A stretch of 60,469 nt of DNA, filler included, from 4 parts of 4 records of this genome joined end to end with filler, not necessarily neighbours in it, one strand, 5' to 3'. Positions 1-60,469 are shown, counted from the first letter of the whole stretch. A program made the numbers and translations. Notes: generated from the letters alone by a model not told the origin.

Positions 1-37
1 AGCAGGGGCGCGCCTTCAGCCACTCGGCCAGCTCTCC
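1..37 (-). tRNA. tRNA-Ser(GCT), 5' half only (cut by window/contig start at the anticodon)
   Basis: Reverse complement GGAGAGCTGGCCGAGTGGCTGAAGGCGCGCCCCTGCT = acceptor 5' strand, D-arm and anticodon arm ending in GCT; classic position downstream of csrA. Confidence 0.92.
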
Positions 38-50
38 ATCAAAGCGGCAC

Positions 51-59
51 AGTATAACA
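51..59 (-). promoter_or_regulatory. Extended -10 sigma70 element for the tRNA-Ser gene
   Basis: TGTTATACT (TGn-TATACT) followed by GC-rich discriminator GTGCCGC just upstream of the tRNA, typical of stable-RNA promoters. Confidence 0.6.
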
Positions 60-92
60 GATGTAATTTATTTGGCTAGTGATATCGTGAAA

Positions 93-278
93 TTAACCGG
101 CATTCGGGTGATCTTTTTCCTGCTGGATACGATCGTAGATTTCTTCACGATGCACAGAGACGTCTTTAGGTGCGTCAACACCGATTCTGACTTGGTTGCC
201 TTTGACACCAAGCACATTAACAACAACATCATCACCGATGATGAGTGATTCGCCGACACGACGTGTGAGTATTAACAT
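93..278 (-). CDS. csrA: Carbon storage regulator CsrA/RsmA
   Basis: [17 protein letters not shown]...[22 protein letters not shown] signature. Confidence 0.98.
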
Positions 279-515
279 GATTTTTCCCCTTTACTCTCAA
301 AAGCAGGCCGAGGTTACCAGGAGAAAACTTGAATTCTTCCATGCAGTAAGGCCTCGTGCCTTGTCCTGTTCAATAGATATTTCCATGTTTCAGAGATCTT
401 AAGTGCCTCTTTCTTTGTGGACTGTGAAATAGTCGTAACTACTTCATAATCTGATGTCATTTTATCAGGAAGTTATGTTGTTCGCGAGATAATTGTAACA
501 GTTTTGTGACAAAAA

Positions 516-1742
516 TCAGGCAGCTGGGTCCTGCTCCAGGTTGAAAGCCTTGTGTAAAGCACGAACACCCAATTCCAGATATTTTTCATTAACCACCACG
601 GAAATTTTGATTTCAGAGGTGGATATCATTTCGATATTGATGTTTTCATCGGCAAGGGCGGTAAACATACTGCTGGCAATGCCTGCGTGCGAACGCATGC
701 CCACACCGACGACTGAAATTTTGGCGATATGATCGTCACCATTGACTTCACGAGCCCCCAACTTTTGGGCTGTCTGTTCCAGGATTTTCAGCGCGGACTT
801 GTAATCATTGCGATGCACGGTAAAAGTGAAGTCGGTAGTAGAGTCATAGCCGGTATTCTGGATGATCATATCGACTTCAATATTTTGTACTGCAACCGGC
901 CCCAGAATCTGAGAAGCGATGCCGGGGTGATCAGGCACGCCCAGAACAGTGATTTTTGCTTCATCACGGTTAAACGCGATACCTGAAATAAGAGCTTGTT
1001 CCATTGATGGGTCCTCTGCAGCGATCAGTGTGCCGCCACCTTCTGTAAAAGAAGAGAGCACACGAAGCGGAACATTATATTTACTGGCAAATTCGACTGA
1101 GCGAATCTGCAATACCTTGGCACCTAAACTGGCCATTTCCAGCATTTCTTCGAAGGTGATGTGATCGAGACGACGGGCTTCAGGCACAACACGTGGATCG
1201 GTCGTGTACACTCCATCGACATCAGTGTAGATCTGACACTCATCGGCTTTCAACGCCGCTGCCAGTGCCACAGCGGTTGTATCACTGCCGCCGCGTCCCA
1301 GTGTGGTGATATTGCCGTGTTCGTCACAGCCCTGGAAACCCGCAACAACAACGACTTTACCTTGTTTAAGATCGCCACGGATCTTGTCGTCATCAATCTC
1401 GGTAATACGCGCCTTATTGTGCGCGTTGTCGGTCAGAATACGAACCTGACTGCCGGTGTAGGAAACTGCCGGCATGCCCATTTGCTCCAAGGCCATGCTG
1501 AGCAGGGCAATAGTGACCTGTTCACCGGTGGACAACAACACATCCAATTCACGACCACGCGGTTCTTCATTCAGCTGTTTGGCCAAATCAATCAAGCGGT
1601 TCGTTTCACCGCTCATCGCTGACACGACGACAATCATATCGTGTCCCTGATTACGGTAATCGATAACTTTTTTGGCGACTTCTTTGATGCGCTCAACCGA
1701 GCCTACGGACGTCCCGCCGTATTTCTGTACGATAAGTGACAT
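516..1742 (-). CDS. lysC: Aspartate kinase
   Basis: VQKYGGTSVG, TTLGRGGSDTTA, DVDGVYTTDPR motifs, two C-terminal ACT domains; alaS-lysC-csrA order. Confidence 0.96.
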   Translation of the reverse strand: MSLIVQKYGGTSVGSVERIKEVAKKVIDYRNQGHDMIVVVSAMSGETNRLIDLAKQLNEEPRGRELDVLLSTGEQVTIALLSMALEQMGMPAVSYTGSQVRILTDNAHNKARITEIDDDKIRGDLKQGKVVVVAGFQGCDEHGNITTLGRGGSDTTAVALAAALKADECQIYTDVDGVYTTDPRVVPEARRLDHITFEEMLEMASLGAKVLQIRSVEFASKYNVPLRVLSSFTEGGGTLIAAEDPSMEQALISGIAFNRDEAKITVLGVPDHPGIASQILGPVAVQNIEVDMIIQNTGYDSTTDFTFTVHRNDYKSALKILEQTAQKLGAREVNGDDHIAKISVVGVGMRSHAGIASSMFTALADENINIEMISTSEIKISVVVNEKYLELGVRALHKAFNLEQDPAA

Positions 1743-1744
1743 GC

Positions 1745-4348
1745 TTAGTTTTCCAGCTTAGATCCGACCCAGTCGGAGACAGAGGCTAAAGCCGCTGCCA
1801 GGTTCTGAGGCTCATTACCGCCGCCCTGAGCCATATCGGGACGACCGCCACCTTTACCACCGACCTGACTGGCTACATGCCCGACCAGATCGCCGGCGCG
1901 GATTTTATCGGTAATGTCCTTGGTTACGCCAGCAATAATTGTAATTTTTTCATCCTTGACCGAAGTCAGCACTATCGCAGCGCTGCCCAGCTTGTTTTTA
2001 AGCTGATCGACTGCATCACGCAGCGCTTTACCATCGGCACCTTCCAGCGTCGAGGCGAGTACTTTAATGCCATTAATTTCCTGGGCATTATCAGCCAGAT
2101 CATCACCGGCACTGCTGGCCAGTTTGCCCTTCAGACTTTCCAGTTCTTTTTCCAGTTCACGGTTGCGCTGGACCAGGGCATTGGCTTTATCGCCGACATT
2201 ATCCGGCTTGGCTTTAAGCAGATCGGAAACCTGGTTGAGGGTATTAACCGTGTTGTCGATATAGTCCAGTGCCGCTTCGCCGGTGACGGCTTCAATTCGA
2301 CGTACCCCGGATGCAATACCGGCTTCGGAGGTAATTTTCAACAGGCCGATGTCGCCGGTATTTTTGACGTGGGTACCGCCGCATAGTTCAACTGAGAAAT
2401 CACTCATGCTGAGGACGCGCACTTTGTCTTCATACTTCTCACCGAACAGGGCGACAGCACCGCTTTTCTTGGCTTCTTCCAGTGCCATCAACTTGGTTTC
2501 AACCGGATGATTAAGTCGAACCTGCTGGTTCACCAGACGTTCGATTTCGTGAAGCTGCTTCGCTGTGAGTGGTTCGAAATGCGAGAAGTCAAAACGCAGA
2601 CGATGCGGGTCCACCAAAGAACCTTTCTGGGTTACATGATCACCCAGCACTTTGCGTAAAGCCGCATGCAGCAGGTGAGTCGCGGAGTGGTTCAGTGCGG
2701 TGGCCTGACGGTTGTTTTCGTCAATCTGGGCGGTGACTTTCTGACCCACCTGGAAACGGCCGTGTTCACAGCGGCCGATATGGGTAAAGGCTTTACCTTG
2801 CTTGCGGGTATCCGTGACGGTGAAGCTGGCCGTGTCGGTCACAATTTCACCATGATCACCAACCTGGCCACCAGACTCGGCATAAAAGGGGGTGTGATCC
2901 AAAACCAGCATGCCTTCCTGACCTTCGGCCAGGCTGTCGACATGTTCACCATTGACGATGATATCGGTAATGGTGCCGTCTTCCTGGTTATGCTCATAAC
3001 CGCAGAATTCAGTCTGGGTATCGATATTTACCTGGTCAGTCATGCCACCGCCGAACTGGCTGGCACTGCGTGCACGCGAGCGCTGTTCTTCCATCGCGCG
3101 TTCAAAACCCGCAATGTCGATAGTCAGCCCACGTTCGCGGGCGATATCGGCGGTCAGATCAATCGGGAAGCCATAGGTGTCGTAAAGCAGGAAAACAGTT
3201 TCCCCCGGAATTTCCTTATCGCCCATATCCTCAATGGCCTGGTCCAGAATACGCAGACCGTTATCAAGGGTGTCGGCGAAACGGGTTTCTTCCTGCTGCA
3301 GGGATTTTTCAACCAGTGACTGCGCTTCTGCCAGTTCCGGGAAGGCGTCACCCATTTCGTCAACCAGTGGCTGTACCAGTTTGTAGAAGAAAGCGTCCTT
3401 CAGGCCCAGCTTGTGACCGTGACGGATTGCACGCCGAATAATGCGGCGTAAGACATAACCACGACCTTCGTTGGACGGATGCACACCGTCAGCAATCATG
3501 AAGGAACAGGAGCGGATGTGATCGGCAATGACGCGTAGCGAGAAATTGCTGCTGTCTTCAGTACCGGACAAGTCCTGAATCGCTTTAATCAGATGTTGAA
3601 ACAGGTCGATGTCATAGTTGTTATGGACGTTTTGCAGCACAGCAGCCAGACGCTCAAGCCCCATGCCTGTGTCGACAGAGGGTTTCGGCAGTGGTGTCAG
3701 TGTGCCGTCGGCACTGCGGTTGTATTGCATGAAAACGAGATTCCAGATCTCGATATAGCGATCGCCATCTTCTTCCGGTGTGCCTGGCGGGCCCCCGGCG
3801 ACCTCCGCACCATGGTCATAGAAAATTTCAGAGCAGGGCCCACAGGGACCGGTATCGCCCATGGACCAGAAATTATCCTTGGCACCGATACGTGAAAAGC
3901 GCTCAGAAGAAATACCGATTTCCTTCAGCCAGATATCGGCGGCTTCATCGTCTTCTTCAAACACCGTCACCCAGAGCTTTTCAGCTGGCAGACCCAGTGT
4001 GTCTGTCAGAAATTCCCAGGCGTATTGAATGGCTTCACGCTTGAAATAATCACCGAAACTGAAGTTGCCCAGCATTTCAAAGAAGGTATGGTGGCGTGCG
4101 GTGTAACCGACATTTTCCAGGTCATTGTGTTTACCGCCGGCACGCACACAGCGCTGGGTTGTCACTGCCCGTGTGTAGGCGCGAGTTTCCTGCCCCAAGA
4201 AGGTTTCCTTGAACTGCACCATGCCTGCATTGGTAAACAGCAGGGTAGGGTCATTGGCAGGCACCAGCGGACTGCTGGAAACCACTTGGTGTCCCTTGCC
4301 GGCAAAGAAGTCGAGGAACAATTTGCGTATATCAGCGCTACTTTTCAT
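1745..4348 (-). CDS. alaS: Alanine--tRNA ligase
   Basis: [33 protein letters not shown], editing motifs HSATHLLH and [22 protein letters not shown]. Confidence 0.99.
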
Positions 4349-4787
4349 CGTCAGTTAGGTTAAAACTTTCCGTTATTTCATCATGAGTAAAACCGCGGTA
4401 CTGTAAAAACCGTTGCTGCTTGGCACGGTCTTTAAAGTCTTCAGGGTTATGCTCGCCAAAGCGTTTGCTTCTGACCTCGGCAGCCAGTGCAAACCAGTCA
4501 ATTTCTGCCTGTTGCAGACTGTCCGTGATTATGTCGGAAGCCACGCCACGTTCTTTTAATTCCATCCGAATACGGACACTGCCATAACCGCGATTAATGC
4601 GGGAATTGACATAGCTTTCAGCATAGCGCTGATCACTTTGCAGCCCGGCTCGCTGTAGCTTGGCCAGGCTGTCTTCTATTTCAAGTTCGTCGAAGCCGGA
4701 TTTTTCCAGCTTGCGGCTCAGTTCCAGTGCACTGTGTTCGCGGCGGGCCAGGTAGCTCACTGCCTGTTCACTGGCGGATTTTTTCAC
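4338..4787 (-). CDS. recX: Regulatory protein RecX
   Basis: [27 protein letters not shown] motifs; directly downstream of recA. Confidence 0.93.
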
Positions 4788-5824
4788 GCCTCCAGATCGT
4801 CCTCAACTGCATCGTTTTCAGCCGCTTTCACTTTTTTAGGCAGAAGCAGCTCACGCACCTTGGCTTCAATTTCAGCGGCCATCTCCGGGTTTTCTTTCAA
4901 AAAGGTACGGACATTGTCCTTGCCCTGGCCGATGCGGTTGCCGTTATAGCTGTACCAGGCACCTGATTTCTCGACAAGATTGGCCTGAACGCCCATATCA
5001 ATCAGTTCGCCTTCGCGGGAAATGCCCTGACCGTAAAGAATATCGAATTCGACCTGCTTAAACGGCGGTGCCACTTTGTTCTTAACGACCTTGACGCGAG
5101 TTTCGTTGCCCAGGATTTCATCCCCTTTCTTGATGGCGCCAATACGGCGGATATCAAGACGGACTGAAGAATAAAATTTCAGCGCATTACCGCCGGTGGT
5201 AGTTTCGGGGTTACCGAACATCACACCGATTTTCATCCGGATCTGGTTGATGAAGATAACCAGGGTGTTGGAGCGTTTGATGTTGGCGGTCAGTTTACGC
5301 AATGCCTGTGACATCAGTCGGGCTTGCAGGCCCATGTGGCTGTCACCCATATCGCCTTCGATTTCCGCCTTCGGGGTCAAGGCAGCGACCGAGTCAACGA
5401 CCACAATATCGACTGCACCGGAGCGAACCAGCATGTCGGTGATCTCCAGCGCTTGTTCACCGGTATCGGGCTGCGATACCAGCAGGTCATCAATATTAAC
5501 GCCCAGCTTTTCAGCGTAAGTCGGGTCCAGTGCATGCTCGGCATCAACGAATGCAGCTGTGCCGCCCAGTTTCTGCATTTCGGCAATGGCATGCAGCGTC
5601 AGCGTGGTTTTACCGGATGATTCAGGGCCGTAAATTTCGACAACACGCCCGCGCGGCAAACCGCCGATACCCAGTGCAATATCGAGACCCAGCGAACCGG
5701 TCGAGACAGAAGCGACATCGCGAGCAGCACCAGAGTCACCGAGACGCATAACGGCCCCTTTACCGAATTGCTTTTCAATCTGTCCCAGCGCTGCGCCCAG
5801 CGCTTTCTTTTTGTTGTCATCCAT
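4784..5824 (-). CDS. recA: Recombinase RecA
   Basis: GPESSGKTT Walker [30 protein letters not shown]. Confidence 0.99.
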
Positions 5825-5937
5825 ATTGCGCCACCCCTGAGTTAATTAACTAAAACCCATGGATTATCCCATAGATATCACTCAGGCTCTAGAGGCTGAG
5901 AGGGCTTTTAACAGCTGAGGAAGAATATGCCAAAAAT

Positions 5938-6441
5938 TCAATGATCTGTAATAATTTTCAACAGTCCTGACAGCGCTTCGAACACAGCTTGACGGCGTAT
6001 CGATTCCCGATCACCGCTGAATTGCTGACAGATACTGTGGACGCCGCCGTCACGGGTGCCCCAGCCGATCCAGACGGTACCTACCGGTTTCTTATCTGAA
6101 CCGCCGCCGGGGCCGGCAATGCCGGTAATGGCAATACTGAAATCAGCGCGTGAAAATTTGAGTGCCCCGAAAGCCATTTCTTCGACCACCGGCAGACTCA
6201 CTGCACCGTTCTTTTCCAGTGTGTCAGCATCTACACCCAACTGCTCCTGTTTGGCTTCGTTACTGTAGGTGACAAAGCCGCGGTCAAACCAGGCCGAGCT
6301 ACCGGCCAGATCAGTACAGCTTTTGGCCACCCAGCCGCCGGTGCAGGATTCGGCGGTGACCAGTCGTTTGCCTTGCTGAATTAACCTTTCAGCGACTTGC
6401 TCAACCTGTTCACAGAGGGAAGCGTCAGAAATTTTTTTCAT
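5938..6441 (-). CDS. pncC: CinA C-terminal domain / NMN deamidase PncC
   Basis: AESCTGG, GSSAWF, ITGIAGPGGG, KPVGTVW motifs; upstream of recA. Confidence 0.9.
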   Translation of the reverse strand: MKKISDASLCEQVEQVAERLIQQGKRLVTAESCTGGWVAKSCTDLAGSSAWFDRGFVTYSNEAKQEQLGVDADTLEKNGAVSLPVVEEMAFGALKFSRADFSIAITGIAGPGGGSDKKPVGTVWIGWGTRDGGVHSICQQFSGDRESIRRQAVFEALSGLLKIITDH

Positions 6442-6451
6442 GATATAAACT

Positions 6452-9022
6452 ATGCCGATGACTCACTCTCAAAATCATACACCGATGATGCAGCAGTATC
6501 TGCGCATCAAGGCAGAACACCCTGAATATCTGTTGTTTTATCGTATGGGCGACTTTTACGAGTTGTTCTTCGACGATGCGCATAAAGCCGCAGAACTGCT
6601 GGATATCACCCTGACTGCTCGTGGTAATAGCAACGGTGCCCCGATTCCGATGGCCGGTGTACCGTACCACGCTGCAGACAGTTATTTATCACGGCTAATC
6701 AAACTGGGTGAGTCCGTGGCCATTTGCGAGCAGGTCGGTGATCCGGCCAAGAGCAAAGGCCCGGTGGAAAGAAAAGTAGTGCGGGTTTTAACGCCGGGCA
6801 CACTGACTGAAGAAGCCCTGCTCGACAGTCGAAATGAAAATCTGCTGGTTGCCGTTAGCGAAGACAAAGGCCGTTTCGGTCTCGCTTCGGCTGAAATCAG
6901 CAGTGGCCGTTTTATTGTGACTGAAATTGAAACAGCCGCCGATTTACGGGCAGAACTGGCACGATTACAACCGGCCGAACTGTTGATCTGCGATACCGAT
7001 ATCGCTGCCTACCCGCAGTTTGAAAAACGTCTGCGGCCTCTACCTGACTGGCATTTTGAACAAAAAGCCTCACGCAGGCGGCTGTGCGAGCATTTCAACG
7101 TGTCCGACTTGAAAGGCTTTGGCTGCGATGATCTGAATCTGGCTGTCAGTGCTGCCGGTTGCCTGTTGAATTATGCCCAGCAAACGCATCGCACTGCCTT
7201 ACCGCATTTACGACAGATCACGGTGGAATATGCCAGAGATAGTATCCGCCTTGATCCGCAGTCACGGCGTAATCTGGAACTGGAACAGAATCTGTCGGGC
7301 GGGCGTGACAACACCCTGATTTCAGTGTTGGACAAAACCGCAACGCCGATGGGGGCCCGGTTGTTGAGACGCTGGCTGATGCGGCCAGTTCGCGATACTC
7401 GGATATTGAGACAACGCCAGGAAGGCATTCAACAGTTTATCGACCAGCAAAATGCGGCCAGTTGCCATGAACTGATGCGTCAACTTGGCGATATTGAGCG
7501 GATATTGTCCCGTGTTGCACTGCGCAGTGCCAGACCCCGGGATTTGATGCACTTGCGGCGGATGCTTGAGATGCTGCCGGAGATGCATGCCTTGCTAAAA
7601 CCGATGACCAGTCTTCATCTGCGTCATCTGGACCGTACTTTAGGTCTCTTCAGCGAGCTTAAGCAGTTACTGCAGACTGCGATTCTGGACGAGCCGCCGG
7701 TGTTAATCCGTGACGGCGGTGTGATCAGACCCGGTTATGACGATGAACTCGACCGGCTTCGTGACCTGCACCACAACGCCAGCGGCTTTCTCGATGAGGT
7801 GGAAAAGAAAGAACGTGAACGCACCGGTGTCAGCAGCCTCAAGGTCGGCTACAACCGGGTGCATGGTTACTATATTGAACTCAGCCGCGCCCATGATATC
7901 GAGGTGCCGACGGAATATGTGCGCCGGCAGACCCTGAAAAATGCAGAACGCTATATCACGCCTGAACTGAAAAGCTTTGAAGAGCAGGTTTTAAGCGCCA
8001 ATGAAAAAGCGCTGGCGCTGGAAAAATCCCTTTATGAGGCATTGTTTGACAAGTTGGCACCAGAGCTACCGGCACTGGAACAATCTGCTGCTGCACTGGC
8101 CGAGTTGGATGTGCTTGCCAACCTCGCGGAACGCGCCGAAACGCTGGACTATGTCGCCCCGACATTTACCGAGGAAACCGGTATAGAAATCGAGGCCGGC
8201 CGCCATCCGGTGGTAGAGGCCAGCCAATCAGCCCCGTTCTGTGCCAATGATCTGAAGCTGACTGACGGCCAGCCCATGCTGGTCATTACCGGTCCTAACA
8301 TGGGCGGCAAGTCGACCTATATGCGCCAGACGGCGCTGATTGTGCTGATGGCACATATGGGGTGTTTTGTGCCGGCAAGCCGGGCTGTGATTGGTCCGGT
8401 GGATCAGGTCTTTACCCGTATCGGTGCATCCGATGACCTGGCTTCCGGACGTTCTACTTTTATGGTGGAAATGAATGAAGCCGCTAATATTCTGAATAAC
8501 GCCACCAAACACAGTCTGGTGCTGATGGATGAGATTGGACGCGGCACAAGTACCTTTGATGGACTCGCTTTAGCCTGGTCCTGTGCTGAAAAGCTGATTC
8601 GTGATATCGGTGCTTACACGCTGTTTGCCACGCATTATTTTGAAATGACGCAATTACCAGACTTGTTCGAACAGGCACGTAATGTTCACCTTGATGCGAT
8701 TGAGCATGGCGACAAAATTGTCTTCCTGCATCAGCTTAAAGACGGTGCTGCCAATCAGAGCTATGGTCTGCAAGTGGCACAACTGGCAGGTGTCCCGGGT
8801 GATGTGATATCAGCTGCCAGGGTCAAGTTGCAGCAGTTGGAGCAGCATCGTTATCAGGGAGAAGAGAGCAGAAACCTGCCGCAGCCGGATTTGTTTGCCA
8901 GCAGCCAGGAAGAATCTGAATTAGAGAAACGCCTGCAGCAGATTGACCCAGATGATTTGAGTCCGAAACAGGCGTTGGAATTAATCTACGAACTCAGGAA
9001 GCTGTCTCAAACGGATCCCTGA
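6452..9022 (+). CDS. mutS: DNA mismatch repair protein MutS
   Basis: [44 protein letters not shown]; start could be 6458. Confidence 0.99.
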
Positions 9023-9033
9023 TCTCAATTATT

Positions 9034-9176
9034 ATCCGCAGATTACGCTGATTAACGCAGATTATTTATAAGCAATATGAGTATTTTGCGATGAGGTGTG
9101 ACGGTGAAGTTTCCCTAGATGCCAAGTTTTAACGATATTCCTCTTTAATCTGTGTCCATCTGCGTAATCTGCGGAT
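9034..9176. repeat. Imperfect 31-bp terminal inverted repeat pair (MITE/REP-like element) between convergent mutS and ycgL
   Basis: Left arm ATCCGCAGATTACGCTGATTAACGCAGATTA (9034-9064) vs reverse complement of right arm ATCCGCAGATTACGCAGATGGACACAGATTA (9146-9176): 27/31 match, 81-bp spacer. Confidence 0.8.
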
Positions 9177-9187
9177 TGAAACATTCC

Positions 9188-9469
9188 TTAATGCAAATGC
9201 TGCTTTTTGGCATTCATAAATTCGCCCAGTTTTTCGGGGCGGGGTGGCATCTGCACATGAAAGCCCTGGGTTTCCAGGTTTTGAATGACCGTCGCTACAT
9301 TCTCCCGCGCCAAAGGACGCTCCGGACTTAATTCCAGTTCCATCACAAAGATCGGCTCCTTACCCATGGAGTCATAAAGCGATTGTGGGATGTCGGAAAA
9401 ATCGTCTTTGTTGGCGATATAAAGGTACAGCTCGTCTTTTTTGGTGCTTTTATAGATGTAGGTTTTCAT
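9188..9469 (-). CDS. ycgL: YcgL domain protein
   Basis: IYKSTKKDELYLY, R-L-AREN, QGFHVQMPP pattern of the YcgL family. Confidence 0.85.
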   Translation of the reverse strand: MKTYIYKSTKKDELYLYIANKDDFSDIPQSLYDSMGKEPIFVMELELSPERPLARENVATVIQNLETQGFHVQMPPRPEKLGEFMNAKKQHLH

Positions 9470-9489
9470 TGTGTCGCTAATATCAGAAC

Positions 9490-9882
9490 TCAGGAAATCG
9501 GCGGATGGTAAATGATCTGCACTACCGTACCGGCCGGGTCGAAGCAGTAAAAGCTGCGGGCGCCATCACGGTGAGTGCGTGGTGCATTACGTATTTTCAC
9601 ATCTTTTGATTGCAGATACTCGAACCAACGGTCGACTTCATCCATGGTCGGGATGATAAAACCGATATGATCCAGTTTTTGCTGTTCCTGCGGGGCCGGA
9701 GTGACTTCCGCCCGGTGTAATGCCAGATTGTCGTTGCCCGAAGTCAGGTATACATTGTCTTCATCGGGGCGCCACTCGACCTTCATGCCCAGATACTCCA
9801 CGTAAAACTGTTCACAGGCAGCGAGATCGGTCACAAACAAGGCGACATGGCGCATACCACCGGTTTTGCCGGGACGTTCCAT
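9490..9882 (-). CDS. VOC/glyoxalase family protein
   Basis: MRHVALFV, LDHIGF, RSFYCFDPAG metal-binding VOC motifs; ATG at 9882 abuts the upstream stop. Confidence 0.85.
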   Translation of the reverse strand: MERPGKTGGMRHVALFVTDLAACEQFYVEYLGMKVEWRPDEDNVYLTSGNDNLALHRAEVTPAPQEQQKLDHIGFIIPTMDEVDRWFEYLQSKDVKIRNAPRTHRDGARSFYCFDPAGTVVQIIYHPPIS

Positions 9883-11522
9883 TATTTTTCTCCAAATACA
9901 TGCTGGCAACATTGCTGCCAGATTTCTAAACCGAATTGATGTTCAATGACGAGTGGCAGGGCAACTGAACCACATTGCAGTAGTTTGTCATGAAAGGCTT
10001 TCAGTTCCTCACCGTCAGCGGGCTGAACAATATCACGCAGCGCATTAATGAGCGCCCAGCCCACGGCATAGCTCATCGGCACGGTAGGCGCCTGGCTGTA
10101 CCAGTTACATTCACCGGTTGCCTGAGCTTTGCTGAATCCGAGTTTGTCGACCATTTCCTCGGCAGCCTGCTCCAGGCTCCACTCACCGGTATGGATGTTG
10201 ACGTCAATGATAATTCGCAGGGCCCGCCAGAGCCGGTCTCTGAGCATGACGATCTTCTGTCCCGGATAGCGGTCAAATCCCTGCTCCAGCATCATTTGCT
10301 CGCAGTACAAAGCCCAGCCTTCGTAGAGCGTGGCACAGGGGAACAGCCGACGTAAAAGGCTGGCTCCCTGCTCAGAGTGGTTGGCGGTGACGAATTGCAG
10401 ATGATGACCAGGCCAGGCCTCATGGACACTGGTCTGAGCAATGGCAGCAAAATTATGCTCCTTGAGTTCTTCATCGCGACTGACCGGTGTTACATAATAA
10501 AACGCACTCTGGCTGAGGTCGGCAATACTGGGGTCAAGATAGGCCGCAAAAGGGATCTGATGACGTAAAAAAGCCGGTGTGTCGACCACATTCAGATGTT
10601 GTCGACCGGGCAGGGTGACAAGTGCATGCTGTTTTAAAAAATCTCTGGCCGCCTGCATTTCCTGTTGGTAGCTTTCAAGCAACTGGCCGGAGCTGGGATG
10701 ATTTGCCCGAACCTGATCCAGCGTCAGGCCAGAGTCAGCCTCAGCTTTTTCCAATTCAGCACGGGTTTGTTCAAACAGTTTTTCGCCGAAACGTTTAAGA
10801 CGCGTGGCGCTGACCGGGAGGAAATGACGGTAATGCAACAGACGTTCAAAATGCTCACGGCCGCAAGCGAAATCCCCATATACGTGGCCAGCGAGTCGCG
10901 TCAGTGAGTGATGCAGATCTTCCATTGCCTTCCCGGTCTCCTGCAGTGCTGTATCAATGGCTTCGTGCTGCAACAGTGCTTTCTGCACGCGGGGATGAGC
11001 GGAAAGTTCATGACAAAATTGCACGCCGGCTTCACATTCCTGTGTCGCCATCTGCAACCAGACGGGAGGAATAATTTCCGGTCGGAGATTGAGATAAGTT
11101 TTGGCTTCCCTGATCCTGCCCGGAATCTTCTGCAGCCGCGACAGCAAGGCCCGGCTGAAGCTTTCCAGTGGTCTGATGGTCAGTTGATGCAGGGCATCAA
11201 TGGGCAGGAAACCGGTCGGGTCACGGTAGCGCCAATCGTGTTCCATCATCATATGATGTTCCAGCAGCGACCAGCCGTGTAAAACACGGAAATTCAGCAA
11301 CCGGTCAGGATCCAGCGCTGTGGCATCCACCTCATCCAGTGCGGCCAGACATTTTTCATTGAGTACCAGTTGAATGCCCTGGCTGGCATCATCGCAGGGT
11401 GTCAGTTCACCCGCATAGTCTTCAACACCGGCGTCCAGTGCTGTTTCCGGATTAAAGCGACACCAACTGGCGAGATAGCTTTCCTGTATACGGTCAAATG
11501 TCTGACTGTTATCAGTCGACAT
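9882..11522 (-). CDS. DUF885 family protein (metallopeptidase-like)
   Basis: HEAWPGHHLQ, EGWALYCE, RALRIIIDVNIH, SYAVG motifs typical of DUF885. Confidence 0.82.
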   Translation of the reverse strand: MSTDNSQTFDRIQESYLASWCRFNPETALDAGVEDYAGELTPCDDASQGIQLVLNEKCLAALDEVDATALDPDRLLNFRVLHGWSLLEHHMMMEHDWRYRDPTGFLPIDALHQLTIRPLESFSRALLSRLQKIPGRIREAKTYLNLRPEIIPPVWLQMATQECEAGVQFCHELSAHPRVQKALLQHEAIDTALQETGKAMEDLHHSLTRLAGHVYGDFACGREHFERLLHYRHFLPVSATRLKRFGEKLFEQTRAELEKAEADSGLTLDQVRANHPSSGQLLESYQQEMQAARDFLKQHALVTLPGRQHLNVVDTPAFLRHQIPFAAYLDPSIADLSQSAFYYVTPVSRDEELKEHNFAAIAQTSVHEAWPGHHLQFVTANHSEQGASLLRRLFPCATLYEGWALYCEQMMLEQGFDRYPGQKIVMLRDRLWRALRIIIDVNIHTGEWSLEQAAEEMVDKLGFSKAQATGECNWYSQAPTVPMSYAVGWALINALRDIVQPADGEELKAFHDKLLQCGSVALPLVIEHQFGLEIWQQCCQHVFGEK

Positions 11523-11931
11523 CAATGATCTCGTAGTCATGGGTAATAGTTGCGGTTTTAGCCAGCATCAGCGTGGCCGAGCAGTATTTCTCAGTAGACA
11601 TATTGATAGCACGCTCCACAAAGTTCGGTTTGACGTCTTTGCCGGTGATTTTGTAGTGAACATGGATGTTGGTATAGACCTTGGGGACTTCTTCACTGCG
11701 TTCACCATCGACCTCAACCACACAGTCCCGTACATCCTGACGTGATTTTTTCAGAATTTCCACCACATCAAACGCCGTGCAGCCCCCCATGCCGAGCAGC
11801 AACAGTTCCATCGGGCGCATGCCGGTACCATGGCCGCCAGCCTCTTCCGGACCGTCCATAACGACAGTATGACCGGTGCCTGACTCGCCAAGGAACATGA
11901 CATCTTCAACCCATTTCACTCGTGCTTTCAT
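11512..11931 (-). CDS. OsmC family protein (YhfA-like)
   Basis: RPMELLLLGMGGCT and EKYCSA two-Cys motifs; divergent from crp as in other gammaproteobacteria. Confidence 0.9.
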   Translation of the reverse strand: MKARVKWVEDVMFLGESGTGHTVVMDGPEEAGGHGTGMRPMELLLLGMGGCTAFDVVEILKKSRQDVRDCVVEVDGERSEEVPKVYTNIHVHYKITGKDVKPNFVERAINMSTEKYCSATLMLAKTATITHDYEIIDVD

Positions 11932-12048
11932 TAAAATGTTTCCCAAAGTTGATAAATAACTTTAATTTTGCCATATTTGTGAAATCGAAAACGAATTATA
12001 ACCGTTCGCGGCTGTATACTTCTCCCGGGTTTCAAATTGGACTAATGG

Positions 12049-12732
12049 ATGGAATATCACAAACATAAAGCACTCGAAGAAGGTCTGGCTGATTTCTTTC
12101 ACAGCTGCCACAGTAAATTTTATCCTGCAAAAAACATCATTATCCGTCCCGGTGATGCGGCAGACACGCTCTATTACATCCGCGAGGGCTCTGTCACCGT
12201 CTGCATGGAAAATGAAGAGGGTGAAGAGTTGATTGTTGCTTATCTCAATCAGGGCGACTTCATCGGCGAAATCGGCTTCTTTTCTGAGGTGGGCGACAGA
12301 ATGGTGACCATTCGTGCCAAAACCGATGTCAGAACAGAAGAGATTTCTTATCAGCAGATTCGTACACTTGCTGATACACAACTCAGTAATTGTTATGCTT
12401 TTTTGCTCTATACACTGGGTGAGCAAATGGCCAAACGATTACTCTCCACAACGCGTAAAGCCACTGACCTGGCGTTTCTTGACGTGGCAGGACGGGTGGA
12501 AGCCGCGCTGGCAGAGCTTTCAGCTCAGCCGGATGCTATTCGCCATCCTCATGGTACTCAAATCAAAGTCACCCGTCAGGAAATAAGCCGTATGGTCGGC
12601 TGTTCCCGTGAAATGGTCGGTCGCGTATTAAAAGAGCTGCAAGAAGGTAGTAAAGTCTGGGCCCACGGCAAAACCGTGATCGTCTATGACGAAGTGCACC
12701 GCGGAACCACCCCGGTTATCAAGAAGCTCTGA
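12049..12732 (+). CDS. crp: CRP/Vfr-family global transcription regulator
   Basis: cNMP domain GDFIGEIG..R, C-helix LAFLDVAGRV, HTH TRQEISRMVGCSREMVGRVLK. Confidence 0.88.
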   Translation: MEYHKHKALEEGLADFFHSCHSKFYPAKNIIIRPGDAADTLYYIREGSVTVCMENEEGEELIVAYLNQGDFIGEIGFFSEVGDRMVTIRAKTDVRTEEISYQQIRTLADTQLSNCYAFLLYTLGEQMAKRLLSTTRKATDLAFLDVAGRVEAALAELSAQPDAIRHPHGTQIKVTRQEISRMVGCSREMVGRVLKELQEGSKVWAHGKTVIVYDEVHRGTTPVIKKL

Positions 12733-12757
12733 TTTCTCAAAAAAAACTGATAACGAA

Positions 12758-13558
12758 TTAGAAAAACAGCTTTTCGAGCTGTTGCCCCGGGTCGTCTGCA
12801 CGCATGAAAGCTTCACCGACTAGGAAGCCGTTGACGTCGTTGTCTCGCATCAGTTTGACATCATCAGGCGTGTGAATACCGCTTTCAGTGACCACAATAT
12901 GCCCGTCAGGGATGCGGGGCAGTAAAGTGAGGGTGGTCTCCAGTGAGGTTTCGAATGTCCGCAGGTTGCGGTTGTTGATACCAATCAGCGGTACATTCAA
13001 CACCAGTGCGCGTTCCAGTTCATCGAGATCGTGCACTTCAACCAGCACATCCATACCCAGCTGTAATGCAAGCTGGCTCAGGTTTTCCAACTGGTTATCA
13101 TTGAGTGCTGAAACAATCAGCAGAATACAGTCAGCATTGATGGCGCGGGCTTCGAACACCTGGTAAGGGTCGATAATGAAATCTTTGCGAATGACCGGCA
13201 AGGTGCAAGCTTTACGGGCCTGTTGCAGATATTCTTCATGGCCCTGGAAAAAGTCTCGATCCGTCAGCACGGACAGGCAGGTCGCTCCATGTTTAGCATA
13301 GGTCTCGGCAATCTCGGCCGGCCGGAAGTCTTCACGTAGCAGGCCTTTACTGGGCGATGCTTTTTTGATCTCAGCAATCACACCTGGCTGACCATCAGCA
13401 ATTTTGCGTGACATGGCTTCAGTAAAGCCCCGCGGCTCATCAGCATGTTCAGCCAGTTGCTGCATTATCGCCAGAGGAATCTTTTTGCTGCGTTCAGCAA
13501 CTTCTTCCTGCTTGCGTTCAAGAATCTTGACCAGAATGTCGGGGGTATTTTCACTCAT
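12758..13558 (-). CDS. trpC: Indole-3-glycerol phosphate synthase
   Basis: [36 protein letters not shown]. Confidence 0.98.
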
Positions 13559-13567
13559 AATAATCTT

Positions 13568-14581
13568 CTAGCTTCGGCTGCTGACAATCAGCGCATTGAG
13601 TTTCTGTGAGGCTGCACCAGAATCGATGGCTGCTGCAGCCAGTTCGACACCCTGTTCCAGGCTGTCTGCAATGTCAGCAGCGTATATCGCGGCGCCGGCA
13701 TTCAGTACGACAATATCCCGGGCCGGGCCGGTTTCACCGTTAAATATCGCTTTAATAATATCCAGGCTGTCATTGGCATTTTTAACTGACAGACTTTTCA
13801 CATCACTGCGGCTCATGCCGAAGTCTTCCGGCTTGATAATGTAACTGTGGATCTCGTTATTTTTCAGTTCGGCCACATGGGTTTCAGCGCCGATGCTGAT
13901 TTCATCCAGACCGTCTTCGGCGTGAACAACCAGGACATGCTGGCTGCCCAGTTTCTGCAGCACTTCGGCCATGGGAACAACCCATTTTTTATCAAACACA
14001 CCGACTACCTGATGCGATGCGCGGGCAGGGTTGGTCAGCGGACCGAGCAGGTTGAATACGGTGCGTACACCCATTTCCCGGCGCGGGCCAATGGCATGTT
14101 TCATTGCGCCATGATGCTTCTGGGCGAACATAAAACCAACGCCCACGCTTTCGATACAGTGCTTAACCTGTTCCGGCGTCAGTTCCAGGTTCACCCCGGC
14201 GGCTTCCAGCACATCGGCACTGCCGGAACTGCTGCTGATGGAGCGGTTACCATGCTTGGCAACTTGAGCACCGGCTGCTGCCACCACAAAGGCGCTGGCG
14301 GTAGAAACATTGAAAGTACTGGCACCGTCGCCGCCGGTACCACAGGTATCGACCACATGGTCACCCTGAATCTCGACCGGGGTGGCGAGGGAGCGCATGA
14401 CTTCTGCCGCAGCGGCAATTTCAGTGACGGTTTCACCTTTCATGCTCAGCCCAATCAGGAAACCACCGATTTGAGCCGGTGTCGCATGGCCGGTCATGAT
14501 TTGATTCATCACATCGCGCATTTGCTCGGCGCTCAGATCCTGATGCTGGGTGACAAGTTTGAGGGCGGCTTGAATGTCCAT
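13568..14581 (-). CDS. trpD: Anthranilate phosphoribosyltransferase
   Basis: [35 protein letters not shown]. Confidence 0.98.
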
Positions 14582-14590
14582 GCTCAGGTC

Positions 14591-15169
14591 CTATCGATCC
14601 AGGAAGTTTTTCAATAATTCATGACCCTGCTCGGTCATAATAGACTCGGGGTGAAACTGAACGCCTTCAATAGGTAGGGTTTTATGTTCGATACCCATAA
14701 TTTCATCTACTTCGCCATTGTCAGTTTCAGTCCATGCGGTGATATTGAAACAATCCGGTAGCGTCTCTTTTTTTACTACCAGCGAGTGGTAACGGGTCGC
14801 TTCCAGCGGATTGTTGAGGCCGCGGAACACGCTACTGTTATTGTGATAAACCTTCGAGGTTTTGCCATGCATAATTTCACGGGCATGCACTACTTCACCG
14901 CCAAAAACCTGACCAATAGCCTGGTGACCCAAACAAACGCCCAGCAACGGTTTTTTACCGGCAAAGTGTTTAATCACTGCCATTGAAATACCCGCTTCAT
15001 TGGGCGTGCAGGGACCCGGCGAGAGCACGATTTTGTCCGGGTTCAGCGCCTCGATATCATCAATGGTAATTTTGTCATTACGGTGTACGACCACTTCCTG
15101 TCCCAATTCAGCAAAGTACTGCACCAGGTTGTAGGTAAAAGAGTCATAGTTATCGATCATTAACAGCAT
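14591..15169 (-). CDS. trpG: Anthranilate synthase component II (glutamine amidotransferase)
   Basis: [33 protein letters not shown]. Confidence 0.96.
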
Positions 15170-15183
15170 AAATGTGTCCCGGC

Positions 15184-16680
15184 TCAGTCTTCTGCATGCG
15201 GATCGGCTTCAAGACCGGCTTCCGCCATGGCAACAGCACGGAAGATGGCTCTTGCCTTGTTCATGGTTTCTTTCCATTCCAGTTCCGGAATCGAATCATA
15301 GACGATACCGGCCCCAGCCTGAATATGCAGCGTATTATCTTTAATCACAGCGGTACGGATGGCTATGGCCGTGTCCATATTGCCGGACCAGGACAGGTAA
15401 CCGACCGCACCGGCGTAGACACCGCGTTTGACCGGTTCGAATTCATCGATGATTTCCATGGCCCGAACTTTGGGGGCACCACTGACGGTACCGGCCGGGA
15501 AAGTGGCACGCAGCGCATCAATAGCTGACATTCCGTCCAGTACCTTGCCAGTCACATTAGACACAATATGCATGACGTGAGAGTAGCGTTCGATAACCAT
15601 TTTGTCCGTCAGTTCAACGGTGCCGGTCTGACTGACACGGCCAATATCATTCCGCCCCAGATCAATCAGCATCAGATGTTCAGCCAGTTCTTTCGGATCG
15701 GCGAGCAGTTCCTGTTCCAGCACAATGTCTTCCTCTTCGGTCTTACCACGACGACGGGTGCCGGCTATCGGTCTGACCGTGACTTCCTGATCTTCCATCC
15801 GCACCAGAATTTCCGGTGAGGAACCGACGACATGGAAGTCTTTGAGGTTGAGATAGTACATATAAGGTGAAGGGTTCAGCGTGCGCAAGGAACGGTACAT
15901 ATCCACCGGTTGTGCCGCGAACGGAATTGACAGCCGCTGTGACAGCACCACCTGCATAATGTCACCGTCATTGATGTACTGTTTGGCTTTTTCTACAGCA
16001 TCAATAAAGCCATCATGGGTAAAGCCGGAAACAAAATCTTCCTCATTCACCCGGCGTCTTTCGCCTTTCCGTTGGAACTTAGGTGTGGTGTTACGCAGCG
16101 TCAGAATCAAATCATCAAGCCGCGATTGAGCACGCTCATAGGCTTTATCCTGTGACGGATCAGCATGAACGATCAGATAAAGACGGCCACTGAGGTTGTC
16201 GAACACAACCAACTCATCCGAGACCATCAGCATGATATCCGGGCAGTTCAGGGGATCGGAAGCAGGAGCGTCACCCAGCCGGGTTTCCACGTAACGAACT
16301 GTGTCGTAGCCGAAATAGCCGACCAGACCACCGTTGAACTTGGGTAGATGGCCAATCTCGGGCACTTTGAAACGATGCTGGAATTGTTCAACCCAACTGA
16401 GCGGATCGTCGCTTTTATCGGTTTCGATAATCTCGCCCTGATGTTCGACGCTGATATCAAAGCCGTGAATACGAACAACGGTTTCACAGGGCAGGCCGAT
16501 AATCGAATAACGTCCCCATTTCTCACCACCCTGAACGGATTCGAATAAATAGGAATAGGGCGCATCGGCCAGTTTGAGGTAAGTACTGAGTGGGGTATCA
16601 AGATCAGCCAGTACTTCCCGTGCCAGCGGGATGCGGTTGTAGCCTTCAGCGGCCAGTTGTTCGAATTCTGCCTGTTTCAT
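15184..16680 (-). CDS. trpE: Anthranilate synthase component I
   Basis: [44 protein letters not shown]. Confidence 0.97.
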
Positions 16681-16689
16681 CGCTTCTAT

Positions 16690-17358
16690 CTAAAATAAGC
16701 CTTCCAGCTCTGTAAAACTATCAATGACGGCATCCGCTTCGGCGCTGTGGATATCGGCACCGTGGTTGTAGCCGTAGCTCATACAAACAATTCTGAATCC
16801 GGCAGCGCGGGCAGCTTTGACATCACTGATGGAGTCGCCAATCATCAACGCTTTGTCGGTGCTGACACCGAAAAATTCCGCGCCATAGAGCAGCGGTGCC
16901 GGATGCGGTTTTTTCTGCGGCAGACTATCACCGCTTATCACCACATCAAAAAAATGCCGAATTCCCAGTGTGTCGAGAATCGGCAGCGTAAATGCTTCAT
17001 CTTTATTAGTGACACAGCCCATTTTTATCTGCTGGGACTGCAGCCACCGGAGTCCGGCCTCGACATCGGGATAGAGATGACTGAGCCGGCAACTATTGTC
17101 TTTATACAGGGACATGAATAGCGGCGCAGCTTTGGCATATAGCGCCGCATCAGGTTCACCATCCATATCACCGGTGAGGGCACGTTTTATCAGTTTTTCA
17201 ACGCCATTGCCCACCCATTGTCTGACTTCGCTTTCAGCACAGGGCGGATAGTGTAGCGTTTCAAGCATGCGGGCAGCGCACCAGGCCAGATCCGGCACGC
17301 TGTCAACCAGCGTGCCGTCCAGATCGATCAGCACGATCTCGGGTTTGTTTAAGCCCAT
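16690..17358 (-). CDS. gph: Phosphoglycolate phosphatase
   Basis: HAD motifs DLDGTLVDS, VTNK, KKPHP, IGDS..D; rpe-gph-trpE order. Confidence 0.93.
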   Translation of the reverse strand: MGLNKPEIVLIDLDGTLVDSVPDLAWCAARMLETLHYPPCAESEVRQWVGNGVEKLIKRALTGDMDGEPDAALYAKAAPLFMSLYKDNSCRLSHLYPDVEAGLRWLQSQQIKMGCVTNKDEAFTLPILDTLGIRHFFDVVISGDSLPQKKPHPAPLLYGAEFFGVSTDKALMIGDSISDVKAARAAGFRIVCMSYGYNHGADIHSAEADAVIDSFTELEGLF

Positions 17359-17367
17359 GTAAGGTGA

Positions 17368-18060
17368 TTAAACGTTGGCTTTGGCCAGTTCCTCGCGCAT
17401 TTCCGCGATAATGCTTTCGTATTTGTTCGGATCGCTGTCTTTGGCAGCACCGAATACGGCAGAACCGGCGACGAAGGTACGGGCGCCTGCTTCAGCGATT
17501 TCACGGATGTTTTTAACGTTAACACCGCCATCGATTTCCAGATCGATGTCATAGCCGCTTTCGTCAATCATCTTCCGGGCCTGACGCAGTTTATCCAGTG
17601 TGTGCGGGATGAATTTCTGACCACCGAAACCAGGATTCACTGACATAAGCAGGATACGATCGACTTTGTCCAGCACGTGTTCCGCCAGCGTCAGCGGGGT
17701 TGCCGGGTTGAATACCAGACCGGTTTTACAGCCTTCCGCTTTGACCAGTTGCAGGCTGCGGTCAATATGATCAGAGGCTTCCGGGTGGAAAGTAATGAAC
17801 GTCGCGCCGGCTTTGGCAAAATCTGGAATGATACGGTCAACCGGCTTCACCATGAGATGAACGTCGATTTCATGGGTGACACCGTGCTTACGCAGTGCCT
17901 CACACACCAGCGGACCAATGGTCAGGTTGGGCACGTAGTGATTGTCCATGACGTCGAAGTGAACAATATCGGCACCGGAAGCCAGTACGTTGTCGACTTC
18001 TTCACCCAGGCGGGCAAAGTCGGCAGACAGAATAGACGGAGCAATTTTAAATTCAGCCAT
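17368..18060 (-). CDS. rpe: Ribulose-phosphate 3-epimerase
   Basis: [39 protein letters not shown]. Confidence 0.98.
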
Positions 18061-18189
18061 GTTGATCTCTCTTAAAACTTTAGGTTTAGAAATGCTGTAT
18101 AAACCCGATACTTTACCGTATCAGGTCTCATTTTTCAGCTTTTGAAAAGATTCTGCAGTGATTATACTGAGCTGTGCGGATATAACAGG

Positions 18190-19065
18190 ATGGAGCGGAG
18201 TTTGCAAAACGTTTTAAAAAGCGGTCTTCTGGCGCTGCTGATACTTTTCAGCCAAGCTTTGACTGCTGCTGACGAAAATGCTGAAACAGCGCAATCCGAT
18301 CTCTCAGTTTTGCGTCAGAGCGGCGAGGTTAATGGTTATCTGACGTTGCCCGTCGGCGATAACAAGGTGGATGCCACACTGATACCGGATCGCTCGGGAC
18401 GCGCTTACGGTAAAGTTCTGATTCTTCATGACAGCAATGATGGGATAGACAGCCCCGGCCTGATTAGTACCTTGCGTCTGGGTTTACCGGACTCAGGCTG
18501 GACAACAATGACAGTTGCTATGTCTTATCCCCAAGAACCCAATATCTATCTGGGCACAACCACAGCATCTGTTGCCCAGCCAACGCTTGCTGCCAGTGAA
18601 GCCAAGGCAAGCCTACCGGAAGAAGAAACCGATAAAGAAGCTGATGCAGGCAATGATAAACAAGTGCCTGCGGATAATTCTGCTCGGGTCAGCGCAGCGT
18701 TGGCCTACCTGAATGCCCAGCAACCTGGTACCACGGTGGTTCTGGCTGTGGGCGATGCAGCAAAGCTGGCAGATGCACTGGCAGGTCAAATGGATGAGCA
18801 GAGCGGTCTTATCTGGATTCGCCCCAATGTTGAGCTTAATGTTTTACCTTCCATCATGCCCATTCTCGACATTGCACCGACGCTGCCCGGTCGGATGAAC
18901 GAGGAGGCCCGGGCGCGGCGCGTTTTCATGCAGCAGCAACAGGTCGAAAATTATGCTCAGCGGCTGATCAGTGGTGCCGGCTACCGCTTTTACGGTTTTG
19001 AACAACGGGTACTGAGTTATGTGCGTGGCTGGCTGGCAAAGCAGTTTGTTGAGGCTGAGAACTAA
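18190..19065 (+). CDS. Exported DUF3530-like alpha/beta-fold protein
   Basis: N-terminal signal peptide; LILHD...D.PG.I..LR..L...GW.T pattern and C-terminal VRGWL; start uncertain. Confidence 0.6.
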   Translation: MERSLQNVLKSGLLALLILFSQALTAADENAETAQSDLSVLRQSGEVNGYLTLPVGDNKVDATLIPDRSGRAYGKVLILHDSNDGIDSPGLISTLRLGLPDSGWTTMTVAMSYPQEPNIYLGTTTASVAQPTLAASEAKASLPEEETDKEADAGNDKQVPADNSARVSAALAYLNAQQPGTTVVLAVGDAAKLADALAGQMDEQSGLIWIRPNVELNVLPSIMPILDIAPTLPGRMNEEARARRVFMQQQQVENYAQRLISGAGYRFYGFEQRVLSYVRGWLAKQFVEAEN

Positions 19066-19871
19066 TGCGTATTTATGGCGATGGCACGCTGGTACATCAG
19101 GCCCAGACCGATGAGGGCATTATCGAAGTGGTCGACAGTGGTGATAGTCGTTCGCTGCATTTCGGCACATTCCCACGACAGAGCAGCATGCGTTTCAGTG
19201 ACCCTGCCTATCTGGAATTGAGTTATACACAAGCCATGATGGGGTGTCTGCTACTCAATCCTTTACCACAACGGGTGTTAGTCATCGGTCTTGGCGGTGG
19301 TTCAGTGGTCAAGTTCCTGTTGCATCATTTTCCGCAATGTCAGATTGATGTGGTGGAATATCGTCGTGATGTGATCGATGTTGCCGGGCGTTATTTCAAT
19401 GTGCCACTCACCGACCCGAGGCTTAACATCATGCAGGGTGACGGTTATCTGCATGTCAGTCAGCTGTTTTACGAGACTGATCTGAGTTACGACCTGTTAC
19501 TGGTCGATGCCTATGATCACAACGGTATGGCGTCCAGTATTGGTGTTCAGCCGTTTTTTGATGCCTGCGCCGGCATTATGACTGTGAACGGTGTTATGAG
19601 CATCAACCTCTGGGGAAGTGACCGCGCCACCTTCAACACCACTATGCAGCAGATTAACCAGAGCTTTGCCGGCCGTTCAATGCTGTTGCCGGTCGAAAAC
19701 AAAGGGAATGTGATTGCACTGGCAACGCAATTCGAGGTCAATCATCGCGATCTCAAGCTGTTGCGGGGAAGCGTTGATGAACAGGAAATGCGTTACCGGG
19801 TAAATCTGCCCAAGGCCTTGCAGAACCTGATACGGCAGAACCGTAATTTCATCAGTCGCTTGTTTGCCTGA
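19065..19871 (+). CDS. Spermidine-synthase-like SAM-dependent methyltransferase
   Basis: VLVIGLGGG, DVVE, GDG, DLLLVDAY Rossmann motifs; QSSM...L.L.YT.AMM. Confidence 0.8.
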   Translation: MRIYGDGTLVHQAQTDEGIIEVVDSGDSRSLHFGTFPRQSSMRFSDPAYLELSYTQAMMGCLLLNPLPQRVLVIGLGGGSVVKFLLHHFPQCQIDVVEYRRDVIDVAGRYFNVPLTDPRLNIMQGDGYLHVSQLFYETDLSYDLLLVDAYDHNGMASSIGVQPFFDACAGIMTVNGVMSINLWGSDRATFNTTMQQINQSFAGRSMLLPVENKGNVIALATQFEVNHRDLKLLRGSVDEQEMRYRVNLPKALQNLIRQNRNFISRLFA

Positions 19872-21064
19872 TGACAGAGACTCTCTTCCTAAGCCTGGGA
19901 TTATTGCTGGTCACCGGCCTGTTGTTCAGTCTGGTTGCAGCCCGTTTCCGGCTGCCCAGGATTGCACTGTATGCACTTGCAGGCTTGCTCTGGTCACAAG
20001 ATTTGCTGGGCGGGGTATTCAACCTGCAACTGGGCAACTGGTCGGCCGCACTCACAGATACCGCACTGGCCTTGATTGCTTATCTGATAGGGGGCTCAGT
20101 CACTGCCAGACAGCTCAAAAGACTGGGCAGCACCATTGTTTTTTGTACCGCAGGTGAAGTCCTGGGGGCTGCCTTACTGGTCTTTGTTGCTGTGCTGTTA
20201 TTTCTGCAGGGGCTGCCAGAAGTGATATTAGTCTCAGCCGCTCTGGCTGTTCTGGCCGCGAGCACGGCACCGGCTGCTACCGTCGCAGTGATACATGAAT
20301 ATCAGAGTCACGGGCCTTTAACGACAACCTTGCTGGGGGTAGTCGCCCTGGACGATGCCGTCGGCATTATCCTGTTTTCACTGCTCTTGGCCGTGACCAC
20401 CGGCGACAGTATGTCTTCTGTCATATCAATGGCGGGGATTGAAATTGGCGGCGCACTCATGCTTGGCGCTGTATTGGGCTGGAGCCTGGCTTTTTTCGGT
20501 CATCTTGTGAAAAACCCGCTTTTCTTTCTGCCGATGGTACTGAGTGCCATTCTGCTCGGTCAGGGGCTTGCCGAAATCTGGCATTGCTCGCCGTTGCTGA
20601 CAGCAATGTCATTGGGCTTTGTAGCGAGGGCGACCTTCAAATCGGGAGGCGAGCGTTTGCTCGCACCGGTCGAATATCTGGAAGAACTGGTTTTTCTGGT
20701 ATTTTTTACCCTGGCCGGTGCCCATTTCGATCTCAGCGTCATGCTGGGCGGCATCGAACTGGTTTTAATATACGTGCTGGCCCGGGTATTGGGTAAAATG
20801 GCGGGTACAAATGTGGCTGCCAGAGTGATTCATGCGCCGGATAATGTACGTCGTTATTTAGGCCTGGCAGTTGTTCCGCAGGCAGGTATCGCGATAGGTC
20901 TGGCTTTATCGTTAGTGAATCATCCGGTTTTTGCCGATAGTGGCCTGCTGATCGTCAACGTGATTCTGGCCAGTACAGTGATATACGAACTGCTTGGGCC
21001 GCTTGCGACGCGCTATGCTCTGCAACAGGCAGGAGAAATCAGCCGGAGCCAGACCGATGAGTGA
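19871..21064 (+). CDS. Cation:proton antiporter (CPA2/Kef-type membrane domain)
   Basis: ~12 hydrophobic segments, STAPAAT and VVALDDA motifs, PQAGIAIGL. Confidence 0.87.
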   Translation: MTETLFLSLGLLLVTGLLFSLVAARFRLPRIALYALAGLLWSQDLLGGVFNLQLGNWSAALTDTALALIAYLIGGSVTARQLKRLGSTIVFCTAGEVLGAALLVFVAVLLFLQGLPEVILVSAALAVLAASTAPAATVAVIHEYQSHGPLTTTLLGVVALDDAVGIILFSLLLAVTTGDSMSSVISMAGIEIGGALMLGAVLGWSLAFFGHLVKNPLFFLPMVLSAILLGQGLAEIWHCSPLLTAMSLGFVARATFKSGGERLLAPVEYLEELVFLVFFTLAGAHFDLSVMLGGIELVLIYVLARVLGKMAGTNVAARVIHAPDNVRRYLGLAVVPQAGIAIGLALSLVNHPVFADSGLLIVNVILASTVIYELLGPLATRYALQQAGEISRSQTDE

Positions 21065-21491
21065 GCGAATTATCGAACAAAGCGTGGGGGAGTGGCTGCA
21101 GGAGCATCCCACAGAAATGGTACTTGTTGCGCCGGACATGCCATTACTGGAGATTGTCAGAGCATTGTTGAATAAAGATGCTCGTGATGCCTATGTGGTC
21201 GAGAATGAGCGTGTCCTTGGGCACTTGGGTTTTAACAATCTGGTTAATCATTTGTTTACCCAGGAGCGGCCGGTGCATTCCCATAGACAATTATTTGCCC
21301 GGGTTGCACTGCCAAATGCAGCAGAGTTAATGGACCCGCATTTCGCTTATTGTCGCGAAGATGAACGGATTAACCGGATTTTGCACAGACAGTTGCAGTG
21401 TGATGTCAGTGATTTGGTAGTATTAGCATCGGATAACACCCCAATCGGGGTCATTAAACTGACGGAAGTAGTTCGGGAAAGTCTTCAATGA
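21057..21491 (+). CDS. Stand-alone CBS-pair protein
   Basis: Two CBS-like repeats (YVVENERVLGHL; LVVLASDNTPIGVI); ATG overlaps the antiporter 3' end. Confidence 0.7.
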   Translation: MSERIIEQSVGEWLQEHPTEMVLVAPDMPLLEIVRALLNKDARDAYVVENERVLGHLGFNNLVNHLFTQERPVHSHRQLFARVALPNAAELMDPHFAYCREDERINRILHRQLQCDVSDLVVLASDNTPIGVIKLTEVVRESLQ

Positions 21492-22051
21492 AAAAATTGT
21501 CAGTCTCAGCTTTGTTAATGCTGGTGCTGCTGGCCTGGCAGTTGCCGGCTTCGGCCACAGGTGATTATAAGCTGCTGATCAAGCGTTCGGAACAGCGACT
21601 GATCGTGCAAAAAGACGGGAAACCAGTGCGCACTTTCCATGTGGCGCTTGGCAGTGGTGGCAGAAGTGGCAAACTTCAGGCCGGTGATCGTAAAACCCCG
21701 CTGGGTGAATATCACATCGTTCAGGTTCGCGACAGTGATCGTTTTCACCTGTTTATCCAGCTTGACTATCCCAGTGTCCGTGATGCGATTAATGCGCTCA
21801 AAGCTGATCGAATCAGCAAAGCAGAATACCGCAAGATCCTTGATGCCCATATCTTCGGGCAATTGCCACCCCAGAATACCTCTCTGGGCGGTGCCATCGG
21901 TATCCATGGCATTGGTGAGGAAACCAAAGATAAACTGGAAATCCACCAACTGGCTAACTGGACCCAGGGCTGTATCGCATTACGTAATAACGAAGTTGAG
22001 CAATTGACCCGCTATATCGACAAAGGCACGATGGTCACTATCACTGACTAA
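21488..22051 (+). CDS. L,D-transpeptidase (YkuD family), exported
   Basis: Signal peptide, GDRKTPLGEY, IGIHG...WTQGCIAL catalytic His/Cys motif. Confidence 0.9.
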   Translation: MKKLSVSALLMLVLLAWQLPASATGDYKLLIKRSEQRLIVQKDGKPVRTFHVALGSGGRSGKLQAGDRKTPLGEYHIVQVRDSDRFHLFIQLDYPSVRDAINALKADRISKAEYRKILDAHIFGQLPPQNTSLGGAIGIHGIGEETKDKLEIHQLANWTQGCIALRNNEVEQLTRYIDKGTMVTITD

Positions 22052-22131
22052 GCTGTCGTTAAATCCCTGCTTCAGGTATCTGAATTTGGTAGAATAATGC
22101 CAATTTCTGTCTGCTCTCTCCCGAGGACCTG

Positions 22132-24315
22132 ATGCAAGCCGCACCTGATCTGTTTTCCTATCGTAAATTCTGGGCTCACCGTTTTGGTGTTGCACCTGAA
22201 TTACCGATGTCGCGTGAAGAAATGGACGCGCTGGGCTGGGATTCCTGCGACATTATCATCGTCACCGGTGATGCCTACGTGGATCACCCCAGCTTTGGTA
22301 TGGCACTGATCGGACGTCTGTTGGAATCACACGGCTTTCGTGTCGGCATTATCTCTCAGCCTGACTGGACCAGTGCGGACGATTTCCAGAAGCTGGGTAA
22401 ACCCAATCTGTTTTTTGGGGTAACCGGCGGCAATATGGATTCGATGGTCAATCGCTACACCTCGGATCGCAAAATCCGCAGCAATGATGCCTACACCGCT
22501 GGCGGCGAGGGCGGCAAACGCCCTGATCACAGTGTTGTCGTTTACAGCCAACGTTGCCGCGAAGCCTTCAAAGGTGTGCCGGTGGTGATCGGTGGTATCG
22601 AAGCCAGCCTCAGACGCATTGCCCATTATGATTACTGGTCTGAAAAAGTCCGCCACAGTGTGCTGTTGGATTCCAAGGCCGACCTGCTGGTTTATGGCAA
22701 TGGCGAACGTCAGGTTGTCGAAATTGCTCATCGGCTGGCTGACGGCGAATCGGTCAAAGATCTGATCGATATCCGCGGCACCGCCTATATGACCAAACAT
22801 GGCCGCAGAGAAGGGTGGTGGGAAAAAGATTCAAGCTCAGTCGACACCCCCGGCAAACTGAATCCGCCGATTGATCCTTATCAGATGCAGACCGAAGCCA
22901 GCTGCGCCGAGGAAAAGGCACGTACGGAACAGGAAAAAGCTGACAAGCCAACAGGGAACGTAATCAAAATTCACCGGGTATCCCCGAGAAACGCCGATAA
23001 AACCGTGATTCGTCTACCGGCCTATAATCAGGTTAAAGGTGATCCCGTCACTTATGCCCATACGTCGCGAATTCTGCATCTGGAGACCAACCCCGGTAAT
23101 GCCCTGGCATTGGTGCAGCAGCACGGTGAACGCGATGTCTGGCTTAATCCGCCACCCATTCCGCTGACCACCAAGGAAATGGATGCGGTGTTTGATCTGC
23201 CATACAGCCGTGTACCGCACACCACTTACGGCAAGATGAATATCCCGGCCTATGAGATGATTCGTTTCTCGGTCAATATTATGCGTGGTTGTTTTGGTGG
23301 CTGTACTTTCTGTTCGATCACCGAACATGAAGGTCGCATTATTCAGAGCCGCAGTGAAGATTCGATTATCAAGGAAGTGGAAGCGATTCGTGACACCACA
23401 CCCGGTTTCACCGGTGTGATTTCCGATCTGGGCGGACCCACCGCCAATATGTACCGCCTGGCCTGTAACGACCCGGAAATTGAAGCCAGCTGCCGTCGAT
23501 TGTCCTGTGTCTATCCTGGCGTTTGTAAAAACCTGAATACCGATCACACACCGCTGATTAATCTTTACAAACGGGCCCGTTCACTGCCGGGAATTAAAAA
23601 AGTATTGATTGCCTCGGGGCTGCGCTATGACCTCGCTGTGCTGTCACCGGAATACGTCAAAGAGCTGGTAACTCATCATGTCGGCGGCTATCTCAAAATT
23701 GCGCCTGAACATACAGAAGACGGGCCGTTATCGCAGATGATGAAGCCGGGTATCGGTACTTATGACAAGTTCAAGCAGATGTTCGATAAATACTCGAAAG
23801 AAGCGGGTAAAGAACAGTATCTGATTCCTTACTTCATCGCCGCCCATCCCGGCACCACCGATGAAGATATGATGAATCTCGCTTTGTGGCTGAAACGAAA
23901 TGGCTTCCGTGCCGATCAGGTGCAGGCTTATCTGCCATCACCGATGTCAGCAGCGGCGGCGATGTATCACTCGGGTAAAGATACCCTGCATAAAGTGCGT
24001 CGCAAAGGCGGTGACATTACGGTGCCCAAGGGCCTGAAAGTGCGCCGGCTGCACAAGGCTTTTCTGCGTTACCACGACCCGGAAAACTGGCCGATGCTGC
24101 GTGAAGCATTGAAGAAAATGGGGCGTGCCGATCTGATTGGCAATGGCAAGAAGCACCTGATTCCAACCTGGCAACCGGCAGGTACTGGAGAAAGGGGTGA
24201 GGGTGCCCGTGTCAGTCGTAAAGCGAAAAGCGTTCAGGGTAATACGCGCCCATTTAAAACCCAGCACACGCGACCGGGTAAAACCAAAGTCAAAGCCTCT
24301 CGCCGTCGCCGTTAA
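22132..24315 (+). CDS. ygiQ: YgiQ family radical SAM protein
   Basis: [36 protein letters not shown] cluster motif, [10 protein letters not shown]. Confidence 0.95.
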
Positions 24316-24406
24316 CAGCAGCGAATAAAAATTTTTCTTATTTGAGAAACATTGATGTTTGCTAACGGTCAATGATGACAGTTTGAATCATTTTAAAGAG
24401 GTAGGG

Positions 24407-24967
24407 ATGCCTGGCCAGCAGCTCAATCGGCGTTACGACGGGTTTTCCGTTTTGCTTCACTGGAGCATTGCATTGTTTACAATTGCTTTGTTTGCTTCCG
24501 GTCTGTGGATGGTCGATCTCGGGTACTACGACGACTGGTACTATCAGGCGCCATGGTGGCATAAAGGCATCGGTGTCATCACCGCATTGCTCGTCATGAT
24601 TCGCTGGGTCTGGCAGTGTTTCCGAAATAAACCGGCCGAACTTCCCAGTATTCCGCTATGGCAGCGGATCAGTGCCAAAGCAGCTCATCTGCTGATGAAT
24701 CTGGCTATCCTGCTGCTATTCATCACGGGCTATCTAGTGGTCACTGCCAAAGGTGATCCGCTGGGTGTTTTCAACTGGTTCTCCATTCCTTCGCTGTTTA
24801 AAGATCAAAGCGGCTGGGCCGATTGGGCAGGGCACATGCACCTGTGGCTGGGCTGGTTTATTATCGCGCTGGCGTCACTGCATGCCCTGGCAGCGTTGAA
24901 ACATCATTTTATCGATAAGGACGCGACTTTAAAGCGTATGTTTGCCATTCCATCAGGAGATGATTGA
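24407..24967 (+). CDS. yceJ: Cytochrome b561 (YceJ-like)
   Basis: Four TM helices with heme His ligands (LHW, WHKGIG, AHLL, MHLW, LHALAALKHH), paired with yceI. Confidence 0.85.
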   Translation: MPGQQLNRRYDGFSVLLHWSIALFTIALFASGLWMVDLGYYDDWYYQAPWWHKGIGVITALLVMIRWVWQCFRNKPAELPSIPLWQRISAKAAHLLMNLAILLLFITGYLVVTAKGDPLGVFNWFSIPSLFKDQSGWADWAGHMHLWLGWFIIALASLHALAALKHHFIDKDATLKRMFAIPSGDD

Positions 24968-25539
24968 TGAAAAAAACCTTACTTGCCATGTCTTTTCTGG
25001 GATTGTCGGCGATGTTGCCGGTCCATGCCGCCGAGTATGTAATTGACACCGAAAAAGCGCATGCTTTTATCGACTTTCGTATTCAGCATCTGGGCTTCAG
25101 TTGGATGAGTGGTCGGTTTAACGATTTTACCGGCACATTTGACTACGATGCTGCGCAGCCGGAAGCCTCTGAAATCGATGTAGTGATCGATGTCGCCAGT
25201 GTTGATACTAATTTTGCCGAGCGTGACAAACACTTACGCGAGAAATTTTTGCACACGGATGAATACCCAGAAGCCACGTTTAAATCTAAATCTTTCGAAA
25301 AACAGGAAGATGGCAGTTTGCTGCTGACCGGTGACTTCACCCTGCATGGCGTGACCAACGAACTGGTCATCCCGGTTGAGAAAGTAGGTGAAGGCGATGA
25401 TCCCTGGGGCGGATACCGCGCCGGCTTTGTCGGTGAAACCAAGTTCACCATTGCCGACTACGGTATCGATGTCAGTATGCTGGGTCCATCAGCACAGGAA
25501 GTTTATCTGACCCTGTCAATTGAGGGCATTCGTCAGTAA
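24964..25539 (+). CDS. yceI: YceI polyisoprenoid-binding periplasmic protein
   Basis: Signal peptide, HLGFS...GRF, ERDKHLR, LHGVT, DPWGGYRAGF. Confidence 0.92.
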   Translation: MMKKTLLAMSFLGLSAMLPVHAAEYVIDTEKAHAFIDFRIQHLGFSWMSGRFNDFTGTFDYDAAQPEASEIDVVIDVASVDTNFAERDKHLREKFLHTDEYPEATFKSKSFEKQEDGSLLLTGDFTLHGVTNELVIPVEKVGEGDDPWGGYRAGFVGETKFTIADYGIDVSMLGPSAQEVYLTLSIEGIRQ

Positions 25540-25779
25540 CTAAACCTGTTTGGCCAGCTCATAGAGCCGGTCAAACTCTTCTGGCAGGCTGTTTACTGGT
25601 AACGACTTTCCCGCGCGGTTATACCAGTAGGCAGCATTGCCTTTATCCCCTTCAACGCGGTGCAGGTAGCCATGCACCATGCACGCCAGACTATCTTCGT
25701 AAACCTGAATCGTGTGGTGTGCGCTGTCCCAATCTCCCTGGGCCGCCAGTTCCAATGATTGTAAGTGTTGTGTTGCCAT
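25540..25779 (-). CDS. Conserved small hypothetical protein
   Basis: Strong RBS GGAGGAG; conserved-looking motif HGYLHRVEGDKGNAAYWYNRAG. Confidence 0.75.
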   Translation of the reverse strand: MATQHLQSLELAAQGDWDSAHHTIQVYEDSLACMVHGYLHRVEGDKGNAAYWYNRAGKSLPVNSLPEEFDRLYELAKQV

Positions 25780-25878
25780 AGTCATCTCCTCCCAGAAATG
25801 TTCTGACAACACTATGCTATAACAGATTGAAATAAATAGAAAATATGAGGGTGCCGGAGGCAGGGCTGGGCAATGGCT

Positions 25879-26001
25879 TTATGGCTGGCCGGCCAGCCAC
25901 AACAGGCCTCCGACGACGGCAAATGGAGAAGTCACAACCACAAACAGCAGTCGCGCTAATTCTCTCAAAACATAGATAGCATCAATAATCAGCATTAACA
26001 T
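25879..26001 (-). CDS. Putative 40-aa small membrane protein (below the ORF-track cut-off)
   Basis: GAGGA 6 nt before ATG; translates MLMLIIDAIYVLRELARLLFVVVTSPFAVVGGLLWLAGQP*, with a ~20-aa hydrophobic helix; fills otherwise empty intergenic space. Confidence 0.6.
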   Translation of the reverse strand: MLMLIIDAIYVLRELARLLFVVVTSPFAVVGGLLWLAGQP

Positions 26002-26087
26002 ATTCTGTCCTCGCTCCATCGAATCAGATGCTTTGCATTATAATGCCCGCTTGTGACAGCCAAATGACGACAAACTATCTCGCTACT

Positions 26088-26771
26088 ATGAAAATTCTTG
26101 CATTAGATACCTGCACCGAAATGTGCTCTGTTGCCTTGTTGAGTCAAAACCAGTTATTTGAGCAGGCAATAATGACCCAACGCGGACACTCAGAACGTGT
26201 ATTGGGTATGCTCGATGAGCTGCTGCAAAAAGCAGGCGTCGGACTGAAAGATATCGATGTGCTGGCCTTTGGTCGCGGGCCGGGGTCTTTTACCGGCGTT
26301 CGTATTGGGGTGGGCGTGGCTCAGGGCATTGCTTTTGCTCGACAGCTGCCGGTGGTGCCGGTATCGACGCTGGCGGCTGTAGCTCAGAGAGCGATTGATG
26401 AGTTAGGTGCAACACATATTGCCGTGGCACTTGATGCCCGCATGGGCGAAATCTATGCAGCGCATTATCGTGACGAAAACGGGCTAGCAGTCTTGTGTGA
26501 TCAGGAGCAGGTTTGTCCGCCCGAGCAGTTCCAACCCCTGGATGACAATAAATGGTTTGCTGCCGGCACCGGCTGGCAGGAACACGCCGAAGCATTAAAG
26601 GCTGCTTTTGCAGATCGTCTTTCAGGTGAGGATGCCACTTTATTACCTACCGCAGCCGCGATGAGCAAGTTGGCATATAGCCTGGCTGAGCAAGGTCAAA
26701 CTATCTCAGCAGAGCAGGCTGTGCCAGTTTACCTGCGGGACAATGTGGCCAAGAAAAAAGGCGAGCAGTGA
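26088..26771 (+). CDS. tsaB: tRNA t6A biosynthesis protein TsaB
   Basis: MKILALDT, GRGPGSFTGVRIG, LDARMGEIY, PVYLRD. Confidence 0.96.
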   Translation: MKILALDTCTEMCSVALLSQNQLFEQAIMTQRGHSERVLGMLDELLQKAGVGLKDIDVLAFGRGPGSFTGVRIGVGVAQGIAFARQLPVVPVSTLAAVAQRAIDELGATHIAVALDARMGEIYAAHYRDENGLAVLCDQEQVCPPEQFQPLDDNKWFAAGTGWQEHAEALKAAFADRLSGEDATLLPTAAAMSKLAYSLAEQGQTISAEQAVPVYLRDNVAKKKGEQ

Positions 26772-27502
26772 TGGCGGTGGAAAAAGACAATCTCTTTGCC
26801 GCGCCACTGCAGAAAATGGTCGACTTTCGTTTTGATGAAAGGGTCGTCAGCGTTTTCCCGGACATGATTCAGCGCTCGGTGCCGGGCTATGCCACGCTCA
26901 TCAGCAACATTGGCACTATGGCAGCCCGTTATGTCCAGGCACATAGTCATTGCTACGATTTGGGCTGTTCTCTGGGCGCCGTCAGCCTGTCTTTACGTCA
27001 TGCTATTGATAAGCCTGACTGTAAAATCATTGCTGTTGATAACTCCGAGGCGATGATTGCCAAGGCGCGTGAAGTGCTGGCTGAAGATGAAAAATCAGTG
27101 CCGGTGGAATTGCGCTGCGCTGATATCAATGAAGTCAGTATAGAAAAGGCTTCAGTCGTTGTTATGAATTTCACACTGCAGTTTATCGCGCCTGAGCTAA
27201 GGCAGACGCTGATACAAAAAATTTATGATGGCATGCTGCAGGGCGGGGTCTTAATCCTGTCAGAAAAACTGGCCTTTGAAGACCCGCAAACCAATCAGTT
27301 TCATATTGATTCACACCACGACTTTAAACGTGCCAATGGTTACAGTGATCTGGAAATCAGCCAGAAACGTAGCGCGCTGGAAAAGGTGTTGATTCCCGAG
27401 ACATTGGCCCAGCATCAATCGCGATTGCAGCAGGCGGGTTTCAGCTTTGTTGAAAAGTGGTATCAGTGCTTTAACTTTGTATCCATGGTGGCGGTTAAAT
27501 GA
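26771..27502 (+). CDS. cmoA: Carboxy-SAM synthase CmoA
   Basis: [44 protein letters not shown]. Confidence 0.96.
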
Positions 27503-28473
27503 GTGCCTATCAACCGCTATTCGATATCCTCGACAAAGCCGGTTTCAATGAATGGCGTCAGCAACTACAAAGCCGTATTGAATCGCAACTATCGTTGACC
27601 CGTCACGGCAAGATGCCGATGTGGCAGGAGGCACTGAATGCTTTACCTGCTGTGGTACCCAGTGAGATTGAATTAAAAGATCATGTGACCATCGGCAGGG
27701 CCGCCGATCTGGCGGATGTTGATCGCGAAACGTTTATCAGACAGGTCAAACGTTTTCATCCCTGGCGTAAAGGCCCGTATTGGCTGTTTGATATTCATCT
27801 TGATACCGAGTGGCGCTCAGACTGGAAATGGGACCGGGTTCTGCCACACCTGAGTCCACTCAAAGGTCGTCGTGTACTGGATGTCGGTGGTGGTAATGGC
27901 TATCACGGCTGGCGCATGCTGGGAGAGGGGGCGAACCTGGTGCTGGGGATTGACCCGACACTGGTGTTCACAATGCAGTACCAGCTGATGAATCATTTTA
28001 TCGGCAGTGACCGTCACTTCGTTGTGCCCATCGGTATTGAGCATATGCCGCATAACCTGGGCTGGTTCGATACCGTGTTTTCTATGGGGGTGTTATACCA
28101 CCGGAAATCACCGCTGAGCCACCTTCTGGAACTGCGATCCTGCCTTAAACCGGGCGGCGAACTGGTGCTGGAAACCCTGATCATTGAAGGCGGTCCGGAG
28201 ATGACCCTGATGCCGGAAGAACGCTACGCCAAAATGCGTAACGTCTGGTTTATCCCGTCGGTGGAGATGATGTTACTGTGGCTACGCCGCTGCGGTTTTA
28301 AGAATGCACGCTGTGTTGATGTTGATGTGACATCGCTTGATGAGCAGCGTCAGACCGAATGGATGACTTTTGAATCGCTTTCAGACTTTCTGGATCCAGA
28401 AGATCGTAGTAAGACGATTGAGGGTTATCCGGCACCGATGCGCGGTATTTTTATCGCTGATGCGCCAAAATGA
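27499..28473 (+). CDS. cmoB: tRNA U34 carboxymethyltransferase CmoB
   Basis: [45 protein letters not shown]. Confidence 0.97.
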
Positions 28474-28860
28474 TTACAGTGCGGTGGCAGCCGGTGTGAT
28501 CGAAATCCACTGACCACTGCTGTTTTTGCAGGCATCCAGAGACTTTACTTCCGTCACGTTATCTTTAGTAATCGAGAGATCGTAAGCAAGACAAGGGTAA
28601 TGTCCATAGGAATAGGTGTGGTCTATGTTGATCTCATAAGCATTACCGGTTTCTTGATTAACCCAGTAATGACGGGAGCCCACGGCCTCTGTCGACAAAG
28701 CCTTTTGCGTCTGTTCCAGATCAGTCGTGGTCATTGAGGTATCAGTCTCAATACCTGCCTCGACGCCTGCGAGCAGATCTAATGAAGCTTCGGTGCTTGT
28801 GATGATGCCAAATGAAGCTATCGAGGCAATGCCTATTCTGAGTAGCTTGTTAAACAACAT
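28474..28860 (-). CDS. Exported protein, 17-kDa surface antigen (RT0821/Lpp0805)-like C-terminal domain
   Basis: Signal-like N-terminus; W.N..TG...C..Y...AC....GQW pattern. Confidence 0.6.
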   Translation of the reverse strand: MLFNKLLRIGIASIASFGIITSTEASLDLLAGVEAGIETDTSMTTTDLEQTQKALSTEAVGSRHYWVNQETGNAYEINIDHTYSYGHYPCLAYDLSITKDNVTEVKSLDACKNSSGQWISITPAATAL

Positions 28861-29011
28861 AAACTTCCATGATAGGAGTATAAGCTAGCTATTAAAATAC
28901 GCCAGTCAATTTCACGGATGAGCAAAACATCCTATAAATGCAGGAGGTTTTTCCTCAAATCAGCTGAGTATATACCTGAGCTGAAAGCATTTCCAACCAA
29001 TTCAGGCTCTA

Positions 29012-29431
29012 TCACCGGTCACATACCTTCCCCAAAAGACGAATGGCCATGTCGACCTCATAGGTCATTGTATGGTGCTGGCGCAGAAACTCTTTCTGAA
29101 CCAGATAAGCTTCTCGCTCCAGCATCATTTGTGTTTGACAGGGCAGTGGCATATCAGCCATTTTGCCGGCTTTATCCTGCAGGTAGTGAACAAGCTCGTG
29201 CACGATAAAACCTCTGGCAGTAATACTGCTATCCAAGTTCATTTTTTCATCGTAAAAAATGGTGGAGGATTTGTCTTCGTAATAGGCCAGTGCATTACAT
29301 TCACGCCCATCGCAGAGCGTGTTCACCAACCTTGAGTGTGTTACCGGCGTTAATGTCGGCATAAGCGCCGGTTCCGGATAAGCACTCAGGCTCACCGCCC
29401 ACATCAGCAAACTGCTTAATACTTCCTGCAT
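29012..29431 (-). CDS. Small exported protein with HExxH zinc-binding motif
   Basis: RBS GGAGG; hydrophobic N-terminus; ALAYY, HELVHYLQ and EREAY motifs. Confidence 0.65.
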   Translation of the reverse strand: MQEVLSSLLMWAVSLSAYPEPALMPTLTPVTHSRLVNTLCDGRECNALAYYEDKSSTIFYDEKMNLDSSITARGFIVHELVHYLQDKAGKMADMPLPCQTQMMLEREAYLVQKEFLRQHHTMTYEVDMAIRLLGKVCDR

Positions 29432-29519
29432 CACAGCTTCCTCCCTGACCATGTTTCAATATCGACATGGCGCTGACCATCAGGGTTCTCCACGCCGACG
29501 AATGTGGACAAGAAAGGGC

Positions 29520-29966
29520 TTATTGCAGTTTATTGGCCTCAAGATATTGATCGAGAAACTCTTCGACAAAGAAGGCCAGGTCCTCGATTATTTCATCCTG
29601 ATCAGTGACGTTATTTGCGTATCGGCCCCAGACGAAACCCTTCGTGTGGTAACAGCTGCCACTCGCTTGAAAATAAAGCTGACGATTGAAGTCGAGATAA
29701 ATGAGATATTCACCAGCATGTTTTTCAACACGGGCAAATAGCTGGGCATCGTCACGCTGGCCAATTTCAATATCGGTCTCTGAAACAAGCGATTCGACCA
29801 TAGTCTGTATAGCCTTTTCGTCGACTTCTTTCGGTTCGATTGTGTAAACAACAGTCAGAGTTTCCGGCTGATTTATTTCCAGGCCGTTAGAAGACTCTGT
29901 GGCTGAGACGACAGAATTAAATAAGATGAGGAAGGGGAGTAGTATTAGTTTCAGGCTAAGTTTCAT
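29520..29966 (-). CDS. Exported hypothetical protein
   Basis: Signal peptide MKLSLKLILLPFLILFNSVVSA; no recognised domain. Confidence 0.65.
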   Translation of the reverse strand: MKLSLKLILLPFLILFNSVVSATESSNGLEINQPETLTVVYTIEPKEVDEKAIQTMVESLVSETDIEIGQRDDAQLFARVEKHAGEYLIYLDFNRQLYFQASGSCYHTKGFVWGRYANNVTDQDEIIEDLAFFVEEFLDQYLEANKLQ

Positions 29967-30042
29967 GGTGTTGTAGATGGTTGCCGACATCAGTTCAATC
30001 TAGCAGAAACCATGCTGTCGTGAAACAGGCTTAAGCAGAAAC

Positions 30043-30075
30043 AAAAAAGCCCTAAGCAACGAGTGCTCAGGGCTT
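30043..30075 (-). terminator. Rho-independent terminator after tRNA-Ser
   Basis: AAGCCCTGAGCA-ctcgt-TGCTTAGGGCTT followed by T-run on the minus strand. Confidence 0.85.
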
Positions 30076-30080
30076 ATATT

Positions 30081-30154
30081 TGGCGGAGGGACAGGGATTC
30101 GAACCCTGGATGGTCGTTAAACCATGCCGGTTTTCAAGACCGGTGCATTCAACC
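30081..30154 (-). tRNA. tRNA-Ser(TGA), 5' end cut by contig end
   Basis: Reverse complement GGTTGAATGCACCGGTC-TTGAAA-ACCGG, long variable arm, GGTTCGAATCC T-loop, encoded CCA. Confidence 0.95.
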
Positions 30155-30254
30155 NNNNNNNNNNNNNNNNNNNNNNNNNNNNNNNNNNNNNNNNNNNNTT
30201 AATTAATTAANNNNNNNNNNNNNNNNNNNNNNNNNNNNNNNNNNNNNNNNNNNN
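30155..30254. other. Artificial contig spacer
   Basis: 44 N + TTAATTAATTAA (stops in all six frames) + 44 N. Confidence 0.98.
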
Positions 30255-30285
30255 CAAGTCTGAACAGAGTCAGGCACGCCAGCGA

Positions 30286-30998
30286 GGCGGTCTATCGTTT
30301 CCCCGCGCCACCGGGAGCCGGCGAGACTCAAGGGGCGCGAAAAGAGTCGGCGAAGGCGCGTTGGTTAACAGTGGGCCGTCGAAGGTGCCGCATATAAGGC
30401 TCTAGTCGATGGCTGCATTCACGCCAACGATGCCTCTCGTTTGGGCCGACGGCCGGGCGGATCCGGCAACACGCCCCAGACGGATCCTCACGGGATCCCA
30501 ACACTTGCGTGCTCAAGGCCGCGACGAATGAGTGCTGAGCGAACCGCACCGTGACTGCGGAGCCGACTGACCGGCCCGCTGGCGGGCTATCGTTTGCCCG
30601 ACGGGCCGCAGTCGTGGGTGAAGGGGCGCGAAACTCGGTCAGGGCCGGGCGGCGTCAGGAGGAGGCCCCGCCCGCGACCGCCGCCGCGCCGCCGCGGGGC
30701 TGGCTGTCGGAGTCGCGAGGGAGTCAGTGATTGAGTCAGTCCGCCGGGAGCCCTGAAACTCGGGCCGTGACGTACCCGGGGATCCCACTGATGAGTGAAT
30801 CAAAGGCGCGCCCCGGCGTGGGACGGAGGCCCAGACTGAGACGGCGGCCGGCCCGCTGGGTGCCAGTGATTGAGTCCGGCAGAGCCGGACGCCGGCCCGA
30901 GCGGCCGCCCGGCGCAGGCCGGGGCGCTCGGGCGGGCTATCCTTTGCCCGCGGCCGGCGGGGGGCGGCTGTCATTGGCGTTGCGTGCTGGGGCGCGAA
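30286..30998 (+). repeat. Three dispersed copies of a two-part motif upstream of the eukaryotic LRR gene
   Basis: GGCGG(G/T)CTATC(G/C)TTT(G/C)CCCG at 30286, 30581 and 30931, each followed by GGGGCGCGAA at 30332, 30623 and 30989. Confidence 0.75.
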
Positions 30999-31554
30999 CT
31001 CCAAAACTTCAGTACGGCGGTTCTGCCACGGGGGCTCCGAGTCATGGTGATCAGAGAGCCCACTGGAGTCACTGACACGAACGCCCCGGAAATACCCACT
31101 CGTTACATAGAGGGAATCGTTATTGCCAGATGAGTAGTATGGGCTCATGACGGATGGCCGGCCTCCATACGGGCCCCGCCCGGCGGAGTGCGGTCCGGTC
31201 GTCACCGAGCGGGCCGGCCGGGCGCCCGGCCGCCCGCCGCGGGGGCCGGGCCGCCGGGGGGCCGGGCCGCCGGGGGCCGGAGTCCGGCCAGCCGCCCCAC
31301 TAGGCGGGCCGTGCCGGGCGCCCCCGGCACTGCCGGGACGGAGCGGCCCGGACCACCCGGGCCCCCGCGGCGGTCGGGCCAGCGGTCGGGCCGCCGGGAG
31401 TGTCAGCTGCTTGGGCTGGCTGCTCAACTTGGGCGCTGCTCGGCGACAGCGCCCGACTTCCTGCATCCCGTGGGGCTTGGTGCCTGAGCTGCCGTGCACC
31501 TTGGAGCGCCACCCGCACGTCGCTGGCTCTGGGGTACCGAGGCCGCCCCGGCCA

Positions 31555-31562
31555 TATATAAG
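31555..31562 (+). promoter_or_regulatory. TATA box of the LRR gene
   Basis: TATATAAG in an otherwise very GC-rich region, ~50 nt upstream of an ATG in good Kozak context (ACAATGG). Confidence 0.6.
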
Positions 31563-31611
31563 CTGGTGTGCGCCACTATACCAGTCCATACCGAACAAGC
31601 CGACTGTCACA

Positions 31612-34600
31612 ATGGCGGCCGGGCGCGTGGGCGGTGCCTTGGCACTGCTCTGTGTCCTGGCCCTTGTGTGCGGCCAGGGCGAGGCCCCTGCAGAGCCGTC
31701 CCGCTTGCGAGCAGAGCTCTTGGCGGGGCGACACCGGGCTCCTGTGGTGAAGGATGACAACACCTACTGGAAGGACAAGTACGAAAGGCTCGCAGCGTTG
31801 TTCCGGAAACGGGTGGGGGAGGACCCAGAGGCCGTTGGGTCTAGCCGGCCGGCGGCGGGCTGGAGTGGGGTTGGGTTTGGGAAGTTCGGGGGCAGTCGCG
31901 TTGACTTGGAGGAAGTGAAAGAAGCACCTCCGCCTCCAACAGAGGAAATGCTTAGAGACCTCGAGGCACTGAATATCCGTACTCCGCATGAGCTTAATAA
32001 CGAGCGGATGCAGGCGCTGGTGGCCTCGCGGCCGGTGGGGTCGGTGGAACGCTTCCGGGCAGAGTATATGATGACGAGCTTCAAGTTTCTTTCTAATGAC
32101 GTTAAGGCGACGTTCAATATCACAAAGTGGTGAGTGTTTAACCGTTCTTGTGTAGCTATGACATGGCTTGAACTGGTACTAACGCGGGTGGCCGCAGGGA
32201 GCAGTACTTAATTAGAGAAGATGCGGTCCTCGCGGAGCTGCGAAGATACCTTATCAGCATCTCGGCGCTGGGAGAGGGAAGATGGATTGATCCTCCCACA
32301 TACACGTCGACTGGCCGCACGGCATGCCTCTACAGCGGTGTGCGGTGCTTTGACACCAGCCGGATGCGGTTTTTTAAGAAAAGGACACGCTCGAAATTCT
32401 ATGGCGTGTCGTCGGTATCGCTGACACCAAATGCACTGCCGGTGGGGTCGATGACTGGGGAGAGTGTGAACCACATTTTGATGCTCGTTGCGCGTCTGAA
32501 TAACTTGAGGTCGCTCAAGGTGGAGGGCCTGACGGCGGCGCGCCTGGAGCCTGCCCCATTCGCACGGATGAGACTGCACAAATTGACCATTGCGAACTGC
32601 CAGCATCTTAAGTCGATTCCAGAAGAGGAGTTCATGCGTTACAAGCATTTGCGGAAGCTACGTCTTAGCGATATTAGTGTGGATACATTGCGACCTGACC
32701 TGTTCAAGAACATGCCGCGGCTCCGGGTGGTTGTTTTTCATCAGCTCAAGATCACGTCAATGCCTCTGATTGCGCACCTGAACAGACTCGAGCGCTTGCT
32801 CATATCAGACCTGCAGCACCTTCGCGAGGTGCCATCGCTGAGAGGAAATAAGTCTTTGAAGGTCGTGGAAGTGACCTGGGCGCCGATCGAGCGCTTGTTT
32901 GATGGCATTGAGACCGTGTCAACCCTCACAGGGATTGATGTGAAGAGCACATTGCTTAAGTCACTTCCGGAAGATATCGGACAGCTCCAGAATCTCGAGG
33001 CGTTATTGCTTGCTAACAACAAGCTGGAGTCTATCCCGAAATCGCTGTACAAGCTTCCGGTGAAGAAGTAAGTAGAAAACCCCTTGTTTGGACGCTTCGT
33101 TGACCGTGTTTTGAAGGCTTTTTCTGAACGTGAACTCCCTTGAGTCGCTTCCGAAGGGTATCTCCGAGATGAAGAACCTCCGCATTCTCGCCCTTAATAA
33201 CAATAAGTGAGGCACCCGCCCCCGGCATATGTGTGCGTGATCTAACGACAACTGAAACAGGCTTGAAACGCTCCCTGAGGACCTGTGGGGCTGCCCATCA
33301 TTGCGGTCCATTTCAGCCGGCACCAACAGGCTGAGAGCACTTCCGGAAGCGGACCCAGCGAAGCACTTCAACGAGGTTCTGATATCCATTGACTTTGCGG
33401 ATAATGAACTCGAGGAGGTGCAGCCCATCCACGCGCGGGTGTGGCCTAGTATTGTGCAGATATCGTTAGGCAATAACCGTCTCCGGGGGCCGGTTGAATT
33501 TGTGGGCACTATGAGTCACTTGATGGACCTGCGCCTGTATGGCAACCCCATCGGTCATTTCGGCAAGAGCTGGAAGGGACTGAAGCTGACCCATCTGGAC
33601 TTGACGGAGTGTGGACTGACGAATGTTCCGGAATATATTGGGACGTACCGGTTCTTGAAGGTGATGCATCTTAAGCGAAACAAGATTACATCTCTTCCCT
33701 CGTCCATTGGTGATCTGCAAGCGTTGGAGGTAGCGACATGGCTTGCGATCATGATTCAATACTCACTGATGTCGCAGACTCTGTATGTGAATGACAACCA
33801 GCTTGAGGAACTGCCCGCCACCATGACCAAACTTCGGCGCCTGAAGGAAGTTCGCATGGAGAGAAACCGACTGAGAACATGGCCGGACCTCTCGGCGTCG
33901 CCCCTTCGCACACTCAACCTGAACCACAACCTGCTCAGGGAAGTCCCAGATTCCATAGCAAACTACGTGACGCTTTATTGGTTCAGCGCAGAGAACAATC
34001 AGGTCAGGCCGGATTCGTGATGGTGGTATATGTTGTGCGCTGACGCCGTGGCTGTACAGCTGGTGCGAGTATCGCCGGAGGTTGGAAAACTCCCAAACAT
34101 CCACATGATTTCGCTCAAGCAGAATCGCCTGAAGTCTTTGCCTAGCACAATGTCCAACCTTGTAAGGCTGCATAAGCTCGATGTCTCTTTCAACCAGATT
34201 GAGGAGCTCGGTTCCTTTGTCAATGGCCTGTCCGCCCTACGGGTTCTTCGGGCTGACCACAACAACATTGCACGCATCATGGTCCCGAGGTTTGAGATCG
34301 CGACGCTGAGGTCACTCGATCTCTCCTACAACAAGCTGACGGTATTGCCGGGCTGGAACAGCGGTGGCAACTTGCATACCGTGAATGTCGAATGGAACCA
34401 GCTGTATTCACTGCCGGACAGTAACGAATTCGGCAAACTCAAGTTCCTCTACGCTGCTCATAACCGCCTCGAGTCAATCCCTGATGCACTGCTGTATGGC
34501 TCACGGACTCTGACCAATAGTGTGGATGTGGATGTGAATAGCGAAGACGACCAGGGCATCGCGACTGTAGATTTATCATTTAACTTCATCAACCGGCTGC

Positions 34601-37146
34601 CGCCCCGCCGCAATCGTTTCATGCGTTTTAGCTCGATGTCTCTGGTGGGAAATCCATTGGATCATGTCGCTTCGGCCTTTACAATACCTGACGGCGGTAT
34701 TGTTGAGTTTGATTCGTCATTCGCGCTTGGCCGGCTAAGGCAGGCGACCGCAGGAAATGAGAACGACTCCAAAATTAATACCAACCTGGAGTCTACATAC
34801 GCCGTTCTGAATGTTCCGGCTGATGATCTGCGGCGGGTGTTTGGCCGCATGTTGCGACACGATGAGGGATGGGCGACGCCCGCTCAGCGGTCAGTAGCGA
34901 CGAGCCAGGGACTCGCTGGAGATGATAGCGGGATCACGGTAGAGAAAAAGACCTCACCGCAGCTTGAGACCATGACGACAGAGTGCTGGCGGGAAACCCT
35001 GAGGGCTGCTGATCGGAGGTTGACGATACGGAAGTGTGCGTGCGCCCCCGGAATGTATTTCACGCCTGCGGAGGCTTTGCATCTCATGGAGTGGATGCCG
35101 GTCACCGAGCTCAGTGACCATTGCGCCGCCTGCCCCTCTGCTGGGACGTGCAAGCGGGGCGAGGTGCATTGTGACGCCGGATCGTACCTCAAGTGGGGAT
35201 CAGAGAGTGGAAGTTCTGAATCCGACCCCGCAGATCAGGGGCGGGAGGGCATCCTTATTACTGGAGACGGTGGAACCAAAGAATTAGAAGGACAGGGACA
35301 GGAATCGGAAAGCCAAGTACGCCGTGCGGGTCGCCTGGCCTCGTGGTAAGTTCGCGTGATGTTGGTGAACGCTGTGGCGTGCTGAGCGGTGTTCACAGCG
35401 GGCAATGCCCCACCGGTGCCAAATGTGTGGACAAGTCTGTAACACCGATGAAGGGTTACTGGCGCTCGGACAGGTTTCCTGCGGTAGTATACGAGTGTGA
35501 GACCCCGGCAGCATGCGAGGGTGGGGAGGAGTCCACCTGTCGCACTGGGCATTCCGGGTCCCTCTGCAGCATCTGGTAAGCAACGGATCGATACTCCTTT
35601 TCTGGTGTGATGGCACTGACGACTGCTGCAGCGATCCCGGGTATTTCAAGTCTGCAAACGGCGTTTGCCAGGCGTGTGGATCGCGCGTGTCCTCGATATT
35701 CTATATCGGGTTTGTGGTTCTGGGTGCCGCAGGACTTTTGTCTATTCTGGTCTTCCTTGGAGACGGTATGGTCCGGCAGCTGGCGATGAAAAAGTCTGTT
35801 GAATCGCTTCCGACGGCGGGAGGCATGAACGCGGGTGGCGCCTTGTCTGTGATCCCTATGGACGAGCTTGCCGCGGCCATGTGCCGCATAGTAATTTCAT
35901 TTACTCAGGTGATAATTCCGCCGTTGTATAGCAGTTACTCTAGTTTCTGACGCTCAATTGACCACTAGGTGATCGCCCTGCTCCCACGCATCTACTCTGT
36001 GGACTTCGGCTCGTGGCTGCAATACGTCACGTCGCTGTTCTCGTTTCTGTCGTTGGACATCCTCTCCCCCTCCTCGTTCGAGTGTGCGCTGGAGTCTGAG
36101 ACCAACCAGCTGGATTACTTCATGTCAACCGTTGTGTACGGCGTGGTCCCCATCGCCGTGGCACTGGTGGGCATTGCGGTGTACCTGGTCTTCATCGTGA
36201 TGAGGAAGGCCATTGCACCCAAGGCGGGTGTGCAGCCGTCGTTTTTATCTGCGTTCTTGTGCAAGGTAGGCGTCGTTGCTGGACAAGGGCGGGCGACTCG
36301 TTGGGGGCGGCTGGCTGGTCAGGAAGTTGCGTGCTGACCCATTGCCTTCAGGCCGTTGTTCTCTGCTGGTTGTTTTCCTACCTTCCCATCGCGTTGACAA
36401 TGATGGAGTTTTTCACCTGCCGCACGTTCGACGGCGGCGAGACGTACTGGATCACTGCGGATGTTGCCACGTAAGTGTCATGGTGATGTGCCGGCCCCAA
36501 ACACGTTTCTCACACAACGGCCTGCAGCGAATGCTATTCCGAGACATGGTACGCCATGGTGCCGTTTGTCGTATTTGTAGTGGTATACTTCATTCTCGGC
36601 CTGCCGCTAATGATCTTCTTCCTGATGTTCCCGTGGCCACGGCACCTGGGCTCGGAGTGGATGAACCATCTCAGAGAGCGAATGGACCGAAGCCCATTGT
36701 GCATCCTTTTCAGGCGAATGTTCGCGCTGTACAGGACCAAGTACCAGTGGTGGGAAGCAGTGGAGATGCTTCGCAAGCTTCTTATAACGGCGGCAGCGCT
36801 CCACTTTGCGGGGGTCCCGACCGTGCGTGTCCTTGTGTCCATCCTCATTTCGTTCGGGGCCGTGGTGGCACAAATTTCCTTCCGCCCTTACCAACACCGT
36901 GTCCTGAATTTCCTTCAGTCGATTCAGCTTATCTTGCTGTACCTCACGCTATCGCTGGGGATATTGAAGTCGATACGACTGGAAGGGACGGCGAGGACCG
37001 CTTTGATGGGGGTGGTGGTGGTGTGTGACGTCGTGTTCATCTTCGGCCTCCTCTTTTCTGTGGGCGTCTACCTTGTGTACCAGGTATGCAATCAGTTCAC
37101 AGCAAGAAGAATGCGGGCCCTTGCGCGTGTCATGACGAGGCGTTGA
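31612..37146 (+). CDS. Eukaryotic LRR-ectodomain, Cys-rich, multi-pass membrane protein (TRP_C/FLC-like C-terminus), ~1648 aa, 11 exons
   Basis: Manual splicing gives a continuous frame with GT-AG introns 32130-32197, 33068-33116, 33207-33260, 33730-33777, 34003-34059, 35346-35398, 35576-35631, 35909-35968, 36266-36351, 36471-36527; signal peptide, ~28 LRRs, GYWR...C...GH.G.LC..C.PGYF module, ~9 TM segments. Confidence 0.85.
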
Positions 37147-37294
37147 TGCCGTCATGTGTTTCTATTTATAAATCAGACCAAGACTACCACCAGCGTTACT
37201 TGGAACAGTCTTTACTTTGTGGTAGCGACAGGGCCACGAGAGCCGATTCGGAGCCATGACAACAGGCCAGAGAGGAGGGTGCGGGAGGGGCAGT

Positions 37295-40200
37295 CTATGA
37301 CTTCATCTTGGACATGAATGCACCCAGGTCGTATTCCTCCTTATACTGGTCCTCATCCCACAACTCTTCCAGATTGTTCAAGACCGCATTCAGACTGCAA
37401 AAGAGACTCTTAATATTCCGCATGACCATCCAAAGCTGGAACCTACCCTGTCTTTTTATCGCCCTTTTTGTTGACGGAGCCCGTGGCGTCCACCGCATCC
37501 TTTCCGTCAGCAGTGGCATCTCCAGTGGCCTGCTGAGCGTTGTCAACCTCAAACAGATCCAGCAAGTCACTGGTGTCCATGCTTCGAATGTTGGAGTTCT
37601 TCTCGTTAACGACGGTGTTCGCGATGTTGACCTTAAACTTTTGAAGTCCCATAACTTTTTCCTCGAGGGTGGAGCGGGTGATGAGCCGGTACACATTCAC
37701 GGTCCGCTTCTGACCGATGCGATGGGCTCTGTCCATGGCCTGCAGATCCTTCATGGGATTCCAGTCATGCTCCATAAATATGACCGTGTCGGCGCCCGTC
37801 AAGTTGAGACCCAATCCTCCGACCTGAAGCCACGATGTTAGTACACACATATATATAGAGGAACGAAGGCGATTCCCAATGTCGTACCGATGTTGTCAGA
37901 AGCAGCACATCTATAGTTGGATCGGCATTGAATTCCTGCACGATATCAAACCGCTTGCTGACCTCTACACTTCCATCCAGTCTGCGCCACGTGACCGACG
38001 GCATCGACTTCTTAAAGTCTTTTTCAATCATGTCCACCATGGACTTGAGCTGGCAGAACACCAGCACCCGGTGGTTCGTCGCAACATCATCCACCTCCTC
38101 ACCCTTGGCCTCCTGCTTAACGCCGATGCCACAGTCCATCAGCAGCTCCCGCAGAGCAGTGAGCTTGGGGGCGGCGAAGTGGTCAGCTCGGGGATGAGAC
38201 TTTTCGACAGTCCGGATAATGGCCTATGTGAAAGGTCAGTACCAAACAGCACCAGCACCCGAGGTGGTCTCACATCATAGCGCGGATGCGACTTGTCAAA
38301 GACGAGCGCCGGGTGCGAACACAGCTTGCGGAGATACTGTAGCGCCTGGAAGACATGCGTGGCCCCCGCCTTACCACCTCCGTCCTCATCGACCCGTGTC
38401 GCCGCGTCCTCCAGCTCCTGCGCCTGCTGACGGCCGAAGTCTTGGTACAAGGCCATCTGGAGCGGGCTTAGGTCACAGTAGTAGTCCTGGATGATCTTGG
38501 GAGGGAGGTCGTGGAGGACCTCCTCCTTCGTCCTCCGCAGCACGAACGGAAGGACCTGGCGGTGCAGGCTTTCCAGCGCCACCACGCCGGCCTCCTGGTC
38601 CTTCACCGACGCCTTGCCATCTCGGCTTGCCATCACAGGCTTGCTGTACATATCATTGAACTGCAAAAACATCAGTCCCGGAAATTCTATCACGCCCTGG
38701 TGCTGGGCCCTCACCTGCTGCTCTGTGCCAAGGAAACCGGGCATGAGGAAATCGAACAAGGACCACAGCTCCAAAACCGAGTTCTGAATTGGAGTCCCGC
38801 TGAGAAGCAGGCGTCGTTTCGACGTCAGGCTCTTCACCGCCTTGGACCTCTCGCTCTTGGCATTCTTGATTACGTGCCCCTCGTCCAGAACCACGAAATT
38901 CCACGGTTGCTCCTATTCCGGAAGGTCAGAACCGCTGCGCTCCGGCCGCAATCTCGTCCGCTTACCCTAAAGTGAGCAACATCGTTCTTGAGAATATCGT
39001 AAGAAGTGATGACAATGTCGGTCTTGGCGAAGCGGGCACGCAACTTCCCCCGCTCATTCTGGGATCCCGAGTATACTATGGTCGTTACCGGATCAACGCA
39101 GAACTTCCTGATCTCATGATCCCAATGCGCGACCTGGCGAGAAACGATTAAGCGGCGCAGGAATGCAAGTGCGTGGACCCAGATACTGACCACTGTGGGG
39201 GGGGCAAGAACGAGAGAGGGAATCGGGGCATGCTCCCGGAGCTGGCTCTCCGCAAAGGCCCGGCGGCGCTCAAAGAGATCACTCGCCAAAATGCATATGG
39301 TCTGCAGGGTCTTGCCGAGACCCATATCATCGGCGAGGATTCCGTGCAAATTGAACTTGCGCAGGAATGCCAGCCAGGACACCTGGAGAGAGAGGGACGG
39401 TAAGGTCGCGACGGCAGAGTGGGATGGGGTGGGGTGAGACTCACGCCGTCCTTCTGATATTGACGGAGGTCGGCGTTGAGACGGACCGGAATCTCAAACT
39501 GGTCCACCTTGGAGCCATCAAGCAGCTGCTCCAGGAAATGGCGCTCCGTTGCCTTGGCCTCCCTGGTCGCCTCGTTCATTCCCGGAGGGTCCGGCACCGT
39601 CGCCTCCAGCGGCAGGATGCGGACAATAGACGCGAACGATCGGGCCACCTGAGAGCAGAGACATGAGACACACCTTTCTCGCCCGCAAATGACCGTACCT
39701 TGTCACGAATCGGCTTGCAGCCATCACTCATGCGGCCCAGGAGGGGCGCCACCAGGAATATCACGTAGGGCAGGACATCGATGCTAAGACTGGCGACGAT
39801 GTTGAACAAGGCATCCACCGCGCCCTGCCGGTTCACCTCCGAGTCGCTCTCGTTGAGGCGGGGGACGAGCACGTCAATGGATCTCATCATCACGGCGTGG
39901 GTATGAACCTTGGCATAAGCGGAGAGCGTGCAGGCAGCGCGCTCCCGGACCTGCAATGACTCCTAAGCATGACTACAGAACTTCAAGAACGCTACACCCA
40001 CCGCGGCTGTTGGCGATTGGAGGGCTGCCATGATGCCGTCCAAGAGCACCAGGCAGTGTTCCAGCAGCTGTTCGGTCATTGCAGGCAGAAGCACCTCCAG
40101 AAGCCTTAGAGACTCCAAAATGGTTTGCGCTGTTAGACCAGTCATCAGCAACATCGCACCCCGTTTGACTCAGGCAACCCTTACCGCTTGCCGTATCGAC

Positions 40201-42260
40201 GCCAGCAGCTTTCCACGTGAAGTTTCCTGGTGGTTTGAATGACGCCGCCAGGTCACGTAACTGGACGAGTGGACCCGAGACGATCTCCCACAACCGCGGG
40301 AAAGACTGCATCAGCTGGTGCCCGAGCGCGTGGGCCACGGCGACCAAGGCGGCCTCGCCACCCTTGCGTTTCACAGTGGCATCATCGTCCTCTTCTAATA
40401 ACGACACGGGTTCAGCGCAGGGCTCCTCTGCCCACTAAGCAATACTTACCGGCCTCTCCATCCGTCGTCAAGTCAGGCACCACGACCCGGTCCGCGCAGG
40501 CAAACTTGCACAGATTCTTCGCCAGGATGTCATTGCTCTTTCTCCCCACGCACTGCACACATCCCATCAGCCGCGTTCCCATCCCCGCCGCTAGAGCTCA
40601 CCTGGCGCACAAGCTCTCCAATCGCCGCTCCGAATCGCTTCTGCATCCCTGGATCGCTATCCGCCTTCACCTCATTCATCAGCGACTTGATCACCGGGTT
40701 GAGGCTCGGAGGCAACCGGCCGGACTGGACAATCGCGGCGGCCGCGGCGGCATTGGCACGCAGGCCCAGTGTCTCCTGGTGGCTGACATAAAGGCCCACG
40801 GTGGTGAGTAGGCGCTTGCGTGAGGCCTCCAAGCGTTGGAAGTCCTTGTCCTCCAGGCTGTTGCCTTCCATCACCCCGTCGTATATGGCAGTGCACAGCG
40901 AGTGGGCGGACTCGAGTGTGACCTCGGACGCGACGACCGCGCTAGCGGCTGCGATGCGGTCGCGGGCCAGGGCGGAGGTGGCCTCCAGGTCCATCACCAA
41001 CGCCTTGGACTCGCCCTGCATCCCCTTCCGGATCGCAACCATCTCAGCGTACGCCTGTGCAGACGTGAGGCGGTGAGACACCATCAAAAAAGGCTTTCGG
41101 CATTGTGAATGTTACCTCAAGGTCACGAGAACCCGTGACCACAGCAAGCAGGTCTTCGTGCAGCTGATCAGACAGCCCGGCCGGGGATCCTGGTCATAGA
41201 AATCAGGCCGCCACCACTCCAAAAGCACACCGCCGCTCACCTCCAGCCTGCTCAGCCCATGAGCGCACAGCCAGCGCCGCGACACAACGCGATGTGCCAT
41301 GGTCGCCGGCCAGTGCAGGGCGGAAGTGTTCCGCCTCCAGGTTCGACTTGGTGCCGTCATCCAGGGCCATGACAAGCTGACCAAGCATGTCAGCCCCATC
41401 GAGTTGAATCAGTGTGGAGCCAGCCGCGTCCTCAAGCTACAACAGCGAATTAGCCCACCCCCTAGCCTCTTCATCCCACCGGGGCCTCACCCCATATACA
41501 CCGCCCGCCCGCTTGCGCCTCGACTTGGTTTTGGCGTCGTCGGTGTTCGTTGCCGATGGTGCCCGGACTATCAGGACACTGCTGGTGTTCTGGAAAGGAC
41601 GAGGATTAAGACATCAGAAATCAATCGGAAGGCAGCCTGCCTACCATCGGCCTGCCATTGGGCGTCGCAGCCATGGCCATCCAATCGCCGAAGTGTGGCA
41701 AAACAGCCTCTGTGAGCACCCCCCGCGGCACCACGGACAAGACACGCCGCCACAGTGACTGCGTCAGGGCACGGATGTCTCCCTTGTCCTCCAGCAGAAT
41801 GTTCTGGAATACGAGGCGGGTGATGTCGGAGACGAGCGCCGGGGTGAGCCAGCTCTGCGCACCACTGCCCACCAGGATGTGGTCGAGGGTGACCAGTACG
41901 GAACGCCGCACGGATACCATGCTGTGCCGGAAGAATTGCCATAGCCGCGTGATGAAGTAGGTCAGCGGATGATCCGATATCTGTGTGGCCGCAAGGACGG
42001 ACGCGCCGTCCCCGCCGAGCACCCGTGCCACAGCAATATTGGACATGGAAGCCAGCTCCTTGTAAGAATACATCATGCCCAGCAGATTCATGATACTGGC
42101 CGTGGACGAGGCCAGGTCGTCCAAGTCAAGCATCGTATCCCACAGTGTCGAGAGAAGAGACGGCAGCTGGGCCGCGCTGTGCGTGAGGAGGAAGGGCACC
42201 GCTGGAATGATAGTGTCAGCAGCACACCCGCGGACGTCATCGTCCTTGTCTGAAAGGCAC
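37295..42260 (-). CDS. MOT1: TBP-associated SNF2 ATPase MOT1/BTAF1, 5'-truncated, intron-rich
   Basis: DDDVR HEAT motif, HGILADDMGLGKTLQT, VLDEGH, LSGTPIQN, LPPKIIQDYYC, HRVLVFCQ, GGLGLNLTGAD, DWNPMKDLQAMDRAHRIGQ, ELWDEDQYKEEYDL; 16 complete GT-AG introns traced (e.g. 37395-37446, 37824-37887, 38224-38273, 38661-38714). Confidence 0.93.
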
Positions 42261-42463
42261 CTGGGACAGATGTGAGCAACAGGCCGCGTGGATGTGTGGG
42301 AGAAGAGGGCGCGTGAAGTGTGAGCAGGAAACCAGGAGGAGCTAAGGCACGGTACGAGTTCCCCATGCCATGCCTGGAGTCAGGGCTGGGAGATAGCGCT
42401 GCTCATTGCGGGCTTGTGTGGAAAGGAAGAGGATTTGGGGGGAGGGGGGGGGGGGGGGGGGGG

Positions 42464-42563
42464 NNNNNNNNNNNNNNNNNNNNNNNNNNNNNNNNNNNNN
42501 NNNNNNNTTAATTAATTAANNNNNNNNNNNNNNNNNNNNNNNNNNNNNNNNNNNNNNNNNNNN
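42464..42563. other. Artificial contig spacer
   Basis: 44 N + TTAATTAATTAA + 44 N. Confidence 0.98.
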
Positions 42564-42951
42564 CTATGAGTGGAATACCTTCCTCGGCAAGGTTAACCCC
42601 GGTCTTGAAGGCAAGGCAGACATGGCTGAAATGGCATGGATGACCAACGACCCGGACACCCTGCCCTTCCTGGCGTTGAGAACAGATGCCTTCCCGGAAA
42701 ACGGCGGCTTCAACTCCGGTTACTACTCCAACCCCGAAGTCGACAAATTGCTTGAGGAAGCCCGCACAGCCACAGATCAGGAAAAGCGTGCCGAGCTATA
42801 CAGACAAATGCAGGCAATTGTGCATGATGATGCGCCTTGGGTTTTCGTTGCCAACTGGAAGCAGAATGCTGTGACCAAGGCCGGTGTTGAAAACTTCAAG
42901 CTTCAGCCGTCCTTCTTCCTGCAACTGCAAAATGTTGCAAAGCCGAACTGA
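42564..42951 (+). CDS. ABC transporter substrate-binding protein (family 5, peptide/nickel type), C-terminal fragment
   Basis: Frame open from contig start; NSGYYSNPEVDKLL...RAELYRQMQ...DAPWVF typical SBP5 C-terminus. Confidence 0.88.
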
Positions 42952-42960
42952 TATCTGCGA

Positions 42961-43323
42961 ATGGCAGACCCGCACGACAAAATCCGGCAGATCTGTCTTG
43001 ATCTGCCGGAGACCTTCGAACAGGAGGCCTGGGGCGACCCCACATTCAGGGTTCGCAACAAAATCTTCTGCATGGTGAAACAGGGCGACGGTCGGCTTTC
43101 AGCGTGGGTCAAAGCCCCGCAGGGCATGCAGTCGGTGCTGATTGATGCGGTCCCTGAACGCTTTTTTCGCCCGCCTTATGTCGGCCACAAGGGCTGGGTC
43201 GGCATAAGACTTGATGATGCGCCCGACTGGGCAGAAGTCGGTGTGCACGTGCACCGGAGCTATGATCTGATCGCGCCTGAAAAGCTCCGCGGGCAGAAAG
43301 ACGATCCTGACAAGCGAGGGTAA
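42961..43323 (+). CDS. MmcQ/YjbR family protein
   Basis: ICLDLPET, PTFRVRNKIF, FFRPPYVGHKGWVGIRLD, SYDLIAP. Confidence 0.85.
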   Translation: MADPHDKIRQICLDLPETFEQEAWGDPTFRVRNKIFCMVKQGDGRLSAWVKAPQGMQSVLIDAVPERFFRPPYVGHKGWVGIRLDDAPDWAEVGVHVHRSYDLIAPEKLRGQKDDPDKRG

Positions 43324-43326
43324 CCC

Positions 43327-44271
43327 ATGGCACGCTATATCCTGCGGCGGCTTCTAACCGTCATACCGGTGCTTTTTGGCCTGACGATCATCGTCTTTCT
43401 GATTATGGCGATGATCCCCGGCGACCCGGCGACCGCTATTCTGGGTGCCTATGCGACGCCGGAAAATGTTGAGCGTATCAATCGTGCGCTGGGCCTCGAC
43501 AAGCCTTTGTTCCAGCAATACTTCATCTGGCTCGGCAATATTCTTCAAGGCGATTTCGGCCGCTCCTATACCCAGAACCGGCCTGTCATAGACATCATTT
43601 CCGAACGTTTTGGCAATACGCTGATTCTCGCCGGCACCTCACTGGTTCTCTGTTCCATCCTTGGTCTTCTGGCGGGCATCATCTCGGCTGTGCGCCAGTA
43701 TGGACTGACGGACAAGCTGGTCACTTTTTTTGTTCTGATCGGAATATCGATTCCTTCGTTCTGGCTGGGTCTGCTTCTGATTCTCGTTTTCGCCGTCGAT
43801 TTGAAATGGTTTCCGGCCAGCGGCATGTACGCCATTTATGGCGGCGGCGGACCAATGGACCTGCTGCGCCATCTTGTTCTGCCCGCTTTCACCCTAGCCG
43901 TGGTGGCAACTGGTGTCATTGCCCGGCTGACCCGCACTTCCATGCTTGAAGTGATGCGACAGGATTATATCCGCACCGCCCGTGCCAAGGGGCTTAAAGA
44001 ACGCCGCGTTATCATGCGCCATGCGTTCAAGGCAGCCCTTGTCTCCGTCATTCCGGTGCTCGGCATTCAGGCCGGTTTTGTGCTGGGCGGTGCTGTGTAC
44101 ATCGAAACCGTGTTCCAGTGGCCCGGCATCGGCTCGATGCTTGTCACCGCCATTTCCACACGCGACCTGCTTGTCGTGCAGGGCGGCGTTCTAGTGGTGG
44201 CTGCTGCTTATGTTCTCTTCAATCTGGCCGCTGACGTGGTTCAGACCATGATCGATCCGAGGTTACGCTGA
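43327..44271 (+). CDS. Peptide/nickel ABC permease (DppB-like)
   Basis: PGDPA, GDFGRS, SIPSFWLG, EAA loop DYIRTARAKGL, ETVFQWPGIG. Confidence 0.93.
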   Translation: MARYILRRLLTVIPVLFGLTIIVFLIMAMIPGDPATAILGAYATPENVERINRALGLDKPLFQQYFIWLGNILQGDFGRSYTQNRPVIDIISERFGNTLILAGTSLVLCSILGLLAGIISAVRQYGLTDKLVTFFVLIGISIPSFWLGLLLILVFAVDLKWFPASGMYAIYGGGGPMDLLRHLVLPAFTLAVVATGVIARLTRTSMLEVMRQDYIRTARAKGLKERRVIMRHAFKAALVSVIPVLGIQAGFVLGGAVYIETVFQWPGIGSMLVTAISTRDLLVVQGGVLVVAAAYVLFNLAADVVQTMIDPRLR

Positions 44272-46211
44272 TGAGTGATACCACGGCCAATACAGCCCCA
44301 AAGGCAAAGAAGAAAAACGGTGGACGCCCCAGCGCGCTCAGCCTGCTTTTGAATAACACTCTGGCGACCGGCGGACTGATCGTCTTTATCGTGATCGTGC
44401 TTGTGGCACTGGCCGCACCGATCCTCCCGCTCCAGCCGCCGAATATTACCGATCCATCCGTGCGGTTGTCTCCCCCCTTGAGTGAAGGTCACCTTCTTGG
44501 GACGGACGCACTCGGACGCGATCTGCTGTCCCGCCTGCTCTGGGGGACACGCGTCAGCCTCGCCGTTGGCATCTCCGCCACGTTGATTGCCGCTTTCTTC
44601 GGCTCGCTGATCGGTCTTGTTGCCGGCTATGCCGGTGGTCGCGTTGACAATACGCTGATGCGCGGCATCGATATGGTCATGGCATTTCCGTATATTCTGC
44701 TGGCGCTCGCCATCGTCGCCGTCCTCGGCCCGGGGCTATTGAATGCGCTTTACGCCATTGCCATCGTCAACATCCCCTTCTTTGCCCGTAATATTCGCGG
44801 CATCACACTTGGACTTTCGCGACGTGAATTCGTTGATGCTGCCCGGCTTTCCGGCATGTCACACACACGCATTCTGTTTACAGAAGTACTGCCGAACGTG
44901 CTCCCGGTGATTATCATCACCATGTCGACCACCATCGGCTGGATGATCCTTGAAACGGCGGGGCTTTCCTTCCTTGGATTGGGCGCCCAGCCACCGCAAG
45001 CCGACCTCGGCTCGATGCTGGGCGACGGGCGCAAGGTGCTGTTTACCGAAGCCTATGTCTCAATTGTTCCGGGACTGATGATCTTTGCGTTGGTGATGAG
45101 CATCAACCTTTTGGGCGACGGTATCCGCGATGTGCTCGATCCGCGACTGAAATCCGGAGCGCTGGCACGTCCGGGCGCAAGAACTGCAGTCAAGCGCGAA
45201 ACTGTGCCCAGTGATGGCCAGAAGGCAGGCACCGTACTCGATGTTCAGCAGATGCGCACGGAGTTCCATGTCGGCGGGAGCGTCTACAAGGCCGTCGGCG
45301 GCGTTGATCTGTATTTGCGCGAAGGTGAATGTCTGGGGCTGGTCGGTGAATCCGGTTCTGGTAAATCCGTCACAGCCATGTCGCTGATGGGACTGGTGCC
45401 GACCCCGCCCGGCCAGATTTCAGGCGGGGCTGCCTATCTGAACAATGAGGATCTGTTTGCCGCCAGTGATGAACGTATCCGCCAGCTGCGCGGCGCGGAC
45501 GTCTCGCATGTGTTTCAGGATCCACTTTCAACGCTGCATCCGCTGTTTACCGTCGGAGAACAGCTGGTGGAAGCTATCCAGGCCCATCAGCCACTCTCAA
45601 AGTCACAAGCCCGTCAAAAAGCGGCAGACCTGCTGGAATCAGTTCGCATTCCCAATGCGGCCAATCGCCTGGATTCGTTCCCGCATGAACTTTCCGGCGG
45701 TATGCGCCAGCGCGTAACCATCGCCATGGCGCTAGCCAATGATGCGAAAGTGATTGTCGCCGATGAACCAACCACAGCACTCGACGTCACCGTTCAGGCA
45801 CAGATTCTGGAAATGATGGATACGCTCAGGCGAGAACGCCAGACGGCAATCCTGTTCATCACCCATGATTTCGGCGTTGTCTCAGCAATCTGCGACCGGG
45901 TTGCGGTGATGTATGCCGGGCGGATTGTTGAAACCGGCACAACAGCCGAGATTCTGGAACGCCCTGCCCATCCCTATACCGCCAAACTGATTGACTGCGT
46001 GCCGGTTCTGGGCGAACCGGAGCGTCGTCTTGATGCCATCGAGGGCCGACCACCGGTGGTCAACAACCTGCCGGAAGGCTGTGCCTTCGCAGATCGATGC
46101 CACTTCGTTCAGGAAGATTGTCGCAGAGGCGATATCGGTTTGACAGCACTTGGCGAGGAACGCGGCGTGCGCTGCCTTCATCCGCTCAACCGGGAGAATG
46201 CCGATGGCTGA
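44271..46211 (+). CDS. Fused ABC permease (DppC-like) + ATP-binding domain (DppD-like)
   Basis: HLLGTDALGRD, EFVDAARLSG, GDGIRDVLDPR then GESGSGKS, LSGGMRQR, DEPTTALD and C-terminal Cys motif in one frame. Confidence 0.92.
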   Translation: MSDTTANTAPKAKKKNGGRPSALSLLLNNTLATGGLIVFIVIVLVALAAPILPLQPPNITDPSVRLSPPLSEGHLLGTDALGRDLLSRLLWGTRVSLAVGISATLIAAFFGSLIGLVAGYAGGRVDNTLMRGIDMVMAFPYILLALAIVAVLGPGLLNALYAIAIVNIPFFARNIRGITLGLSRREFVDAARLSGMSHTRILFTEVLPNVLPVIIITMSTTIGWMILETAGLSFLGLGAQPPQADLGSMLGDGRKVLFTEAYVSIVPGLMIFALVMSINLLGDGIRDVLDPRLKSGALARPGARTAVKRETVPSDGQKAGTVLDVQQMRTEFHVGGSVYKAVGGVDLYLREGECLGLVGESGSGKSVTAMSLMGLVPTPPGQISGGAAYLNNEDLFAASDERIRQLRGADVSHVFQDPLSTLHPLFTVGEQLVEAIQAHQPLSKSQARQKAADLLESVRIPNAANRLDSFPHELSGGMRQRVTIAMALANDAKVIVADEPTTALDVTVQAQILEMMDTLRRERQTAILFITHDFGVVSAICDRVAVMYAGRIVETGTTAEILERPAHPYTAKLIDCVPVLGEPERRLDAIEGRPPVVNNLPEGCAFADRCHFVQEDCRRGDIGLTALGEERGVRCLHPLNRENADG

Positions 46212-47193
46212 TGATCTGCTGATGGAAATAAAAGGCGTTGAGCGCACATTTGGCGGCGGCAAAACATTGTTCGGCAGGCAAAAGCCAGCCGTTCATGCCG
46301 TTCAGGATGTAACCATCAACGTTGAAACGGGCGAAACACTCGGCATTGTCGGGGAATCCGGTTGTGGCAAGTCAACACTGGCGCGTGTTCTTTCCGGGTT
46401 GGATATTCCGACCGAAGGCCGGATCACCTTTCAGGGCAAGGATCTGATCGAAGAAGCACGCAAAAACCCGCGTGAACTGGCCCGCCAGGTTCAGTATGTG
46501 TTTCAGGATCCGGTATCCTCGCTGAACCCGCGCAAGAAAATCCGCACCATTCTGGAAGCACCGCTTATACACCTTCGGGGTATGAAAAAGACCGAGCGCG
46601 CAGAGCGGCTGAAGACACTGATGGATGCGGTCAATCTGGCACCGGAGTTTCTGGACCGCTATCCGCACGAGTTTTCCGGCGGTCAGGCTCAACGCATCGG
46701 TATCGCCCGTGCGCTTGCTGCCGATCCGGAAGTCATTGTTCTCGATGAGCCTGTTTCCGCCCTTGATGTTTCAGTTCAGGCACAGGTGCTCAACATTCTG
46801 GATGACCTAAAGGCTCGGTTCGGCCTGACTTATCTGTTCATCAGTCATGATCTTTCTGTCGTCGAAACCATTTCAGACCGGGTTGCGGTGATGTATTTCG
46901 GCAGGATTGTTGAACTTGGCACCCGCAACAAGGTATTTGCCGAAGCCCGTCATCCCTATACACACCTGCTGCTTAATTCTGCCCCTGCTCCCGGTCGCAA
47001 GGCAGTTTCCGGCGGAGATCGGGAGGCAGAGCTTCCCGATCCCTACAACCCACCGCCCGGCTGCGCATTCTACGCCCGCTGTCAAAATGCTGCGGACGAC
47101 TGCCGACATGCCGTTCCCTCACTCAGCGAAACCAGTGATGGCGCAGACCATGGAGCGGCTTGCTTTCATCCGATGATGAAAAAGACAGCATGA
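46204..47193 (+). CDS. ABC ATP-binding protein (DppF-like)
   Basis: GESGCGKST, FSGGQAQR, DEPVSALD, PPPGCAFYARC. Confidence 0.93.
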   Translation: MADDLLMEIKGVERTFGGGKTLFGRQKPAVHAVQDVTINVETGETLGIVGESGCGKSTLARVLSGLDIPTEGRITFQGKDLIEEARKNPRELARQVQYVFQDPVSSLNPRKKIRTILEAPLIHLRGMKKTERAERLKTLMDAVNLAPEFLDRYPHEFSGGQAQRIGIARALAADPEVIVLDEPVSALDVSVQAQVLNILDDLKARFGLTYLFISHDLSVVETISDRVAVMYFGRIVELGTRNKVFAEARHPYTHLLLNSAPAPGRKAVSGGDREAELPDPYNPPPGCAFYARCQNAADDCRHAVPSLSETSDGADHGAACFHPMMKKTA

Positions 47194-47975
47194 CAAGACC
47201 GAAAAAAAAACGACAGGAATTCGGTACACCTCTGGCGGAAAAGAAGCGCAAGCGGCCGGATATCACCGCCGATATCCTGCGTGAGCGCATGATCGCAAAC
47301 GCACTGAAACCTGGTGATCGCATACCGGCCGACTGGCTTGACCCGGAACACCTTGGCGTTTCGCGCGGCACGCTGCGCGAGGCGTTGAAAATCCTAGAAT
47401 TTCAGGGGATGATCGCCACTAAAACCGGGCCGGGCGGTGGCGTCTTCGTGCGTCAGGTAGAGCCATCAGAGGCCATACAGACTGTCACCAATCTGTTTTT
47501 GCAATCGCCGCCTTCCATTGCTGATATCTACGCCCTGCGCAAAATACTGGAGCCGGAGCTTGCTGCCGATGCGGCTCGTGAATTCCCGCTGGACAAGGTC
47601 GAGGAACTGCAATCCACAATCCGGCTTTATGAAGCGCAACCTGAAACCGGTGAAGAAGAATATATTCAAAGGCTGGCCGAACTGGATTTTCATGCGGAAC
47701 TGGCCCGCTACTCGACGAACAAAATCCTTGGCTTCACCTGCGGTCTGTTGCTCAACCTCTTGCGCGACCTTGCCGAATGCCGGGCGATCTACGAAACGCC
47801 CAATCCAGGCTTGCGTGAAACCGGAATTTTATATCAAATATCCCTCATCAAGGCGATCCGTGCCCGCAACAGCGAAGAAGCAAGGCGGATCATGGCGGAG
47901 CACATGATTGACGCCGAGAGCTACATGCTGCAACGCGCGGCGATAAACCGAGCGCGCAGGGACAGTGATACCTGA
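47190..47975 (+). CDS. GntR/FadR family regulator with FCD domain
   Basis: LKPGDRIP, GVSRGTLREALKILE, GPGGGVFV, DFHAELA, MAEHM. Confidence 0.9.
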   Translation: MTRPKKKRQEFGTPLAEKKRKRPDITADILRERMIANALKPGDRIPADWLDPEHLGVSRGTLREALKILEFQGMIATKTGPGGGVFVRQVEPSEAIQTVTNLFLQSPPSIADIYALRKILEPELAADAAREFPLDKVEELQSTIRLYEAQPETGEEEYIQRLAELDFHAELARYSTNKILGFTCGLLLNLLRDLAECRAIYETPNPGLRETGILYQISLIKAIRARNSEEARRIMAEHMIDAESYMLQRAAINRARRDSDT

Positions 47976-48006
47976 AAAGCCACCTTGATGCGGATGATCA
48001 AAGAAG

Positions 48007-48951
48007 ATGCATATCGGGCATAAACATACGATCCACGATCACGACGGACACCTGGGCTGGAACCGCGCCCTGCAGCCGGTCATGCGCACGGTCTCCGGTG
48101 AAACCATCACCTTCTGCTGCCGGGATGCCGGAAACGGCCATTATCATGCCGGTTCAACCGCTCATGATGTGCTGACCGCAAATCCCGATGCAGCCAATCC
48201 GCTGACCGGTCCGCTGTTTGTGGAAGGAGCAGCACCCGGCGATGCGTTAAAAATCACGATCCATGAATTTGCCCCCTCCGGCTTCGGCTGGACCGCAATT
48301 ATTCCCGGTTTCGGGCTTTTGTCCGACCAGTTCCAGACGCCAAAACTGAAGCTCTGGAACTATGATACCGGCATTTCAGAGCCCGCCGTTTTCAATGCCC
48401 ATGCAAGCCTGCCACTAAGGCCTTTTATCGGCACCATCGGGGTTGCACCGGCAGAACCGGGAACACATTCCGTCATCCCGCCACGCCGCGTCGGCGGCAA
48501 TATGGATATACGCGATATTGCAGCAGGAACAGTGCTTTATCTGCCCGTCGAGGTCGAGGGCGCACTTCTTTCTATCGGCGATACACATGCAGCCCAGGGA
48601 GACGGTGAGGTTTGTGGCACGGCGATCGAAAGTGCGATGGATGTTTCCATCACTGTCGAGGTGATCAAGGACGCAGCACCAAAGACACCGCATTTCATGA
48701 CCCCCGGTCCAATTTCACGGCATCTCGATGCAGCCGGGTATGATGTTACCACCGGCATCGGCCCGGATCTGATGCAGGCTGCGCGCGATGCGGTTTCGGC
48801 AATGATCGACCTTCTGGCCCGCACGCGCAACCTCAATGCAGAAGATGCTTATATGCTGTGTTCAGTCTGTGGCGACCTTAAAATCTCCGAAATCGTCGAT
48901 GCACCGAACTGGGTCGTCTCGTTTTATTTCCCGCGCATCGTGTTCGGCTGA
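48007..48951 (+). CDS. Acetamidase/formamidase family protein
   Basis: NPLTGP, GGNMD, GDTHAAQGDGEVCGTAIE, AYMLCSV. Confidence 0.92.
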   Translation: MHIGHKHTIHDHDGHLGWNRALQPVMRTVSGETITFCCRDAGNGHYHAGSTAHDVLTANPDAANPLTGPLFVEGAAPGDALKITIHEFAPSGFGWTAIIPGFGLLSDQFQTPKLKLWNYDTGISEPAVFNAHASLPLRPFIGTIGVAPAEPGTHSVIPPRRVGGNMDIRDIAAGTVLYLPVEVEGALLSIGDTHAAQGDGEVCGTAIESAMDVSITVEVIKDAAPKTPHFMTPGPISRHLDAAGYDVTTGIGPDLMQAARDAVSAMIDLLARTRNLNAEDAYMLCSVCGDLKISEIVDAPNWVVSFYFPRIVFG

Positions 48952-48954
48952 CCG

Positions 48955-50148
48955 TCAGGCATGGCCCGAATGATGTGGGTGATCCGGATCATCAATGGTT
49001 CCGGTCTCAACATCGGCGGAAAGCTCCTGCTCGGCTCTGCCGGTCGGCTGACGGGTGAATCCCGTCATCGGGCCGTGTTGCTGGAAATCACGTTTGATCT
49101 CAACATCCGAGGTCAGATAGGCGGTAATCAACTCGGCCAGCGATCTGAGCGCGTGCATATGGATGCGCTCATAGCCATGTGAGGCATCGACACCAAAGGT
49201 AATCAGCGCGGTGCGCACATCAGCCCCGGCCTCAACAGCACTGGCAGAATCTGACCTGTAGAAGCGGAAAACATCCTTTTGGTAACGGATATCATTGTGC
49301 CGGCACAGATCAACCAGCTTCTTTGTCAGGTGGAAATCAAACGGCCCGGTCTGATCGGCCATGGCAATGGTTACGCCGAATTCGGATGAGTTCTGCCCTG
49401 GTGCACTTGTTCCATTATCAACCGAAACAAGCGACGCAACGTCATGATCAACAATGGACGAGGCACCGACGCCGACTTCCTCGGCAATCGTGAAAAGCCA
49501 GTGCGTCGCCACCGGAGTCTCGATCTTTTCATCCTGCATGGCTTTAAGCGCTGCAAGCATCAGCGCCACACCGGCCTTGTTGTCGAGATGGCGGGAGACG
49601 ATGAAGCCGTTACCCATAAATTCCGGCTGCGGATCGATGGCAACGATATCACCGATTTCAATGCCCAGCTTGTCCAGATCCTCTTCGTCGCGGGTCAGAG
49701 CATCAACACGCAATTCGACATAACGCCAGCCAACAGGCAGTTCATCGATTTCATCATTGTAGGTGTGACCAGACGCTTTCAGAGGCAGTATTGTCCCGCG
49801 ATAGGAGCCTTTTTCCGTGAAAATCGTCGCCCGTGCGCCTTCGGCAAAACGCGCTGACCATGTGCCGATCGGCACAAGCTCCAACCGACCGTTGCTTTTC
49901 AGAAATTTCACCTGTGCGCCCAGCGTATCGACATGAGAGACGATGGCACGCGCGCCGCGACTGTCAACGCCTCGACGAACAGCCCGGATAGCACCACGCC
50001 GTGTCAGTTCAACATCAAGGCCCAGTTTTTCAAGCTCGCCGGTAACAAAACGCACGATCGGATCGGTGTAACCTGTCGGGCTGGGTATCGAAAGCAGCGC
50101 TTTCAGTATATCGGACAGGTAGTCGGCATCAATCGTCAGACGTTTCAT
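48955..50148 (-). CDS. M42 family peptidase of the NAGGN osmoprotectant cluster
   Basis: SHVDTLG, RHLDNKAG, EEVG, SHGYERIH; third gene after asnO-ngg. Confidence 0.92.
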   Translation of the reverse strand: MKRLTIDADYLSDILKALLSIPSPTGYTDPIVRFVTGELEKLGLDVELTRRGAIRAVRRGVDSRGARAIVSHVDTLGAQVKFLKSNGRLELVPIGTWSARFAEGARATIFTEKGSYRGTILPLKASGHTYNDEIDELPVGWRYVELRVDALTRDEEDLDKLGIEIGDIVAIDPQPEFMGNGFIVSRHLDNKAGVALMLAALKAMQDEKIETPVATHWLFTIAEEVGVGASSIVDHDVASLVSVDNGTSAPGQNSSEFGVTIAMADQTGPFDFHLTKKLVDLCRHNDIRYQKDVFRFYRSDSASAVEAGADVRTALITFGVDASHGYERIHMHALRSLAELITAYLTSDVEIKRDFQQHGPMTGFTRQPTGRAEQELSADVETGTIDDPDHPHHSGHA

Positions 50149-50151
50149 TGC

Positions 50152-51984
50152 TTACTCGCTTTTTGGCCCCTCGCGCGCTGAAAGCCGCGCAGATGCGGGC
50201 ATTGAAAGAGGAAACAGCAGATCGACAAACCGCTCGGCTGTCGGCTGTGGCTCATGATTGGCGAGACCCGGTCGCTCATTAGCCTCGATAAAGGCATAGT
50301 CCGGGTTTTGGGGCGACTTGATCATCAAATCAATCCCCACCACCGGAATATTTATCGCCCGTGCGGCAGAAATCGCCGCATCCACAAGCTTGGGATGGAC
50401 GATATCGGTCACATCATGGATCGTGCCGCCGGTATGCAGGTTGGCGGTCCGCCGCACCCGGATCTCCTTGCCCTCTTCCGGCACATCGGCAAATGTGTAC
50501 CCGGCAGAGCGCACCGTTCGTTCTGTCTCCGCGTCCAGCGGAATGGATGATTCACCGCTCGTGGCTGCCGAGCGCCGCGCACTTTGTGCAGCGATCAGCT
50601 GCTCAATACTGGAATGACCATCACCAACAATATGAGCCGGACGGCGGACCGCTGCAGCCACCAGACGGTAATTGATCACGATCAGACGCAGATCGTCACC
50701 TTCGACCATTTCCTCAATCAGCACCGTATCGCAGTAGGCCTTGGCCTTTTCAACGGCTTCACGCACCTCCTCCAGCGAGGAAACGCCAACCGAAATTCCG
50801 CGACCCTGTTCACCCCGTGCGGGTTTGACGACCAGAGCGCCAGCCTGTTCGAGAAAACCGGCAACGGCCTCCTCTCCGGCGTCGGACGTCATCTGGCGCG
50901 GCACACGCACACCTGCCTCTTCAACAAAGCGGCGGGTGACCGATTTGTCATCGCAGATTGACATCGATACCGCTGACGTCAACTCCGTCAGACTTTCCCG
51001 GCAATGGATAGAGCGCCCGCCATAAGACAGCCGGAAAAAACCGCCCGCCGCATCCGTTACTTCCGCCGAAATGCCACGCCTGCGGGCCTCGGCTACAATA
51101 AGCTGGGCGTAGGGGTTCAACGCTTCATAGTCCGCCTGCTCCGGTCCGGTAAACAGCTTCTCGTTGATATGGTTCTTGCGTTTGACCGTGAAGAAGGGCA
51201 CCCGTTTGAACCCGAGCTTCTCATAAAGACGGATCGCCGGGTTATCGTGAAGCACCGAAAGATCAAGATAGGCAGCACCGCGCGCCATGAAATGCTCAGC
51301 GAGTCGACGGACCAGAGCTTCCCCGATACCGCGCTGACGGGCCTGCGGATCACTGGCAAGACACCACAACGATGCGCCGCGCTCAGGATCATTGAAGACC
51401 CGCGAATGATCGATGCCGGTGACTGTACCCAGAATATCGCCAGTATGCTCGTCTTCTGCGACAAAATAGACAATCGACCGGGCATCACGCTGACGCCAGA
51501 AGAAATCCGGTCTGACAGGAACCATTGCACGGGCGGAATAAATCCGGTTGATCGCCTGCGCGTCAATTTCAGATGTCAGCCGCCGGATGAAAAAGCCCTG
51601 CGGCGGCTCCGGCGCAGAACGATAGGTAGAAAAGTCGAGCCGGTAGGTATGCGAAGGATCAAGGAACACTTCCTGCGGTGCGGTGGCCAGCACCACATGC
51701 GGATCACGCACATAAATCGCGATATCACGATGATCCGGAACTTCCGCACGCAGCGTCTCTACCAGAAGCTTGGTATCGGAAAAGGTCTGCCCAAAGACAA
51801 TCCGTCCCCAGCCGCAATCAACGGAAACGTCCCGCTTGGGCCGATTTTGCTCTTCCTGACCACCGATCGGCGGCTTCATGCCCTGCTCACGCATTCGCCT
51901 TAGCCGGTGTTTATAGGCATCGCGGTTGCGATGATCTTTGCCACTATGATCGTGCGGATCTTTCGGTCCTTTATCGGATGTCAT
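50152..51984 (-). CDS. ngg: N-acetylglutaminylglutamine synthetase (GNAT + ATP-grasp)
   Basis: VDCGWGR N-terminus, GNAT domain, VVKPARGEQGRG, EANERPGLANH. Confidence 0.93.
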   Translation of the reverse strand: MTSDKGPKDPHDHSGKDHRNRDAYKHRLRRMREQGMKPPIGGQEEQNRPKRDVSVDCGWGRIVFGQTFSDTKLLVETLRAEVPDHRDIAIYVRDPHVVLATAPQEVFLDPSHTYRLDFSTYRSAPEPPQGFFIRRLTSEIDAQAINRIYSARAMVPVRPDFFWRQRDARSIVYFVAEDEHTGDILGTVTGIDHSRVFNDPERGASLWCLASDPQARQRGIGEALVRRLAEHFMARGAAYLDLSVLHDNPAIRLYEKLGFKRVPFFTVKRKNHINEKLFTGPEQADYEALNPYAQLIVAEARRRGISAEVTDAAGGFFRLSYGGRSIHCRESLTELTSAVSMSICDDKSVTRRFVEEAGVRVPRQMTSDAGEEAVAGFLEQAGALVVKPARGEQGRGISVGVSSLEEVREAVEKAKAYCDTVLIEEMVEGDDLRLIVINYRLVAAAVRRPAHIVGDGHSSIEQLIAAQSARRSAATSGESSIPLDAETERTVRSAGYTFADVPEEGKEIRVRRTANLHTGGTIHDVTDIVHPKLVDAAISAARAINIPVVGIDLMIKSPQNPDYAFIEANERPGLANHEPQPTAERFVDLLFPLSMPASARLSAREGPKSE

Positions 51985-51996
51985 CCGCGGGCTCCC

Positions 51997-53772
51997 CTAG
52001 ATGTCGTGGGATTGCAGCCACATTTCCAACAGGGCGACCTGCCAGAGCTCGGACCCACGCAGCGGCGTGATGTGGTTGATCGGGTCAATAAACAGATCAT
52101 CAAGATAGGATTTCCTGAACAGCCCGCGCTCACTGGAAACCTGGCTGGTCAGCGTATCCCGGACCATATCGAGATATTCGCCGGAGATATATTTCAGCTG
52201 CGGAACCGGGAAATACCCCTTCTTGCGATCAATCACTTCATGCGGCACAACCTTGCGTGCGGCATCCTTCAAAACGCCCTTGCCGCCATCATTGAGCTTG
52301 AATTCAGGCGGAATACTGGCCGCAAGCTCCGCCAGTTCGTGATCCAGAAACGGCACACGCGCCTCAAGCCCCCAGGCCATAGTCATATTGTCGACGCGCT
52401 TAACCGGATCGTCAACCAGCATCACCTGGCTGTCGAGCCTGAGTGCCCTGTCTACCGGACCTTGCGCACCCGGCTGCATCAGATGACTTTCAACAAAGGC
52501 CCGGCTGACATCTTCCTCCGCCAGCCATTCCGGCGAAAGGTGCCGCGCCATCTTCGCATGATCACGGTCGAAAAAGCCCTTGGCATAGTCCCCGACGACA
52601 TCGTTCGAATTCTCCAGCGGCGGATACCAGTGGTAACCCGCGAAGATTTCATCCGCCCCCTGACCCGACTGCACCACCTTGATATGTTTCGAAACTTCGC
52701 GAGAGAGCAGGAAGAAGCCGATATTGTCATAGGACACCATCGGTTCCGACATGGCGTTGATGGTATCGGGCAGCGCGCCCATCAGATCAGAAGAGGGAAC
52801 GAAAATCTTGTGATGATCGGTTCCGAAGCGCTCGGCAATCAGGTCGGAATAGCTGAACTCATCGCCTTTTTCGCCATTGGCCTCTTCAAAGCCAATGGAA
52901 AACGTCATCAGATCCTTCTGGCCTTCTTCCGCCAGAAGCCCGGTAATGATGGACGAGTCCACACCGCCGGAAAGAAGAACACCAACTGGCACATCGGCAA
53001 CCATGCGGCGGCGCACGGCCAGACGCAGCGCTTCCAGCACACGGTCACGCCACTCATCGCGGGACAGCTTGGCGGTTTCCGGATCGCGCTGATGGCTGGG
53101 CGACCAGTAGCGGATATCCTCAAAGGCACCATCCGGCTCAAAGCAACGGATCGTGGCTGGTGGCAGCTTGCGCACCCCTTTCAGGATCGTGTAGGGCGGC
53201 GGCACAACAGCGTGAAATGACATGTAGTGATGAAGCGCAACCGGATCGATATTCTTGTCGATGCCTCCACCCTTCAACAGGGCAGGCAGCGTTGAGGCAA
53301 ACCGGATATTTTTGCCGCTGTTGGCATAGTAGAGCGGCTTGATGCCGAAACGATCACGGGCGATCATAGCCCGGCCGGTTTCGCGCTCAACCACGGCAAA
53401 GGCAAACATGCCGTGGAAGCGCTTCACGCAATCGCGCCCCCAGGCATGATAAGCCTTCATGATCACTTCTGTGTCGCCAGTGGAAAAGAAGTGATAGCCA
53501 AGCTCGATCAACTCTTTTCTGAGTTCTGGATAATTATAAATGCAACCATTGAAGACGATGGTCAGCCCCAGCTCCGGGTCCGTCATTGGTTGTGAGGCTT
53601 TTTCCGACAGATCAATAATTTTCAGCCGGCGATGGCCAAAAGCAAACCGTCCCTGCGCGAAGACACCGCTTCCATCAGGTCCGCGCGGCGCAAGCGCCTC
53701 GGTAATACGCGCCACGGCTTCGGCGTCTGCAAGCGTTCCATCGAATCTGATTTCTCCGGCAATACCACACAT
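51997..53772 (-). CDS. asnO: N-acetylglutaminylglutamine amidotransferase (asparagine-synthetase-like)
   Basis: N-terminal MCGIAG (Ntn Cys), HRRLKIIDL, LLSGGVDSS, DDPVKRVDNMTMAWGLEARVPFLD; adjacent to ngg. Confidence 0.92.
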   Translation of the reverse strand: MCGIAGEIRFDGTLADAEAVARITEALAPRGPDGSGVFAQGRFAFGHRRLKIIDLSEKASQPMTDPELGLTIVFNGCIYNYPELRKELIELGYHFFSTGDTEVIMKAYHAWGRDCVKRFHGMFAFAVVERETGRAMIARDRFGIKPLYYANSGKNIRFASTLPALLKGGGIDKNIDPVALHHYMSFHAVVPPPYTILKGVRKLPPATIRCFEPDGAFEDIRYWSPSHQRDPETAKLSRDEWRDRVLEALRLAVRRRMVADVPVGVLLSGGVDSSIITGLLAEEGQKDLMTFSIGFEEANGEKGDEFSYSDLIAERFGTDHHKIFVPSSDLMGALPDTINAMSEPMVSYDNIGFFLLSREVSKHIKVVQSGQGADEIFAGYHWYPPLENSNDVVGDYAKGFFDRDHAKMARHLSPEWLAEEDVSRAFVESHLMQPGAQGPVDRALRLDSQVMLVDDPVKRVDNMTMAWGLEARVPFLDHELAELAASIPPEFKLNDGGKGVLKDAARKVVPHEVIDRKKGYFPVPQLKYISGEYLDMVRDTLTSQVSSERGLFRKSYLDDLFIDPINHITPLRGSELWQVALLEMWLQSHDI

Positions 53773-53835
53773 GATCGGGTCGGGTTCTCCTGTGAGATGC
53801 ATTTAGCGGGCAGATGCCCAATGAAGGTTACAACT

Positions 53836-53883
53836 TAGTTACAACAGAAATCATTTGAGTTCAAATCATTTTTGTTGTAACTA
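53836..53883. promoter_or_regulatory. 48-bp near-perfect palindrome, candidate operator between asnO and the MarR gene
   Basis: TAGTTACAACAGAAATCATTTGA-GT-TCAAATCATTTTTGTTGTAACTA; 21 of 24 positions pair; core TTTGA-N2-TCAAA. Confidence 0.78.
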
Positions 53884-53889
53884 TCCGCC

Positions 53890-54105
53890 ATGACGAACAT
53901 CAAAAACCTAGGTCTGAATAGAGACGCCAGTGTGACGCCCGGCAATGCGCAATCGGTCATGAAATCGATCCGGCGCATCGCCCACGCCATTGATACGCGT
54001 TCAAAACGTATTGGCCGGGAAACGGGACTGACCATTCCGCAGATTGTTGTATTGCAGGCCGTCCACGACCAGGGAGCGCTGACGACGGCGGCAATCTCGA
54101 AGCAG
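53890..54105 (+). CDS. MarR family regulator, EctR/CosR-like, 3'-truncated
   Basis: SIRRIAHAIDTRSKRIGRETGLTIPQIVVL resembles the RRI..AID..SK....GLT.PQ pattern of EctR/CosR. Confidence 0.78.
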
Positions 54106-54205
54106 NNNNNNNNNNNNNNNNNNNNNNNNNNNNNNNNNNNNNNNNNNNNTTAATTAATTAANNNNNNNNNNNNNNNNNNNNNNNNNNNNNNNNNNNNNNN
54201 NNNNN
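54106..54205. other. Artificial contig spacer
   Basis: 44 N + TTAATTAATTAA + 44 N. Confidence 0.98.
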
Positions 54206-54588
54206 CCCCGGACCGCGACTTAACCGATGTCACCACCCGCCTATCCAAACCGCGCGGTAAAAACTCGCTTGGCAACCATTTGCGCAAAACGCTTGGCCTT
54301 GATGCCACCAAAACCGCCCTCATTTTCGAAGTCACCCCGCGCGACATCCTGAACGACCCGGCCAAACTTGCCATGGCAATCAAAGACCTCCCCCTCAAAA
54401 TCACCAAACCCCGCCCGCTGGACGAAGCGATTAGCACCGCAGGCGGTGTGGCATGGGAAGAACTCGACGACACCTTCCAACTCAAAAAACGCCCCGGCAC
54501 CTATTGCTTGGGCGAAATGGTTGATTGGGAAGCGCCGACTGGGGGATATTTGTTGACGGGGTGCCTAGCGCAACGCGCTATATTATAG
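54206..54588 (+). CDS. BaiN/HI0933-like flavoprotein, C-terminal fragment
   Basis: Frame open from contig start; RPLDEAISTAGGV and GEMVDWEAPTGGYLL motifs. Confidence 0.85.
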
Positions 54589-54589
54589 A

Positions 54590-55462
54590 TTAGTGGCCTC
54601 GCTGATAACGCCTGGCAACAGCGCGAGACAACGTTTCAATTTCTGGAAACAACAATTCTTCAGAAACACCAATTGTCTCAAGGTCTCGACGTAGTTCCAC
54701 TTTCTTTATTTTTGGTATCGTATAGTAAAATAAACGAAATTCATCCAGCTCTTCCTCTCCGTACTGCGCACCCAAGCCACAGATAATAAATGCTCCTGAC
54801 TGGGAGATAATTCGTCGATTATTTTTTTTTGGCAAAACCAAATAGGATGACATCAAATCGTCGTGCTTAATTCTATCTTTAAAGTAGGGTTTTTCTTGTC
54901 TCACGAATTGGGCTAACTGGTCATAGTCCACTGAAATTTCTTTTCCTTCCGTCGACAGTACCGTTTGCGATGGGGAACGCTTCAGAGCTATCCTAGCCTT
55001 TCTCAATGCAGTCAGATTGGCGAGGTTTGCTACAACGCTTACTGTATCACTATCATAATACTTCTGCCTCGCTATCGGACCCTTAATATAGAAAACAGCG
55101 CCGTCTCCCTCAGAATTTCCATCTTCTGAATCTTTACACGCAAAGAATAACGCAACTAGAAAATTGTGGGTAACATCAAGCAATCTAGTTGGAAGACCGT
55201 AGTGCTGAAGCCTAACAAGTTGATCAAGCATTGACCGATCATCTTTAAATTCTTGTGGATGAGCTGAGATTACATCTCTAATCATCCTATGCTCGTTTCG
55301 AGACCAAAGCGCCCTGCGAAACAGACTTGGCTCTAATTTCCAATCAACATTTGCTTGCCCGCGAAACACGCCGAAACCTTTGCTATCAGCGCCCAATTTA
55401 GAGGCGCACTCGATAGCATGAGACAAAGACTCAATTCGATTTAACTCAATTTCTGACCCCAT
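54590..55462 (-). CDS. FRG domain protein
   Basis: VFRGQ, LEPSLFR, LQHYGLPTRLLDVT, ALFFAC, RIISQSGAF, LFPE; RBS GGAGAG before ATG 55462; AT-rich relative to flanks. Confidence 0.9.
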   Translation of the reverse strand: MGSEIELNRIESLSHAIECASKLGADSKGFGVFRGQANVDWKLEPSLFRRALWSRNEHRMIRDVISAHPQEFKDDRSMLDQLVRLQHYGLPTRLLDVTHNFLVALFFACKDSEDGNSEGDGAVFYIKGPIARQKYYDSDTVSVVANLANLTALRKARIALKRSPSQTVLSTEGKEISVDYDQLAQFVRQEKPYFKDRIKHDDLMSSYLVLPKKNNRRIISQSGAFIICGLGAQYGEEELDEFRLFYYTIPKIKKVELRRDLETIGVSEELLFPEIETLSRAVARRYQRGH

Positions 55463-55594
55463 TAAGCTTAACTCTCCACACTTCGTCTTCGTCAGCCGAT
55501 CTAGGGAATTCTGGCGCCGCGACACTAAACACCAACAGAATAGTACCTTGGGTTTGCAATACACAAAACCCTATGCGTTAATATCCCCGGACCG

Positions 55595-55684
55595 AAAAAA
55601 GGGGACCGGACCCAAAAAGGGGACACAAAAAAGGGGACGGACACAAAAAAGGGGACCACAAAAAAGGGGACAGATTTATTTTTT
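55595..55684 (+). repeat. Five-copy tandem array of AAAAA(A)GGGGAC ending in AGATTTATTTTTT
   Basis: Copies start at 55595, 55614, 55627, 55645 and 55660, with short variable spacers (CGGACCC, AC, GGACAC, CAC). Confidence 0.9.
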
Positions 55685-55709
55685 CCCTCAAGACAACGCC
55701 CCCCCCCCC

Positions 55710-55901
55710 TCAATGGCAATGCACCGACCCCGCCTTGGTATCCATATGGCAACACTGACCGGGCGGGGAGCTTTTGCGACACCCGCCGCCATGTTCAATC
55801 ATCTGGTCAGATACGATCACGCCACCCGCTGCCCGAACTGGCGTAACCTCACCGCCAAGTGCAAACAGGGCAACGATCCCCAGAACCATCATTATTTTCA
55901 T
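55710..55901 (-). CDS. Small secreted His/Cys-rich peptide (YHYH-like)
   Basis: RBS GGGAGG, signal peptide ending VRA, mature tail HGGGCRKSSPPGQCCHMDTKAGSVHCH. Confidence 0.7.
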   Translation of the reverse strand: MKIMMVLGIVALFALGGEVTPVRAAGGVIVSDQMIEHGGGCRKSSPPGQCCHMDTKAGSVHCH

Positions 55902-56057
55902 TATCATCCTCCCGATGAGTTCTTTGATGATACGCATCTAATACGCGGTCGGATACTACTCACAAGGTCAGTCGCAATTTGCATTCATGCGTCGCCTGTG
56001 CCTTAATATCTCCCTCCTGAACACAACAATCCAAAAACAAAAACAGTGAGGTAAGCC

Positions 56058-56729
56058 ATGGTGGAATCCCGTGATGGTGATGCCAGCCAGAATGATATTT
56101 CCGATAGCGCATCGGACTTAACCCGCATGACCGATGCTGATCCGCAAAGCTTGGCGGCCTATTACGACAAGTGGGCAGGCAGTTATGACGCAGATTTGCC
56201 CAGGATGGGCTATGACGCGCCAATGCGTGCCGCCGCCATCATGCAGGGTCAGGGTGTTGCGCCAGATGCACCGATTTTAGATGCAGGCTGCGGCACCGGA
56301 TTAACCGGGCTTGAGCTGTCAAAGGCCGGATACCGCGACATTACCGGCATTGATATTTCGCTTGAATCCTTACAAGCAGCAGAGGCCAAAGGCGTTTATC
56401 GGCACCTTAAAAAGCGCGATATGAACAAGCCGCTGGCATTTGGTGACAATGGTTTTGGCGCGGTTCAGTGCATTGGCACCCTGACTTATGTCCGTGAAGT
56501 CAGAAAGCTGTTTGCTGAATTTTGCCGGGTGGTCAAACGCGGCGGGATTATAAGCTTTACCCAGCGCGCAGACCTTTATGACGGGGCATTTACCAAGGCC
56601 ATTCAGGCAACCGTTCGTGCCGGCCTTTGGGAACAGGTTTCGCATTCCGACCCGATGCCCTATTTGCCAAACCATCAGGATTTTGGCGATCAGAAACATG
56701 TTTTCTATGACGTGTATCGCGTCAAATAG
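56058..56729 (+). CDS. Class I SAM-dependent methyltransferase
   Basis: YYDKWAGSYD, ILDAGCGTG, GIDIS, RVVKRGG; RBS GAGG. Confidence 0.88.
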   Translation: MVESRDGDASQNDISDSASDLTRMTDADPQSLAAYYDKWAGSYDADLPRMGYDAPMRAAAIMQGQGVAPDAPILDAGCGTGLTGLELSKAGYRDITGIDISLESLQAAEAKGVYRHLKKRDMNKPLAFGDNGFGAVQCIGTLTYVREVRKLFAEFCRVVKRGGIISFTQRADLYDGAFTKAIQATVRAGLWEQVSHSDPMPYLPNHQDFGDQKHVFYDVYRVK

Positions 56730-56814
56730 GCTTTCTGTTTTCACCCCCTTCCCGTCAAAACACCCCTTATCAGATCAACCCAGTCGATAAATGCGATCCA
56801 TTCGCAAATATATA

Positions 56815-56856
56815 GTTGACATGATCAACCATCCTCATGTAGTTGATATAGTCAAC
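56815..56856. promoter_or_regulatory. Two tandem GTTGA-N5-TCAAC MarR-type operators overlapping a TTGACA -35
   Basis: GTTGAcatgaTCAAC (56815-56829) and GTTGAtatagTCAAC (56842-56856) upstream of the MFS-marR-SIP operon. Confidence 0.78.
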
Positions 56857-56976
56857 CAGTTAACCTTACGCATTTCAAGGACGCAGCGCCCCACGCATTA
56901 ACCGTCCGAACGACATAAGCCCAATCCCCCGCGCGCCACCACCTGCCCGCGCCTGCCGTTTGAAAGTAACCGCCCC

Positions 56977-58386
56977 ATGCCCATTCCAATACGCGTTTCA
57001 AACAAGGTCTATCCCGATGGCTTGCCTGCCCCACGCAGCATCTTTGCCACTGCGGCTGTTTTATTGACGATCATGATGGCCGTGCTTGATGGCACGATCA
57101 TGAATGTCGCGCTTCCAACCATTGCACAGGATCAGGGCGTTTCACCGGCCCATGCAATTTGGGTCGTCACCGCCTATCAATTGGCAATTGTTGTTTCGCT
57201 TTTGCCCCTTGCCGCCCTTGGCGAAGCAATCGGGTTTCGCAAAGTCTATCTGACCGGCATCGTGACATTTGGCGTGGCATCGGGGCTTTGCGCCATGGCA
57301 CCGACGATTGAACTTCTGACCGCAGCCCGTGTGTTACAGGGCCTTGGCGGTGCCGCACTCATGAGCATCAATGGTGCCGTCATGCGCCATATCTTCCCGC
57401 AGGCCAAACTGGGCCGCGCCATTGGCTGGATCGCAATGACCGTGTCGGTTTCGGCCGCAGGTGGCCCGACCATCGCATCGGCCATACTGGCGGTGACCAG
57501 TTGGCATTGGCTGTTTTTGATCAATGTGCCGATTTCGGTTTTTGCCATCGCGATTGGCTATTTCACCCTGCCGTTTAATGCGCCCACCCGCACCCGGTTT
57601 GATTTCATCAGCGCGTTTTTAAACGTTCTGGCCTTTGGCGGTTTGATCGCCGCCCTTGGCAATGTCGGGACTGAAAGCCACCCGGTATTGATTGCCGCCC
57701 AATTTGCCATCTCGATCATTGCCGGGGTGTTTTTGGTCCGCCGCCAATTGTCCAAAGACCGCCCGATGCTGCCGCTTGATCTGTTGAAATTGCCGATTTT
57801 TGCCTGTTCTATCGGGTCATCTGTTTGTGGTTTTTCCGCCCAGATGATTGCGTTTGTGACCCTGCCATTCTATTTCCATGACGTATTGGGATATAGCCCG
57901 ACCGTCACCGGCCTTTTAATGACGCCTTGGCCCTTGGCCACCGCAATCGCCGCCCCCGTCGCCGGGCGTTTGGCCGATAAATATTCGCCGATCCGTCTGA
58001 CCGGCATGGGCATGGCGATATTTGCGCTTGGACTGTATGCGACAACATTGGTTCCGATTGAAGGCAGCTATATCTGGATCATTGCTGCCCTTGCGGTCTG
58101 TGGCGTTGGCTTTGGGCTGTTTCAGGCACCCAATAACCGCTTGATGTTAACCTGTGCCCCGCGTGATCGTGCCGGGGGTGCCAGCGGGATGCTTTCAACT
58201 GCACGCCTGACCGGGCAATCGGTTGGTGCCGCCATGGCCGCCATATTGATTGGCACCAGCGGCTCGTTCGAATTAGACGCCATCATGAGCTTTGCCGCAG
58301 GGGCCGCATTGCTTTCAGCCATCATTTGCGAAGGCCGCCGCCATGCCCTTCGCACCGGATGGATCACAAGCCCCATAAGCGTGTAA
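56977..58386 (+). CDS. MFS transporter, DHA2 (14-TM) drug:H+ antiporter type
   Basis: LDGTIMNVALPTI, ARVLQGLGG, WHWLFLINVP, FQAPNNR. Confidence 0.9.
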   Translation: MPIPIRVSNKVYPDGLPAPRSIFATAAVLLTIMMAVLDGTIMNVALPTIAQDQGVSPAHAIWVVTAYQLAIVVSLLPLAALGEAIGFRKVYLTGIVTFGVASGLCAMAPTIELLTAARVLQGLGGAALMSINGAVMRHIFPQAKLGRAIGWIAMTVSVSAAGGPTIASAILAVTSWHWLFLINVPISVFAIAIGYFTLPFNAPTRTRFDFISAFLNVLAFGGLIAALGNVGTESHPVLIAAQFAISIIAGVFLVRRQLSKDRPMLPLDLLKLPIFACSIGSSVCGFSAQMIAFVTLPFYFHDVLGYSPTVTGLLMTPWPLATAIAAPVAGRLADKYSPIRLTGMGMAIFALGLYATTLVPIEGSYIWIIAALAVCGVGFGLFQAPNNRLMLTCAPRDRAGGASGMLSTARLTGQSVGAAMAAILIGTSGSFELDAIMSFAAGAALLSAIICEGRRHALRTGWITSPISV

Positions 58387-58411
58387 GGGTTTGGCATATG
58401 AGGATACAATC

Positions 58412-58870
58412 ATGACGACCGACATGCAGGATGTGGATCAAGTACATATTTCCGGTGAAACGCTTCACCGGCTGATCCATTCCTATAAACGTTCGATCAT
58501 CAATACGATGAGCGATGCCAATATCCCGATGCCGTTTTCCCATAAACGGGTGTTGAAATGGGTTTTGCGTATGCCGGGCATCACCGCCCAGCAAATGGCC
58601 GAAAAATCCGGTCAGGACAAAGGCCGCATCACCCGACTTTTAAAAGAAGTTGAAAATGACGGGCTGATAGAACGCCGCCCGCACCCGATTGATCGACGCA
58701 GCCAGACACTGCATTTAACTGCCGCCGGTAACGCGCTGATGAACGATGTTCAAAGTGCCGAACAAGATGTCAGAACCCGAATGACACGCGGCCTTACGCC
58801 AAAACAAATCAGGGACTTTGTCGAGATCGCCAATCTGATGGCTGATAACCTCGATCCCTGCGGTTCCTAG
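58412..58870 (+). CDS. MarR family regulator
   Basis: DKGRITRLLKE, GLIERRPHPIDRRS..L.LT; RBS GAGGA. Confidence 0.9.
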   Translation: MTTDMQDVDQVHISGETLHRLIHSYKRSIINTMSDANIPMPFSHKRVLKWVLRMPGITAQQMAEKSGQDKGRITRLLKEVENDGLIERRPHPIDRRSQTLHLTAAGNALMNDVQSAEQDVRTRMTRGLTPKQIRDFVEIANLMADNLDPCGS

Positions 58871-58879
58871 GAGTTTTCA

Positions 58880-59662
58880 ATGAACAGACCTGCCCCACGT
58901 GATTTCACCGTGATCAGAAAAGCCTATGTCACGCCCAATATGCTGCGCGTCACCCTTGGCGGCGATGGCATGGCATCCTTCCCCGAAGATCAGGCAAGTG
59001 CCTATGTCAAACTGATCTTCCCCATCGAAAATGATGAAAAAGACCGGGTTTTGCGCCGGACCTATACCGTACGTCATGACCGCATGACCGATCAGGGCCG
59101 CGAAATTGATATTGATTTTGTCATGCATGGCGATGGGTCAGATGATAACGACCACGGTGGTCCGGCCTCAAACTGGGCGGTTAATTGCGCACCCGGTGAT
59201 ACCATCACCATTGGTGGCCCCGGCCCGAAAAAGCTGGTTGATCCGACCGCGGACTGGTTCCTGATAGCAGGCGACATGACCGCCCTTCCGGCGGTGTCGG
59301 TCAATCTGGAAATCCTGCCCGATGATGCGCGCGGTTATGCGGTGATTGAAATTCAGTCCGAAGCCGACATGCAGGATTTGCAAAAACCGGCCAATGTCAC
59401 GATTGAATGGGTAATCAATCCCCATCCCGGCCAATCCAACACCGCCCTTAGTGACGTTGTCAAAAAGCTTCCATGGGGTAATGGCCGCGCATCGGTCTGG
59501 GCCGCATGTGAATTCACATCGATGAAGGAATTGCGCGATTATTTCCGCAATGATCGGGGCCTTGGCCGTGATGATTTCTATATCTCAAGCTATTGGAAGC
59601 TTGGCATGAATGAAGACAATCACAAGGCCATCAAATCCGAGGATGCGAAAACCGCAGCTTAG
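58880..59662 (+). CDS. Siderophore-interacting protein (ViuB/YqjH-like FAD reductase)
   Basis: TPNMLRVTLGG, RTYTVR, DFVMHG, GPASNWA, GDMTALPA, WAACE, SSYWK. Confidence 0.92.
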   Translation: MNRPAPRDFTVIRKAYVTPNMLRVTLGGDGMASFPEDQASAYVKLIFPIENDEKDRVLRRTYTVRHDRMTDQGREIDIDFVMHGDGSDDNDHGGPASNWAVNCAPGDTITIGGPGPKKLVDPTADWFLIAGDMTALPAVSVNLEILPDDARGYAVIEIQSEADMQDLQKPANVTIEWVINPHPGQSNTALSDVVKKLPWGNGRASVWAACEFTSMKELRDYFRNDRGLGRDDFYISSYWKLGMNEDNHKAIKSEDAKTAA

Positions 59663-59702
59663 TCAGCTTAGGCAACCTAAGCCACATTTCCCGACCTGAC
59701 AT

Positions 59703-59741
59703 AAAACACCCCGGCCCGTCATTGGACCGGGGTGTTCTTTT
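59703..59741 (+). terminator. Rho-independent terminator
   Basis: AACACCCCGG...CCGGGGTGTT-CTTTT; a second hairpin GCTTAGG-caa-CCTAAGC lies at 59666-59682. Confidence 0.85.
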
Positions 59742-59851
59742 ATCATCATCAACAGACTCACCAAGTTTGCGCTAGCGCAAGGTTTTACCCGGCAAAACTA
59801 GATAGATTAAAAATCAGATTTTGATCACGGTGATCACATGGGGCGCCAAGA

Positions 59852-60469
59852 ATGTTCAATAAGCTGATTACCCTGTACCGCGAAAACCCCCGCGAAGGAC
59901 GTTTATTTGCGTTTATCGCGCTGGGATTTATGGCCATCTATTTTATACCGGTGGGAACCGGGCGGTTTGACAATGCCGTTCTTGAGGCCGTCTATCTAAC
60001 CAACTGGTATGCCCGCGAGCACGTTGTTCTATGCTTGCTTCCGGCCTTTGTCATTGCCGGGGCCATGGCTGTTTACATCAGTCAGGGGTCGGTCATGCGC
60101 TATCTCGGGCCGGATGCTTCGCGCCCGGTGGCACTCGGCGTCGCATCGGTTTCGGGAACATTGCTTGCCGTTTGTTCCTGCACGGTCTTGCCGCTATTTG
60201 GCGGGATTTACAAGCGCGGTGCGGGCCTTGGTCCGGCGATTGCATTTTTGTATTCCGGACCTGCGATCAATATCATAGCAATTGTGGTTACATCCAAGGT
60301 TCTCGGGGCCGAGATCGGCATTGCCCGTGGGGTTGGTGCCATCGTCTTTGCCATTGTGATTGGCCTGATCATGCATGTGATCTACCGCCGTGAAGAAAGT
60401 GAACGGGCGCTAAACTCCAAACGTGGCTTTGGCGCAGCCGATGACGACAAGCCACTTTCAATTACGGTT
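59852..60469 (+). CDS. DUF318/ArsP-type permease, 3'-truncated (absent from the ORF track)
   Basis: MFNKLITLY...REHVVLCLLPAFVIAGA...LLAVCSCTVLPLFGGIYKRGAGLGPAIAFLYSGPAIN; open to window end. Confidence 0.88.
   Translation, partial: MFNKLITLYRENPREGRLFAFIALGFMAIYFIPVGTGRFDNAVLEAVYLTNWYAREHVVLCLLPAFVIAGAMAVYISQGSVMRYLGPDASRPVALGVASVSGTLLAVCSCTVLPLFGGIYKRGAGLGPAIAFLYSGPAINIIAIVVTSKVLGAEIGIARGVGAIVFAIVIGLIMHVIYRREESERALNSKRGFGAADDDKPLSITV

Follow-up and report, generated by a model that had tools for sequence, protein, structure and literature searches.

The 60,469-nucleotide stretch of DNA analysed here (the window) contains a spliced gene of a microbial eukaryote, which encodes a protein with an ectodomain of leucine-rich repeats (LRRs), a cysteine-rich neck, and a membrane module of about nine helices on one polypeptide. 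The reading that best explains this architecture is a single-polypeptide surface receptor, in which ligand or stretch is proposed to gate the passage of Ca2+; as a whole, we give it a probability of about one half. The window consists of four contigs joined by linkers, of which only the one carrying the gene is eukaryotic, the other three being bacterial; the tetranucleotide profile of this 12.2-kb contig differs from that of its flanks. The features of the gene are collected in the table.

Table. Features of the LRR–membrane protein gene and of the contig that carries it.
Feature	Position in the window	Strand	Basis or remark
Whole coding region	31612..37146	+	11 exons and 10 introns; 1648-aa protein and stop
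Start codon and N-terminal hydrophobic, signal-peptide-like segment (aa 1-22)	31612..31677	+	Hydropathy
N-terminal region (aa 23-201), including intron 1 at 32130-32197	31678..32282	+	No family match
Cap motif W...C-x-Y-x-G-V-x-C before the repeats (aa 202-223)	32283..32348	+	Read from the sequence
LRR solenoid, 28-29 units (aa 243-937), across introns 2-5	32406..34698	+	Pfam and register table
Post-LRR linker, first Cys cluster (aa 1033-1095) and acidic/Gly-rich linker (aa 1096-1152)	34699..35343	+	All in exon 6
DUF7630-like, Cys-rich neck (aa 1153-1227), interrupted by introns 6 and 7	35344..35677	+	Pfam and colinearity
Predicted nine-helix membrane module, PF06011-related (aa 1229-1632), exons 8-11	35681..37095	+	Hydropathy, P0083 alignment, family profile
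Predicted extracellular loop (hairpin) joining helices 4 and 5 and bearing the Cys pair (aa 1425-1446), crossing intron 10	36415..36537	+	Conservation, P0083 model
Hallmark Y-x-W-W-E-x-x-E-x-x-R-K, predicted cytosolic start of helix 6	36742..36777	+	Conservation
Hallmark R-P-Y after helix 7 (aa 1562-1564)	36883..36891	+	Conservation
Short basic, predicted cytosolic tail (20 aa) and stop	37084..37146	+	No signalling domain
12.2-kb eukaryotic contig bearing the gene	30255..42463	.	Flanked by N44-TTAATTAATTAA-N44 linkers

The coding region is divided into exons at 31612-32129, 32198-33067, 33117-33206, 33261-33729, 33778-34002, 34060-35345, 35399-35575, 35632-35908, 35969-36265, 36352-36470, and 36528-37146. 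Joined, these give 4947 nt (1648 codons and a stop) without an internal stop, which bears out the preliminary description, where fragmented reading frames had been assembled through 10 introns into a protein of about this length. All 10 introns are of the GT..AG type and 48-86 nt long, and most carry a CTNAC-like branch motif close to their 3' end. Transcript evidence was available as spliced contigs of a public run (X1), possibly from the same sample as the assembly. Checking the junctions against RNA-seq, as the preliminary description had proposed, recovered 6 of the 10 (introns 5-10): introns 5, 7, 8, 9, and 10 are skipped exactly, and intron 6 is also skipped, five letters being replaced where exon 7 begins. 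One contig of 1276 nt spans exons 8-11, a second runs from the end of exon 6 through exon 7 into exon 8, and record 3 of X1 is continuous over 35132-35345; together, the X1 contigs connect exon 5 to 6, 6 to 7 to 8, and 8 to 11. Exons 1-4 and introns 1-4 are without read support because X1 cover starts no earlier than 33812. Junctions without transcript support, except that of intron 1, find support in repeat register or homologue colinearity, as the LRR register of 22-24 residues is continuous across introns 2, 3, 4, and 5, and the junctions of exons 7-11 lie within colinear alignments to relatives. Intron 1 is placed by canonical splice signals and frame continuity only.

Since the window is a concatenation of contigs and exons 1-4 are without reads, one might suspect that an LRR gene and a distinct gene for a membrane protein were fused artificially, through mis-assembly of the contig or an incorrect gene model. 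This is highly improbable and largely refuted. Both linkers, at 30155-30254 and 42464-42563, lie outside the gene. The last LRRs and the first Cys cluster are both encoded in exon 6, which is one exon open throughout, and the spliced contigs chain this exon to exons 7-11; the LRR and membrane parts are thus, as had been claimed, one gene and not two. The same order of LRRs, Cys-rich stretch, and membrane module is moreover seen again in the distant relatives P0110 and P0169 (the Cys-rich stretch in P0110).

The N-terminus carries the hydrophobic segment that had earlier been read as a signal peptide; the call is based on hydropathy, which peaks at 2.1 over aa 1-27. Exon 1 matches no Pfam family at E<=1. 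The cap preceding the repeats reads W...CLYSGVRC, as reported before, and P0110 has a similar C-x-Y-x-x-V-C motif ahead of its own LRRs. The proposed likeness of this cap to the plant LRRNT_2 domain was not supported: LRRNT_2 (PF08263) has no match on exon 2 at E<=1, and only the short stretch C-x-Y-x-G-V-x-C resembles the LRRNT_2 consensus.

The repeats are tandem LxxLxLxxNxL units recognized by LRR profiles, which places them in the leucine-rich repeat superfamily. LRR_8, LRR_4, and LRR_1 match exons 2-6, with LRR_8 reaching E-values of 3.2e-12, 2.4e-12, and 1.1e-11 on exons 2, 4, and 6. The register contains 28-29 units, close to the 28 or so counted previously by eye, with a modal length of 23 residues; the first unit can be placed at aa 243 or 276, and the last extends to 937. 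The best solved relatives of the repeats are Leptospira LIC11098, SHOC-2, and LRRD1, and the LRRs of LRRC8A and LRRC8D are also among the sequence matches. By their spacing and matches, the repeats are classified as the 23-residue SHOC2/Leptospira-LIC type and not as plant repeats, which have 24 residues. In plants, the receptor kinases and receptor-like proteins of the LRR class resemble the window protein in having a signal peptide, a Cys-containing cap, and a long LRR array followed by the membrane; the window protein differs from them in its 23-residue repeats, its nine helices instead of one, and its lack of LRRNT_2 and kinase matches. A plant-type receptor was rejected on the modal repeat length, the nine helices, and the missing kinase match. 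The LRRC8 volume-regulated anion channels combine LRRs and a channel on one polypeptide, as is proposed for the window protein, but their LRRs are C-terminal and cytosolic and their pore domain is unrelated to the window module, whereas the window LRRs are N-terminal, behind a signal peptide.

Between the repeats and the membrane lies the Cys-rich stalk noted in the preliminary description. Exon 6 has no Pfam match except LRRs. Exon 7 alone scores 14.4 bits (E 0.042; cutoff 27 bits) against positions 2-26 of 45 of the DUF7630 profile (PF24633), a score that covers part of the neck only, the remainder of the DUF7630 stretch being encoded in exon 8. The same exon is colinear with DUF7630-bearing stretches of the relatives P0001, P0028, P0070, P0025, and P0083.

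The membrane module had been likened to PF06011 ("TRP"), a resemblance that is weak directly and strong through relatives. Exon 11 alone scores 16.3 bits (E 0.0044; cutoff 28.5) over positions 285-417 of 426, a value that covers this exon alone of a module extending over exons 8-11. A search of 1.84 billion representatives with exon 11 returned 634 proteins (E<=1e-3); the best match has 29-30% identity, and no close relative was found. A Pfam scan of 148 of the top 150 matches identified PF06011 in 75, with 47 reaching the gathering score of at least 28.5 bits. For example, P0006 matches exon 11 at E 1.8e-10 and scores 42.4 bits to PF06011. In addition, the last 492 residues of the spliced protein give a colinear alignment to P0083 (90.8 bits), and a profile of 126 relatives, built without any row from the window, scores the spliced protein at 190 bits. 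Through these relatives, the evidence linking the module to PF06011 is strong, and we class the core with the fungal PF06011 proteins (Pkd2, Flc1-3, TrpR) as a divergent relative. TRP_N (PF14558), which stands ahead of the module in most fungal Flc proteins, has no match on any exon at E<=1; it is described as a feature of the fungal subfamily and not of PF06011 itself (PMC9600462).

Hydropathy and mapping onto the P0083 model give about nine hydrophobic helices, and both motifs reported with them are present. The hallmark helix-6 motif is YQWWEAVEMLRK (aa 1515-1526), whose residues are widely kept in relatives (W in 118/149, E in 122/150, R in 126/150, K in 133/150), and in R-P-Y the P is kept in 149/150 and the Y in 84/150. 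Among aligned relatives, the two Cys of the hairpin loop are retained in 94/98 and 104/107, and this stretch corresponds to strands 308-324 of the P0083 model. Given an outside N-terminus and nine helices, all conserved Cys fall in predicted outside loops. The predicted topology has an extracytosolic N-terminus, about nine helices, and a cytosolic C-terminus, in agreement with the N-out, C-in orientation reported for Pkd2 (PMC9727806). As stated previously, there is no kinase or TIR tail: neither domain has a Pfam match on any exon, and only some 20 residues follow the last helix.

Neck and module make up the conserved core that is shared by a very large family of protist proteins, onto which different ectodomains for recognition or adhesion are swapped. 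Its members (e.g., P0001, P0028, P0083, P0099) are uncharacterised, and its named records include hypothetical proteins from Tetrahymena thermophila, Gonium pectorale, Chlamydomonas incerta, and Aureococcus anophagefferens. The window protein is assigned to this ectodomain–DUF7630–multi-TM family on the basis of its colinear neck and whole membrane module, the WE..E..RK and PY motifs, the loop Cys pair, and the order of parts, although identity is at most ~30%. Ephrin_rec_like (15/25) and TIG (9/25) domains are frequent among the relatives' ectodomains, and Kelch, WD40/NHL, CUB, PA14, He_PIG, and cadherin-like domains also occur; P0075, P0094, and P0149 carry cNMP-binding or EF-hand domains C-terminal to the module, which are common in regulated channels. 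The window protein instead has a long LRR array in place of Ephrin_rec_like, TIG, Kelch, or CUB, and no cytosolic domain.

LRRs are rare in the family (1/148 scanned and 2/21 long relatives), and the uncharacterised relatives whose existence had been presumed include three with LRR ectodomains: P0110, P0169, and P0170. P0169 (1777 aa, "Leucine-rich repeat (LRR) protein") and P0110 (1180 aa) have an N-terminal hydrophobic segment, LRRs, and the family module. Like the window protein, P0169 has repeats with 23-residue spacing (LRR_8, 270 bits), and P0110 has a Cys cap before the LRRs and a Cys-rich stretch before the module. Neither is an orthologue: the LRRs of P0110 share generic repeat similarity only, the module of P0169 is matched only via the family profile (61 bits), and P0110 is the sole member in its cluster search. 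Literature searches yielded no paper on an LRR plus PF06011-like architecture, in line with the earlier statement that no characterised protein was known to have it. The window protein appears as one of the rare LRR-bearing members of a large family of uncharacterised protist receptors.

Fold similarity to solved TRP or polycystin channels was examined with the predicted model of P0083 (pLDDT 82.6). Foldseek returned no match at E<=0.001, and VIA gave only noise-level scores, with a best Z of 8.1 (to Hrd1) for VIA-wide and of 5.7 on a second look. No TRP or polycystin chain is among the Foldseek or VIA matches listed or in the PDB profile search, where the family profile found no relative among solved structures (best E 0.28). 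Because no solved TRP channel or other fold matched this model, the proposed channel function rests only on data for fungal Pkd2, and "TRP-like" is used here as the name of a family and implies no demonstrated fold. The last four helices are joined by loops of only ~5 residues, unlike the S5-pore-S6 unit of true TRP channels.

These results leave room for an adhesin or recognition protein whose nine-helix module is only an anchor, scaffold, or transporter, with any signalling not produced by its own ion flux, a reading we regard as possible but rather unlikely. A flavin-carrier role was once proposed for yeast Flc. The TrpR authors discuss a transporter-like role (PMC8618638). The relatives' ectodomains are typical adhesion modules (TIG, cadherin-like, CUB, PA14), the window protein has no cytosolic signalling domain detectable by Pfam, and the P0083 search recovered no pore-like or TRP-like fold. 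However, nine helices far exceed the needs of an anchor, the module carries near-invariant polar residues (E, E, R, K, P) and is conserved across 634 representatives, and the cNMP-binding and EF-hand tails of relatives point to a regulated activity. Furthermore, the sole reconstituted homologue, Pkd2, was reported to be permeable to Ca2+ on hypo-osmotic stretch (PMC9727806).

In the papers cited here, Ca2+ permeability or a role in Ca2+ homeostasis is known only for Pkd2, Flc1, and TrpR (PMC9727806, PMC9600462, PMC8618638): Flc1, composed of TRP_N and the PF06011 domain, is linked to calcium homeostasis (PMC9600462), and TrpR influences Ca2+ and the cell wall (PMC8618638). The fungal proteins (S. 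pombe Pkd2, S. cerevisiae/C. neoformans Flc1, A. nidulans TrpR) share with the window protein a homologous multi-pass module, by transitive Pfam evidence, an extracytosolic N-terminal domain, and a cytosolic C-terminus. Their ectodomain is the small ML-like TRP_N and their C-terminal tail is long, whereas the window protein has ~1200 residues of LRRs and Cys-rich neck and a tail of 20 residues. TrpR and Flc are placed in the Golgi or ER and considered possible transporters, TrpR itself being located in the Golgi (PMC8618638), and Pkd2 is partly in the ER (PMC11333956). By analogy, the window protein could act in Ca2+ homeostasis of the endomembrane system, its lumenal LRRs binding cargo or cell-wall or scale precursors, all the more as the N-terminal TRP_N of the fungal members is likewise lumenal or extracellular (PMC9600462). 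We consider this improbable, as an LRR ectodomain of 1200 residues and the adhesion modules of relatives are more typical of surface proteins.

For the surface receptor that we favour, the gene structure, the architecture, the family membership, and the reasoning on topology are shown, and location at the surface is assumed from the signal peptide and the Cys-rich neck only; ion permeation and its gating by the ectodomain are likewise inferred. Through the signal peptide, the horseshoe of ~28 LRRs, the linker, and the disulfide-rich neck would come to lie in the extracellular space or in a lumen, followed by nine membrane helices and the 20-residue cytosolic tail. Outside the cell, the LRR array may bind a ligand or a tether (a cell surface, the matrix, or prey, for example), and binding, or pull combined with membrane tension, would act on the module so that cations, chiefly Ca2+, pass. 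Such a mechanism would parallel that of fission-yeast Pkd2, which is Ca2+-permeable under membrane stretch.

In animals, polycystin-1/polycystin-2 combine a giant adhesive ectodomain, including LRRs, with a multi-pass channel-related part implicated in mechanosensing; the likeness to the window protein is by analogy only, as helix number and loop layout differ. More broadly, and still doubtful, the protein might belong, as its LRR member, to a class of protist receptor-channels that is widespread yet undescribed. In this class, a swappable ectodomain (LRR, TIG, beta-propeller, beta-helix, or cadherin-like, among others) would be connected directly via a DUF7630 neck to a Pkd2-type, Ca2+-permeable nine-helix domain, and binding or pulling would open a Ca2+ signal. 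If so, these proteins would correspond, as single chains, to the polycystin-1/polycystin-2 pair of animals, and the LRR version may serve the recognition of microbes, prey, or mates.

Sequence comparisons place the LRR gene product in an uncharacterized family of protist proteins that combine an ectodomain, a neck and a membrane core, and through this family it is a distant relative of the fungal Pkd2/Flc/TrpR proteins united in Pfam family PF06011 ("TRP"). The features of the gene, its product and the surrounding contigs are collected in the table.

Features of the LRR gene, its predicted protein and the adjoining sequence
Feature	Position	Strand	Basis or remarks
Exons 1–6	31612–32129, 32198–33067, 33117–33206, 33261–33729, 33778–34002, 34060–35345	+	
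Exons 7–11	35399–35575, 35632–35908, 35969–36265, 36352–36470, 36528–37146	+	
Predicted signal-peptide-like segment, hydrophobic	aa 1–22		Hydropathy
Cap motif	aa 202–223		W...C-x-Y-x-G-V-x-C
LRR array	aa 243/276–937		28–29 units, modal length 23 residues
Linker, first Cys cluster, acidic linker	aa 938–1152		Pfam scan without match
Cys-rich neck	aa 1153–1227		Divided by intron 7
Membrane module	aa 1229–1632		
Predicted helices 1–5	~aa 1233–1257, 1285–1312, 1352–1381, 1396–1424, 1448–1478		Pairwise map to P0083
Predicted helices 6–9	~aa 1518–1535, 1541–1561, 1567–1591, 1598–1628		Pairwise map to P0083
Basic tail	Final 20 residues		Without domain
Upstream stretch	30255–31611		1.36 kb before the start codon; composition bin 30001–32000 has 64% G+C
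SNF2-family ATPase gene	37200–42463	−	Convergent, intron-split; Pfam SNF2-rel_dom and Helicase_C in separate frames
Bacterial-contig ORFs, set 1			AlaRS, RecA, MutS, DUF885, TrpE, radical-SAM, cmoB-like methyltransferase
Bacterial-contig ORFs, set 2			ABC permease/ATPase, M42 peptidase, GNAT/ATP-grasp, AsnB, MFS transporter

The window is a concatenation of four contigs and not contiguous DNA: the joints at 30155–30254, 42464–42563 and 54106–54205 are six-frame-stop spacers of the form N44-TTAATTAATTAA-N44, each with a pair of 44-N runs. The contigs at 1–30154, 42564–54105 and 54206–60469 contain long uninterrupted ORFs of bacterial type, and eukaryotic content is confined to 30255–42463 (12.2 kb), whose tetranucleotide profile correlates with those of the two flanks at r = 0.51 and 0.62, compared with 0.77 between the flanks. 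The source appears to be either a mixed bin or an assembly with contamination. Since the contigs are concatenated and the others are bacterial, the neighboring DNA is uninformative about the LRR gene. The end of the first bacterial contig (30090–30154) has, on the reverse strand, a tRNA-like T-arm motif of the GGTTCGAATCC type. No complete tRNA was found there by ARAGORN, and the tRNA gene therefore seems to be truncated by the contig end. The eukaryotic contig terminates in a run of >20 G (42440–42463) that resembles an end artefact of sequencing or assembly. Its upstream stretch has no Pfam match and is probably a non-coding promoter or 5′ UTR. Long stop-free frames occur there on both strands, for example 30639–31763 on the minus strand (374 codons). 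No second copy of the LRR gene was found within the window.

The eleven joined exons amount to 4947 nt and 1648 codons with a single terminal stop. All ten introns (48–86 nt) are bounded by GT..AG, and most contain a CTNAC-like motif close to the 3′ end. Exon joining and inspection of the protein bore out the coordinates, intron number, protein length and named motifs given in the preliminary description. Splicing was compared with contigs of X1, a public run of unrecorded kind and the sole listed run that contains the sequence (0.37 of the sampled words), which we take as cDNA-like because its contigs skip introns. These contigs precisely omit introns 5, 7, 8, 9 and 10, and likewise intron 6, with five differing letters where exon 7 begins; one contig of 1276 nt spans exons 8–11, and another runs from the last part of exon 6 into exons 7 and 8. 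X1 coverage starts at 33812 and leaves exons 1–4 without reads, so that, of the ten proposed junctions, X1 confirms those of introns 5–10 and does not extend to introns 1–4. X1 also spans 35132–35345 without a skip, and the acidic/Gly-rich linker is therefore exonic. The LRR register of 22–24 residues continues over the junctions of introns 2–5, the junctions of exons 7–11 align colinearly with relatives, and the family consensus near the second loop cysteine passes the exon 10/11 junction gap-free, the sole support for intron 1 being its splice signals and the reading frame. An artefactual origin of the LRR–membrane fusion, through wrong assembly or a wrong gene model, appears nearly excluded. 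Over 34782–35860, X1 and the window differ at 8 single positions (3 synonymous and 5 non-synonymous), too few for reading selection; together with the five letters in exon 7, these indicate that X1 represents a different allele or strain carrying the same gene. One X1 contig begins at 37202, ~55 nt past the stop of the LRR gene.

Within the ectodomain, residues 23–201 have no Pfam family match, and exons 2–6 are matched by Pfam LRR_8, LRR_4 and LRR_1. The repeat register agrees with the ~28 LRRs counted in the preliminary description; one unit contains an insertion and is 40 residues long. The closest solved sequences to the repeats are Leptospira LIC11098 (E 1.9e-29 and 6.3e-30), SHOC-2 and LRRD1, with plant receptor kinases ranking below them. 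A plant-type LRRNT_2 cap, which had also been proposed, was not supported: Pfam gave no LRRNT_2 match at E ≤ 1, and the likeness is therefore confined to the motif level. Tests for a plant-type LRR receptor failed as well, since the protein lacks both LRRNT_2 and a kinase and has 23-residue repeats and nine helices. In the neck, exon 7 by itself matches the Cys-rich domain DUF7630 at E 0.042, the domain being split by intron 7, and the neck lines up with the parts of relatives that contain DUF7630.

The assignment of the membrane module is carried by its relatives. Exon 11 (205 aa) scores 16.3 bits against PF06011, for which the cutoff is 28.5 bits. When used to search 1.84 billion representatives, it returned 634 proteins at E ≤ 1e-3, with just three of them reaching 1e-10; identity was at most ~30%, so this library contains no close orthologue. 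A Pfam scan covered 148 of the top 150 relatives, omitting two of >5000 aa, and detected PF06011 in 8 of 25 at E ≤ 1e-3 and in 67 of 123 at E ≤ 1e-4; the gathering score was attained by 47 of the 148. Alignments were made with the spliced protein: its C-terminal region matches several relatives in a single colinear block, residues 33–514 of P0083, a database relative sharing the module, pairing with aa 1153–1644 (90.8 bits), and a profile of 126 relatives, from which the window row was excluded, scores 190.4 bits over aa 1328–1632. The hallmark residues are widely conserved among relatives (W in 118/149, E in 122/150, R in 126/150 and K in 133/150), as are the proline of the RPY motif (149/150) and two loop cysteines (94/98 and 104/107). 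The nearest Atlas clusters are eukaryotic (score 0.95) and have PF06011 on 12–19% of their members. A word-indexed search with exon 11 gave no match, which is weak evidence, and none of 34 pattern matches in metagenome contigs was confirmed by tblastn. The 634 relatives, the gathering-score matches and the profile score together sustain the kinship with PF06011 suggested in the preliminary description, and the uncharacterized proteins with such a module that it anticipated do exist, with named examples from Tetrahymena, Gonium, Chlamydomonas incerta and Aureococcus.

Among the 25 longest proteins scanned of the top 150, the core follows Ephrin_rec_like in 15 and TIG in 9, and the other ectodomains include Kelch, WD40/NHL propellers, CUB, PA14, He_PIG and cadherin-like domains; P0123 contains an SRCR ectodomain. 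Some relatives have cytosolic cNMP-binding, EF-hand, SH3, WW or GYF domains beyond the core, a hint at cytosolic control of core activity in some lineages. Such domains are found in P0075, P0094, P0149, P0036, P0088, P0080, P0059 and P0052. LRRs are rare in the family: P0110 is the sole carrier among the 148 scanned, and a profile search of proteins of 1706–4870 aa identified 21 relatives, of which two, P0169 and the Aureococcus protein P0170, have LRR families. In P0110, a signal peptide and a similar Cys cap precede the LRRs, which are followed by a Cys-rich stretch and the membrane module; P0169 has an N-terminal hydrophobic segment and ~25 regex-detected 23-residue LRRs (LRR_8, 270 bits), followed by the module. 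Neither is orthologous to the window protein, and a search with the neck and membrane region of P0110 returned P0110 alone.

A structure model of P0083, computed from a 131-row alignment (mean pLDDT 82.6, pTM 0.80), has a beta-rich neck followed by long helices; a small beta-hairpin separates helices 4 and 5, and the final helix is long and extends into the cytosol. The predicted topology places the N-terminus outside, with all conserved cysteines in outer loops and both hallmark motifs at the cytosolic face, and agrees with the N-out, C-in orientation reported for fission yeast Pkd2 (PMC9727806). Foldseek found no PDB match to the model at E ≤ 0.001 (best E 0.088, TM-scores ≤0.16). The best VIA-align hit among 48,161 representatives, Hrd1 (Z 8.1, rmsd 6.8 Å, 191 aligned), is within noise for helical bundles according to the VIA-align note, and a second VIA look at Foldseek's top 1000 reached at most Z 5.7. 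The family profile identified no solved relative among PDB sequences (best E 0.28), and no TRP or polycystin chain was among the matches listed by any of these searches. Such blanks do not argue for a new fold. The last four helices of the model are connected by ~5-residue loops and therefore leave no space among them for an S5–pore–S6 unit.

By homology, the core would be a cation-permeable and probably tension-sensitive module, the LRR array would serve as the binding or tethering part, and the neck, rigid and rich in disulfides, would transmit binding or pulling to helix 1; we give this reading as a whole a probability of about one half. Functional knowledge of PF06011 proteins is fungal. 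Vesicle-reconstituted Pkd2 passes Ca2+ upon membrane stretch (PMC9727806), Cryptococcus Flc1, which combines TRP_N with PF06011, is linked to calcium homeostasis (PMC9600462), and Aspergillus TrpR is a Golgi protein affecting Ca2+ and the cell wall (PMC8618638). A lumenal endomembrane role resembling that of Flc or TrpR is unlikely for the window protein. Judging from the P0083 model, "TRP" is here a Pfam family label and not a demonstrated fold, and a TRP-channel identity is unsupported by the evidence; the main alternative, which we regard as possible though less probable than a cation-permeable core, is that the core acts as an anchor, scaffold or transporter and that the protein is essentially an adhesin.

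The likeness of the window protein to polycystin-1/2 and LRRC8 is conceptual only. The core family is already known in Pfam, and LRR-bearing relatives are present in databases. In the literature found, the work that uses the term PF06011 most is fungal, with single mentions in work on crustaceans, a bivalve and human TMEM18 and none on protists; supplements aside, searches retrieved no work on PF06011 outside fungi dealing with such fusions and none on DUF7630 (PF24633). A query pairing Ephrin_rec_like with TRP matched only work on Eph evolution, and one requiring any three of leucine-rich repeat, TRP-like, protist and Flc1 matched only unrelated work.

Little is known of how free-living protists perceive surfaces, prey and partners, and few of their receptor families have an assigned mechanism. 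The design of this family, with interchangeable binding domains on one conserved core related to a stretch-activated Ca2+-passing protein, and its hundreds of divergent members would make it a strong candidate for a sensing system general to protists. What gives the finding its value is the family, a candidate protist receptor-channel system of which the window gene provides a clean LRR test case: a concrete construct for asking whether ectodomain binding or pulling gates ion flux.
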